This document shows, one piece after another, positions 1 through 64,000 of a stretch of DNA of 64,000 nucleotides; position 1 is the first letter of the stretch, and each line of letters begins with the position of its first letter. The DNA lies in assembly GCA_002269645.1 (NCBI GenBank), contig NIVC01000611.1:124001-188000 (forward strand), given 5' to 3'. Made by a program: the position numbers and the translations under genes. The stretch is from Macrostomum lignano. Taxonomy: Eukaryota. Below the pieces are notes generated by a model that was not told the DNA's origin, made no database searches, and was given only the letters and a program-made list of their open reading frames with translations.

Positions 1-857
1 TCAGTGCTAGGTTTTACCGTTATCGCCTTTTATACAGCCCTGTAAAGTCAGGGAGGAGGGTGGAGAGGAGAGGTAAGGAAGGCAAAGAATGGCTGAAAGG
101 ACACAGCGTTGACACGTTCGTACAGATAGCGGAGCGGGGTCGATAATCTCAAGTTAGAACCGCTCCGCCGCTAGGCCGCGAGTGTACATTTGGGGGGAAT
201 TCCGGTTTGGACTGGGGAGGGGGTGAAGCTGGGTTGACGCGGTGGGTGGGTGGGTAGAGCAGGCCAATCTAGCGGAGAGGGGGGTTGAGGTGTGATAAGG
301 TCCCCCAGACGAATGTACACTTTCCCTCGCAGAGTACATTCAAAACATCCTCTATTTTCTCTCCCCCTCATGTCTCAGAGCTGAGAGCTGGGCTACACCG
401 CCTCAAACCAGCTCGGAACTCCCGTACGCCCGCTCCGGCTCCGACCCGGTTTAAAAATACCTACCGTTGAAAAAACTTACTTTTACTAGAAATTATCGCG
501 ACTTGATGGAAAAGCATAAGTTGCTACTTCTAGTAGAGCAGAGTAGCCAGAACAATGTTTCGGTTTAAGAAATATGCGCGCAATGTTTCCATTAAAAACT
601 CACTTGATCATCATCTATGCAGATTAAACAGTCCAGCAGCATAACTGCTGCATATGTGCGAACTGATCTGGTTTTATAATTGGTCCTTTTATATAATTTA
701 TGTATAGAGCATATATTAAGCCACGTGCACTGAAAGTGAGCATTCATCTAGATCTTGTCTCTAGTCTGAAACTATTATATAAGGAGTTAATGGGCTTTGG
801 CCATAAACACAAAGAGAAATAAGATTTATCAAAACAACGTTTTATTGAAACAGTATT

Positions 858-972
858 CAGAGGCGGATCTAGGATTTTTCCGTGGGAAGGGCCGAGTGGG
901 TCGGTTGACCCCTTGAACCCTGGATCTGGGGGATGGGGGTCAGCTGACCTCTGAAGCCTGGATCCGCTTTTG
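858..972. mobile_element. Small hAT-like MITE remnant
   Basis: Imperfect 16-bp TIR CAGAGGCGGATCTAGG (858-873) / CCTGGATCCGCTTTTG (957-972), 13/16 match. No 8-bp TSD found. Confidence 0.35.
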
Positions 973-1095
973 ATTCAGTGCCAAAAGCCTGCTTAAATGA
1001 CTTACGATCTCATTGGTGCAAGACCTTTAATCAAAGGTGCTAGAATAATTATATTTCTCACTCGCAGTTAAAACTGGGAATAGTAGATCCGTCTA

Positions 1096-1745
1096 CACTC
1101 AGCAACAGTCAAAAGTTCCACCCACCAAGCGGGATGAAAATTTTCTCACTTATTGCGACACATTCTCACTCACAATTCAACCCTCAAGTTACGCAACTAA
1201 GCCGCGGCGAGGAAGGGGAAGTTGACTGTATCAATGACTTGTAATAAATGTCAGTCGCACAAAATCATAAAAAAATTTAATGCAATATTCAGTTAGAATC
1301 GCGATGCTTAATAACGCGTGTGGGATCCCCTCGCACGCAGAAATGCGCGATTCTGCGGGGCATCCCCAGGATGAGGCGGCGCAGAAAGTCCTGGAGAAGC
1401 TGCTGCCAAGCGTTTTCAATGGCATGACGCAGCTCCGCAACATTCTGTGGTGGATTCTCTTTTCGAATGCTGCGTTTTAGAAGTTTCAGACATGCTCGAT
1501 GGGATTCATGTTTGGGGACCGGGAAGGCCATGCAGCGCAGAGTGCGCAGCTGTAGCTGTTCTTTCAATTGACTAACATACAGCATCGGCTCGGTGTGGCG
1601 GCGCGTTGTCCTCCTGGACCATTAAGCAGACAAAAGCCGCCCCCAAGTGGCAATAAGATTTATTCGTGTCGTAAGTTGCGTCACTCGAAATAAGTGAAAA
1701 AATCATCTCACTTAGTGGGGTGGAACTTTTGACTGTTGTTGAGTA
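1096..1745 (-). mobile_element. Non-autonomous Tc1/mariner deletion derivative (~650 bp)
   Basis: Long imperfect TIRs CACTCAGCAACAGTCAAAAGTTCCACCC (1096-) and the inverse ending at 1745, flanked by TA at 1094-1095 and 1746-1747. Minus strand retains Tc1 motifs QEDNAPPH, WPSRSPNMNPIEHV and the C-terminus ELRHAIENAWQQL...LILGMPRRI. Confidence 0.9.
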
Positions 1746-1806
1746 TACTCTTTTGCCATAGTTTGTCTGCGCAGTGTCACTTGAACTTAGTGCGGCAGCC
1801 AAAATT

Positions 1807-4800
1807 CAGGGAATCCTATTTGTTTCACCAGGAACCGACACTGGTCCCGCACCACCCCACCTCCCCTACAAGTTGAGGCCCAAGCCTTCGAGCCTTCGAG
1901 ACTCGGGAGTTTTTGTGAGTAAACCCTTCCTTGTAGGGAGGTTTTGTGGGGACGAAAAATAACAGAAGAGTAATTTTTAGTTGAGAGTTAGGGAGAATAA
2001 ATAACAGAATGGGCAGGAGATCCTCGCTGCGCTGCTGTGTATGTACGAGTTCGTGGAACAAAGAGCCTTTCCTGGGGGACGGAAGTGCATAGGAAAATTA
2101 ATGTGCGTTCTTTCCTCACACTGTACTCTACTGCACATTTACTGTTCTTTGCCCCTATATACGTTGCGAGTTTGTCTCGAAGAGCACTGACTCGCAATCT
2201 TCTCAATTCCACTCTATCGGATTTTGAAACTACCTGATCGTTCCCACTATGGGCTACAAGTGCTGCGTTCCTCTGTGCGTCACCAACTATGCTCGCTATG
2301 AGAAGAATCCATGCAACCGTGACTATCCACAAGTTTCCATCATCTACGCAGTTGGAGCTCCTGAATAAGTGGATCACGGCCATTCCACGCGTGTGGACCG
2401 ATTCCGAGTTGGAGCAGCTGAGAACAAACCCTAACCACAGCTACAGGGTCTGCTCGCTTCACTTCCCTGAGAAGTACTTCGTGATCAACTCTCGGGACTC
2501 CAATCCCCACCGCAAACGGACCGAAGCAGATGGTCAGCCTGCAGGCAAGCTAAAGCTTCGGCGTCTAGCCGCTGATGCCCTACCTTGCATCTTCCCAAAT
2601 GCACCCTCCTATCTGAACAAGACCATCACTGAGGAGCGCCCCACTCAGCTGGCATCGGCCGAGACCCGCCGGGAGAACGACACGAGGCGGTGCGAAGAAG
2701 AAGCGACAGACTTCTTGCAGAACGATGACATTGTGGACTTCCAGGCCATCGTGTCGTTCGAACTGCCTGACCATTTGTAATGCTTTCACAAGCAGACCTC
2801 TGTCTCAACTTTATGCTTTTTTGTCACTCGGATGTGTCTTGCTGAGACCCCTAAAATTGCAGTGTCATTGACGGTGAGTAACTCTGCATTTTACTGTCAC
2901 CATTGATGGAGCCGAGCATGGCCTATTTGCCCAAGACCTGGTCCCGGAAGGTAGGTTGCGCACCTTCTCTCAGCTGGAAAATATCCTTGCTAGACTGAAG
3001 AATCATCAACCGGAAGAGCGTGAGGGTGGCTTCGAACAGCATCTTCAGAGGGCTGAGGAAGAAGTCAAGAAGGCAATCCTTGAACTCTCTTCAAATATCG
3101 AAGTGATGAGCGACCAAGGAGAGGACACCTCTGCCGAGGAAGTTACCTATGCCAAGCTGAACTTCTTGCTCGAGCAGCTGAGCCTCGTCAGCAGCAGCGG
3201 GAAGAAGGTTGCCTACTCCCAGGAGTTGCTGGCCTTTGCCTACTTGCTGCAGCACCACAGTCCAGCTGCTTACAACTTTCTTCAGTCCTCCAACGCGGTG
3301 ACCCTTCCCAGTGTCCGGCACCTACAGCGCCTATCTTCTGGGTTCAGCAATGATCCGGACATCAAGTTCATGGAAGATTACCTGAGGCTGAAGGTCCAAA
3401 GCCTGCCGGATACTGAGAGGGTAGTGCTGCTAGCGATTGATGAAATTTACTCGTCAAGAAGGATGGAGTTCAGTGGAGGGCAGTTGACGCGGCAACAAAT
3501 GAGATGGCAAAGACGGTGTGCGCCTTCCTCACGAAGTCCCTGCATGGAGACTTCCAAGAGGTCATTTCCCTGGTCCCCAAAAGCCGCCTGAACGCCCAGG
3601 ATCTGCACAAGCACCTGATTGACTGCCTTACCCTGCTGCACAAGGTTGGCTTGAAGCTGGTTGTCTGTGTGGTGGACAACAATTCAGTGAACAGGAGCCT
3701 GTTTCAGGTTCATCTGTGCAAAGGTCAGATGCAGTCCTCCGTTCCCAATCCGGTGTCCGGTGAGCGTCTATTTCTCCTCTTTGATCCCGTGCACAACTTC
3801 AAGAACATCCTGAACAACTGGATTTCTCGTGAAGTGTTTCAGTTCCCTGACTTTTCGGATCCACAGAAGATCCAGACAGCGAATTTCCTAGAGTTGCACC
3901 GGCTGCATGACCTGGAGCTCGGCCAGCCTGCTCGGATTGCTCACAAGCTGAACAGGAGGTCCTTGAATCCGACAAACCTGGAGAAGTCAAACGTCCAGCA
4001 CGCTGCCAATGTTTTCAGCGAGTCCACAGTGGAGGCTGCCAAGTTCCACAGGTTTCCCATCGGTCTGATCACCTTCTTACAGCTCATTCTGAGTCTGTGG
4101 ACGATGTGGAATGTTAGGACCACGAAGAAGGCAAAGGAGAAGCGGCTTCCGGACGCTGCTCCGTTGGTTCCGAATGATCCAAGGCTCTCAAAGCTGCGCC
4201 AGTTTGCCACTTTTTTTCATCGATGGGAGGAGTCAAAGCTGCCTGGCTTGACTGCTCCTACATTCTTAGCCGTGAGATCCTGCTACCTCACTCTTGCTGA
4301 CCTCACAGAGCACCTGTTGGCCGAGCATTCGTTTCCTTCCGTTTTGACAGGCCGCATTGTCAGCGATTGGATTGAGCGCCGCTTCGGTCGCTACCGCCAA
4401 TTTCACGGTGGCAACTTCTTCATTTCCGTGCGTCAGATCTTTCAGGCGGAGAAGATCCGCATCTCGATCTTGCTCAAGTTTCATGGACTTAAGCTGAGGG
4501 ACTTTCAAATTCTTTATCAAGGAAATCCGTCTGACTTCTCAAGCCAACTGTTGTCTTTGTCGCTGCCTGGCCTGGAGCATCTGAGTGCTGCTCTTTCATC
4601 AATGATCTGAACCTGTGCTCCTATCTTGGTGGGTATGTCGCGAAGTCTCTGTGTGGTCAGCTGAAGTGCCAGGATTGCAGGAACTTCCTGGTCACTGCCG
4701 ACTATTTGGAGTTCCTATCCGATGATGAGGCCCGCGCTGAGGATTTCGCCTTGATCCAGATGCGTGATCGTGGTGGTCTGAAGTGCCCCAGTGACTTCGT

Positions 4801-5468
4801 GTTTCTTCTAATGATGGTATCCTACTTCGTGTTCGGCCACCTGAAGGATAAGAGTTTGCTGACTGCTGATCTGCTGTACTCAGGAGGAGCTGTTCAGAGT
4901 ATCGTGGAGCTCTGCCAGGATTGCATCAGCAGATCCGGTGAGTTCCGCGACATGCTGAAACAGAAGTGTCCTTGCGGAAGACCTGGGGTTATTTTCTCCT
5001 CCAGGATCCTCACCCCAGCAGTCAGAATCTTTTTGAAGAATTTCGTGAATGAGACCAACGACAACTTGAAGAACGAGAAAGCTTTAAAGAGAAAGAAGGT
5101 AAAGTTATCGGGTGAGTGAGTCTGTCTGTAGTCCTACTGGAGTCATAATGAGTCTTCAAGAATTGCTTTTCAGTGGGAGTTCTTGCCTGTCATTTGCCAG
5201 TGCAATGGAGGATTTTTATATTGATTTATTCTCCAAAACTGAGCAATATAGAAAAAAATATATTAAATTAAAAAGCAATGCAGCAAATATTTTCTTCGAC
5301 ACTGTCTTAATTATTTTTGTTTACTTCTTTTCGATGATTCCTTATGCGAAAGGCATGCTAACCAGGCAAGAAATTGGGGGAATGGGGAGGGGACTTGGGC
5401 CTCAACTTGTAGGCCCCATTTTTCAGTGTCGCTTCCTGGGGAGCGCAGCGAGCCAATAGGATTCCCTG
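1807..5468 (+). mobile_element. P-superfamily (THAP9-like) DNA transposon, full length, 3662 bp
   Basis: Perfect 14-bp TIR CAGGGAATCCTATT (1807-1820) / AATAGGATTCCCTG (5455-5468). 7-bp TSD CAAAATT (1800-1806, 5469-5475). Perfect 20-bp subterminal inverted repeat at 1865-1884 / 5394-5413. Internal THAP plus transposase. Confidence 0.9.
2249..5119 (+). pseudogene. THAP-domain P-element-type transposase, split by at least 4 frame breaks
   Basis: MGYKCCVPLC (ATG 2249) is out of frame with HKFP..W..AIPR..RVCSLHF..L.ADALPCIFP (THAP). Downstream: LLAIDEIY, VVDNNSVN, LFDPVHNFKN, DWIERRFGRYRQFHGGN, YLGGYVAK..KCQDC and RGGLKCPS, spread over ORFs 2956-3591, 3504-4610 and 4706-5119. Confidence 0.88.
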
Positions 5469-6157
5469 CAAAATTTCTCTTTTTAAATTCCGGAGTATAT
5501 TATTGAGTTAAAAATGAACTCAAGCATTTGTTGTGCCCGGGTGCACTTGCACCGATGAGCAATCTCTGGCTCTCGGTCAAAGTGTGGCCGGCTCTGCACT
5601 CCCACCCCCCCGGCCGCGTGCCTGCGCCAAACCCCCCCCCATTCTGTCTGCGTCAACCCCCCTCCAGTTGCACCCACTGTTGTGTATTGCAAAGGCATGC
5701 AATGCGTAGGGATAGTTCGGGGACAGGGTTTCTAGAAACTTCCACAGCAGGACTTGTTTACGCATTGTTCCAGAAGTTTCCTCTCCCGGTCTTTCTAGAA
5801 CTTTCCTTCCCCGCGTGCATAAATATACTAGCCGCCCTCCTATTGGCCAAGCCCTCTTTTGGTGCCACTGAGCGCCCGGATAATTATCTATCTTGTTTCT
5901 GCGTTCGTTAATTCAACGACAGAACACCCACCCCACTGCCTGTTAGGACAGCTGGCTTTGGCTGGCTGCGGCCCCAGTGCGCCCCCTCGCTCACCCTGCG
6001 AGTGGCTGGTGGTCCAGACGGATAACTAAGCCAACAGCCCCACAGAATATTCTGTGACTGTGACTCAGCCTAGGGTGCCCAATCCAGCTCAGCCAATGAG
6101 AGAGCAGTAAGGAACGAGGTCAAAGTCAGACACAATCGGGTAAGAGAAAAAGCCTAA

Positions 6158-6317
6158 AGGCTCGTTCACACTGCCATCAAATACGAGTGTAAGGACAGAT
6201 TTCGTCTGATCACACAACTTATGCATCAAATTTCTTTGTACATCGGTGAGTCGTGTCTGGTCGTAGCGGTTGGTCGTGTGATTTGGTGGCTCATCCGATG
6301 GCAGTGTAAATGAGGCT
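6158..6317. mobile_element. Tourist-like (PIF/Harbinger) MITE, 160 bp
   Basis: 21-bp TIR AGGCTCGTTCACACTGCCATC / GATGGCAGTGTAAATGAGGCT (18/21). TAA on both flanks (6155-6157, 6318-6320). Confidence 0.8.
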
Positions 6318-6947
6318 TAACTATTTATCTGCATGGTTGTGGGCTGTGTCGCAACTCCTTTTCTCTCTTGTTCGCTGTGCACACGCACTGGATTAGGTTT
6401 TTTTCATGTTATTTTGCAATCCAGTCTAGTATGCATTTATTAAGGCCAAAAAAACGCTGATTTTGCTACTTGAAAAGAGTAGATAAGCGCATTTTTGCGA
6501 TTGCTATATCTACGAATTTGAGAACCGGCTTGTAAGGCGAGACAAGCGATGAGTCAAGTGTTTTCATAAAACTTCCTACATAAATGTACGAGCTACATGT
6601 ACATACGGGTTTTTTGCATTTTTTAGAACTTCAAATCGTAAAAATAAAAAACAGCAAGATAGCAAACGAGAGTCGAAAGAAGAGTCTGAAATTCTGAAGC
6701 CGTGCGAAGCATTGCTGGATAATTAACTATCTTGCCGGCGGGGCTCATAAAGAGAAGTTCTGCTTTCGCTTAACAAATATCCACTAATTATGGCGACTGC
6801 ATGGTGATAATTCGCTCGGACGGAATATGCTCAGCTTTCCTCAACTTTCTTGAGCCTAACTGAGACACAGACTCAAAATTGTAATTACTGGCTTTAAAAT
6901 AGCTTCAATTATACTGCTGGGTCCGTTTCTCAGCTGCATATCGAATG

Positions 6948-7436
6948 TCAAGTCACCCTCAGAGTGCCATTCTTTCCTCAAGTCAAGTGACCCTCGGAGT
7001 GCCTATCTTTCCTCAAGCGTGTGACCCTCAGAGTGCCATTCTTTCCTCAAGCGAGTCACCCTCAGAGTGCCATTCTTTCCTCAAGCGAGTGACCCTCGGA
7101 GTGCCATTCTTTCCTCAAGCGAGTGACCCTCGAAGTGCCATTCTTTCCTCAAGTCAAGTGACCCTCGGAGTGCCTATCTTTCCTCAAGCGTGTGACCCTC
7201 AGAGTGCCATTCTTTCCTCAAGCGAGTCACCCTCAGAGTGCCATTCTTTCCTCAAGCGAGTGACCCTCGGAGTGCCATTCTTTCCTCAAGCGTGTGACCC
7301 TCAGAGTGCCATTCTTTCCTCAAGCGAGTGACCCTCAGAGTGCCATTCTTTCCTCAAGTCAAGTGACCCTCGGAGTGCCATTCTTTCCTCAAGCGAGTGA
7401 CCCTCAGAGTGCCATTCTTTCCTCAAGCGAGTGACT
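6948..7436. repeat. 34-bp minisatellite (GAGTGACCCTCAGAGTGCCATTCTTTCCTCAAGC)
   Basis: Direct reading. Variant units recur in blocks. Confidence 0.95.
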
Positions 7437-8108
7437 CCCGTCTCAAGCCAAGTCTTCCCCAAAAGTGAAAACCAAAAATATATAATATCAGTTGTGCTTT
7501 TTTGTATTAAATACTCAAGTGCATCTTAATCCCTAGTCAAAATTATTTAAGAGACTGTCGGGCAAGTGTCCAGTCAAATGAACCAGGGGAAGAATCCTGC
7601 TTCGAAATCCCTAATTTGGCACGGAAGGACTCACATCTTGTTCTATGAACTCTTCTTTTCTAGCTAGCAAGTTACTTTCGGCACTAGTCTGCACCTGCAT
7701 CATATTCCTTATTCCATATTTCATATTCCATATTCCAACGCAATGTAGTGTTTAACGCAGGGTAAAGGCGTAAAACTGGATCGGCTATCCGAGTGTTTCA
7801 AATTCATTAGAAAACTGCTAAGCTCCGCGAACTATTCTCAGTCCATGGCTCTGATTGGCCAACCAGTGGCTGAAGTCCGTGCCGTGTGGCGGTGAGGCCA
7901 AGATTAAAGATACTATGCCTGACAGGCTGGCACATGAGAGAGATAACATATCGACTGGAGACACCCCGCATTACTGTTTGCGCAAATAGCGACACGGAAC
8001 CTCGGGAATTATCCTCTTCTCGGTTTTTGCTATTGTCCAACACGAAGGTGAGGTTTGGCTTTTTCTTGTGCGGCGTGCTTCTGCTTTTAACTAAGGAAAA
8101 TTGATAGG

Positions 8109-8484
<376 letters not shown>

Positions 8485-8799
8485 GGCCCGGTGTAGAAGC
8501 CGCGATAGGAACTAGAGGTCGAGACCCATGTATTTCAGCTCAAATTAAATTGCTACTTGATCCTTGCTTCGGGGAGAAAACTCTCGTTAATCCGGTGCTA
8601 AATTGAAGAGCAGGTGGTTCTGTGTCTGCTGAGCTCCTTTTTGACCAGTTCGGCAGAAATTCATGTAATTTCCTGAACTTCTTGCGCTGCTTAAAGCCGT
8701 AATTGCCTACAGGCTGGTGCAAATTAACCCTGATAGCATGCAAAGTCGTCGCTGTCTAAATCCGTTTCGCTGACTTTTCTGTCCGATTATTGAATCAAG

Positions 8800-9420
8800 C
8801 GATGATTTTATGAGTCGATGAAAGTATTTTACTGCTTATCTATTTACGGATAGAGAGAGGGCCGTGGATTTTAATGCTTGCACATGATTGATTGTTTTTA
8901 GACAGACAACTCAAGCAGTAGGTCGCTGCTCTCGCAAATACTGCAAGCCTCGCGAGATTTAATTTAATTTTAAATTTGGATTCATTGAGCCATTGGACAA
9001 ACTCTCGCCTTCTCACAACCGTCTGCAGGTTGTTGCGCACCGCTTGAATGTCAGCGTCTCTACCAACAATTTTTAGTCGCTTTTCCAGAGCTCTGCTGAT
9101 AGTAGAAATCTGATAATCAACTGGAACTGTTCATTTAACTTCTGCTGCATTTTATGCAACGTCAATAAAGGGTTCGTCTCAACGGCATCGAGTAGCCAGT
9201 TGGACTTGAGGCTCTCGAGCAACTTTCCTTGGCGATTGCCACCCTTTCGCAGGCAATCTCTGCCGGGAGAGTTCCAACGCGCTGCTGGATGCTGTAATCC
9301 ATCTTTTCTTTTACATTCAGCAACCTTGCAATGTACTTTGGGTGTTCACCTCTGTCAAGTGCTTCGATCACAAGCCAATGAAATTCATTCAATAGCCTAG
9401 CATATGGTCCACAATTCTGG
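8800..9420 (-). pseudogene. Degenerate IS630/Tc1-like transposase N-terminal fragment
   Basis: Across frames: LVIEALDRGEHPKYIARLLNVKE (HTH-like), WLLDAVETNPLLTLHKMQQKLNEQFQL, ISTISRALEKRL...RNNLQTVVRRREFVQWLNE. No clear catalytic domain or TIRs. Confidence 0.5.
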
Positions 9421-9532
9421 GGCTGATCTTGCTTCTCCACAGCAGTTGCAAATGTAGCTATCGACCAATTTGACGCTTTTTGGGCCAAATCAAATGCCGC
9501 TGTGCCAGCCTTGCTACCATAGACAAAAGCTC

Positions 9533-9940
9533 CATTGTCGGCTGATTTTCCATGCAGGAATGACATTCTTGCACTCTTTTGCGTGCAGGAATGGATGTCT
9601 ATGGTAAAATCTCACTGAAAAAGCATTAGGCGCAGAAATGCATTCCTGCACGGTTTTGTGCATTCCTGCACGATGAATCATCCGACAATGGAATTCCTTC
9701 ACGTTCACTCGTGCGTGAAGGACATCGTGCACTCGTGCGCTAGCGCGCACTCGTGCATATGTCATTCCCGCACTCGTGACCATGCAGGAATATATCATTG
9801 CTTTGGCAAACATATCTTGGATTAAATTCAATGCGCGTAGGCCCAAATGGGCTGCAAAAAGCTATATTCTGCGGCCAATGCTTTTTCAGTGAGATTTTAC
9901 CATAGACATCCATTCGTGCACGGAGAATCAGCCGACAATG
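9533..9940. mobile_element. Foldback/MITE-like element with ~75-bp inverted arms
   Basis: CATTGTCGGCTGAT...GAATGGATGTCTATGGTAAAATCTCACTGAAAAAGCATT..GCAGAA (9533-9640) is inverted at 9866-9940. Internal TGCAGGAATG motifs occur in both orientations. No TSD found. Confidence 0.6.
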
Positions 9941-11441
9941 CAGGAACAGACAGTTTGACAAACTTGTTGAGTGCAGCTCGAACGAAACACATGCTCGCTT
10001 CATTTGGAATTTGGGAAGTCCAGAAGGTGGGGGAAAACTTAATGCCATCTGATCATTGCATTTCGGAGCGATCACCGGCGGCATTTTGCTTCAACTGTTC
10101 GTGTCTTCTTATCGATGAAGGGGGTGAACTTGAACCGGAATGGAGCCCCGAACTTCAGCCTGTACCAACTGCAATTAATTTCCTTTCAAAGTAGTCGACA
10201 AGAAATGCGGAGCCATTGAACCTTACGAGCCTTCAGTGTCCTACCAATGTGCTTCTAGTCGACTCTTCAAATGATCACAGTCGGCCGCTTTCGACAGAGC
10301 ACAGAAAGAAATTAGGACAGACGGGCATGAAGACAGGACAGAAAGACAGGCATAAATGCAGGCCCATTTTCTTGGCCGTATATTTTAGCAAGCAAGCGAG
10401 AGCCAGACCAAGTCATTACTCATTAACATTCTACATTCAGCACTCACCGCGTCCCAACGGTATCCCTACTGTGCATCAGGCGGCAGTTCCAGAAGCCCGA
10501 AACTGAATTTTTGATCAGTTTTAATGCGTAAATACCTGACTGAATGGTACAGGAGACTGGGGGAGGGGGAGGTTTGTTAACCGCTGCAAGATCAGCGACA
10601 GGCTTTGATCTCGATTCTGTCAACTGCATCATTTCCGAGGTTTTTTCCTGTTTTGTCTGAGCTTTTACGGCGCTCTTTAGATCCGGTTGGACTCGAAATT
10701 GTTTTTTAGTAAAATATGTATGAACTGGATTCACCTGCTCTTGACTTTACCTTTGCGTGTCAAAGCAGATTTTTACAACTTTTTCTATAATGCCGGCATT
10801 GGCTGTCGCGTGGAACACGGTTGCCAGTGTGCTCCAGAATTATGCCACGAATGCATCAGAGAGCTTTTTCCTCTCTCTCTCTCTCTCGGGCGACTCGTCA
10901 AAGCCTGCTCAGCTCAGGAAGCGCCGGGAACGGAGTTGAGGCTCTGGTATTTCTGTGCCACAGTCATGATAGGGATAAATACGATTATTTTGGCATACTT
11001 GCAATGAAAAATTAATAATTCTATGCCCTTAGCATAATACATGTCACGTTACCCATTTTTTGAAAAAAATTCTGCAAATGATAAATTTTGGCTCCCAGCA
11101 TTTGGCTTTGAATATACTTTAATGATTTTGATCATTTTTTGCATTACTTCTTGGCATAATTTTTCCCGCAAAATAAATAATACATCCAGGTTGGTTACAA
11201 AGAAAGAGGACACTAGGACAGACGGACATTAAGACAGACATGAGCACATCAACAGGAACATTTCTGAACTTTTACCGACCAATAGGGAACCCGCCGAAAT
11301 TAGGGTTCATTTGCGTTAACTAGATTTCCTGAGCTCGCGGCGAGATGGGGATAACATTTAGCAACTGACTGTGCTCCAAGCTCAGACCACACGTTTTAAA
11401 ACGTTTTATATTGATCCTACGCCTCAACCTCAGCATCCTTG

Positions 11442-13128
11442 ATGTCGCTGGCCAGCTTCGAAGTGCCAATGTTCGACGAGCATGCGGCGTTCCGAGCGGC
11501 CAAGTGGATCCAGTGGGTCGGCAGCCCCATCCTGCTGCTGATTGGCTCGGTGGCCAACTCCCTGTCCGCCTGGATTCTGACCCGCCGGATTGACCAAAAT
11601 GGCACCCACAATTACCTGCTGGCGCTCAGTGCGGCTGATCAGGTGATGCGATTGGCTGCTCTTGGGGCTCACTTTAACCACCACCTCATTGCACCAACCA
11701 TCCCACACATCCGGTAACTACGCTCGTAACTGCACTCACCGCCCCACCACCTCACTGCACCCCACCACCTCATTATACCCACCACCTAATTATACCCACC
11801 ACCTCATTATACTCGCCACCTCACTGCACCCACTACCTCACTGCACCCACCACCTCACTACACCAACCACCTCATTATACCCACCACCTCACTGCACCCA
11901 CCACCTTGCTGCACCCACCACCTTGCTGCACCCACCACCTCCCTGCACCCACCACCTCACTGCACCCACCACCTCACTGCACCCACCACCTCACTACACC
12001 AACAACCTCATTATACCCACCACCTCACTGCACCCACCACCTTGCTGCACCCACCACCTCACTGCACCCACCACCTCACTGCACCCACCACCTTGCTGCA
12101 CCCACCACCTCATTGCACCCACCACCTTGCTGCACCCACCACCTTGCTGCACCCACCACCTCACTACACCCTACCACCTCACTGTACCCACCACCTCACC
12201 GCATCCAGCCGCTCCAATTTGATCAGTCGATTTCATTGCAAAACTCACCTTGGCTTTTTACCCTCCGGTTCCGCAGGTGACACTGATTAGCGGTCTGCTC
12301 AAGTCGTGGATTTCTGCCCTAATCGGCGACGACTGCGCCAAGCTTAGCATCGTGATCTGCATCGGCGGCAACTTCCTATCGACGTCGTCAACCTACCTGA
12401 GCGTCTATTTGATTGCCGCGGTTACCATCGAGCGGCTGTTCGTGCTGTACTCGCGGATGCCCGTGCTCAACACCGCGGTGGCTCGCGCTCGCCGGATCAT
12501 CCTCGGCCTCTTCATCGGGTGCTTGATCATCAACATCCACTGGTTCTTCGTGCTGGACATCTACTCGTTCCTGTGGCACCCGGACTCTAACCGGACTCAC
12601 ACCATCTGCTACCTGCGCCCGAGCCTGCTGGTTCATCTCAAGCAGCCCCTGGCCTGGCTGGACTTCCTGCTCTACTCTCTGATCCCAATCCTGCTCATCG
12701 TGGTGTGCAACGTCGTCATCATTTACCGGATCTACACCTCGCGCCGCAGGTACAATCGCGAGATGCAGGCGGCAACGGAGCTCCAGGACATGCAGTCCAG
12801 GGTCCGTCGCCTCGTGAGCAACAACAGCTTCAACAGGAGCGTCAACCAAGTCACCGTCATGCTGCTGCTGGTCTCGTGCTTTTTCATCGTGACCAGTCTG
12901 CCCATCACGGTGCTCAAAGTGCTCAGCTCGCTGTCCTCCGTGATCGACTCCACCGCCAACAACAACCGGGAATTCTACTCGCGCTACCAGCTGATCCAGG
13001 CCTGTGCCGAGCTGCTGATGTACCTCAACCACTCCAGCAATTTCTTCTTTTACTGTCTGGCCGCCAAGAAATTCCGCAACGATTTGTACAGCCGGCTTCG
13101 GAGCCTGCGGCACCACTGGCGCCAGTGA
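11442..13128 (+). CDS. Class A (rhodopsin-like) GPCR, peptide-receptor type; exons 11442-11642 and 12277-13128
   Basis: TM1 GSVANSL, TM2 LLALSAADQ|VTL, TM3 AAVTIERL, TM5 LYSLIPILLIVVCN, TM6 CFFIVTSLPI, TM7 LMYLNHSSNFFFY. Phase-0 GT-AG intron 11643-12276. An additional upstream exon is possible. Confidence 0.9.
11735..12200. repeat. 17-bp intronic minisatellite (CTCACTGCACCCACCAC and variants)
   Basis: Direct reading. Fills the GPCR intron. Confidence 0.9.
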
Positions 13129-13267
13129 CTGCGGACTCGGCGTCCGGCTTGGGGGAGCCTCGGACCCAGAGTAAAACTCGACAGCGACTCGACTTACATT
13201 GACAACTTATGCTTCTCAGATGACCCAGACCCCTGATAACCTCGCATGGCCGAAACCTTACATGACA

Positions 13268-13490
13268 GGGCAGCTCAGCGTCCGACTCTCGCACTGCGAT
13301 CCCGGGTTCGATTCTGTGCGCTGCCACATTCATTTGGGGCTGGTGTGCGATTCACAGCCAGGGCCGCTCGAAAGTCGAAATTCGAAAGTCAGGGCCGATG
13401 TACACCCTGTGTGAGCGTGTGCCTGCGTACAGTATTGACGCGCCTGCATGTGCTCAGGGGTCAGCGGAATTAACTATTATGATTATATTA
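13268..13490 (+). mobile_element. tRNA-derived SINE copy A
   Basis: A-box-like GGCAGCTCAGCG, B-box GGTTCGATTC (13305-13314), AT-rich tail. Body shared with 37170-37430 and 51715-51785. Confidence 0.65.
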
Positions 13491-13869
13491 ACCTTAAAAA
13501 ACTCCCAACTAAGATACATGCAAGAGCCACGTCGAGTCGCACGGCTCCCAGCCGGTGCATGAGGGCCCACGCTCGGCGTTTCGTCGACTGCCTGCTGGCT
13601 GACGCCGGCGCCACAGAGTCGGCCGGTAGCGCGGCCTGCGATGCACCCTGTGGCATTCCTCGCTTTTGTTGAGTAGGTAGTACCTTTTTGCTTTTTATAT
13701 AAGACACAAACTGACCTTTTGACCCCAAACTGACCCCGGTACAGGAAATGAGGTGACTGAATTTTGACCCTTTGATCCGGACGAACTTGTAGGCCGTTAG
13801 AATAAATTAGAGCAAAACATGGCTTACGAGCTTTTTTAATTTGTTGTTTATTAAATTATCGGAAATACA

Positions 13870-13895
13870 AATCTATCTATCTATCTGTCTATCTG

Positions 13896-13981
<86 letters not shown>

Positions 13982-14015
13982 CATCTATCCATCCATCCAT
14001 CCATCCATCTATCTA
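13870..14015. repeat. (TATC)n/(CATC)n microsatellite
   Basis: Direct reading. Confidence 0.97.
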
Positions 14016-14639
14016 TACTTTTGAGCTGCATAGAAAACTCTGCTGGCATTTGAAGCAGACAGCTGCTTTTACAAGCCAGGCAACAGGCAGAGTTTCATCT
14101 CTCCCGGGATTTCCGGGTGATCAATTTGCCATGTCGGCTTAATTCTCCAACACGAGTTTCCCCAAAGCTGCTCTGGAGGGCGATCTCCTGACTTCTCAGA
14201 CCTTCGCTTGAGTTCATACGCTCGTATTAGCTTCATCTGGGATCAGTGGGATTGGCAATGGAATTAAAAGTGCAAGAAAGCTCGAGGTAAAACGGAGGTC
14301 AAGGGTCCAAATCTGCTTTAATTTCACGTCCAGATGCTGCAGATAGCCTTGGGTGTAAAATTTCACTTAAGTATGCAGACTAGCTGTCACTACAGGGTGC
14401 AGAATGTCAATTGCACGAACTTTTAATTGTTTCGCATTGAGTATTAAAACAAGAAAGGTGGAATAATTAAGTACTCGTAAAATAGACTGTGTTTTCTCTC
14501 TATCTATCCATTTTTGTAAATAACAAATGCCTGTGTAATGACCTACTCGTATTTCTTTTTTGGGTTCTTGATTTTAGCAATACTAGCTGACTAAAAGCTG
14601 ACTTACAGCCAGCACCACAGCTGACTAACAGCCAGCCCC

Positions 14640-15048
14640 ACCCATGTGTACGAACCCCCTTACCGCCAGCCCCCACCCTCACCCAGCCAACACACCCCCT
14701 TACCGCAAGCCCCCACCTCTCACCCAGTCCACACACCCCCTACCGCCAGCCCCCAACCCTCACCCAGTCCATACAACCCCTTACCGCCAGCCCCCACCCT
14801 CACCCAGTCCATACAACCCCTTACCGCCAGCCCCCACCCTCACCCAGTCCATACAGTCCCTTACCGCCAGCCCCCACCCTCAACCAGTCCATACAGCCCC
14901 TAACCGCCAGCCCCCACCCTCACCCAGTCCATACGCTCGTACAACCCCTTACCGCCAGCCCCCACCCTCACCCAGTCCATACAGTCCCTTACCGCCAGAA
15001 CCCACCCTCACCCAGTCCATACAGTCCTTTACCGCCAGCCCCCACCCC
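14640..15048. repeat. 40-bp C-rich minisatellite
   Basis: Unit CCCCTTACCGCCAGCCCCCACCCTCACCCAGTCCATACAA. Confidence 0.93.
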
Positions 15049-15844
15049 AGAATATCCTTCAGCGAGTGCACAAACCCCAAACAGCAAGCCCAAACAAACA
15101 CTGTACAAACCATCTCATTAATTGTATTTCGATGAAGTATAAAGCGCCTAAATCAATTCGTTTTAATTTTCTTGTATTGGCATATTTAAAAAGCTCTCCC
15201 GGGCTGACATAGCACACTTGAAAATAATATAATATAATGCGTATATTTGGTGAAAAAGATTGATTTTGCCAAACAGAACGCTCGGGCCTTCTGCTGAGCA
15301 AGTCAATTATGAAATTGCTTGTTCAAAGACGAAATTTACAAAAAATTGACAAATATTTAGTTGGAAAAGCTATTCCATTTAGTTTTTATTATAAATAAGA
15401 AAATAAAATTACACACTAATCATGATAAAATACTGGGCGAAGAAGTCAGTGGCTGAGAATATTGAAATAGCAACAAAGTAACAAACTGTATGTGATTGAA
15501 ACACTAAAAACATTGTTTTATTTCAACACGTAAAACAAAACAAACTGAGAAGATTACAGCAAAAGATATAACTTGAAGCACGTTTACAAAACAAGTTGAC
15601 ACCATGTTTAGCTGTTTAGTAGCTCGTATCGCTTTGTCGGTTCGTTTCGTTTCTAACCTGATTATCGCAATTCAACATGCACAATTGAGCGGAGCAGTGA
15701 CTGGAGTGAGGATGGGCTGCTTTTTTTACATTAAGACAATGAACACAGGAAAATGTGTCAGAGAGTGAAGAAGTGAGCGAGTGCTAAGTACACTAACCAA
15801 TGCAACCCTGGGGGGAGCTCTTCATTTCTTTAGTTCAACTGCTC

Positions 15845-16222
15845 TCGTCTCTGTTCTCTCTCCATCTCTGTCCAGTTCAGTCTTGTTATTCTTATCTCTC
15901 TCCCTCTCTGTCCAGTTCAGTCTTGTTATTCTTATCTCTCTCCCTCTCTGTCCAGTTCAGTCTTGTTATTCTTATCTCTCTCCCTCTCTGTCCAGTTCAG
16001 TCTTGTTATTCTTATCTCTCTCCCTCTCTGTCCAGTTCAGTCTTGTTATTCTTATCTCTCTCCCTCTCTGTCCAGTTCAGTCTTGTTATTCTTATCTCTC
16101 TCCCTCTCTGTCCAGTTCAGTCTTGTTATTCTTATCTCTCTCCCTCTCTGTCCAGTTCAGTCTTGTTAATCTTATCTCTCTCCCTCTCTGTCCAGTTCAG
16201 TCTTGTTATTCTTATCTCTCTC
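15845..16222. repeat. 40-bp near-perfect minisatellite
   Basis: Unit CTCTGTCCAGTTCAGTCTTGTTATTCTTATCTCTCTCCCT. Confidence 0.95.
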
Positions 16223-16764
16223 CTCTGATTGGCTCTTCAATCTGACCTCTCCTCGGTCGCCCACTCTACCCCCCTTTTCTTATCTGCACTTAACCCCCCA
16301 CTGCATCCCCTAATCGGGCACTGCATCCCACTTACTGATTCAATTCTGAACAATCCAACATATTGATGTTATGTTTACAATTCCTCTACAAAGTACATTG
16401 AACAATGTCCACCTCGGTACAGAGAGATAATTTGCAAACCCATGTTATTCTGTTACACTGTTGCATTTGTTACTTGTTGACATGAAAAGCAGAAAAGCAG
16501 AGAAGCACACTGAGGGTGTTTACAGTTCTGACTTTGACACGAATGCAGATTAGCTAAATGAATGAATAATATTGAACGAAAATCATACCCTATTGCTCTG
16601 AAAATCCTATGATTTAGAATATAAACGTCAGATTCTTCACTCATGCTTTAGACGCGTCAAAATACAAAACTTATGTGACTGGTGGGTGTTGACACTGTTG
16701 ACTCAAATTGAGACAGTCGTACGGACCGACAGTAAGAACAGACGGGACAGTCACACTGGGCATA

Positions 16765-17160
16765 CAGACAGACTTTGAGGACACACAAACACAGGCTTTG
16801 AGGACACAAAGACACAGGCTTTGAGGACACACAGACACAGGCTTTAAGGACACGCAGACACAGGCTTTGAGGACACGCAGACACAGGCTTTGAGGACACG
16901 CAGACACAGCCTTTGAGGACACGCAGACACAGGCTTTGAGGACACAAAGACACAGGCTTTGAGGACACGCAGACACAGCCTTTGAGGACACGCAGACACA
17001 GCCTTTGAGGACACGCAGACACAGGCTTTGAGGACACACAGACACAGGCTTTGAGGACACACAGACACAGGCTTTGAGGACACACAGACACAGGCTTTGA
17101 GGACACGCAGACACAGGCTTTGAGGACACACAGACACAGGCTTTGAGGACACGCAGACAG
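16765..17160. repeat. 23-bp minisatellite just 3' of the ZDHHC stop codon
   Basis: Unit GCAGACACAGGCTTTGAGGACAC. Confidence 0.95.
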
Positions 17161-17171
17161 GTTCAAAGCCC

Positions 17172-20100
17172 TCACGCCAGTCTCGAGCTGCTGCCAGACA
17201 GATCTCCCAGCTCCAGCAGCGGGATGCCCAGCGCCAGGCGCATCTCCGCCCGCCTCTCCGCGGGAAAGTTGCTTGTGGACGAGCCCGGTCCAAAGGAGAC
17301 GGACTGCAGGCTGCTGGCCGTGCTGTTGCTGCTGAGCCACGAGGCGTCCAGCGCACCCGTGGATCTCGCCAACGGAATGTCGGCAAAGTTGGTCGGCTCG
17401 GCCGCTCCGCTGTCAGCGTCAGCTGGCTGGTCGGCTGAGCTGCTTGGATTGACACCGCTGGGGTGACCAGAGTTGCTGCCGTTGTGGCTGACGAAAGCAC
17501 CGTTGACTGCCCCGCTGGGTTGGGAGACCAGCTCTGCAATTTGTATTAGAAATTTGCATTGCGAATTACTTGTGACAGTTCACTCGACCGACAGAACCAA
17601 ACTGGTTAGTGGCAGGCAAGCTTTGTGATTTAACTGAATGAATGAAACATCTTGCTGCCCTGCAGATTTTAGTGCCTTCTCTAGCCTACAGCTCTTTGAT
17701 TTCGCCGCTACATCAAACCTACAACTCTTTGATGTCGCCGCTACAATAAGCCTACAACTCTTTGATGTCGCCGCTACATCAAACCTACAGTCTCTTGATG
17801 TCGCCGCTATAATAAGCCTACAGTCTCTTGATGTCGCCGCTACAGTAAACCTACAGTCTCTTGATGTCGCCGCTACCTATAAAAGATACCTCCAGCCCAG
17901 CAGATGCAGCTGGAGTCTCATAAATTGATATCATTAGCGAGGCTGCTGAAATTTAGAAAGCAAGTATTTGACAATTAGGCAGTTAGGCTCTTAGTCTTTA
18001 ATTGTGATTAAGCTCAAGCTCAAAATGAATCAACTTTTAACTTCGCATGCTTTGTCTGCTTATATAGAACTGAAGCCATCAGCTAGCTTTATTATAGCAA
18101 AATGGTTGCAATTAACGCTTGTGAACAGCTATACGTTCAGCTTCTTGTCCGGTAAACGAAGTAGCAGAAAAAACTGCTTGAAAGCAGAGCAAGCAAAAGC
18201 AATCAGAAAATTTTCTGCTTTTTGATGATTAAATCCGCGATGTTCAGGCAGATTAACTACTCCAGTTTTACCTGTGACAGGTCGGTCTAAAGCATTAAGG
18301 TGAGCTTTGGCTAATCCGCGAGTACTGCCAACTTCAGCAGGTGCCATGGCTGACAAAGATAGAACAGAACATTTCTATAAATACCTCTCGGATTAATGAG
18401 TTTCCAAGGCGAATTTATAAAACACCCTGCTTCACATCCAAAACTGAAAGTTCAACTCATTTCTGGCTTCCAAAAAACATCAAATAAAGTTTGTGCATTA
18501 CTTGCCAGATTGATAGATTGATGGGTTGATATATTGATGGGTTGATGGGTTGATAGATTGATGGGTTGATGGGTTGATAGATTGATGGGTTGATGGGTTG
18601 ATAGATTGATGGGTTGATGGGTTGATAGATTGATGGGTTGATGGGTTGATAGATTGATGGGTTGATGGGTTGATGGGTTGATGGGTCGATAGGTTGATAG
18701 ATTGATGGGTTGATGGGTTGATAGATTGATGGGTTGATGGGTTAATAGATTGATGGGTTGATGGGTTGATAGATTGATGGGTTGATGGGTTAATAGATTG
18801 ATGGGTTGATGGGTTGATAGATTGATGGGTTGATGGGTTAATAGATTGATGGGTTGATGGGTTGATAGATTGATGGGTTGATGGGTTGATAGATTGATGG
18901 GTTGATGGGTTAATAGATTGATGGGTTGATGGGTTGATAGATTGATGGGTTGATGGGTTAATAGATTGATGGGTTGATGGGTTGATAGATTGATGGGTTG
19001 ATGGGTTAATAGATTGATGGGTTGATGGGTTGATAGATTGATGGGTTGATGGGTTAATAGATTGATGGGTTGATGGGTTGATAGATTGATGGGTTGATGG
19101 GTTGATAGATTGATGGGTTGATGGGTTGATAGATTGATGGGTTGATGGGTTGATAGATTGATGGGTTGATGGGTTGATAGATTGATGGGTTGATGGGTTG
19201 ATGGGTTGATGGGTCGATAGGTTGATAGATTGATGGGTTGATGGGTTGATAGATTGATGGGTTGATGGGTTAATAGATTGATGGGTTGATGGGTTGATAG
19301 ATTGATGGGTTGATGGGTTAATAGATTCATGGGTTGATGGGTTGATAGATTGATGGGTTGATGGGTTAATAGATTGATGGGTTGATGGGTTGATAGATTG
19401 ATGTGTTGATGGGTTGATAGATTGATGGGTTGATGGGTTAATAGATTGATGGGTTGATGGGTTGATAGATTGATGGGTTGATGGGTTGATAGATTGATGG
19501 GTTGATGGGTTAATAGATTGATGGGTTGATGGGTTGATAGATTGATGGGTTGATGGGTTAATAGATTGATGGGTTGATGGGTTGATAGATTGATGGGTTG
19601 ATGGGTTAATAGATTGATGGGTTGATGGGTTGATAGATTGATGGGTTGATGAATTGATAGGTTGATAAGCTTATCAAGCCTTTGACTTTCAGTTCCACAG
19701 ATCGGCAAAGAAACTTCATGAAGAAAAATTTTTATACCAAAATTTTGAATGCACTTTACTACATGTAAATAGTTCTCAGCCTATGATAACATGTGGCTAG
19801 ATTATTATATGACCAAGCTCAATTTGATGCCAACTTAGAAAAATCCTTTTCGACACACGATTAGCAGTGTTCCGGCTTCAGTAGATTTTTTAACTCAAGT
19901 TGATAAAATCGCCTTTAGGTTGTACGACGTAAAACTACTCCTAAAATGGACTAGTCTACTCCTAAAATGGACTAGTCTACTCCTAAAATGGACTAGTCTA
20001 CTCCTAAAATGGACTAGTCTACTCCTAAAATGGACTAGTCTACTCCTAAAATGGACTAGTCTACTCCTAAAATGGACTAGTCTACTCCTAAAATGGACTA

Positions 20101-23100
20101 GACTACTCCTAAAATGGACTAGTCTACTCCTAAAATGGACTAGTCTACTCCTAAAATGGACTAGTCTACTCCTAAAATGGACTAGTCTACTCCTAAAATG
20201 GACTAGTCTACTCCTAAAATGGACTAGACTACTCCTAAAATGGACTAGTCTACTCCTAAAATGGACTAGTCTACTCCTAAAATGGACTAGACTACTCCTA
20301 AAATGGACTAGTCTACTCCTAAAATGGACTAGACTACTCCTAAAATGGACTAGACTACTCCTAAAATGGACTAGTCTACTCCTAAAATGGACTAGTCTAC
20401 TCCTAAAATGGACTAGACTACTCCTAAAATGGACTAGTCTACTCCTAAAATGGACTAGTCTACTCCTAAAATGGACTAGTCTACTCCTAAAATGGACTAG
20501 TCTACTCCTAAAATGGACTAGTCTACTCCTAAAATGGACTAGACTACTCCTAAAATGGACTAGTCTACTCCTAAAATGGACTAGTCTACTCCTAAAATGG
20601 ACTAGACTACTCCTAAAATGGACTAGTCTACTCCTAAAATGGACTAGTCTACTCCTAAAATGGACTAGTCTACTCCTAAAATGGACTAGACTACTCCTAA
20701 AATGGACTAGGCTACTCCTAAAATGGACTAGACTACTCCTAAAATGGACTAGGCTACTCCTAAAATCGTCCAAACTACATGTTTTTATAAAAAACTGAAA
20801 CCACCCTAGCCAGCCTCCAAGCCTCACCTTCGCCATCCGGGATCGTGGCCAGACCGCCGGCCGGAGCCGACACCAGCGGCGGCAGCTGCGGCAGCGGTCG
20901 CTGTTTTTTTCGCCGTTTTGCCGGCTTCCTCTCGTCAGCCGCGGCGGCATCTTCACCGCCGTCGACAGAGTCCTTGGCGGCCGAGGCGGCGGACTCGTCC
21001 TCCAGCGGGCGATAGGGAGTCGAGGCAAGCGGCAGCAGAGAGATCGGCGCCTGCGCGCAAATTTTTTTTCAGGAACAGCTGCTACTTTAGCTACTTATAG
21101 TAGAAAGTATTGGAAAATAAGCGGAAAGTAAAGTTTGGGGCAAAAACTATGCGGCACATTGAAAACTGCAAATTTGATGGCGCTGGCAAGAGAGAGAGCG
21201 AATATTTTGAGTGCAGCGCTGGCGCGGAACAGACTCCTGACCTGACCCTGATGTAAGCATCAAACGTTTAAAACTCTCACCTTCGGTTTTGCATCCGCAG
21301 CAAGGCTGTACTTCACATCCGGGGTCGTGGTCATCTCGTGATAGCCGCCCTGAATCACTGCTAGACAGCTCTGCTGCTGCTGCTCCTGCTGCTGCTTTCC
21401 CGGTGATTGCTCGTCCTCCCAGTGCACCGTGTGGGGCGTCGGGGCTACCGAGTTCTTGCGCTAAAGTTGGAGGCGTATTATTATTGAACTTTATGAGTGA
21501 ATCTGGCTCTGCAGTGAATCCCGTTTTCTTAGTTATCTTAACCTCACAGTTCTCACCCAACTACCCACCCCACCCGCACGCGAAGGCGTATTCAGCATGC
21601 CAGTGAAGTATGAGACAGACTAGGCCCATGGGCTAAGGTCTGCGATGCTTCACGCCTGCCCCTATCTTCAGCAGGTCAAGGCTGGTGGGAGGTCTGCACC
21701 CTCTATTTGCCTCTGGCAGCCGCAGACCCCCCCACGCTGTCTCGCAAGTCGACCCAGGGTACTCGTCCCCGCGTGTGTTCAAGGCAGTCCCTAGGGCTGC
21801 TGGACAGACTGGGCTCCGGCGCTGGCGACCCTATCCAGTGGCTTCGGCCGAATTTGGGTATGCGGGTCTGGCTCGCCAACCTGCAGGCCGTGGTACTGCT
21901 CAACGTACTCTCTAATGCCTAAGGTGTTGACCGTGCCGATGGGCTGGAAGGCCGGGGAGTAGTCCGGTCGCAAGCGGTCCCCCTCCTGGTGTCGGGCCAG
22001 CCTTGAGGGTGCTATTGGCCTACTGCCCGGTCAGGTGGAGCGGCCGGGTGGGTACCGCGCCCCTTTGAGGGTAGCCCACCAACCTTTTATCATGGCCTTC
22101 GAGCCGATTATGGATAACAAAGCTTTTTCTAGGGACGGGGACCCTTCTAAACCCCAACCTCAGTCCGAAGGACCGGCCGGCCCTGCTGGCAGATCCCAAC
22201 CGACTGATTCAACTGTGGCAAAGGAAGGACCGGCTGGCTCTGCTGGCAGATCCGACCAGAGCTACCAAACTCATAATACCCAAAGACCTGCCAGCTCCGC
22301 TGGTGGATCTAAGGGAACCGCGAGCTCTAGGCCTAAAGGACCGGCCAAATCTGGCAGATCCGATGAAGCTCAGCGGGCTCGGCTTGAGCGCAAACGCGCT
22401 AAACAACGCGCCAAAAGGCAGGCCAAGAAGGGAGCTGCGGGGGCCAAAGCGGCGGCGTCCACCATGGATGCTGAAGCGACTGGCGTCCCAAGGCAACCAG
22501 ACGGGCCGGCCGGTGGAAGCTCCGGTAGTTCAGCGGCGGCGCTCCCTGGAGATGCTGCTGCGGCTGCTGAGGCCGAAACCACGGCGCAACAAATGGCCAC
22601 TGCCAACAAGGAGGTTCCTTCGGGAGCTACCTTTGCGGCGAAGGCCAAGGCCAAAATCCCGGGAGTGATCATCCAAGGTCGCGACCAGGACTGGACCACT
22701 GATCAGCTTCAAAAAGTGTGGAGTGCTGTTGACTCCTATCTGATTGAGCTGACTGTCGAGGAGGGAATCTCCATCGGCATTGAGCGGATGGTGCTGCGAA
22801 GCACATTCGTTCTTATTGCTCCTAGCAGTGAGGAGGACGCTCGGCAGCTGCTCCAGCGGCTACCGACGGTCTCCTTGGATGCTGACCTTGGCGGAGCTCT
22901 TTTTCTTCGCGAGGGCCAGCGTCCAAAGACGATAACCTATGTGGTTTTCGTCCCTGCTAAGAGCACCGCAGCTGGACCAGACGTTATCCGCCGGGTCCTA
23001 CTGCGTCTGAACCCCGACCTCCCTGCTAGTGGACTGGTGTATCACCGTAAAGTCCGCAGGGGGGAGACGGGCAACTCAATTAACCTCGGCCTTTCCAGCA

Positions 23101-26100
23101 CTTGGGCGAGTCGGTACCCTAATGGATCCTCTTTCCAGCTGGGTGCCCTCAAGCTCAAGATGCGCCGAGGAAAGTCTGCCAAAGGGAAGGCTACTGCCAA
23201 CCCCGGCATCTCCGGCAAGAGCGGGGCGCAGTCTAAGGCCCAAGGAAAGGCGCAAGCCGATCCCAAAGCCAAAGCTGCATCTCGCCCCTCTGCTAGCAGC
23301 AGTTCGGCGACCGCGGTAACGGCTCCGGCCAAGCCCCGGGAACCAAACCTGCCAGTCGGAGAAGGAGTTGAGGACGAGGCCGGGTCTTCGGAATCCGAGC
23401 TCTCCTCGGCCACCCTGGTGGGGTCTGAAGGTAAAGATGCAGGTGAGGAAGCTTCCTCCATCCTGTCATCGGAGCCTGAGGACTCTGCTGGGGGGGCCGG
23501 TGGGGGTGAGGAGGCCATGGACGTCGACCAACTCCCATCTCCCAGTCAAGCCCCAGCGGCCTGGGACGAGGACGATCTGTTGTCCAAGTCTCCTTGATGG
23601 CCCTGGGCTCTAGCCAGAAATTGCATTTAATACAGTATGACTAAGCTCCACGCTGCCAAAGGAGCGACATTCTGTCTGCAAATTAATTTACAGCATTGCG
23701 TATCTGCGTCAGTAAATCTGATTAAGATTGCTGAGCTGTACAGGCCAGGCCTCATCCTGATCCAGGAACCCTGGATGCGCAACGGTAAGTTGCCCAACAT
23801 TCCCTCTGGCTACTCTGATTTGTATGTGTGTCTCTCTGATGGAGACCTTTGCGTCATCCAATCTAATCATTTCTCTCCGCGTACGTGTCTTGTTGCCTCG
23901 GTTTATATCCCAGGCGACAGAGACCCTGCTCCTGAGAGTTTACTGCGCCTCGCGCAGTACTGCGAGTCCCAGAACGCTGAGCTGTGCTTAGGGGGCGACC
24001 TCAACGCGCACCACAAGCACTGGGGCAGCAAAGATACCAACACTAGAGGAGAGGAGCTTCTGGCCCTCATCTCTAACACAAACCTCATGCTCTGCAACCG
24101 CGGCAGCACTCCTACCTTTAATAATGGCAGATGGACCGAGGTCCTGGACGCCACACTCGTTACCCCAAGACTCTTTGACAGAGTTGAGGAGTGGAGAGTC
24201 TGGTCTGAGGAGCCCTCCCTGTCTGACCACTGCTTTATCGCCTTTAACATCGCGGACACTAAACCCCAGTCTCCGATCACTTGGAGACGCAATATCCGCA
24301 ACACTGATTGGGCGGCCTACAAGGCTGCCCTTGATCTGCACCTGCAGGAACTCACGGACTTACGTCCGATTGAGACCTGCGAGGATGTGGATCATATAGC
24401 TGAGACGCTGACAGGTTGCATTATTGCAGCCTACGAAGCGGCTTGTCCTGCTCGCGCCTACAAAGGCAAGACCTCGGCGCCGTGGTGGAACCCGGAGCTG
24501 GGGAAACTCAGGTGGAAGGCCAAAAGCCTTCATCGCCGTGCCATGAAGACCGGAAACCCGGAGGACATGGAGCTTTTCCGGCAAGCCTCCCGCAATTTCA
24601 AATCTGAAGTGCGCAAGGCCAAGGAATGTAAGTGGCGCCAATTCTGCAATGAATTGGATCAAGACAGACCTACTTCTAGGCTTGTCAAGGCCCTTACAAT
24701 GGACAAAATGTCCAAATTAGCCATGATCAAAAAAGATGATGGCTCTCTTACTAAAGACCCTGAAGAAGTGCTTCAGCATATGCTTAGCACATTCTTCCCG
24801 AGGGTACCTACTGCTAGACCGGAGCCCAACCATTCGATGGATGGAGCCACCCTAGCGGCGGGCATTGTCATTGAAGACCTAATCGCTCGTGCGGTCAGAA
24901 CCTTCAAACCCTTCAAATCTCCTGGACCTGATGGTATCTACCCTGTTCTCCTTCGTGAAGCAGCCAAGATACCCTCGTTCCTGAGACTCACCCGCAATCT
25001 CATGCGGGCCTCTATCCAGCTGGGATACGTTCCCAAATGCTGGACTGAAGCTCGGGTAGTCTTTATTCCCAAACCTGGGAAGGGTGACTACCAAAGCGTC
25101 AAGGCCTTCCGGCCTATTAGCTTAACGTCAGCAATGCTTAAGCTCACTGAGAGGCTTATTCTCTGGCGGCTGCTGTCCTGCGAGCTGACAGCGATGCCCC
25201 TCAGCAATAATCAGCACGCCTTCCGTACCGGGAGGTCGACTGACAGCGCCCTGCATGCGATTGTCGAGAAGATTGAAAGGGCGGTACTGGGTGACGGTTA
25301 CGCTCTGGCTCTCTTTCTTGACATTGTTGGCGCCTTCGACAACGTTATCTTTGAAGCGTTTCAGAGGGCCCTTCAAAATCGCAAAGCTCATGCTACCCTC
25401 ATACGGTGGATCATGTACATGATCTCCAACCGTACGGTCACTGCCCAACTTCTTGGGCAAACTGCCTCCACCAGAGTCTGTAAGGGTGGACCCCAAGGCG
25501 GAGTCCTCACCCCGACGCTCTGGAACCTGGTCATGGACGCTCTTTTGAGTGACTCCCGACCCGACCCCGTCTTCAAAGTCGGGTATGCTGATGACGTCAC
25601 GGCCATTGTGGCAGGACCGTCTCCCAGCACGCTCAGGGATCTGATGCAGAGCTTTATCCGCAAAGCAGAATCCTGGGCCAATGACAATGGTCTGGAACTC
25701 TCTGAGCCCAAAACCGTTGCCATTATGTTTACCAGCAGACTACGCTGGAACATACGTCCTCTGCAGCTCTACGGCAGAGATATTGCCTTCGCGCACCAGA
25801 CCAGATGTCTCGGGGTCATACTTGACCACCGGCTCAACTGGTCCTTCCACGTGAAAGCAAAAGCCAAGCGTGCCTCAGCCATCCTGGCCCAGCTCCGACG
25901 AGCACTTGGCACTTCTTGGGGTCTGTCCCCAAAGCGGCTTTGGTGGATCTATACTTCCGTAGTTAGACCTGCCATTACGTACGCCTCTGTTGTCTGGGTT
26001 AGCGCTACCCAGGTCAAAAGCCATGCAGACCTGCTCAACACGATCCAGGGCAGAGCGTGTAGGCTCATCTGCAACGCCACCAGGTCCACGCCCTTTGCTG

Positions 26101-29100
26101 GCATGGGGGCCTTCCTTAATCTTTCGCCTCTTGACCTCTTCATCAGGGGTGAGGCGGCTAGAACGACGCGGCGTCTAATTGATGCCGGCGTCAAATTCAT
26201 TTACATGAGAGCACCTGCTAAGCGGAACCTTGTCCCGCATAGCGATCTGTGCCTCAACTTTCTCAACGAGTGTCAGGCCAATCGCGTCTTCACCGATGGC
26301 ATTGCCTCAACGCTCAACCTGAGACAGCGCTACTCCGTAGCTATCGACTCGCGCGATAACATCAATGACCAATGGAACCCTGGTGAGCTTCATTGCTACA
26401 CCGACGGTTCTAAGCAGTCAGCCAACACCGGTTTTGGTGTTGGAATCTTCCTGAACGGGAGGGTCATCGCAACCCACGCTCAGTACACTGGGGTCAACTC
26501 CAGTGTCTTCCAAAATGAAGTTCTGGCCATCAGCTCCTGCACTGCAGAGCTTCTCGCCACTGGCGTTACTGGTAAGAACATCATTTTCCATTCGGACAGC
26601 CAAGCTGCCTTGCACGCCATCAGTGGCTGCAGCACCAACTCTGCTACAGTCCTCGACTGTATCAAACTCCTCAACGTGTTGGGTTCCGCCAACAAAATTA
26701 CCCTTAAGTGGGTTCCGGGGCATGTGGGAATCCGAGGAAATGAGTTGGCTGACACCCTTGCAAAAGTTGGTGCCTCCGGCTCCTCTCTCGGCCCCGAACC
26801 TCTTGTCCCGATTCCTGGCTGTGTCATCGACTCGCGCATCAAAGCGTGGATCAGGACCCAGCACCGCTCGACTTGGGCGAACCGCACGAACTGCAGGCAA
26901 TCCAGAGGCGCTGTCCCTCAGCCCTCTCACCAGCTCCGGAAGCTCCTCTTGCGCCTCTCGCGCAGAGACATCCGGGCTGCCACCATGACCCTCTCTGGTC
27001 ACGGCTGCTTCTCCAGGCACCAGTACCTGCAGGGCAACGCCACCAACGCCACCTGTAGTTTCTGCAACTCAGGTGACGAAACCGCTGAGCATTTCGTCAG
27101 CATCTGTCCCGCCTTCACGCGGGCCAGACTCACTTACCTCGGGTCACACACATCTATTACTGAAGCGTGCAAACCCGAAAACTTTAATCAGCTCATGCGC
27201 TACCTTCGGGCCACCCGCAGGGCTGAACTCTCCTTTCCAGAGAGCACCATAGCTGCTGGTGACACTGGGGGACCTCCCTGGGCGGCGCCAACCCTCCGTC
27301 CATAGCGACGCGTCGGCCGTTCAGGGACTAGCGGAATGGGCGCCCGCGCCTTCCCGCTGTGTCCCCTCCGGGACAGCCCTGCAGCTAAGTCTAAGTCAAA
27401 CCCACCCCACCCAGGCACCCACCCCACTCCTCAGCCAGTCACCCACCCCACTCCTCAGCCAGTCACCCACCCCACTCCTCACCCAGTCACCCACCCCACT
27501 CCTCAGCCATTCACCCACCCCACTCCTCACCCAGTCACCCACCCCACTCCTCACCCAGTCACCCACCTCACTACTCAGCCAGTCACCCACCTCACTCCTC
27601 ACCCAGTCACCCACCCCACTCCTCAGCCAGTCACCCACCCCACTCCTCACCCAGTCACCCACCTCACTACTCAGCCAGTCACCCACCTCACTCCTCACCC
27701 AGTCACCCACCCCACTCCTCACCCAGTCACCCACCCCACTCCTCACCCAGTCACCCACCCCACTCCTCAGCCAGTCACCCACCCCATTCCTCACCCAGTC
27801 ACTCACCCCACTCCTCACCCAGTCACCCACCCCACTCCTCAGCCAGTCACACACCCCATTCCTCACCCAGTCACTCACCCCACTCCTCACCCAGTCACCC
27901 ACTCCTCCTACTGAAAATCCAATCATAAAGTACATCAGAAACCTTCTTTCTCAAGGCGGACTTCTCAATCTTGGGCAGGCGACCGGCCGGGGTGCTGGGA
28001 GTCGGCGAGTTCAGGATCTGGCTGGAGTAGTTTGACCCCGGAGGAGAAGGCATCAGACTTTCCTGGCGAGTCTGCGCTGGCTGCTGCCGCTGCAACGACA
28101 TGGAGCTCGGTGGGTCGGCCGACAGGCCGCCATTCGATTGTCGGCAGTCGCTCTCGGCGGCGCCATCGGGAACGCCGGCGTCGTGGTCGCTGCACTCCTC
28201 TTTGGTGCCCATGATGTAGTCGTAGGTGGACATGCCGCGCTTGTCTGGCGGTTGAACAGGGGTGATCAGGGTGCCGATTGACTAGCTACACATTTGATTG
28301 GTTCGAATACTTATTAAGAGATTGTCTAAAAATATTAATTACCACCCTAATGATGGGCGTCGATCATGAAGTGATAGCAGCAATTAAGAGTGACAGGCAG
28401 CTGTCGGAAGTGACAGGAAATGGTCAGGATGGACAGATAAACATTGAGAGTGACAGATAATAATCAGGAGTGACAGATGAGCAACTTGAGTGACATATAA
28501 GGATCGTGAGTGACAGATAAGGATAAGGAATGACAGATAAGGATCAGGAGTGACAGATAAGGATCTTGAGTGACAGATAAGGATCTTGAGTGACAGATAA
28601 GGATTGGGAGTGACAGATAAGGATCGTGAGTGACAGATAAGGATCTTGAGTGACAGATAAGGATCAGGAGTGACAGATAAGGATCGTGAGTGACAGATAA
28701 GGATCAGGAGTGACAGATAAGGATCGTGAGTGACTGATAAAGCTCTTGAGTGACAGATAAGGATTGGGAGTGACAGATAAGGATTGAGAGTGACAGATAA
28801 GGATCGTGAGTGACAGATAAGGATCAAGAGTGACAGATAAGGATTGGGAGTGACAGATAAGGATCGTGAGTGACAGATAAGGATCAGTGAAGATAGAGCT
28901 TATCCACAAGGGACTGATGCGAGCTAGCAGTCGATCCGCTCTTGTGAACACGAATCTCAAGCAAAAAAAACAGTTAATCCTTGCTTTTATAACGATGTGT
29001 GACGAGAAGTAGTCTTGATGATGTGCTGGAAAACTCATCAAGCTGATGGCATCTCCGCTACCCCCCTGAGCTTCTCTAGAGAAGGAGATGCGTGAATTCC

Positions 29101-32100
29101 GCGTTTTTTTGCTGACTGACTGCAACAAAGCCATAGTAATTATCGGGGGGGCTTCAAGGAGTTTAGAAACAACCTCACCCAGAGATGAAGTGCTAAGCAA
29201 TAGACAGTGGGATAAACTAAAAAACTAATTAAGATTCCATTCCATCGTATTGATCGGAGAGTGACAGTTAAACATCCGGAGTGACAGCTAATCATCCGGA
29301 GTGACAGTTAGTCATCTGGAGTGACAGTTAGTTATCTGGAGTGACAGCTAATCATCCGGAGTGACAGTTAGTCACCTGGAGTGACAGTTAAGGATCCGGA
29401 GTGACAGTTAAAAGTTCGGACTGACAGTTAATCATCTCGAGTGACACTTAATCATCTGGAGTGACAGTTAATGGTTTGGAGTGACAGTTAGTCATATGGA
29501 GTGACAGTTAGTCATATGGAGTGACAGTTAGTCATCCGGAGTGACAGTTAGTCATCTGGAGTGACAGTTAGTCATATGGAGTGACAGTTAGTCATATGGA
29601 GTGACAGTTAGTCATCCGGAGTGACAGTTAGTCATCTGGAGTGACAGTTAGTCATATGGAGTGACAGTTAGTCATATGGAGTGACAGTTAGTCATCCGGA
29701 GTGACAGTTAGTCATCTGGAGTGACAGTTAGTCATATGGAGTGACAGTTAGTCATATGGAGTGACAGTTAGTCATCCGGAGTGACAGTTAGTCATCTGGA
29801 GTGACAGTTAGTCATATGGAGTGACAGTTAGTCATATGGAGTGACAGTTAGTCATCCGGAGTGACAACTGATTATCAAGAGTACATCTGGCATTCAACAA
29901 GGGGTGCCATGCACTTAGCGATTAGAAGTGGCAGTTCAGACCCAGCCGCACTCACACAGGTACAGGTGAAAGTCGAGCAGCTGGCACAGCAGCACAATGC
30001 CCACTAGCGCCAGCACGCAGCTGAACAGGAGCACCAGCACGAATGCCAAGTCGCTGCAGCTGATGAACAGCACATGGAAGAGGCCGGTGCCCTGCAAGTT
30101 GCCAGCCGTGAGGATTGTTAAGGTGTCGTTGGCCCAGCGTGACGAGCTGCTCCAGTAGGCTGGGTGAGGGTGCAAAGTGGTGGGCGGGTTCTCTGTAGCA
30201 TGTCTGCATTGCTCAGATTATTGCACAAGCTTGTTTGCATGCCTTTTTGGTGAACTTTTTTGCGCAGTTCATTTTTTTGCGAATGTTAAGAAAAAAATCT
30301 CAAACATGTATAATGCTAATCAGCTGCACTGTGAGAACTGCAGACATGGTTTGGTGCGACAGACCGAAGAGTGGCTATAAGAGATAAAGGGAGAGATGGG
30401 TGAGATTGAGGGAGAGATGGGTGAGATTGAGGGAGAGATGGGTGGGATTGAGGGAGAGATGGGTGAGATTGAGGGAGAGATAGGGTGAGATTGAGGGAGA
30501 GATGGGTGAGATAGGGGAGATTGAGGGAGAGATGGGTGAGATGGAGGGAGAGATAGGTGAGATTGAGGGAGAGATGGGTGAGATGGAGGGAGAGATAGGT
30601 GAGATTGAGGGAGAGATAGGTGAGATAGAGAGACGGATGGGTAAGATTGAGAGAGAGATGAGTGAGATGGTGGGAGAGATAGGTAAGATGGAGGAACAAA
30701 TGAGATTGAGGGACAGGTGGGTGAGACATAGGTAGAGATGCAGCCCTGAGATGCAGCCGCAGACCCCACCTTCGTAGGGCTTCAGCACCCGTCCAGTTTC
30801 GCTGTCCAAGAAGTAGGCGATCACGGCGGCAATGGCGAGGCAGAGTATAATTATGAGGCCGACAGTCGCACTAATTAGAGTGGCGATAAACAGTCTGCAA
30901 TATTTCGTGTGCGAAACCATGAATCACTGATAAGACGAGTGGGCTCACTGCATAGCCAAAGATAACGACTTTGTACCTGTAATTTCGACTGCCAACACAG
31001 TTATTCAGCCATTTGCAGTGGTGATCGAAGTCTTGAATGCACTTGTTGCAGCTGCTGCAGTGCTTGGTCTCGTTGTTGGAACTGAAATATTGAATTCATA
31101 ACCATATTTAAAACTGCTCTATTGCTAGTTATGGAATACATGTAGAGTAGGAGGAAGAGATACAGTACAGGGTGTGAGATAAAGGGAGATATGGCCTATG
31201 GTGAGATAGAGGGATATATGGGTGAGACAGAGCGAGAGATATGTGAGATGGAGGGAGATATGGGTGAGACAGGAAGAGAGATGGGTGAGATAGAGGGAGA
31301 TATAGATGAAACAGGGAGAGATGGGTGAGACAGGGAGAGATGGGTGAGATAGAGGGAGATATGGGTGAGACAGAGGGATATGGGTGAGAAAGAGGGAGAG
31401 ATAGGTGAGTTAGAGGGAGATATGGGTGATACAGGGAGAGATGGGTGAGACAGGGAGAGATAGGTGAAATCGAGGGAGATATGGGTGAGAAAGAGGTAAA
31501 GTTAGATAAGATTGAGGGAGAGATGGGTGGGATAAAGGGAAATATGGGTGAGACATAAGGAGAGATGGATGAGGCAGAGGGAGATATAGGTGTGAAAAAA
31601 CTTACATTTTAATTTCGCAAAGATTGCAAAAATAGTTTTCTATCACGTGCTTGTGAATTGCTTTGTCGAGTTTGGGTACAGGTTTTATGCCTTCCTGTTT
31701 TTGCTTGAGTCGCAGATTGATGTCTGCTGGATCCAGTACAGTTGACAGCAGGTGGGCGGCCAGGTGCGCCACCACTGCCATGGACACAATCTGGTTTTGC
31801 CGCGGTTTCAATGCAGTTAAGGAAATTTATGCAGTTGATTAAATAACTTCAAAACTTTATCCTGTATTATGCTGTAAAACTGTAATAGTTAATTAGCTAT
31901 GTTGTTAAAACCTTACAATGGGATAAAATAAAACAGAAATGAAGTATTAAGCTATAATATAGATTTATAAAAACTTAAATAAAGAAATTTGTTTGTACCT
32001 TTAATATATAAACGCTATATATATCTGGTTAAATTCTGGCCTTTACTTTTTGTTAGTGTTACCCAACCTGAATGCTTGATTAAGAGGGTAAGGGATGATT

Positions 32101-32301
32101 TTTACTTTAAATCAAATTCAAATTTTGCCATAAAAAGGATACGATTCCGAAGCTTATCTGTAACGGTAAAATAAGCTGAGGTATTATAGTCGCGTAGAAT
32201 ATCAATAAAAAGTAAAGTACGACTGTCCATGCGACGACTTGAAATACGTGGGGAGGACATGATAAACCATTTTGTCGTCGATATTCTCGGTACTCTGACA
32301 T
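17172..32301 (-). CDS. ZDHHC1/ZDHHC11: DHHC palmitoyltransferase, ZDHHC1/11-like, ~580 aa; exons 32143-32301, 31606-31790, 30977-31081, 30770-30894, 29956-30159, 27943-28244, 20828-21050, 18272-18349, 17172-17533
   Basis: [19 protein letters not shown]-terminus; [24 protein letters not shown]; [31 protein letters not shown]; [20 protein letters not shown]. All 8 introns are GT-AG with matching phases. The last three exons rest on phase consistency only. Confidence 0.9.
17685..17878. repeat. 33-bp intronic minisatellite
   Basis: Unit CTACAACTCTTTGATGTCGCCGCTACAATAAGC. Confidence 0.9.
18505..19665. repeat. 24-bp minisatellite built of GGGTTGAT sub-units
   Basis: Unit GATTGATGGGTTGATGGGTTGATA. 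Confidence 0.97.
19935..20765. repeat. 21-bp minisatellite CTACTCCTAAAATGGACTAG(T/A)
   Basis: Direct reading. Confidence 0.97.
21576..21859 (+). ncRNA. Predicted HDV-like self-cleaving ribozyme at the retrotransposon 5' end
   Basis: Manual fold. P1 GCACGCG 21576-21582 / CGCGTGT 21770-21776 (G1-U wobble); P2 ACCCA 21752-21756 / TGGGT 21855-21859; P3 GGG/CCC; L3 TACTCGT; P1.1 AC/GT; J4/2 CGAAT from C21849. Confidence 0.75.
22092..23597 (+). CDS. Retrotransposon ORF1 (gag-like, no CCHC knuckle), ~501 aa
   Basis: Open ORF 22035-23597 with first ATG at 22092. Basic [17 protein letters not shown] stretch and a central globular region. Position upstream of pol. Confidence 0.85.
   Translation: MAFEPIMDNKAFSRDGDPSKPQPQSEGPAGPAGRSQPTDSTVAKEGPAGSAGRSDQSYQTHNTQRPASSAGGSKGTASSRPKGPAKSGRSDEAQRARLERKRAKQRAKRQAKKGAAGAKAAASTMDAEATGVPRQPDGPAGGSSGSSAAALPGDAAAAAEAETTAQQMATANKEVPSGATFAAKAKAKIPGVIIQGRDQDWTTDQLQKVWSAVDSYLIELTVEEGISIGIERMVLRSTFVLIAPSSEEDARQLLQRLPTVSLDADLGGALFLREGQRPKTITYVVFVPAKSTAAGPDVIRRVLLRLNPDLPASGLVYHRKVRRGETGNSINLGLSSTWASRYPNGSSFQLGALKLKMRRGKSAKGKATANPGISGKSGAQSKAQGKAQADPKAKAASRPSASSSSATAVTAPAKPREPNLPVGEGVEDEAGSSESELSSATLVGSEGKDAGEEASSILSSEPEDSAGGAGGGEEAMDVDQLPSPSQAPAAWDEDDLLSKSP
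23637..27305 (+). CDS. Retrotransposon ORF2: AP endonuclease, reverse transcriptase, RNase H, CCHC finger (1222 aa)
   Basis: QINLQH, IQEPW, GDLNAHH..WGS, SDH (APE); [30 protein letters not shown] (RT); [28 protein letters not shown] (RNase H); [14 protein letters not shown]. Confidence 0.97.
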   Translation: MTKLHAAKGATFCLQINLQHCVSASVNLIKIAELYRPGLILIQEPWMRNGKLPNIPSGYSDLYVCLSDGDLCVIQSNHFSPRTCLVASVYIPGDRDPAPESLLRLAQYCESQNAELCLGGDLNAHHKHWGSKDTNTRGEELLALISNTNLMLCNRGSTPTFNNGRWTEVLDATLVTPRLFDRVEEWRVWSEEPSLSDHCFIAFNIADTKPQSPITWRRNIRNTDWAAYKAALDLHLQELTDLRPIETCEDVDHIAETLTGCIIAAYEAACPARAYKGKTSAPWWNPELGKLRWKAKSLHRRAMKTGNPEDMELFRQASRNFKSEVRKAKECKWRQFCNELDQDRPTSRLVKALTMDKMSKLAMIKKDDGSLTKDPEEVLQHMLSTFFPRVPTARPEPNHSMDGATLAAGIVIEDLIARAVRTFKPFKSPGPDGIYPVLLREAAKIPSFLRLTRNLMRASIQLGYVPKCWTEARVVFIPKPGKGDYQSVKAFRPISLTSAMLKLTERLILWRLLSCELTAMPLSNNQHAFRTGRSTDSALHAIVEKIERAVLGDGYALALFLDIVGAFDNVIFEAFQRALQNRKAHATLIRWIMYMISNRTVTAQLLGQTASTRVCKGGPQGGVLTPTLWNLVMDALLSDSRPDPVFKVGYADDVTAIVAGPSPSTLRDLMQSFIRKAESWANDNGLELSEPKTVAIMFTSRLRWNIRPLQLYGRDIAFAHQTRCLGVILDHRLNWSFHVKAKAKRASAILAQLRRALGTSWGLSPKRLWWIYTSVVRPAITYASVVWVSATQVKSHADLLNTIQGRACRLICNATRSTPFAGMGAFLNLSPLDLFIRGEAARTTRRLIDAGVKFIYMRAPAKRNLVPHSDLCLNFLNECQANRVFTDGIASTLNLRQRYSVAIDSRDNINDQWNPGELHCYTDGSKQSANTGFGVGIFLNGRVIATHAQYTGVNSSVFQNEVLAISSCTAELLATGVTGKNIIFHSDSQAALHAISGCSTNSATVLDCIKLLNVLGSANKITLKWVPGHVGIRGNELADTLAKVGASGSSLGPEPLVPIPGCVIDSRIKAWIRTQHRSTWANRTNCRQSRGAVPQPSHQLRKLLLRLSRRDIRAATMTLSGHGCFSRHQYLQGNATNATCSFCNSGDETAEHFVSICPAFTRARLTYLGSHTSITEACKPENFNQLMRYLRATRRAELSFPESTIAAGDTGGPPWAAPTLRP
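27415..27905. repeat. 24-bp C-rich minisatellite CACCCACCCCACTCCTCACCCAGT
   Basis: Direct reading. Starts right after the retrotransposon 3' TSD. Confidence 0.95.
28385..28885. repeat. 20-bp minisatellite GAGTGACAGATAAGGATC(AG/GT/TT)
   Basis: Direct reading. Confidence 0.93.
29258..29866. repeat. 20-bp minisatellite GAGTGACAGTTAGTCAT(A/C)(T/C)G with 80-bp higher-order period
   Basis: Direct reading. Confidence 0.95.
30380..30725. repeat. 21-bp purine-rich minisatellite GGGAGAGATGGGTGAGATTGA
   Basis: Direct reading. ZDHHC intron 4. Confidence 0.9.
31155..31595. repeat. Diverged array of the same 21-bp purine-rich unit
   Basis: Direct reading. ZDHHC intron 2. Confidence 0.85.
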
Positions 32302-33260
32302 AGATGTGTTGAATAATTGTCTTATCTTCTACAAACTAAAGCAATAATATTTAAAACCTAGCATAGCCGAATAAGCAGACTTCTTTGGCTTTATTTTCTA
32401 TGCTATATTTTATTTGCATGAGACGTAAGGTACCGAAGAAAAAATATTGTTGAAGTAAAAATTCTGAATTTGTCTAATGACTTAGTCTAATTAGTCTAAT
32501 GACTTTAGTCTAATGACTAAAACAAAACATAAACTTTTCGTAGACTAAAATGTATTTATACTCCTAATAAACAGATATTATATTACTTAAAATGTTTTTA
32601 CAATGCAAAATTTGTTTATTTCAACATTTTTTAAGATAACCCCTGTGTAGCGTTTGTTCATTTTTTAGTTTCGTGAAACTTAAACAATATTGCCTTCGTA
32701 TTCATTCAACGTTATTTTGTCGTCCACCGAACACCCAAATTGATATTAAATGCTTACTTCTCAGACAAATAGTTTGCATTTAAATAGTCTTATATCTGTT
32801 TAAATAGTTCATTAAACGCACCATAATTTCAGTCGAGTTAAGAAAATGAAGTCAAAATGGCAAAAAGCAAAATGTAGTTAATAAGTTGGCTTGCGAAAAT
32901 ATGGATTGCAGCACGAATAAGTCGTTTTTATGCGTTTTATATTGCGTTGCAAATAGTCTTACTAAAAATTATTCTTTTTATAAATATGCGAAATCGATAT
33001 AGTTTATCAAATAATTCATGATTTATGTCAATCGCATAAATTACTTAAATGGAACTACAAAACCCTGTTAGAAGTTCAATTGACAATTATAAAAATCTTT
33101 TTTATTCAATATATTTTGTCAAATGAGTTTTTAGCAAGAAAAAATTGTTGTTTTTTATGACTGTTTAATAGATAAAAGATTCATTTTTTGTTTTAAATTT
33201 GAAGAAAATATATCTTAGGCCTTAAGCATTCTGACCAACATATTTTCTTTGCTGGTAGCC
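32302..33260. promoter_or_regulatory. AT-rich divergent intergenic region (putative bidirectional promoter, ZDHHC / DnaJ)
   Basis: Head-to-head ATGs at 32301 (-) and 33261 (+). No specific elements identified. Confidence 0.4.
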
Positions 33261-36155
<2,895 letters not shown>

Positions 36156-36175
36156 TTTTCTAACTCTGTAGCAGG

Positions 36176-36486
36176 AGTGCTCAGGTGTGCTTGTGAGTGC
36201 TCAGGTGTGCTTGTGAGTGCTCAGGTGTGCTTGTGAATGCTCAGGTGTGCTTGTGAGTGCTCAGGTGTGCTTGTGAGTGCTCAGGTGTGCTTGTGAGTGC
36301 TCAGGTGTGCTTGTGAATGCTCAGGTGTGCTTGTGAGTGCTCAGGTGTGCTTGTGAGTGCTCAGGTGTGCTTTTGAGTGCTCAGGTGTGCTTGTGAGTGC
36401 TCAGGTGTGCTTGTGAGTGCTCAGGTGTGCTTGTGAGTGCTCAGGTGTGCTTGTGAGTGCTCAGGTGTGCTTAGGGGTGCTCAGAC
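36176..36486. repeat. 20-bp minisatellite TCAGGTGTGCTTGTGAGTGC
   Basis: Direct reading. Begins ~20 bp after the DnaJ stop. Confidence 0.95.
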
Positions 36487-37069
36487 GTGTTCAAATATGA
36501 TCATGAGCGCTTAGATGCGCTAAAATTAATACGCTTACAGACTACTTATGTCATAAGGTGCTTCTTTGTTTGCAGATATGCTTATTTGTGCTCAGATTTG
36601 TTAAAATGTGCTCCCCAGGCTAACAGTGCTCAATATGTGCTCAAAATTATAAATATCTTCTCGCTCAGTTGTCACTTGAAGCCATATTCTCTCGAGGCAT
36701 CGCTGGTTCCACCGCTTTGCCCCCAGTAATTGATTTGCTTAGCTGTTAGCATTTATTTCGCTTTGAGCTGTCAATCAAGAAGTCATTTTTTCATTTTTGT
36801 TTGTTTCTCACCGAGTTGTTTGTGTATTTCTGAAATTCTGCGACTTTTCGGAGCCCTAGTTGAGCACAATTTATACATCGAACACAGTTAAATCCACGGC
36901 TTGTAGATGTTTAGCGAATGTTTTATAATTCAATATATATTCGTACTTTATGCAAATATGCTGCCGATATGTAGCGATGGAATCATTTTCTACTGGAAAT
37001 GGGACTCACTTAGGAGTAGGATTAACCTAAAATTGATGAAGCTAGGAAAAGTGCACTTTACAAATAATA

Positions 37070-37428
37070 ATTATTATATTAAAGGCAGGTGGCTGTGCGC
37101 TCCCTGGCGCACTTTAAGCGACATTGTCACACAACCGGCGAGAAGCATTGCTGCCCATTCCGCCGACTCCCCTGAGCAGGCACACAAGCGCGCGGATACG
37201 TACGCAGTCACACGCACAGGCACACACTCACACAGGAGTGTACAGCGGCCCTAACTTTATATTTTCGTTAGGCATGTACACTTCACTGTACCTTGGGGGG
37301 CTGGCCCTCAAGGGCGTTAATTGCACGAGCTGAGTTAAGCTGAGATTCCAATTCAGCCCCAAATTAATGTGACTGCACTTGGAATCGAGCCTGGGCCGCT
37401 GGCACATCAGAGCATTAAGCTACGGCCC
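37070..37428 (-). mobile_element. tRNA-derived SINE copy B
   Basis: On the minus strand: GGGGCCGTAGCTTAATG (A-box), GGCTCGATTCC (B-box), CACATTAATTTGGGGCTG, and the TGTACAC..CTGTGTGAG..TGCGTAC..GCTCAGGG body shared with copy A; AT-rich tail. Confidence 0.65.
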
Positions 37429-37781
37429 CATGCCCTTTACAATACTTGTATGTGAAATCTGTATTAAAAATGGTTCCTTGTGAACTGTTAGCCCGCTGTG
37501 CTACAGAAATCAAAGTATTTTATTTTCTCTAAATGTATGAAGATGAATTTTTTTGCACTGCATTATTAAATTATTTATTTGCATGTTTAAAAATATAAAT
37601 ATACCTGTAAATATTTTCTTTATCAGCTAGGTCTGACTAATGATATTTTATTAAATATTGTCAGTTCTACTTGATGATCGCTACATGTCGGTAGCATTCT
37701 TTTAGTAATTTTATATCACGCGGGGTTGCACTAGCTTTGCATTTTCTATACTTTTCATGGTGTGAAAAATAGCTGAAAAAT

Positions 37782-38462
37782 TGACAGATGATGCTGACAG
37801 ATGCTGACAGATGCTGAGAGATGCTGACAGATGCTGACAGATGATGCTGACAGATGCTGCCAGATGCTGACAGATGCTGACAGAGGATGCTGACACACGC
37901 TGACAGATGCTGACAGATTCTGACAGCTGCTGACAGATGCTGACAGTTGCTGACAGATGATGCTGACAGATGCTGACAGATGCTGAGAGATGCTGACAGT
38001 TGCTGACAGATGCTGACACACGCTGACAGATGCAGACAGATGCTGACAGAGGATGCTGCCAGATGCTGACAGATGCTGAGAGATGCTGAGAGATGCTGAC
38101 AGTTGCTGACAGATGCTGACACACGCTGACACACGCTGACAGATGCTGACAGATTCTGACAGATTCTGACACACGCTGACAGGGGATGCTGCCAGATGCT
38201 GACAGATGCTGACAGATGCTGCCAGATGCTGACAGATGCTGACAGTTGCTGACAGATGATGCTGACACACGCTGACAGATGCTGACAGATTCTGACAGAT
38301 GCTGACACACGCTGACAGGGGATGCTGACAGATGCTGACAGATGCTGACAGAGGATGCTGACAGATGCTGACAGATGCTAGCAGATGATGCTGACAGATG
38401 CATACAGATGCTGACAGAGGATGCTGCCAGATGCTGACAGATGCTGACAGTTGCTGACAGAT
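37782..38462. repeat. 10-bp-based satellite GATGCTGACA
   Basis: Direct reading. Confidence 0.93.
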
Positions 38463-38954
38463 GAATGGTGTTAATCTCTGACAAGTCTCTATCAGTGACT
38501 GAGGTATTTCATCACAGCAAAATTGGAGCTGTTGAGAGGGCAGCGGGGCCAGTGTGAGTGGGCGGAATTCGCAGTGACTGCACCGAAGCGGCAAACTCAG
38601 AGGGCTCCATACAATCTGTACACCTCATCACTTTGCTGAGAACAAAAGCGAAATGTGGAGAGGCAGCGCATTCTCCAGAATAAGCTCAGATATTTTCAAT
38701 TGTTTTTCTGCTGCAGTTGAGCATTTGTTTGTGTGGGGTGAGCAGCGCCAATGAGCAGAGCGGCAACTGAGAGCTTAATAGAGCAATCTCAAATGCAAAT
38801 GGGGCCACTCTGGGTTGAGTAAACAGCTGCGAGAGAGACGCTGAGTCACAAGTAAATACATTTTTCACTTGCCCGCTGATAAGAAACTGTCGTGTTTGCC
38901 TGCGGCAGGTCAAGTTATCGACACTGAATCTTATGCAGGTGAGGAAGATATAGC

Positions 38955-39412
38955 GCGATAGTGAGACAGACAATAAGATAGACAGCGAGCTTGACAGTAA
39001 AATATAGTGAGATACAGGGTGAGATAGACATTGAGATACAGGGTGAGATAGACATTGAGATAGACAGTGAGATAGACAGTGAGATAGAGTGAGATAGACA
39101 GTGAGATAGACAGTAAGATAGACAGTGAGATAGACAGTGAGATAGAGTGAGATAGACAGTGAGATAGAGTGAGATAGACAGTGAGATAGAGTGAGATAGA
39201 CAGTGAGATAGAGTGAGATAGACAGGGAGATAGACAGTAAGATAGACAGTAAGATAGACAGTGAGATAGAGTGAGATAGACAGTGAGATAGAGTGAGATA
39301 GACAGTGAGATAGAGTGAGATAGACAGTGAGATAGAGTGAGATAGACAGTGAGATAGAGTGAGATAGAGTGAGATAGACAGTGAGATAGAGTGAGATAGA
39401 CAGTGAGATAGA
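38955..39412. repeat. Mixed GATAGACAGTGA / GATAGAGTGA satellite
   Basis: Direct reading. Confidence 0.9.
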
Positions 39413-39452
39413 CACAGCGACACCGAGAGTCAAGCGAGAGTCAGCGATCATC

Positions 39453-41558
39453 ATGGGCGGTTGCTTCGCAAAGCCGGGCATCAAGCCGGCTGAAAGGGCA
39501 GCCGCAATGGAAAAGTACAAACGTGAGTAGAATTTGATAGCTGAAAATTCGGAGCGGTGAGCTGAACTTTCAAATGGATCTCGAAACTTTCAATTTTTAG
39601 TATCGGAAGAGGAAATCAGAAAAATTGAAGAATTTTTTTACGACTGCGCTTCGAAGAGAAAATACGTGACTTACTCGGTGAGTCCCTGTGATCTGTTCTA
39701 CCACCTGCCATCCACAATCTACCACCTGCCATCCACAATCTACCACCTGCCGTCCACAATCTACCACCTGCCATCCACAATCTACCACCTGCCATCTACA
39801 ATCTACCACCTGCCATCTACAATCTACCACCTGCCATCCACAATCTACCACTTGCCATCTACAATCTACCACCTGCCATCCACAATCTACCACCTGCCAT
39901 CCACAATCTACCACCTGCCATCCACAATCTACCACCTGCCATCCACAATCAAACATCCGTAATCCACAATCAAACATCCGTCATCCACAATCTGTCATCC
40001 GTAATTCACAATCTGCAATCTACTATGCACAACTTACCATTCGGCACTCACAGTCTACCATCTACAATTTACAATCTGCCATCTGCTGCAATCTATCATA
40101 TACAAGCAAGCACTTACAATCTGCCAGCTACCCTCAGGGCTTCCGCACGCTCTACGCGAGCTCCCGGTTCGACCAAGAAGAGGCGGACATGCAGGCGGTG
40201 TTCCGGACGATTGCCCGGCCACCTCAGCTAGATGGTCGAATCGATTTCGACTCGTTTGTTCGACTCATCCTGCTGTGCAACCGCGGCAAAGAAGTTGAAG
40301 GCGCGAGCGAGGAGGATAGGATGAGAGGTGAGGCGTTGCTGACTGACTGTGTCAGTAAATTTGTCATCAAATGTGTCAGTAAATGTGTCAGCAAATGTGT
40401 TAGCAAATGTGTCATCAAATGTGTCAGTAAATGTGTCAGTAAATGTGGCAGCAAATGTGTCAGCAAATGTGTCAGCAAATGTGTCAGTAAATGTGGCAGC
40501 AAATGTGTCAGCAAATGTGTCAGCAAATGTGTCAGCAAATGTGTCAGCAAATGTGTCAGCAAATGTGTCAGCAAATGTGTCAGTAAATGTGTCAGCAAAT
40601 GTGTTAGCAAATGTGTCATCAAATGTGTCAGTAAATGTGTCAGTAAATGTGTCAGCAAATGTGTCAGCAAATGTGTCAGCAAATGTGTCAGTAAATGTGT
40701 CAGCAAATGTGTTAGCAAATGTGTCATCAAATGTGTCAGTAAATGTGTCAGTAAATGTGGCAGCAAATGTGTCAGCAAATGTGTCAGCAAATGTGTCAGC
40801 AAATGTGTCAGTAAATGTGGCAGCAAATGTGTCAGCAAATGTGTCAGCAAATGTGTCAGCAAATGTGTCAGCAAATGTGTCAGCAAATGTGTCATCAAAT
40901 GTGTTAGTAAATGTGTTAGCATCTAGCATCCACAATCTACCATCCAGTAAATTCACAAATAGATTAGTCAGCAACTTTGTCAGTTAAATCATCAGAATAT
41001 GACTCAGCAACTTTGTCAGTTAAATCATCAGAATATGAGTCAGCAACTTTGTCAGTTAAAGCATCAGAATATGAGTCAGCAACTTTGTCAGTTAAAACAT
41101 CAGAATATGAGTCAGCAACTTTGTCAGTTAAAGCATCAGAATATGAGTCAGCAACTTTGTCAGTTAAAGCATCAGAATATGAGTCAGCAATATTGTCAGA
41201 CCACAAAGTTGACAGAAATTTCTGGCACCATCATATCCGTATCGCAGTTCTCTTCGACGTGATGGACTCAGACGGCAGCGAGTCCATATCGAAGCCGGAA
41301 TTCCAGCGGTTTCTACTGAATTTCGTGGATGACGATACGGCCACAAGCCAGATGTTTGACAAGCTGGATTCGGTAGGACTGGAAACTGTTTTATTAGCAA
41401 CAGTGATTAGAATTGACTGTCAAAACCCTGTAATTAGCAACCAAACAAAATTTCAGGATCAGAGTGAAGAGATCGACTTCCAAGAATTCAGCTCGTTTTG
41501 CAAATCCAACAGGAAAGTGTACAGGAAAATGTGCCTCTACGTGTTCCCCTCGGGCTGA
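39453..41558 (+). CDS. EF-hand Ca2+-binding protein (calcineurin B/NCS-like), 187 aa, MGGCF N-terminus; exons 39453-39522, 39601-39677, 40138-40327, 41248-41372, 41457-41558
   Basis: Phase-consistent GT-AG introns. EF loops DSDGSESISKPEF, DS|DQSEEIDFQEF and degenerate DGRIDFDSF. Confidence 0.85.
39697..39950. repeat. 21-bp intronic minisatellite CTACCACCTGCCATCCACAAT
   Basis: Direct reading. Confidence 0.95.
40348..40920. repeat. 12-bp intronic minisatellite AAATGTGTCAGC
   Basis: Direct reading. Confidence 0.95.
40968..41200. repeat. 36-bp intronic minisatellite
   Basis: Unit GTCAGCAACTTTGTCAGTTAAAGCATCAGAATATGA. Confidence 0.93.
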
Positions 41559-41786
41559 CGTCACTCTGACCAACCACCAATGACGTCATTGAAAAAAATG
41601 TTCTAAATATGAAAAAATATGCTGATTGTAAAAGACTTTTTTCTTCTAATCAGGTCGAGCAATTGTAAATTTTTGGTGTCATTGCTGAAATTGAAATATT
41701 TAAAATTTGTTGTTTGAAGCTGCCTGGTGCAAATAAACTGTGGTTTTTCCTAAGAATTTCAGTGTTTTATATATAAGCTTGGGCTC

Positions 41787-42069
41787 GCACGGGCGTATTC
41801 AGCATGCCAGTGAAGTATGAGACAGACCAGGCCTATGGGCTAAGGTCTGCGATGCTCTACGCCTGCCCCTATCTTCAGCAGGTAAAGGCTGGTGGGAGGT
41901 CTGCACCCTCTATTTGCCGCTGGCAGCCGCAGACCCCCCCCCCATGCTGTCTCGCAAGCCGACCCAGGGGTACCCGTCCCCGCGTGTGTTCAAGGCAGAC
42001 CCTAGGGCTGCCGGACTGACTGGGCTCCGGCGCTGGGGACCCATCCAGTGGCTTTTGCCGAACATGGGT
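41787..42069 (+). ncRNA. Second copy of the predicted HDV-like ribozyme (P1 partly disrupted)
   Basis: ACCCA 41962-41966, G(G)GG, L3 TACCCGT, CCC, CGCGTGT, GT, CGAAC from C42059, TGGGT 42065-42069. The 5' strand reads GCACGGG (one mismatch). Confidence 0.55.
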
Positions 42070-45000
42070 ATGCGGGTCTGGCTCGCCAGTCCGCAGGCCG
42101 TGGTGCTGCTCAACGTACCCTCTAATGCCTAAGGTGTTCGACCGTGCCGCTGGGCTGGAAGGCCGGGGAGTAGTCCGGTCGCAAGCCGTCCCCCTGCTGG
42201 TGTCGGGCCAGCCTTGAGGGTTCTTTTGGCCTACTGCCCGGTCAGGTGGAGCGGCCGGGTGGGTACCGCGCCCCTTCGAGGGTAGCCCACCAACCTTTAT
42301 CATGGCCTTCGAGCCGACTATGGATAAAAACCCTATTTCTAGGGATGGGGACCCTTCTAAACCCCAACCTCAGTCCGAAGGACCGGCCCTGCTGGCAGAT
42401 CCCAACCGACTGATTCATCTGTGGCAAAGGAAGGACCGGCTGGCTCTGCTGGCAGATCCCAACCGACTGATTCAACCGTGGCAAAGGGAGGACCGGCTGG
42501 CTCTGCTGGCAGATCCAACCAGAGCTGCCAAACTCAAAGTATCCAAAGACCTGCCAGCTCTGCTGGTGGATCTAAGGGAACCGCGAGCTCTGAGCCTAAA
42601 GGACCGGCCAAATCTGGCAGATCCGACGAAGCTCAACGGGCTCGGCTCGAGCGCAAACGCGCTAAGCAACGCGACAAAAGGCAGGCCAAGAAGGGAGCTG
42701 CGGGGCCAATGCGGCGGCGTCCACCATGGATGCTGAAGCGACTGGCGTCCCAAGGCAACCAGACGGGCCGGCCGGTGGAAGCTCTGGTAGTACAGCGGCG
42801 GCACTCCCTGGAGATGCCGCTGCGGCTGCTGAGGCCGAAACCACGGCGCAACAAATGGCCACTGCCAACAAGGAGGTTCCTTCGGGAGCTACCTTTGCGG
42901 CGAAGGCCAAGGCCAAAATCCCGGGAGTGATCATCCAAGGTCGCGACCAGGACTAGACCACTGGTCAGCTTCAAAAAGTGTGGAGTGCTGTTGACTCCTA
43001 CCTGATTGAGCTGACTGTCGAGGAGGGAATCTCCATCGGCATTGAGCGGATGGTGCTGCGAAGCACATTCGTTCTGATTGCTCCTAGCAGTGAGGAGGAC
43101 GCTCAGCAGCTCCAGCCGACGGTCTCCTTAGACGCTGACCTCGGCGGAGCTCTTTTTCTTCTCGAAGGCCAGCGTCCAAAGACAATACCCTATGTGGTGT
43201 TTTTGTCCGTGCTAAGAGCACCGCAGCTGGACCAGACGTTATCCACCGGGTCCTACTGCGTCTGAACCGTAACCTCCCTGCTAGTGGACTGGTGTATCAC
43301 CGCAAAGTCCGCAGGGGGGAGACGGGCAACTCAATTGTATTCGGCCTCTCCAACGCTTGGGTGAGTCGTTACCCTAGCGGATCCTCTTTCCAGCTGGGTG
43401 CCCTCAAGCTCAAGATGCGCCGAGGAAAGTCTGCCAAAGGGAAGGCTTCTGCCAACCCCGGCATCTCCGGCAAGAGTGGGGTGCAGTCTAAGGCCCAAGG
43501 AAAGGCGCAAGCCGATCCCAAAGCCGGAGCTGCGTCTTGCCCCTCTGCTAGCAGCAATTCGGCGACCGAGGTGACGGCTCCGGCCCAGCCCCGGGAACCG
43601 AACCTGCCTGCCGGAGAAGGAGTTGAGGACGAGGCCGGGTCTTCGGAATCCGAGCTCTCCTCGGCCACCCTGGTGGGGTCTGAAGGCAAAGATGCAGATG
43701 AGGAAGCTTCCTCTATCCTGTCATCGGAGCCCGAGGACTCTGCTGGAGGGGGGGGGGCTGGTTGGGGTGAGGAGGCCATGGACATGACCAACTCCCGTCT
43801 CCTAGTCAAGCCCCAACGGCCTGGGACGAGGACGATTTGCTGTCCAAGTCTCCTTGATGACCCGGGGTTCTAGCCAGCTACTGCATTTAATACAGTATGA
43901 CTAAGCTCCATGCTGCCAAAGGAGCAACATTCTGTCTGCAAATAAATTTACAGCATTGCGTATCTGCGTCAGTAAATCTGATGAAGATTGCTGAGACGTA
44001 CAGGCCAGGCGTCATCCTGATCCAGGAACACTGGATGCGCAACGGTAAGTTGCCCAACATTCCTTCTGGCTACTATGATTTTTATGTGTGTGGCCCGGGG
44101 AACAACCGCCCTAGAGCGGCTGCCAGCCATCTCCAGGCTTGGCTGAGGACTGATCTCTCTGATGGAGACCTTTGTGTCATCCAATCTAATCATCTCTCTT
44201 CGCGTACGTGTCTCGTTGCCTCGATTTACATCCCAGGCGACAGAGACCCTCCACCTGAGAGTCTACTGCGCCTTATGCAGTACTGCGAGTCCCAGAACGC
44301 TGAGCTGTGCTTAGGGGGCGATCTCAACGCGCACCATAAGCACTGGGGCAGCAAAGACACCAATACTAGAGGGGAGGAGCTTCTGGCCCTTATCTCTAAC
44401 ACAAAACTCATGCTCTGCAACCGCGGCAGCACTCCTACCTTTAACAGTGGCAGATGGACCGAGGTCCTCGACGCCACACTCGTTACCCCAAGACTCTTTG
44501 ACAGAGTTGAGGAGTGGAGAGTCTGGTCTGAGGAGCCCTCCCTGTCTGACCACTGCTTTATCGTCTTTAACATTGCGGACACTAAACCTCAGTCCTCGAT
44601 CACTTGGAGGCGTAACATCCGCAACACTGATTGGGCAGCCTATAAGGCTACCCTTGATCTGCATCTGCAGGAACTCACGGACTTACGTCCGATTGAGACC
44701 TACGAGGATGTGGACCATGCAGCTGAGACGCTGACAGGTTGCATTATTGCAGCCTATGAAGCGGCCTGCCCTGTCCATGCCTACAAAGGCAAGACCTCGG
44801 CGCCGTGGTGGAACCCGGAGCTGGGGAAACTCAGGCGGAAGGCCAAAAGCCTTCACCGCCGTGTCATGAAGACCGGGAACCCGGAGGACATGGAGCTTTT
44901 CCGGCAAACCTCCCGCAACTTCAAATCTGAAGTGCTCAAGACCAAGGGATGTAAATGGCGCCAATTCTGCAATGAGTTGGATCAAGGCAGACCTATTTCT

Positions 45001-47290
45001 AAGCTTGTCAAGGCCCTTACAATGGACAAAATGTCCAAATTAGCCATGATCAGAAAAGATGATGGCTCTCTTACTAAAGACCCTGAAAAAGTGCTTCAGC
45101 ATATGCTCAGCACATTCTTCCCGAGGGTACCCACTACTAGATCGGAACCCAACCATTCGATGGATGGAGCCTCCCTAGCGGCGGGAATTATCACGTGCGG
45201 TCAGAACCTTCACGCCCTTCAAATCTCCTGGACCTGATGGTATCTACCCTGTTCTTCTTCGTGAAGCAGCCAAGATACCCTCGTTCCTGAGACCTATCCG
45301 CAATCTCATGCGGGCCTCTATCCAGCTGGGATACGTTCCCAAGTGCTGGACCGAAGGACCAGGTAGTCTTCATTCCCTGGGAAGGGTGACTACCAGAGCG
45401 TCAAGGCCTTTAGGCCAATTAGCTTAACGTCAGCAATGCTTAAGCTCACTGAGAGGCTTATTCTCTGGCGGCTGCTTTCTTGCGAGCTGACAGCAATGCC
45501 CCTCAGCAATAATCAGCACGCCTTCCGTACCGGGAGGTCGACTGACGGCGCCCTGCATGCGATAGTCGAAAAGATTGAACGGGTGGTACTGGGTGACGGT
45601 TACGCCCTGGCTCTTTTTCTCGACATTGTTGGCGCCTTCGACAACGTTATCTTTGAAGCGTTTCAGAGGGCCCTTCAAAACCGCAAAGCTCACGCTACCC
45701 TCATACGGTGGATCATGTATATGATCTCTAACCGTACGGTCACTGCCCAACTTCTCGGGCAAGCTGCCTCCGCCAGAGTCTGTAAGGGTGGACCCCAAGG
45801 CGGAGTCCTCACCCCGACGCTCTGGAACCTGGTCATGGACGCTCTTCTGGGCGACTCCCGACCTGATCTCGTCTTCAAAGTCGGGTATGCTGACGACGTC
45901 ACTGCCATTGTGGCTGGACCGTCTCCCAGCACGCTCAGGGATCTGATGCAGAGCTTTATCCGCAAAGCAAAATCCTGGGCCAATGACAATGGTCTGGAAC
46001 TCTCTGAGCCCAAAACTGTTGCCATTATGTTCACCAGTAGAATACGCTGGAAGATACGACCTCTGCAGTTATACGGCAGAGATATTGCCTTCGCGCACCA
46101 GACTACTTGCCTCGGGGTCATACTCGACCACCGGCTCAACTGGTCTTTCCACGTGAAATGTGCTTGGCACTTCTTGGGGTCTTTCCCCAAAGCGGCTTTG
46201 GTGGATCTACACTTCCGTTGTTAGACCTGCCATTACGTACGCCTCGGTTGTCTGGGTCAGCGCTACCCAGGTCAAAAGTCATGCAGATTTGCTCAACACG
46301 ATCCAGGGCAGAGCGTGTAGGCTCATCTGCAACGCCACCAGGTCCACGCCCTTTGCCGGCATCGGGGCCTTCCTTAATCTACCGCCTCTCGACCTCTTCG
46401 TCAGGGGTGAGGCGGCTAGAACGACGCGGCGTTTACTTGATACTGGTGTCAAATTACTTTACATGAGGGCGCCTGCTAAGCGGAACCTCGTCCCGCATCG
46501 ACCTGTGCCTCAAAATTCTCAACGAGTGTCAGGCCAATCGAGTCTTCACCGATGGCATTGCCTCAACGCTCAACCTGAGACAACGCTACTCTGTAGCTAT
46601 CGACTCGCGCGATACCATCAATGACCACTGGAACCCTGGTGAGCTTCACTGCTACACCGACGGTTCTAAGCAGTCAGCCAACACCGGTTTTGGTGTTGGA
46701 ATCTTCCTGAACGGGAGGGTCATCGCAACCCACGCTCAGTACACTGGGGTCAACTCCAGTGTCTTCCAAAATGAAGTTCTCGCCATCAGCTCCTGCAATG
46801 CAGAGCTCCTCGCCACTGGCGTAACCGGTAAGAACATCATATTTCATTCGGACAGCCAAGCTGCCTTGTACGCCATCAGTGGCTGCAGCACCAACTCTGC
46901 TACAGTCCTCGACTGTATCAAACTCCTCAACATGTTGGGTTCCACCAACAAAATCACCCTTAAGTGGATCCCGGGGCATGTGGGAATCCGAGGAAATGAG
47001 TTGGCTGACGCCCTTGCAAATTTTGGCGCCTCCGGCTCCTCTCTTGGTCCCGAACCCCTTGTCCCGATTCCTGGCTGTGTCATCGACTCGCGCATCAAGG
47101 CGTGGATCAGGACCCAGCACCGCTCGACTTGGGCAAACTGCACTACCTGCAGGCAATCCAGAGGCGCTGTCCCTCAGCCCTCTCACCAGCTCCGGAAGCT
47201 CCTCTTACGCGTCTCACGCAGAGACATCCGGGCTGCCACCATGACCCTCTCAGGTCACGGCTGCTTCTCTAGGCATCAGTACCTGCAGGG
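41787..47290 (+). mobile_element. Second, decayed copy of the same non-LTR retrotransposon; 5'-complete, 3' end missing
   Basis: Collinear with 21576-27035. Frameshifts and stops in ORF1 and ORF2 (fragments 43897-45237, 45436-46224 and others). Similarity stops after SRHQYLQG; no CCHC finger, tail or TSD. Confidence 0.95.
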
Positions 47291-49454
47291 CACCTACCTG
47301 CAGATAATGAAATTTTGTCTATGGTAGGAATATGCTTCGGCTTTCGGGATTTAATCACATACCGACCTCAAATCCATAGAATATCTTATACTTAACTGCC
47401 CGCTAATTTGCATGAAAGTAAGTTTAAAGCATTAAAGTCCTGCAAGCGGGCTTAAACGTAGTCTATGGCATTAAAAGGCAAGAATAAGTACCCAGCGGGC
47501 AAGAGGTCATGGTACAATAAGCATTTTGCAGACAATTGCAGCAGGCGGCTGCCGTGCGTTTCACCTAGATTCAACACGCTTAGGCTAACTATAATGTTTA
47601 TACGGAGGCTACTATTGAAATTTCAATGCTAGCATCAAATGAGGCACTCGATTTTATAGCGATTCGATTGGCAAAAGGCGACATGTAGTGTTCAAAACAG
47701 AAGTTGAACCTTTTTGCAGCGAAGACTTTCGAGGAAACAGTTTACCAAGTCGTGCTGGAACACTCGACACTTAAATTGAAAAGTTTTGGTTCATTCCTAA
47801 GACTAGGTAAACCGTTTGCAATAAGGACTGTCATGGTTGTGGAAGGTTTTCAGTGTGCACTCTTGACACAGTCAGAGAGCCACAGCCATGGCAGAAGGGC
47901 GCGTTATGCTAGCCGTAGTTGCCACGAGTTCAATACACAGAACTATTTATTCCAGGCTTCACAGACAAAGTTGGTTTGGAAAAGAATGAGCTAAAATCTG
48001 GGCTGCAGGACAGCTCCCCGCGGGTGACAGCAAATCCCAACTTTTAATGGTGCTTGCCTTCCTGCAGAAAAGCTTTGAAAAAAGTTTTACAGACACGCCA
48101 AGTCTGGATTAATGGGCCTTAAAAGCTAACAATTGGTCATGTTTGCAGGATGGCTGGCGCTGCTCTCGGCGGCATCGTCCTGAAACCAGTACTGAGCCAA
48201 TAGTGTACGCAGGCACAGCAGACCTGACTTTCTAATCGCTAGATTCAGGCGCGTTTACCGCCGAGCTCCCATTGGAAGGGGGCTGCATTTTCTGCTTCAG
48301 AGAGGCAAATTAGCTTCAACAACCCTATACAAGCCCCCTTAATTCATAGTAGAAGGCAAGGCAAAATGAAAGTCAAACATGCCAAGTGTTTGCCAATCCA
48401 TTATTACCGTGACAGTTACAAAAATACGTGACAGTTTCTTGTACAAGCCAGTTTTCATACCGGATCGAATCTTCAGCCAGTGAATTCCTACACCATCAGC
48501 AGCTCTTTGCCATGAAATTTTCACCCACTCTCGGCAAGGCTAACTAATTGGAGTGAGTCTGGAAGGCTTGTATCCGAGGGCAAGTCTCCTATCAGGCAGG
48601 AAGCCAGTCTACCTATAGGGCTGCGAGCCACAAGGGTGTCACCTATCCAGCTCTAAACAGGGCCAGGCCAAGGGGTCGGGAAGGGGCACCCAGGGCAAGA
48701 GGACCCGGACTCAGCCGGTATCCCCGGTACGAGACGAACTTCCAACCCAGGACTCCATTCCACTGTCAGGATGAGAGCCGGAGACACAAAGGCAGGGAAC
48801 TTCCAGAGGAGCCAGCAGATGGACCAAGGCTATGGAGCACGCTCACTGAGGCGAGATCGATAAACTCCAACTATGTTCAGTCTTAGCGGTTTTTTCTGTT
48901 TAAAACTGCATGAATGCTCTCAACTTGCCTAAACTAATCATTCTTAACTATTTTGCTAACCGAAAACTACTAATAGTAGTGTGATTGTACTATAAACGAC
49001 CTACGATAGAATGAAAAGCTGATCTGTATCTCACCTGCTGCAAATATCATCGAACAACTGCCCGGCCGGCCGTTACTCGTAATTTTCTTGTTTTCAGATT
49101 TCATTTAAGGCACATTTGAACTTGTCAAGCTTTTTAACAAAAAATATCAAACAATACATGTAATGATATTTATTTAAGTTATTTAAGTTTAATAAACTCA
49201 AACGCTAAACAAATCAACGATTAACGAACAATAAAACAAGGAAACAAAAGTTGACTATTTGCTGAAATGAATGGTGATGTCATGTAGAATTTTTTTGTGC
49301 TAAATTGGAGACTGCAAATATTTTGATATAAATTTTGTCTAAGGAGCCAAGTAGGAGCAAATTCTGACTATTCAAAAGACGAATTGATAAGAGGACTGTG
49401 GAAGAGTGACTGGACGAGAGTTCCATCATAGAGTGGCTTAAAGAGAATGAATGG

Positions 49455-49520
49455 AAGAGAGTGCCTATCGGAGAGTGCCTATCGGAGAGTGCCTATCGGA
49501 GAGTGCCTATCGGAGAGTGC
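49455..49520. repeat. 14-bp repeat GAGAGTGCCTATCG
   Basis: Four to five units immediately beyond the tyrosinase stop. Confidence 0.85.
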
Positions 49521-49528
49521 CGTCCGTC

Positions 49529-52500
49529 TCAAGCGGCAGCTCCCGGATGCTCAGCCAGGAAGCGCTGCAGCTCATCCTCGAATTCGTGGCGGTGCAGGCG
49601 GTGCTGGGGGTGCAGGAAGCCGCGCTGGCAGTTGATGAAGTGCTTCAGCGTTGGCTTGGGCATCCGGCCCTCCTTCTGCAGCCTGCGTCGAACTGGCTCG
49701 CCGAATTCCAGCGTGTCGTATTCGTAGCCGAGAGCGGCGATGTCGGTGAAGACCTCCTCGTGCCGGATTGGCGGGTAGAAGCCGACCATGTAGCTCTGGC
49801 GGTCGTGCCCCGGCGACACGTTGATGTTGGCCATGTCCACCGGGTGGGGTCGGTGGCGCAGGAACCACATGTGCACCAGGCGGCTGATCTGCGAGTGGTG
49901 CATGAAGAAGATCGGATCGTTGGGTGCCGTGGCGGCGCAGCAGAAGCTGCCCATAACCGAATTGTGCACCTGCGGGAGATAGGAGCATCATGCCTTCAGG
50001 TTCCATTGGTCACCTGGATTCGTTACTCGTTACAAAGAACATAATCCGTTGAGAGAACATGATACATGCTAACAGAATACAAGTTTTAAACTTTCTAGAC
50101 AGTCACTTCCAAAGACTCTTAAGACTCTTGGAGAGTCATCTCTAAGAGCCACTCCCGAATGGACACTCCTGAAGAGTCCCTCCTAAAAAGTCACTCCTAA
50201 AGATTCACTCCTGAAGAGTCACTTCTGGAGAGTCACTCCTGAAGAGTCACTTCTGAAGAGTCACTCCTGAAGAGTCACTTCTGAAGAGTCACTCCTGAAG
50301 AGTCACTTCTGAAGAGTCACTCCTGAAGAGTCACTCCTGAAGAGTCACTCCTGAAGAGTCACTCATGAAGAGTCCTTCCTGAAGAGTCGCTATTGAAGAG
50401 CCACTATTGACTCCCAATGAGTCACTCCCAATGAGTCACACACAAACGATCACTCCTAAAACGTTCCCCTAATTCCGTCACTCTCAAAAAGTTGCTAAAT
50501 CGGTCACTCCACCCCAGCCGTCACCTTATTATGCAGGGTGCCAATTTTCCCATAGAGCTCCATGGGGCCGCAGTGACCCTCCAGGTATCTGGCGAAGCCA
50601 CAGTTCTCCAGGTCCTGAGCTGGGCGGTTGAACTCCTCAGGATAATAGTACCGCGGAATGCTCAGGCCGTAGTTCACCTCGGCAGTGGTTGGCAGCGACA
50701 GGCTCGTCCACTGCCTGACGAGCTTGCCGAATCGTTCAGCGGCGTGGCAGCCGTAGCAGGAGCCGCCGCCCAGCTGCTGGCGGTCCTTGGCGGACGGCGT
50801 GGTGCAGAACTCGTCCCAGCCGCCGAAGGGGCTGGCCGGGTGCAGTCGCTGGCCGAAGTTGTCGCACTCGCCCGGCGCGCCAACGATGTCATTCTGGCAG
50901 ACTTCGCACCAGGTGGCGTCGACCCAGTCCCAGTAGGGCAGGCCGAAGGTTGTCCAGTTGAACCTCTCCACCGCGATCTTGTGCAGCTCGCGCTCCAGCA
51001 TCATGGTGTAGTAGCGGTGCCAGGTCATGAAGCCGGGGCCGCCATGGTTCAGGTCCAGGATGCCAAACTGCTGGCACTGCTTCGCGTCCGGGAACAGGGT
51101 GCGACGAGAGGCGTACCTGGGTAGGCGAAGGTGCGGGTGCGGGTAGTGGCGCACCGGGGAACAGAGGAAGCAGGTGAATTGTGGAACAGGGCCCGTTGAA
51201 AACGTTTTCCTGACAAGAATCGCTAAAGAGTCATTGCAAACAACTCACTGGTGACTCTAGCGACTCTGAGGCGACTCTTGCGCAAAATTTAACGGCTCAA
51301 ACGCGTCTAATGCGACGTGGAGGCGACTGTTGAGTCACGAGCGCGTCACGCTTCAAACACAACTCATTGACTCTACAGCGACTCTGGCACGCCTCAGGTA
51401 CGACTCTACGACCCCAGAGTCGTTATACCGTCGCACCAGAGTTCGTTTCAGAGTCGCAGACAATAAAACGCTACAAAGTGACGCTTAAGTCCCATCTCGT
51501 CGGTTTAGAGTCGTTTGGAGTCACTGCTTTCCTACCCGCGTTACCTGCAACGGCTCTGAAGCGACTCTGGGGCTACGCAAGTGACTCTGGGACGCTTCTT
51601 GGCCTGGGTATATATACCGTTTCCATGGGGGGGGGAGAAATATAAGCAATTAAAATAAATATTCGCAGGAGGTTTCGTCGACATTGCGCTGAGGCAATTC
51701 TGCCTATTCCACTTCCTGAGCACATGCAAGCGCGTCAACACTGTACGCAGGCAAGCTCTCATACACACGCTCATACAGGGTGTGCTGACTTTCTAATCGT
51801 CAGACATGTACAACTCTGTGTCTTGGTGGTTGGCCCAGTGGGTGTGGTGAATCGCATTGACAAGTCCCTCAGGCCTCGGCCAATTTCTCGCACAAGCACA
51901 AGGAGGAACTAAGTAGGAACTTCTAACTAAGAAGCGGAGGATGTCAGGTGTTGATGAAAGTTTGAGATATTACCGTGTTGATTTATGATTAATCTAGCAA
52001 CTAGTATAAAGCCGGCAGGTGTCAATCAAGGCATTAGCAGACGCACCTGTGCACATACACCAGCCAGTAGTGCACAGTGGCGGGCACGAACACTGGGCTC
52101 CTCAACGGGTCAGACTGGTTATTGTACTTTTCAATCAGCACAGAGTACGGCGACATCTTCACCCGCATCAGCCGGCTGATTTCCCGGTACTGGTCTCGCT
52201 CAGCCGGGCTCAGCGTAAAGATGTTGCGCCTCAGCCTCACGTCGCGCTGGTTGCAGCGGGGGCCGCGCCAGCCGAAGAAGCACTCGCCGCAGTCGGCGCC
52301 CCAGTAGCGCGAGTCGCACTGGCAGCCGAACTCGAAGAACCGGCTGGGCCACATCAGCCGGTCGTCTCTGCGGTTTAAATTGGAGCGAAAATATGCTTTG
52401 GTGACTAGTGATAATAGGATACACGTAAGTAGCGCATAACGCCTTGGGCATCAATATGCTGCTAAGGGGTATCCTCAGGGTGCTAATAGGTATTTGGAGG

Positions 52501-53460
52501 GTGCTAATGGGTATCTGAAATGTCTCATGTGCATCTCAAAAGAAGCGTTGATTACTTGTTGGAGACCATGGGTATCTGGAAAGGATGATGGGTATCTGAA
52601 AAGGACTATGGGTATCTGAAAAGGACTATGGGTATCTGGAAAGGACCATGGGTATCTGAAAAGGACCATGGGTATCTGAAAAGGACCATGGGTATCTGAA
52701 AAGGACCATGGGTCTCTTAAAATAACCATGGGGTGTCTGCATGAAAGGACCAGGAGTATCTTAAAATGACCATAGGGGTATCTGAAGAGGACCATGGGGT
52801 ATCTGAAGAGGACCATGGGGTATCTGAAGAGGACCATGGGGGTATCTGAAGAGGACCATGGGGTATCTGAAGAGGACCATGGGGTATCTGAAGAGGACCA
52901 TGGGGGTATCTGAAGAGGACCATGGGGTATCTGAAGAGGACCATGGGGGTATCTGAAGAGGACCATGGGGGTATCTGAACTGAAGAGGACCATGAGGTAT
53001 CTGAAGAGGACCATGGGGTATCTGAAAATGACCTGGATGTCTGAAAAGGACCATGGCCTGTGGGGGTATCTGGAAAGTACCATGGGGTACCGGAAAAGAC
53101 GACCATGGGTATATCTATAGGTGTCAAGGATTTTAGGAGTGTGCTATGATATTTAACAGCCATCCAAGCGCTATAATCAAGTGTCAGTCTTCAGTGACCA
53201 ATTGTCCCTTAGCAACCCAGACCGGAGCCACGCGGACACCTACTTGACGAGTCCAGGATGGTAGTTCTCGAACTCCTGGTAGGCTTGAATTCTGACGCAT
53301 TCGCCGCGGCCTCGGCCGCCGCAGGGCTGGCTGAAGCCCTTCGGTACGGGGCAGCAGACCGAAGCCTTGCTGGTTACGTTAGCAACGCAAACCGTTGTAT
53401 CAGGCCCAGAGACAACTGCGGCTGCTGCAGACTCAGCAGCATCAGAGCTAGCAACAACAT
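49529..53460 (-). CDS. TYR: Tyrosinase (type-3 copper protein), secreted; exons 53244-53460 (apparent 1-nt deletion near 53398), 52047-52367, 50525-51116, 49529-49969
   Basis: Signal peptide MLLLALMLLSL...; VCCPVP..CGGRGRGEC; DDRLMWPSRFF..CQC..YWGADCGEC; CuA VYVHR..LNHGGPGFMTWHR; CuB LHNK|VHNSV..NDPIFFMHH. Introns are phase-consistent. Confidence 0.93.
50150..50440. repeat. 14-bp intronic minisatellite GAGTCACTCCTGAA
   Basis: Direct reading. Confidence 0.9.
51650..51790 (-). mobile_element. SINE copy C (5'-truncated body), in a tyrosinase intron
   Basis: Reverse complement of 51715-51785 matches 13400-13458 (GCCTGCGTACAGT.TTGACGCGC.TGCATGTGCTCAGG). Confidence 0.6.
52560..53110. repeat. 22-23-bp intronic minisatellite GGTATCTGAAGAGGACCATGG(G)
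   Basis: Direct reading. Confidence 0.9.
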
Positions 53461-54009
53461 CCCGAATGCTCAATCTTCGACTTTTAATTAACTTTATTGA
53501 TGGCTCAGCCAAATTTAACTGACTTTGACCTTGAGCTGATATTAAAGCAAAAGTTTACGCCTGTTCAATGAATTGCTAGATCACTAGTGAGTCCGTGTAT
53601 TTTATTAATTTAAATAGGCCATTCTGAGTAATATAACCCAAATAACTCGTCTCTTAGCACCTGATTGGTTGGGGCCATCCAGTCAACAAGCCGATTTTAG
53701 TGTACACTGATAGGATGTACACACCAACCGCCCCACCCCACTCTATAACCCTGTTGTGATAAAGGCTTTCTCTAACCCCACCCCAACCTTTTGTCCGCGA
53801 CAATCCGCTTGCAACTGGCTGTTTACCACACCCACCCCTGATTTCCTTCCCCTCTCACCAACCACCCCAGCCGCAGTCAGGAGTTGCCGGAGCAGCCAAA
53901 AATCATTAACTGAGAGATGTGTCAGATAGGGGGCATCGTAACTGAATCACATGTACTGCCTACAGTTGCTCATAGCTAGTTAGGAATTGGTCATGCAGAA
54001 GCCAGATGT

Positions 54010-54160
54010 GTGTCAGCTAGTCATGGCAGTGAGTGGGATATTTGTGTCAGCTAGTCATGGCAGTGAGTGGGATATTTGTGTCAGCTAGTCATAGCAGTGT
54101 CAGATATTGGTGTGCAGTGAGGCAGATACTGATGTCAGCTAGTCATAGCAGTGAGTCAGA
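54010..54160. repeat. ~34-bp short tandem repeat GTGTCAGCTAGTCATGGCAGTGAGTGGGATATTT
   Basis: Four degenerate units. Confidence 0.75.
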
Positions 54161-54734
54161 CACCTTATAATATTCATATAGGATAGTATAGTACATATAG
54201 TGTTAGGAACTTCCTGGGTAAATAAGCAAATAACTCAGAGTTAGGAATCCATAACCAGCAACAAAATTATTTACCATTTGAAGGTACTTTCAATGACGCT
54301 CGTTAAGTTATTTGAAAATTTGAAAATCAGATACGCGGAATAATTTTGTATTTCATACCGGCCACACCGCGGGACAGTGTGCAATTAATAAAACAGACAG
54401 AATACGCCCCCGGTTGAACTGATAACAGCTAATTAATTTACGTTATCATAGTTTGACAGGAGCATACTACTATAAGTAAGAGACGCGAACATTAATAAAA
54501 GAAATGGGTTACAGAGCTAGAGCAGTCGCAGGCTAAAAACTGCATACAAAGGCAGATGCGCATAGCGGATATAGCATGAAAGCTGACACTGTCAATCAAG
54601 AAGGTGAACTCGCGCTGAAATCCACTACTTACTTAAAAAACATACTTTACAGGGCCTATTGCATGAATGCAATTTCTCGTCTAACTTCTAATTTTAGTAA
54701 CTAGCATTGCGATCCTGGGATTTGAGATGCCGGG

Positions 54735-55125
54735 ATCCTGAAAGGTGAACCAACTGAGTGAATTGGGAACCAACTGAGTGAATTGGGAACCAACTGAGTG
54801 AATTGGGAACCAACTGAGTGAATTGGGAACCAACTGAGTGAAAGGTGAACCAACTGAGTGAATTGGGAACCAACTGAGTAAATTGGGAACCAACTGAGTG
54901 AAAGGTGAACCAACTGAGTGAATTGGGAACCAACTGAGTGAATTGGGAACCAACTGAGTGAATTGGGAACCAACTGAGTGAATTGGGAACCAACTGAGTG
55001 AATTGGGAACCAACTGAGTGAATTGGGAACCAACTGAGTGAATTGGGAACCAACTGAGTAAATTGGGAACCAACTGAGTGAAAGGTGAACCAACTGAGTG
55101 AATTGGGAACCAACTGAGTGAATTG
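54735..55125. repeat. 20-bp minisatellite GGGAACCAACTGAGTGAATT (array 1)
   Basis: Direct reading. Confidence 0.95.
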
Positions 55126-55430
55126 GGATCCTGGGATTTGAGATGCCGGGATCCTGGGATTTGAGATGCTGGGTTCTTGGGATTTGAGATGCCGGGATCC
55201 TGGGATTTGAGATGCCGGGATCCTGGGATTTGAGATGCCGGGATCCTGGGATTTGAGATGCCGGGATCCTGGGATTTGAGATGCCGGGATCCTGGGATTT
55301 AAGATGCCGGGATCCTGGGATTTGAGATGCCGGGACCCTGGGATTTTAGATGCCGGGATCCTGGGATTTGAGATGCTGGGATCCTGGGATTTGAGATGCC
55401 GGGACCCTGGGATTTGAGATGCTGGGATTA
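55120..55430. repeat. 23-bp minisatellite GGGATCCTGGGATTTGAGATGCC
   Basis: Direct reading. A further unit lies at 54710-54730. Confidence 0.95.
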
Positions 55431-55622
55431 CAAATGTAGGGATCTAGAATTTCGACTGTCGGGGTTTTGAAATTTGTAAATGGGATATGGGATGTGGTTT
55501 AAGCTGGCTGGGATTACAACTCGAATGGAACACTATTCTCTGGAATTTTATACTACAGAAGCGCAGCCCAGCCTGGAAGCAGTTCCCTGATGATGCCAGT
55601 CAGCCTAATTACACAATCAAAC

Positions 55623-56659
55623 TCAAAACACCCGGCCAGAGCCCTTGGAACCCGCGGCAGGAGGCGGCGGCGGCGGCGGCCCCCCGGCGGGTCGCCAGGG
55701 CGCCAGCTGGCCGGACCGAGACACCGAAGGCAGGTTGACCGGCACTCGGGGCATCAGCGGCGGAGGCGCCGCCGGCGGCATCAGCGGCGGCGGCGGACGC
55801 GACAAAGATGAAGATGTCGACACCGCGGCAACGACAGGCTGCTGGCTGCCGCTGCCGGTCTTCTTGGCGGCGCCAGAAGCCAGCTTGAACTGGCCCAGAC
55901 AGGCACGCCGCTCCTCCAGCGAGATGTCCTCGTCGGGGTGGACCAGCTTAGCCTGCAGGCCGCCGGCCGCCGCGGCCGCATTGGCAGCCGAAGCCCACGG
56001 CTTGGCAACCCGAGGATAAGTGCTCAAATCCGAGCTCAGGCCCAGGTTGGGCTGCTTGTGCACCGAAGACGAAGCGACCGAGGACGATGAAGGAACTGCC
56101 GCGGACGGCACCAGCGGATGCGGCGGCGGCGGCGGCGGGAAGTGCGGGTGCTGCACGGTGGTCGGAGCCGAGAACGGCTGCAGCAGCGGCGGAGGCGGCG
56201 GAGGCGGCGGCACGGATGAGCCAAACGGCATGGCCACGGGCGGCGGGGGAACGGCAGGCCTGGCGGAGGCATTGGGATGTTCGGCGGCAGCCAGGCGGCC
56301 TGATCCTGCGGCTGCTTTTTCTTCTTCTCCGGCGGCTGCTGCTGCTCAGCCTCGGGATCTTGGCCGCGCTTCATCAACCGCCTGGCCTCCTGGTCCTCCT
56401 CTGGCACGCCCTGCATACCGTAGATTTCAATTTCTACGCTAGTCCTACCTTGCACAGCGTTGGGGATCTGCTCCACCTTCTCCTTGTGCACCTGGCCGCA
56501 GTGGATGACCAGGCCCGGCCCAGTGAACAGCTTCCTGTGGCACACGTGGCATTTGAAATGCTTCGCCTTCTGGTGATCGATGAGGATTTTCTCGTCTTCG
56601 AACTCGCGATTGCAGTACCAGCACCAGGGCTTCAGCTGCTTCTTCTTTTTGCGGCCCAT
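55623..56659 (-). CDS. ZNF207: ZNF207/BuGZ (BUB3-interacting GLEBS motif protein), apparently intronless, 1-nt frameshift in a C-run near 56245
   Basis: [71 protein letters not shown], and downstream [17 protein letters not shown] in the next frame. Confidence 0.93.
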
Positions 56660-56899
56660 CGCGCCAAGTTCAGACCTGCTTTTTAGCTAGGAAATACTCG
56701 CTAGGGTCAGGCAAATTGCTCAGCCAGACTCACTGATTAATGCGTTTGCTGAGGGGCAGCCGGCAGCACGCGGGTTTAAGAGACAGCAGGTCGCGCCTGG
56801 CTGATCTGGAATAGGGGGACGGCGATTGCTCATTGGTCAGCAAGTTCGGGCTAACTCGGTCTGGGACCAACTGGGGGACAACTACGGAACACTGACGGT

Positions 56900-57890
56900 G
56901 AATGGAAACCAACTGAGTGAATTGGGAACCAACTGAGTGAATTGGGAAGCAACTGAGTGAATTGGGAACCAACTGAGTGAATTGGGAACCAACTGAGTGA
57001 ATTGGGAACCAACTGAGTGAATTGGGAACCAACTGAGTGAATTGGGAACCAACTGAGTGAATTGGGAACCAACTGAGTGAATTGGGAACCAACTGAGTGA
57101 ATTGGGAACCAACTGAGTGAATTTGGAACCAACTGAGTGAATTGGGAACCAACTGAGTGAATTGGGAACCAACTGAGTGAATTTGGAACCAACTGAGTGA
57201 ATTGGGAACCAACTGAGTGAATTGGGAACCAACTGAGTGAATTGGGAACCAACTGAGTGAATTGGGAACCAACTGAGTGAATTGGGAACCAACTGAGTGA
57301 ATTGGGAACCAACTGAGTGAATGGCCCAATTGGGAACCAACTGAGTGAATTGGGAACCAACTGAGTGAATGGCCCAATGGGGAACCAAGTGAGTGAATGG
57401 GGAACCAACTGAGTGAATTGGGAACCAACTGAGTGAATGGGGAACCAACTGAGTGAATGAAGAACCGAGTGAATGGGGAACCAACTGAGTGAATGAGGAA
57501 CCAACTGAGTGAATGGGGAACCAACTGAGTGAATGGGAACCAACTGAGTGAATTGGGAAACAACTGAGTGAATGGGGAACCAACTGAGTGAATGGGAACC
57601 AACTGAGTGAATGAGGAACCAACTGAGTGAATGGGGAACCAACTGAGTGAATGGGGAACCAACTGAGTGAATTGGGAACCAACTGAGTGAATTGGGAACC
57701 AACTGAGTGAATTGGGAACCAACCGAGTTAATGGCCCAATGGGGAACCAAGTGAGTGAATGGGGAACCGAGTGAATTGGGAACCAACTGAGTGAATGGGG
57801 AACCAACTGAGTGAATGAAGAACCGAGTGAATGGGGAACCAACTGAGTGAATGAGGAACCAACTGAGTGAATGGTGAACCAACTGAGCAG
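56900..57890. repeat. 20-bp minisatellite GGGAACCAACTGAGTGAATT (array 2, same orientation as array 1)
   Basis: Direct reading. Confidence 0.95.
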
Positions 57891-60800
57891 CCAATTGACT
57901 GCAGAAACGATAAATTCTGGAAAATGGTTCTAATAGTAAAAATCCTAGTGCCATATGATGAGAAATAGATTGAATGCAGAGTACAGAGCCAGGTGTAGCC
58001 CAGAGACAAAGGGATTGATTCGATCCACATGATTTATTATTTAAATAAGCTGAGACCATTGACATAAAATAAAATCAATATACTATTTAATTAACTAATC
58101 AGTTAGCTTACTGCTCTCACATAATTATTGTCAAAGATGAAGTGTTTTGCGGGAGGTGACACTCTACGAAGATTCCCACACTGCAAAGAGTATATCAGTT
58201 ATGAACATAATTAAACTGTGTTTCCATTGCAAAAACACAATAAACTCTCACCAGAACTGATCTTCCAGCCTCGTCTACATGAGCAACCCCCTGATTACAA
58301 CGGCTGTGCGATTTACTTTTTGATCAAAAATGTGACTTACCTATGAAAGAAACCTAAGCAAAAGTTGAAGTATTTTTGGGTAAACGGCAGGAGTAACTAA
58401 GACTATATTATTAAGGCTAAATACCTCGTCATCAAATTAGCACTACATCCATATTTTTTCAGTGGCATTTTTGCAACTTACCTCGGCTGAACCGGGTGTG
58501 GCGCACGTTTGTTTATGGAGGAACTTACCAGGACAAGCAGCCTGTGGGTCAACTTTCTGGTTCAGCGAAATTCATTCACCTACTAATTAAGAGAGTCACC
58601 TTAAGATTAAGAAGAAAAGTCCTAATGGAAAAAATGATTTCTAGAGAATATTAGTCTTAGAACTAGAAAAAGTTGGAAGGGATTAAAACTTTTCATATTA
58701 GGCAAGATGAGGATGCAAACTTTTGCAGGGATCCCAGGATTTCTGTGTTATGGGAATGGGGTTGAAATTTTTCTGTACATGTAATATATTGAATAAGCAA
58801 TATAGAGATGGAATAGAAGAAAAATTCATGAAACTCATAAAACAAAACCTTAATGCCTATTGCAGACTCAAGTGAGAATACTATTTCAAATTAAATCTTT
58901 CACTTACATTAGTATCCTTTCTTAACTGTCACAGATTGAAAACATCATATTAGTGCCACCTGTGGAAGAGAATGTGTTGGCAAAACATTTAATAAACCTA
59001 GCCTAATATTCAAGAGCTAAACTTGAACTAAAAGTTTTTAAATAGTTTATAAGGACAAACAAAGAGCATATAATTTTAATTGACTATAGAGTTTTAAGAC
59101 CAAAAGCCATGACTTTTGACTTGATAAAAGTTGAATTTCATAACAAAGTAGACAACTTCTTGATTATAGGCTAAAATATATGTTTACAACTAGGGATTGA
59201 CTGACTGTGAATTTTTTGTGCACAATTGGAACTAGACCATGCATGAAACCATGTGCAACTGTGAATTTTTTATGACATACATTTTAATTTAAACACAACT
59301 ACTAGTATTAATAAGTACTACCAAGTCTAGTAATTTTTTTTTGATTTTAAGCTTTGTTTTTATCATATTTATTGCTTAACTGTATATCATTACGTGGCTT
59401 TGTTACATCTGCGCTGATTTGTTGCAATTTTGGTTTGCTTTTCACAATTGTATATTTCAGTATGTTGTGCTATGACTTAAAAAAGTAAAGTTTAAGTCAT
59501 AAAATTCATGAATTGTGATTGGTAAAAAACTGTCTGTGATTTTTTTTCCATGATCATGGTTGATCTAGTTCAAACTAATTATAGTTACTAAAAAGTTATA
59601 GCACTTATAGTCTTAAAAATGATTGCTTTGTAGTACCTAGCTATGTTTGAAAAGAAAGTGCTTCTTCTCTTGATGATATATTATAGCAAACACTAATTTG
59701 TACCAAAAATTTCTTTTTTGATAGCTCTTTTATTTTCCCTAAAAACCCACAATGCTATGATAGGTCTTTTGCCTCTTACCTAAATAATTCTGAGAGCATA
59801 AGTATATAGTACAGCTTATACACCTTTTGCAATGTCTAGCCACATCTCAGTGTATTATTGGCCTAAGCAGTTTACTATATATAAGTAGTACAAATGTATT
59901 ACATTCATTTTTTGCTAGACTTAGGCATTATCTCCAATCTTATAGTCTTATTTTCTGTCTTAGGGATCAGGAATACATACAAGAGTACATATAGTAGGAG
60001 TATATGCTAACAGCAAGTGCTATGACCCATGACCCTCTAATCTTAGTAATGCCCAGATTAGAGAAGTAGTAAATATTAGGCTACTAAGAATGCTAAGACC
60101 ACTATAATAAGACCACTTAGACTACTAAGAATGCTACTAGAATGCTACCAGAACACTACTAGAATGCTACTTAGACTCATACAAAGAAAGGATCGAATAT
60201 AGCAGTGGGATTATTAAAAGAGAAGTTTAACACTAGTACAACTTTGGTAGCATTAAGGAGATTAAATTAAAGGCCTGCAGCTTTGAAAGACAGGGGAAAA
60301 ATTTATAGTATTTTAAAATGTGCAAACTTTTTATCTGCTGCCTTTTTTGTTTGCCAGCTAATAAAATGATTTTAAAAAGAAAATAAAATTTAGATACTAT
60401 AGCTTATAAAGCTAACCTTTTATAATGAGATATTACAAGTCATTCAAAAGGAGTTATAATCAGATGTCATTTTTTATAAATGTAATTTTGTTTATTGCAA
60501 TATTTTAAAGAAATTTAATATAAAATTTAAATATCCATTAAGAAAAAAAGAGTTATAAGTTGCAGTTGAATACAATTCATATTCACTAGATTTTCTGAGC
60601 ATTGTTATTAGGCCTAGGCCTAGCCCTATCCAATGATGATAGGCCTAATGCATTTGCTATCCCTATTGTAAAGTTAATTCATTTTAAACAAAAAATTAAT
60701 ATATATGCATAGGCAACATTACATAGCCTAGGCCTATATTATAGATCAAAATTTGTGTCACTTAGGAAAAATCATTATTTTTATTTTTAGATATATATGC

Positions 60801-62799
60801 TTGTGCTTCTAATGTAATGAGTTCATTATCTTTACTATAAGTATAAACTTTTTAAGATATATAGATATTTGTTTTCAATAATATACTAGTGTCATACTTA
60901 GTCTTAATATTCTGTGGTAGAAAATGAATATAGGCCTATCAATATCATATTTTTGCATATGAAAGAATAGCAGACAAACTAGCAGTAAACAAAATGACTG
61001 TCAATCTTTAAAAAAACCTTTTTTATGAAACCCTTACTTAAATATTAAAAGTATTCATAATATAAAACTTTACTTTTTCTTCTATTTCAATTTTTAATTT
61101 GCCTTGCTACTATCGTTTGATCTACACATCTATGCAACTTAAGAATCATGAGATTAATTGGTTATGGCGAAGTTGGCTGGCTATTTCAGTTGTAATTTAA
61201 ATAAGTTTCTAATAAAACATTGTGAATTTGATTGATGATTTGAAAATATGTAATATTTATTATTTACTTAGGCCTACTCCCCACCTAGACTGAATTAGGC
61301 CTAATAACGACACTTGCTCACACAAGTTTTCTCTCGCACAAGTTAAATAAGAGCTAGGGGGCCTAGACTTGATACAGCAAAAACACAAACAGAAACACAT
61401 GCTTTTGCCATCTCATTAATTGAAATCCGCATTTCGATTTTACCTGCCTGCTTTTCAGCTGGTGTTAATCATATCTTTAAATAGGCCTAAACCTTTGTCG
61501 CATCATTTTTGTGTTGGAAATGCTTCTAGGTAGGAAATAGGAATTAGTTATGACCTAGCTGCGTCCTGCACTGTCGCGACAAGTTATTTACAATAATTAC
61601 CGATTTAAACTGACTTCGTACATGATGCTCAATATTATAACACAAATGGTACACTAATTAACACAAAACGCATTAAACTTTGCCGTTTAATGCGTTTTTG
61701 TGTTACGACCGCATCACCTATGTTTTCCATAAACATCGGCAATATAACATAAAAAACTCCCGATGTCTATCGAGCCGTAAAATGTTACCGTGTTATAGAA
61801 TACGGGTAGAATTCCGTTTTCTATGAAAGAATTTAAAATGCGCGCAGCCAGCCGTGCCCCACTCGTGAGGCCATTCTATCCTTGGAAAACACGGCCTTGC
61901 AGCCCAGTAATGAATGCAGCGGTGTAGCGCTGCATGTATTTCTGGCTTTATTTTACGTTGTATTTAATACATTTGCGCACGTATGCACCAGCCGGTTTTA
62001 TAAGCCACAGGTGATATTGGTAAACAAGTGTACAATTCAAATTGCATTTTAGCTAGCTAAATTAAAATAAGCCTGCCTATACATAAAATTTTACCACTTG
62101 CCAATTAGTTAGGCTTACACTTTACAGATTTATTTATTGCTCTTTAGACTTTGGAATCATTTAAAATTTACATAACTATCCAATTTTTTGTTTAGCCTAG
62201 GCAAAATGCATATTTAATAAGCTTTCTAGGCTTCTAAAATCTAATAGCAATAGATAAAAACTACCTACCTAGCTATGTTTTAACCTAATAGTAATACAAA
62301 GCCTTCTATTTCAAATCATTGATTATTTTCTACTATCAACTAGTAGGTCTAAGTCTAAAATATCTTCTTTTCTTTTGTGTTATAAAGCCTTTATGCTATA
62401 TTAGAATATGTTTTTTTAATGATAATAAGAATCTTTTTTTCTTTGGATCTAAAATTCATTTGGTTCTTCTTTAATTTAAGTAGCTTAGGCCTATCTATTT
62501 ATAAGACCTAAGCCTAGCCTATGTTTATAATGTTTTATATTAAAATGTTTTAATAATATTGTTTTATGGGAATCAAAAGTAGGAATATAACTATATAAGA
62601 TAAAGCATGCCTAGAATAAAAATCTTTTTGAAATAATTAGCCATAGTCTAATCAACTATAGACTAACTAATAACTATTCATTGCCACTATATAAAGTCAT
62701 GATATCCTTCTAGTTGTGACCTTTTTTCCCTCTAATGCTAGACCTTACCTTTTTCTTTCTAGCCCATATTCTCTTCTTTAGAGCCTCACCTTCTTTTCC

Positions 62800-63900
62800 C
62801 TTCAGTATTACCTTCCTCTCCAGTCCCACAATGTTTTCCCATTAAATTCTTACCCTTTTTTCATAATCTCACCCTTGTACCCTCTAGCCCCACCTTCCTA
62901 GCCTTTAGTTCCACTATCCTACCCTCCAGCCCCACCCTCCTTCCCTCTAGCCCCACCCTCCCCTCCAGCTTCCACCCTCTTCTCTCCTCTAGACCCATCC
63001 CTTCTTTCCAGCCCCACCCCTTCCCTCTAGCCCCACCCCTTCCCTCTAGCCCCACCCTTCCCTCCAGCCCCACCCCTTTCCTCTGGCCCTAACCCTCCCC
63101 TCTAGCTTCCACCCTCTTCTCCCCTCCAGCCTAACCCTCCTACCCTCTAGCCCTACCCTCCTTCCCTCCAGCCCCACCCTCCTACCCTCCAGCCCTGCCC
63201 TCCCTTCCAGCTTCCACCCTCTTCTCCCCTCCAGCCTCACCCTCCTCCCCTCCAGCCTCACCCTCCTTCCCTCCAGCCTCACCCTCCTACCCTCTAGCCC
63301 CACCTTCCTAGCCTCTAGTTCCACTATCCTACCTTCCAGCCCCACCCTCCTTCCCTCTAGCCCCACCCTCCCCTCCAGCTTCCACCCTCTTCTCCCCTCC
63401 AGCCCAACCCTCCTACCCTCTAGCCCCACCCTCCTTCCCTCCAGCCCCACCCTCCTACCCTCTAGCCCTACCCTCCTTCCCTGCAGCCTCACCCTCTTCT
63501 CTCCGCTAGCCTCATCCTCCTCTCTAGCCCTCACCCTTTCTCCTCTCTAACATCACCTTTTCTCCTCCAACCTCGTCCTCCTACCCTCTAGCCTCTACTC
63601 TCTTCTTTCCTTCAATACCCCCTCGTCCCCTCTAGCCCTACTATGTCCTCCAGTTGAATCCTCACCCTTTTCTCCCCAAAAACCTACCCTCTCAGTCTCC
63701 TTTCTTCCAGCCCCTATCCTTCTCTCCAGGACCTACCCTTGTTCTCTTTCAGCCTCGCTCTCATGTCCCCTCCAGCCCCACCCCCTTCTTCCCCCAGCCC
63801 CACTCTCTCCTCTTCAGCCCCATCCTCTCCTCCCCTCCAGCCTCACCCTCTCCTACCCCAGCCTCAACCTCTTCGCCCCTCCAGCCCCACCCTATTTTCC
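62800..63900. repeat. Pyrimidine-rich degenerate ~21-bp repeat (CCCTCTAGCCCCACCCTCCTT)
   Basis: Direct reading. Strong C/T strand bias. Confidence 0.85.
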
Positions 63901-64000
63901 TATTCAGCCTCACCCTTTCTCGTAGCTCTGCTAATAAAATTTAATTATCCTTTTCAGAAGTGAAAAATAATATTTCTATTTTCTCTCTTCAGAATGTCCT

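Follow-up and report, generated by a model that had tools for sequence, protein, structure and literature searches.

The first approximately 240 bases of a non-LTR retrotransposon (LINE) from the macrostomid flatworm Macrostomum lignano appear able to adopt an HDV-like fold, and we consider it likely that the 5' UTR of this element specifies a self-cleaving ribozyme of HDV-like type with a length of about 238 nt (positions 21576-21813), a probable further example of a mechanism already known from LINEs. All positions refer to the window, that is, the entire stretch of 64,000 nucleotides that was analysed. This assignment is based on strands that are complementary and anchored at the boundary of the element, on covariation seen in a single distant relative, and on 5' ends that are co-terminal. 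An earlier note on this DNA had proposed a ribozyme at this site; its 5' half and its placement at the element boundary stand, whereas its 3' half probably has to be redrawn.

The retrotransposon and its boundaries

The 13-mer ACCCACCCCACCC occurs exactly twice within the window, namely at the two junctions of the element (21563-75 and 27400-12), and G21576, which the earlier note had named as the predicted cleavage G directly behind the 13-bp TSD, is therefore the first base of the element. A second, degenerate copy begins with the same GCACG at 41787 after an unrelated flank, and the contig of a distant relative (L001; run ERR14788467) starts at a G homologous to G21576, although the assembly may have broken off there at the edge of a repeat, in which case the start is not an RNA end. 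The TSD, the start of copy 2 and the start of L001 provide three agreeing lines for the 5' terminus, and in copy 1, copy 2 and L001 the predicted cleavage site lies where the full-length copy begins. One unit resembling the 24-nt array found 3' of the element is also present 5' of the upstream junction. The array was considered as the tail of the element and rejected, because in L001 the same ...TAAGTCAA forms the end and no array follows (its 3' end reads ...GCTAAGTCAA) and because of the array-like unit before the 5' junction.

ORF2 matches the Pfam families Exo_endo_phos_2, RVT_1 and RNase_H; its best full-length relatives are 55-56% identical, and the nearest named matches are uncharacterised insect proteins with 35% identity. 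The presence of two ORFs and the order APE-RT-RNase H in ORF2 match the layout of the LOA clade, to which the earlier note had assigned the element, but this layout is not diagnostic since the same domain order is also found in the I, Tad1, Ingi and Nimb clades. No Pfam domain was found in ORF1, whereas DUF4780 is carried by relatives at 35% identity. A search with the ORF1 protein recovered only three M. lignano entries in UniRef, all of them chimeric; no matches came from a domain profile built on two ORF1 sequences, and the ORF1 profile found none among viral contigs either. The ORF2 protein search yielded one usable relative, L001, whose ORF2 is 56% identical and whose ORF1 is 38% identical over 179 aa. 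The 5' UTR is absent from the contigs of P0004, L002, L003, L050 and L051, and three more distant, DUF4780-bearing relatives (L049, L052, L053) show neither an HDV-like core upstream of ORF1 nor any UTR similarity.

Architecture of the ribozyme core

The HDV strand order P1-J1/2-P2-P3-L3-P3'-P1'-P1.1-P4-J4/2-P2' is complete in copy 1 (Table 1), and L001 and copy 2 share it, the latter with a single mismatch in P1. The +1 G is located at the base of a P1 of 7 bp in copy 1 and of 6 bp in L001, where P1 is opened by G1-C194; the P1 7-mer has only one other complement in the rest of the element. P3 is invariant in both relatives, and their L3 loops read UACCCGU (copy 2) and UCUCCGU (L001), with the U at position 1 and the CG at positions 5-6 kept in all three sequences; positions 2-3 of the loop make P1.1. 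All of the pairings and motifs described in the earlier note (P1, P2, P3, L3, P1.1, CGAAT at 21849-53 and TGGGT at 21855-59) are present, and its 10/11-bp helix within J1/2, the hairpin GCAGTCCCTAGGGCTGC (21784-21800) and the C at position -1 can be read directly from the DNA.

Two partners are available to the 5' strand of P2, one at 21810-13 giving 4 bp and one at 21855-59 giving 5 bp, and each M. lignano copy offers two J4/2 candidates (C21805-AGA-C and C21849-GAA-UU in copy 1; CUGA and CGAACA in copy 2). In the proximal module of copy 2, CUGA is followed by C42020, which is able to pair with the extra G41967. The hairpin at 21779-21804, P4 of the compact model, emerges in the constrained fold of copy 1; in this model, P2 has 4 bp only and J4/2 is one nucleotide longer than usual.

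Table 1. Features of the M. lignano element and of the putative ribozyme at its 5' end
Feature	Position	Strand	Remarks
LINE (copy 1)	21576-27399	+	APE-RT-RNase H; both ORFs intact
5' TSD copy	21563-21575	.	13 bp ACCCACCCCACCC, identical to 27400-27412; C21575 is position -1
3' TSD copy	27400-27412	.	lies where a 24-nt minisatellite (27401-27902) begins
ORF1	22092-23597	+	501 aa from first ATG
ORF2	23637-27305	+	1222 aa; apurinic-type endonuclease, reverse transcriptase, RNase H
3' UTR	27306-27399	+	ends ...GCTAAGTCTAAGTCAA; no poly(A)
P1 5' strand, GCACGCG	21576-21582	+	7 bp with 21770-76; G21576 is the predicted post-cleavage first base
J1/2	21583-21752	+	about 170 nt; structured in constrained fold
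P2 5' strand, CCCA	21753-21756	+	ACCCA 21752-56 in the earlier version
P3, GGG/CCC around 7-nt L3 UACUCGU	21757-21769	+	GGG 21757-59, L3 21760-66, CCC 21767-69
P1 3' strand, CGCGTGT	21770-21776	+	G21576.U21776 wobble opens P1
P1.1 3' strand, GU	21777-21778	+	G21777-C21762, U21778-A21761
P4, favoured compact model	21779-21804	+	interrupted 10-bp hairpin closed by U21779-A21804 and C21780-G21803
J4/2, favoured model, CAGAC	21805-21809	+	proposed catalytic residue C21805, in a C-N-R-A pattern; descriptor match
P2 3' strand, favoured model, UGGG	21810-21813	+	pairs with CCCA 21753-56; covaries in L001
Downstream stem ACCC/GGGU	21828-21859	+	21828-31 / 21856-59; conserved
Mini-hairpin GGC-UUCG-GCC	21840-21849	+	inside the 21828-21859 stem region, which holds C21849, CGAAU and UGGGU
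Copy 2 of the element	41787-47292	+	degenerate; 91% identical
Copy 2 ribozyme region	41787-42024	+	P1 6/7 pairs, position 6 being GxG; one additional G separates P2 from P3

Covariation in a distant relative

Only L001 is informative for covariation (n = 1), copy 2 being 91% identical and degenerate. Pairs were counted in Python from a hand-mapped homology table, because MAFFT misaligned L001 on the trimmed cores. Fifteen of the 16 core pairs are formed in L001, as opposed to 4-7 after a shift of the 3' partners by 1-3 nt. Among the seven pairs that differ between copy 1 and L001, six stay paired, five of them by two-sided change (binomial 0.013), and these two-sided changes fall in P1, P1.1 and P2. 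Both pairs of P1.1 are altered on both sides in L001 with pairing retained, and this helix comprises 2 bp in all three sequences. The nested double pseudoknot proposed previously is plausible, and P1, P1.1 and P2 covary in L001.

At the position of P4, L001 contains unrelated sequence, which forms a hairpin of 9-11 bp (197/198-227/228). Its P2 consists of UCUGAG (232-237) paired over 6 bp with the P3-adjacent CUCAGA (170-175), with one pair changed on both sides and two pairs more than in copy 1; the two extra pairs come from a GA insertion. The proximal J4/2 of L001, read as CUGC or UGC, is without the A that is constrained in R2 ribozymes and that touches P3 in the C. briggsae structure. Taken as a whole, the comparison with L001 favours a compact ribozyme (21576-21813) in which P4 would be formed by 21779-21804, C21805 would be the catalytic residue, and 21810-13 would provide the 3' strand of P2.

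The ribozyme as drawn in the earlier note differs in its 3' half, with a P4 of about 70 nt (21779-21848), J4/2 CGAAU with C21849 as catalytic cytosine, and P2 formed by UGGGU 21855-59 and ACCCA 21752-56. This version would endow copy 1 with a 5-bp P2 and a textbook C-G-A-A in J4/2, both features are kept in copy 2 (CGAACA-UGGGU) with two substitutions in linker positions, and the block is conserved in the sequence of L001 (CUAAAC-CGGGU). We nevertheless regard it as unlikely, since no more than 1/5 positions of the distal segment can pair with the P3-adjacent CUCAGA of L001, while the nearer UGGG covaries; the homology register gives 3/5, but leaves three unpaired nucleotides between P2 and P3. 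Moreover, the distal GGGU is unchanged while the 5' strand of P2 changes, and it can pair locally with the conserved ACCC, a stem that L001 keeps (252-55 / 277-80) although its P2 5' strand differs. C21849 closes the mini-hairpin GGC-UUCG-GCC, and no helix closes the 70-nt P4 beside P1.1 and C21849.

The structured J1/2 insert

Under the constrained fold, J1/2 forms hairpins at 21585-21601, 21603-21653 (the conserved one) and 21654-21676, and a branched stem (21680-21738) that holds the 10/11-bp helix noticed earlier (21687-97 / 21722-32). The hairpin at 21603-53 was recovered by RNAalifold in 3/3 sequences with compensatory changes and is far better conserved than either the proteins or the catalytic core. 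The corresponding block (element nt 33-73) is 88% identical to L001, where it is found at the same offset from the end. A scan with the pattern GGGCTAAGGTCTNCGATG from this block returned 25 matching stretches from metagenomes, 20 from prokaryote genomes and 0 from viral sequences; these 45 stretches were taken as chance matches, as none of them (0/45) showed UTR similarity outside the block.

By analogy with Pr77 of L1Tc, the hairpin at 21603-53 may serve as an internal promoter or protein-binding site. One can go further and view the entire 5' UTR as a conserved structured leader (e.g., one that acts as internal promoter or binds the proteins of the element) that is closed by P1 and does not self-cleave, with the shared 5' end resulting from precise transcription initiation. 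Internal promoters are common in LINEs. In L1Tc, one 5' segment acts both as promoter and as ribozyme (PMC3185411). Conservation within the UTR is highest in a hairpin of J1/2 and not in the catalytic core, the J4/2 of L001 is non-canonical, and Rfam provides no match. However, such a leader leaves unexplained the 2-bp P1.1 to an HDV-type L3 directly after P1, the covariation of the P3-adjacent strand with the segment just past the hairpin, and the C-N-R-A preceding that segment in both M. lignano copies; in our view, this explanation is improbable. We give a similarly low probability to a ribozyme with two alternative closing modules (proximal CAGAC-UGGG, 21805-13; distal CGAAUU-UGGGU, 21849-59), and/or a second function of the hairpin at 21603-53. 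Since both M. lignano copies retain the two closing modules, the ribozyme could alternate between compact and extended forms.

Chance matches, Rfam searches and folding energies

A relaxed HDV descriptor that allows up to 400 nt for J1/2 and up to 250 nt for P4 detects, when unanchored, 11 distinct cores on both strands of the window (128 kb), and the motif alone is weak evidence. One of these matches (4381-4750) was dismissed as a chance hit, as it spans the end of an ORF (3504-4610) and coincides with no element boundary. The putative ribozyme could likewise be the product of a GC-rich UTR satisfying a loose descriptor, considering that ten other sites of the window do so, one of them inside an ORF at 4381-4750, and that the generous limits on J1/2 and P4 give many combinations. 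When anchored at the first base of the element, however, the core is found in 39/20,000 and the full motif in 15/20,000 dinucleotide shuffles of the 5' UTR; furthermore, the pairing is independently kept in L001 (15/16 pairs versus 4-7 in slid registers) and the 5' ends of three sequences are co-terminal. These data render a mere chance match highly improbable.

Rfam provided no HDV-family match for the window at the gathering score, nor for 21400-22000, 21745-21865 and L001 1-330 at E<=10. This negative outcome is expected because a 170-nt J1/2 and pseudoknots score poorly; it is still a failed test. Forcing P1 and P3, with the pseudoknot strands left free, costs 3.4 kcal/mol relative to the MFE in copy 1 and 5.7 kcal/mol in L001, and the forced fold of copy 2 lies 10.9 kcal/mol above the MFE. 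P1 is part of the unconstrained MFE structure of L001 and not of that of copy 1, the z-score of which is -1.1.

Proposed mechanism

We infer self-cleavage, the identity of the catalytic cytosine, and co-transcription with upstream sequences. The element would be transcribed within a longer RNA, in which the ribozyme would fold through P1 (21576-82/21770-76), P2 (CCCA 21753-56/UGGG 21810-13), P3 (GGG/CCC) and P1.1 (A-U and C-G), together with the 170-nt structured J1/2, L3 UACUCGU, P4 (21779-21804) and J4/2 CAGAC. C21805 would act as the catalytic cytosine with Mg2+, the chain being broken 5' of G21576. The host RNA upstream of this site would be released with a 2',3'-cyclic phosphate, and the RNA of the element would be left with a 5'-OH at its exact first base, irrespective of the upstream sequence. 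Reverse transcription of the trimmed RNA would then yield full-length copies that all begin at the same G.

Significance and comparison with known systems

A literature search found no ribozyme paper on Macrostomum. If the proposed ribozyme is real, ribozyme-defined 5' ends of LINEs reach a macrostomid flatworm and an RNase H-bearing family of elements in it. The element seems to be intact, both of its ORFs being open, and since its host is a transgenic model animal it offers a test case for the processing of LINE 5' ends. The case also shows that real candidates are missed by descriptors set to C-C in L3 and to a short J1/2. The picture of the nature and function of HDV-like ribozymes remains unchanged. 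The earlier note regarded the ribozyme as non-canonical and perhaps as an undescribed variant family; this view is unsupported, because an A-U pair in P1.1 and a long structured J1/2 are already documented in active HDV-like ribozymes (PMC13635239, PMC3774820).

The elements R4, Dong, baggins and L1Tc have HDV-like ribozymes that cut at their 5' ends, and the ribozymes of R2 possess J1/2 loops of 216-498 nt, a P1 of 6-7 bp and a variable P4 (PMC3774820). With these LINE 5'-end ribozymes (PMC3774820, PMC3185411), the M. lignano candidate shares its position at the element start on the sense strand, the cleavage G as first base, the long structured J1/2, the 6-7-bp P1, the variable P4, and the presumed release from a co-transcript. 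It differs in belonging to a LINE of a macrostomid flatworm, in showing no similarity to those ribozymes, in its P1.1 (A-U/C-G here, C-G/U-A in L001), and in the 5-nt J4/2 of copy 1.

Large HDV-like ribozymes undergo activation by structured J1/2 domains (PMC4908430). As in the drz-Agam-2 type ('P1.2 pinch'), a helical domain in J1/2 could join the outer ends of P1 and P2 (PMC4908430), whereas the J1/2 described here is a multi-hairpin insert of about 170 nt with one hairpin conserved above the level of the core. Among fast, crystallised HDV-like ribozymes, there are P1.1 helices made of U:A plus non-Watson-Crick pairs (PMC13635239). Cellular and viral HDV-like ribozymes whose P1.1 is weak or contains A-U (C. 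briggsae, Ackermannviridae, CPEB3) combine the double-pseudoknot core with a P1.1 that does not consist of two G-C pairs (PMC13635239); in contrast to the M. lignano candidate, in which both P1.1 pairs are Watson-Crick, they are compact, have a short J1/2 and are located away from transposon ends. Pr77, the first 77 nt of L1Tc with its promoter and HDV-like ribozyme, is similarly a 5'-terminal LINE segment that unites definition of the end with strong conservation (PMC3185411, PMC4035085), but in the M. lignano element the conserved block lies within J1/2 and does not extend over the whole ribozyme.

Element boundaries and related copies

The 5′ end of the Macrostomum lignano LINE at 21576-27399 (copy 1) probably encodes a genuine HDV-like 5′ processing ribozyme anchored at G21576, as proposed in the earlier note, while the 3′ half of the fold drawn there is in need of revision. 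The 13-mer ACCCACCCCACCC abuts G21576 upstream and 27399 downstream and has no further occurrence in the 64 kb; the claimed 13-bp TSD, with the predicted cleavage G as the first base after it, is thus borne out at both junctions. The 3′ UTR ends in ...GCTAAGTCTAAGTCAA at 27399 without poly(A), and the element is inserted about one unit inside the 24-nt minisatellite 27401-27902. This array was rejected as the tail of the element because L001, a 6,492-nt Logan contig (run ERR14788467) carrying a distant relative, ends at TAAGTCAA without it; the array is therefore the target. Taken together, the flanking 13-mer and the array-free end of L001 delimit the element as 21576-27399, with G21576 as its first base. 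Both 3′ termini (27385-27399; L001 5941-5957) read GCTAAGTC(TAAGTC)AA and lack a poly(A) tail, which suggests a short 3′ repeat or a specific end recognised by the reverse transcriptase.

Fragments of the ORF1 and ORF2 proteins have Macrostomum lignano entries as their top database names. The label 'LOA' derives solely from domain order, which is common to several clades. The 14 kb around the element hold six minisatellite arrays, built of units of 20-24 nt, which cause the long artefactual ORFs and the strong GC-skew swings in the composition profile. Elsewhere in the window, coding pieces comprise a transposase-like ORF (3504-4610; TNP-like RNase H), a rhodopsin-family GPCR exon (12250-13128) and a DnaJ-domain ORF (33249-34157).

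L001 is the only relative found with a 5′ UTR (ORF2 and ORF1 are 56% and 38% identical to copy 1); this region is absent from other contigs, three relatives at ~35% identity showed no HDV-like motif, and pattern scans of large sequence collections returned chance matches only. L001 starts with GCCTGC..., and its 5′ UTR aligns end to end with that of copy 1 at 55% identity, with nt 33-73 of both being 88% identical. The equal offset of this conserved block and the end-to-end alignment indicate that the two 5′ ends are co-terminal. L001 stops exactly at the first base of the element on its 5′ side and carries ~530 nt of flank (5958-6492) on its 3′ side, an asymmetry that would fit an RNA-derived contig from a processed 5′ end.

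A degenerate copy 2 of the same LINE, located by searching the window with the element in BLAST (41787-47292; 91% identical), has a broken ORF2 (43897-45237 and 45436-46224), and nothing of its 3′ part is left beyond 47292. After unrelated flank it starts as ...GGGCTC|GCACGGGCG, the first five bases being those of copy 1. Because of a 4-nt deletion where P1 meets J1/2, its P1 has a single mismatch (GxG), and an additional G between P2 and P3 (G41967) is able to pair with C42020, giving a P2 of 5 bp and a 4-nt J4/2, CUGA.

Features of the element, strands of the predicted fold in copy 1, and their counterparts in L001
Feature	Coordinates	Strand	Detail	L001
ORF1	22092-23597	+	no Pfam domain	
ORF2	23637-27305	+	apurinic-type endonuclease, reverse transcriptase, RNase H	
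24-nt minisatellite	27401-27902		at 3′ junction of element	
Minisatellite arrays	18507-19666, 19935-20766, 27401-27902, 28432-28890, 29259-29866, 30381-31597			
P1	21576-82 / 21770-76		GCACGCG / CGCGTGT, 7 bp, G.U first	G.U to G-C; A-U to C-G; C-G to U-A; pair 7 lost; 3 pairs same
P2, 5′ strand	21752-56		ACCCA	
P3	21757-59 / 21767-69		GGG / CCC, encloses 7-nt loop TACTCGT	invariant
P1.1	A21761-T21778, C21762-G21777		possible pairs	A-U to C-G; C-G to U-A
P4, compact model	21779-21804		closing pair U21779-A21804 beside P1.1; J1/4 0 nt	
J4/2, compact model	from C21805		C-A-G-A-C	
P2′, compact model	21810-13			
Distal segment (earlier note)	21849-53; 21855-59		CGAAT; TGGGT	

Chance expectation of the motif

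A relaxed HDV descriptor (P1 of 6-7 bp with G first; P3 of 3 bp; P1.1 of 2 bp; L3 of 6-8 nt beginning with U and having a penultimate G; J1/2 no longer than 400 nt; P2 of 4 bp or more; C-N-R-A before P2′ within 2 nt) yields 11 distinct unanchored cores on both strands of the window; hence, the HDV motif by itself is little evidence. When the descriptor is anchored at the first element base, which was defined independently of it, 20,000 shuffles of the 5′ UTR that preserve dinucleotides yield the core 39 times and the full motif 15 times. The match at 4381-4750 (7-bp P1, 9-bp P2, J4/2 CUGA) was taken as chance; it straddles the end of ORF 3504-4610, and a repeat boundary is absent.

The 3′ half of the fold and its covariation

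Every string named in the earlier note is present on reading 21400-22100. The compact P4 emerges unprompted once P1 and P3 alone are enforced in folding, and an unrelated 9-11-bp hairpin occupies its place in L001. The distal segment, to which P2′ (21855-59) and the catalytic base (C21849) had been assigned, fares worse: only one of its five positions pairs with the P3-adjacent strand of L001, its GGGU is the same in L001 and has a local partner available in a conserved ACCC (21828-31; L001 252-55), and C21849 is the closing base of a GGC-UUCG-GCC mini-hairpin. We therefore favour C21805 as the candidate catalytic base. C-N-R-A plus UGGG is satisfied by both the proximal and the distal module in both M. 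lignano copies, and these duplicate candidate closing modules are one of the two most unusual residues of the analysis. Just 3′ of the compact ribozyme, an ACCC...GGGU stem (21828-21859; L001 252-280) surrounds the mini-hairpin, whose loop is UUUU in copy 2 and whose L001 counterpart is GC-UUAG-GC; its conservation is at the sequence level only, with no covariation.

When the helices are mapped by homology, 15 of 16 pairs form in L001, compared with 4-7 pairs when the 3′ partners are slid by 1-3 nt. Six of the seven changed pairs are kept, five of them by two-sided change (binomial probability 0.013 with the rate of chance pairing set to 0.375). The P2 strand beside P3 changes from CCCA to CUCAGA, and its 6-bp partner in L001 (UCUGAG, 232-237) is the homologue of UGGG 21810-13, not of 21855-59. 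Covariation support for the ribozyme helices is real, but it is thin, coming from one distant sequence.

No part of the element is better conserved than the J1/2 hairpin 21603-21653 (L001 28-78), whose stem RNAalifold retains with compensatory changes. Its conservation beyond that of the proteins (88% at nt 33-73 versus 38% and 56% at the protein level for ORF1 and ORF2) is the other most unusual residue; the hairpin could bind a protein, or serve as an internal promoter or as a pinch domain.

Comparison with known HDV-like ribozymes

Several points weaken the assignment. P2 of copy 1 has only 4 bp, and no HDV-family match was found in Rfam at any threshold. The unconstrained MFE structure of copy 1 is without P1, although the nested part can be forced at a cost of only 3.4 kcal/mol; the MFE structure of L001 includes P1. 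J4/2 of L001 is CUGC, or UGC when G197-C228 pairs. Missing from it is the A that is under constraint in R2 ribozymes (PMC3774820) and that, in the structure of the C. briggsae ribozyme, touches P3 (PMC13635239).

A literature search found no paper on Macrostomum ribozymes. The features flagged as non-canonical in the earlier note fall inside known variation, since long structured J1/2 regions and an A-U pair in P1.1 are already documented. R2 ribozymes have a J1/2 of 216-498 nt, a P1 of 6-7 bp, a mismatched P2 and a P4 that varies or is missing (PMC3774820), large HDV-like ribozymes are sped up by structured J1/2 domains (PMC4908430), and P1.1 can consist of U:A plus C:U or U:U in fast ribozymes of solved structure (PMC13635239).
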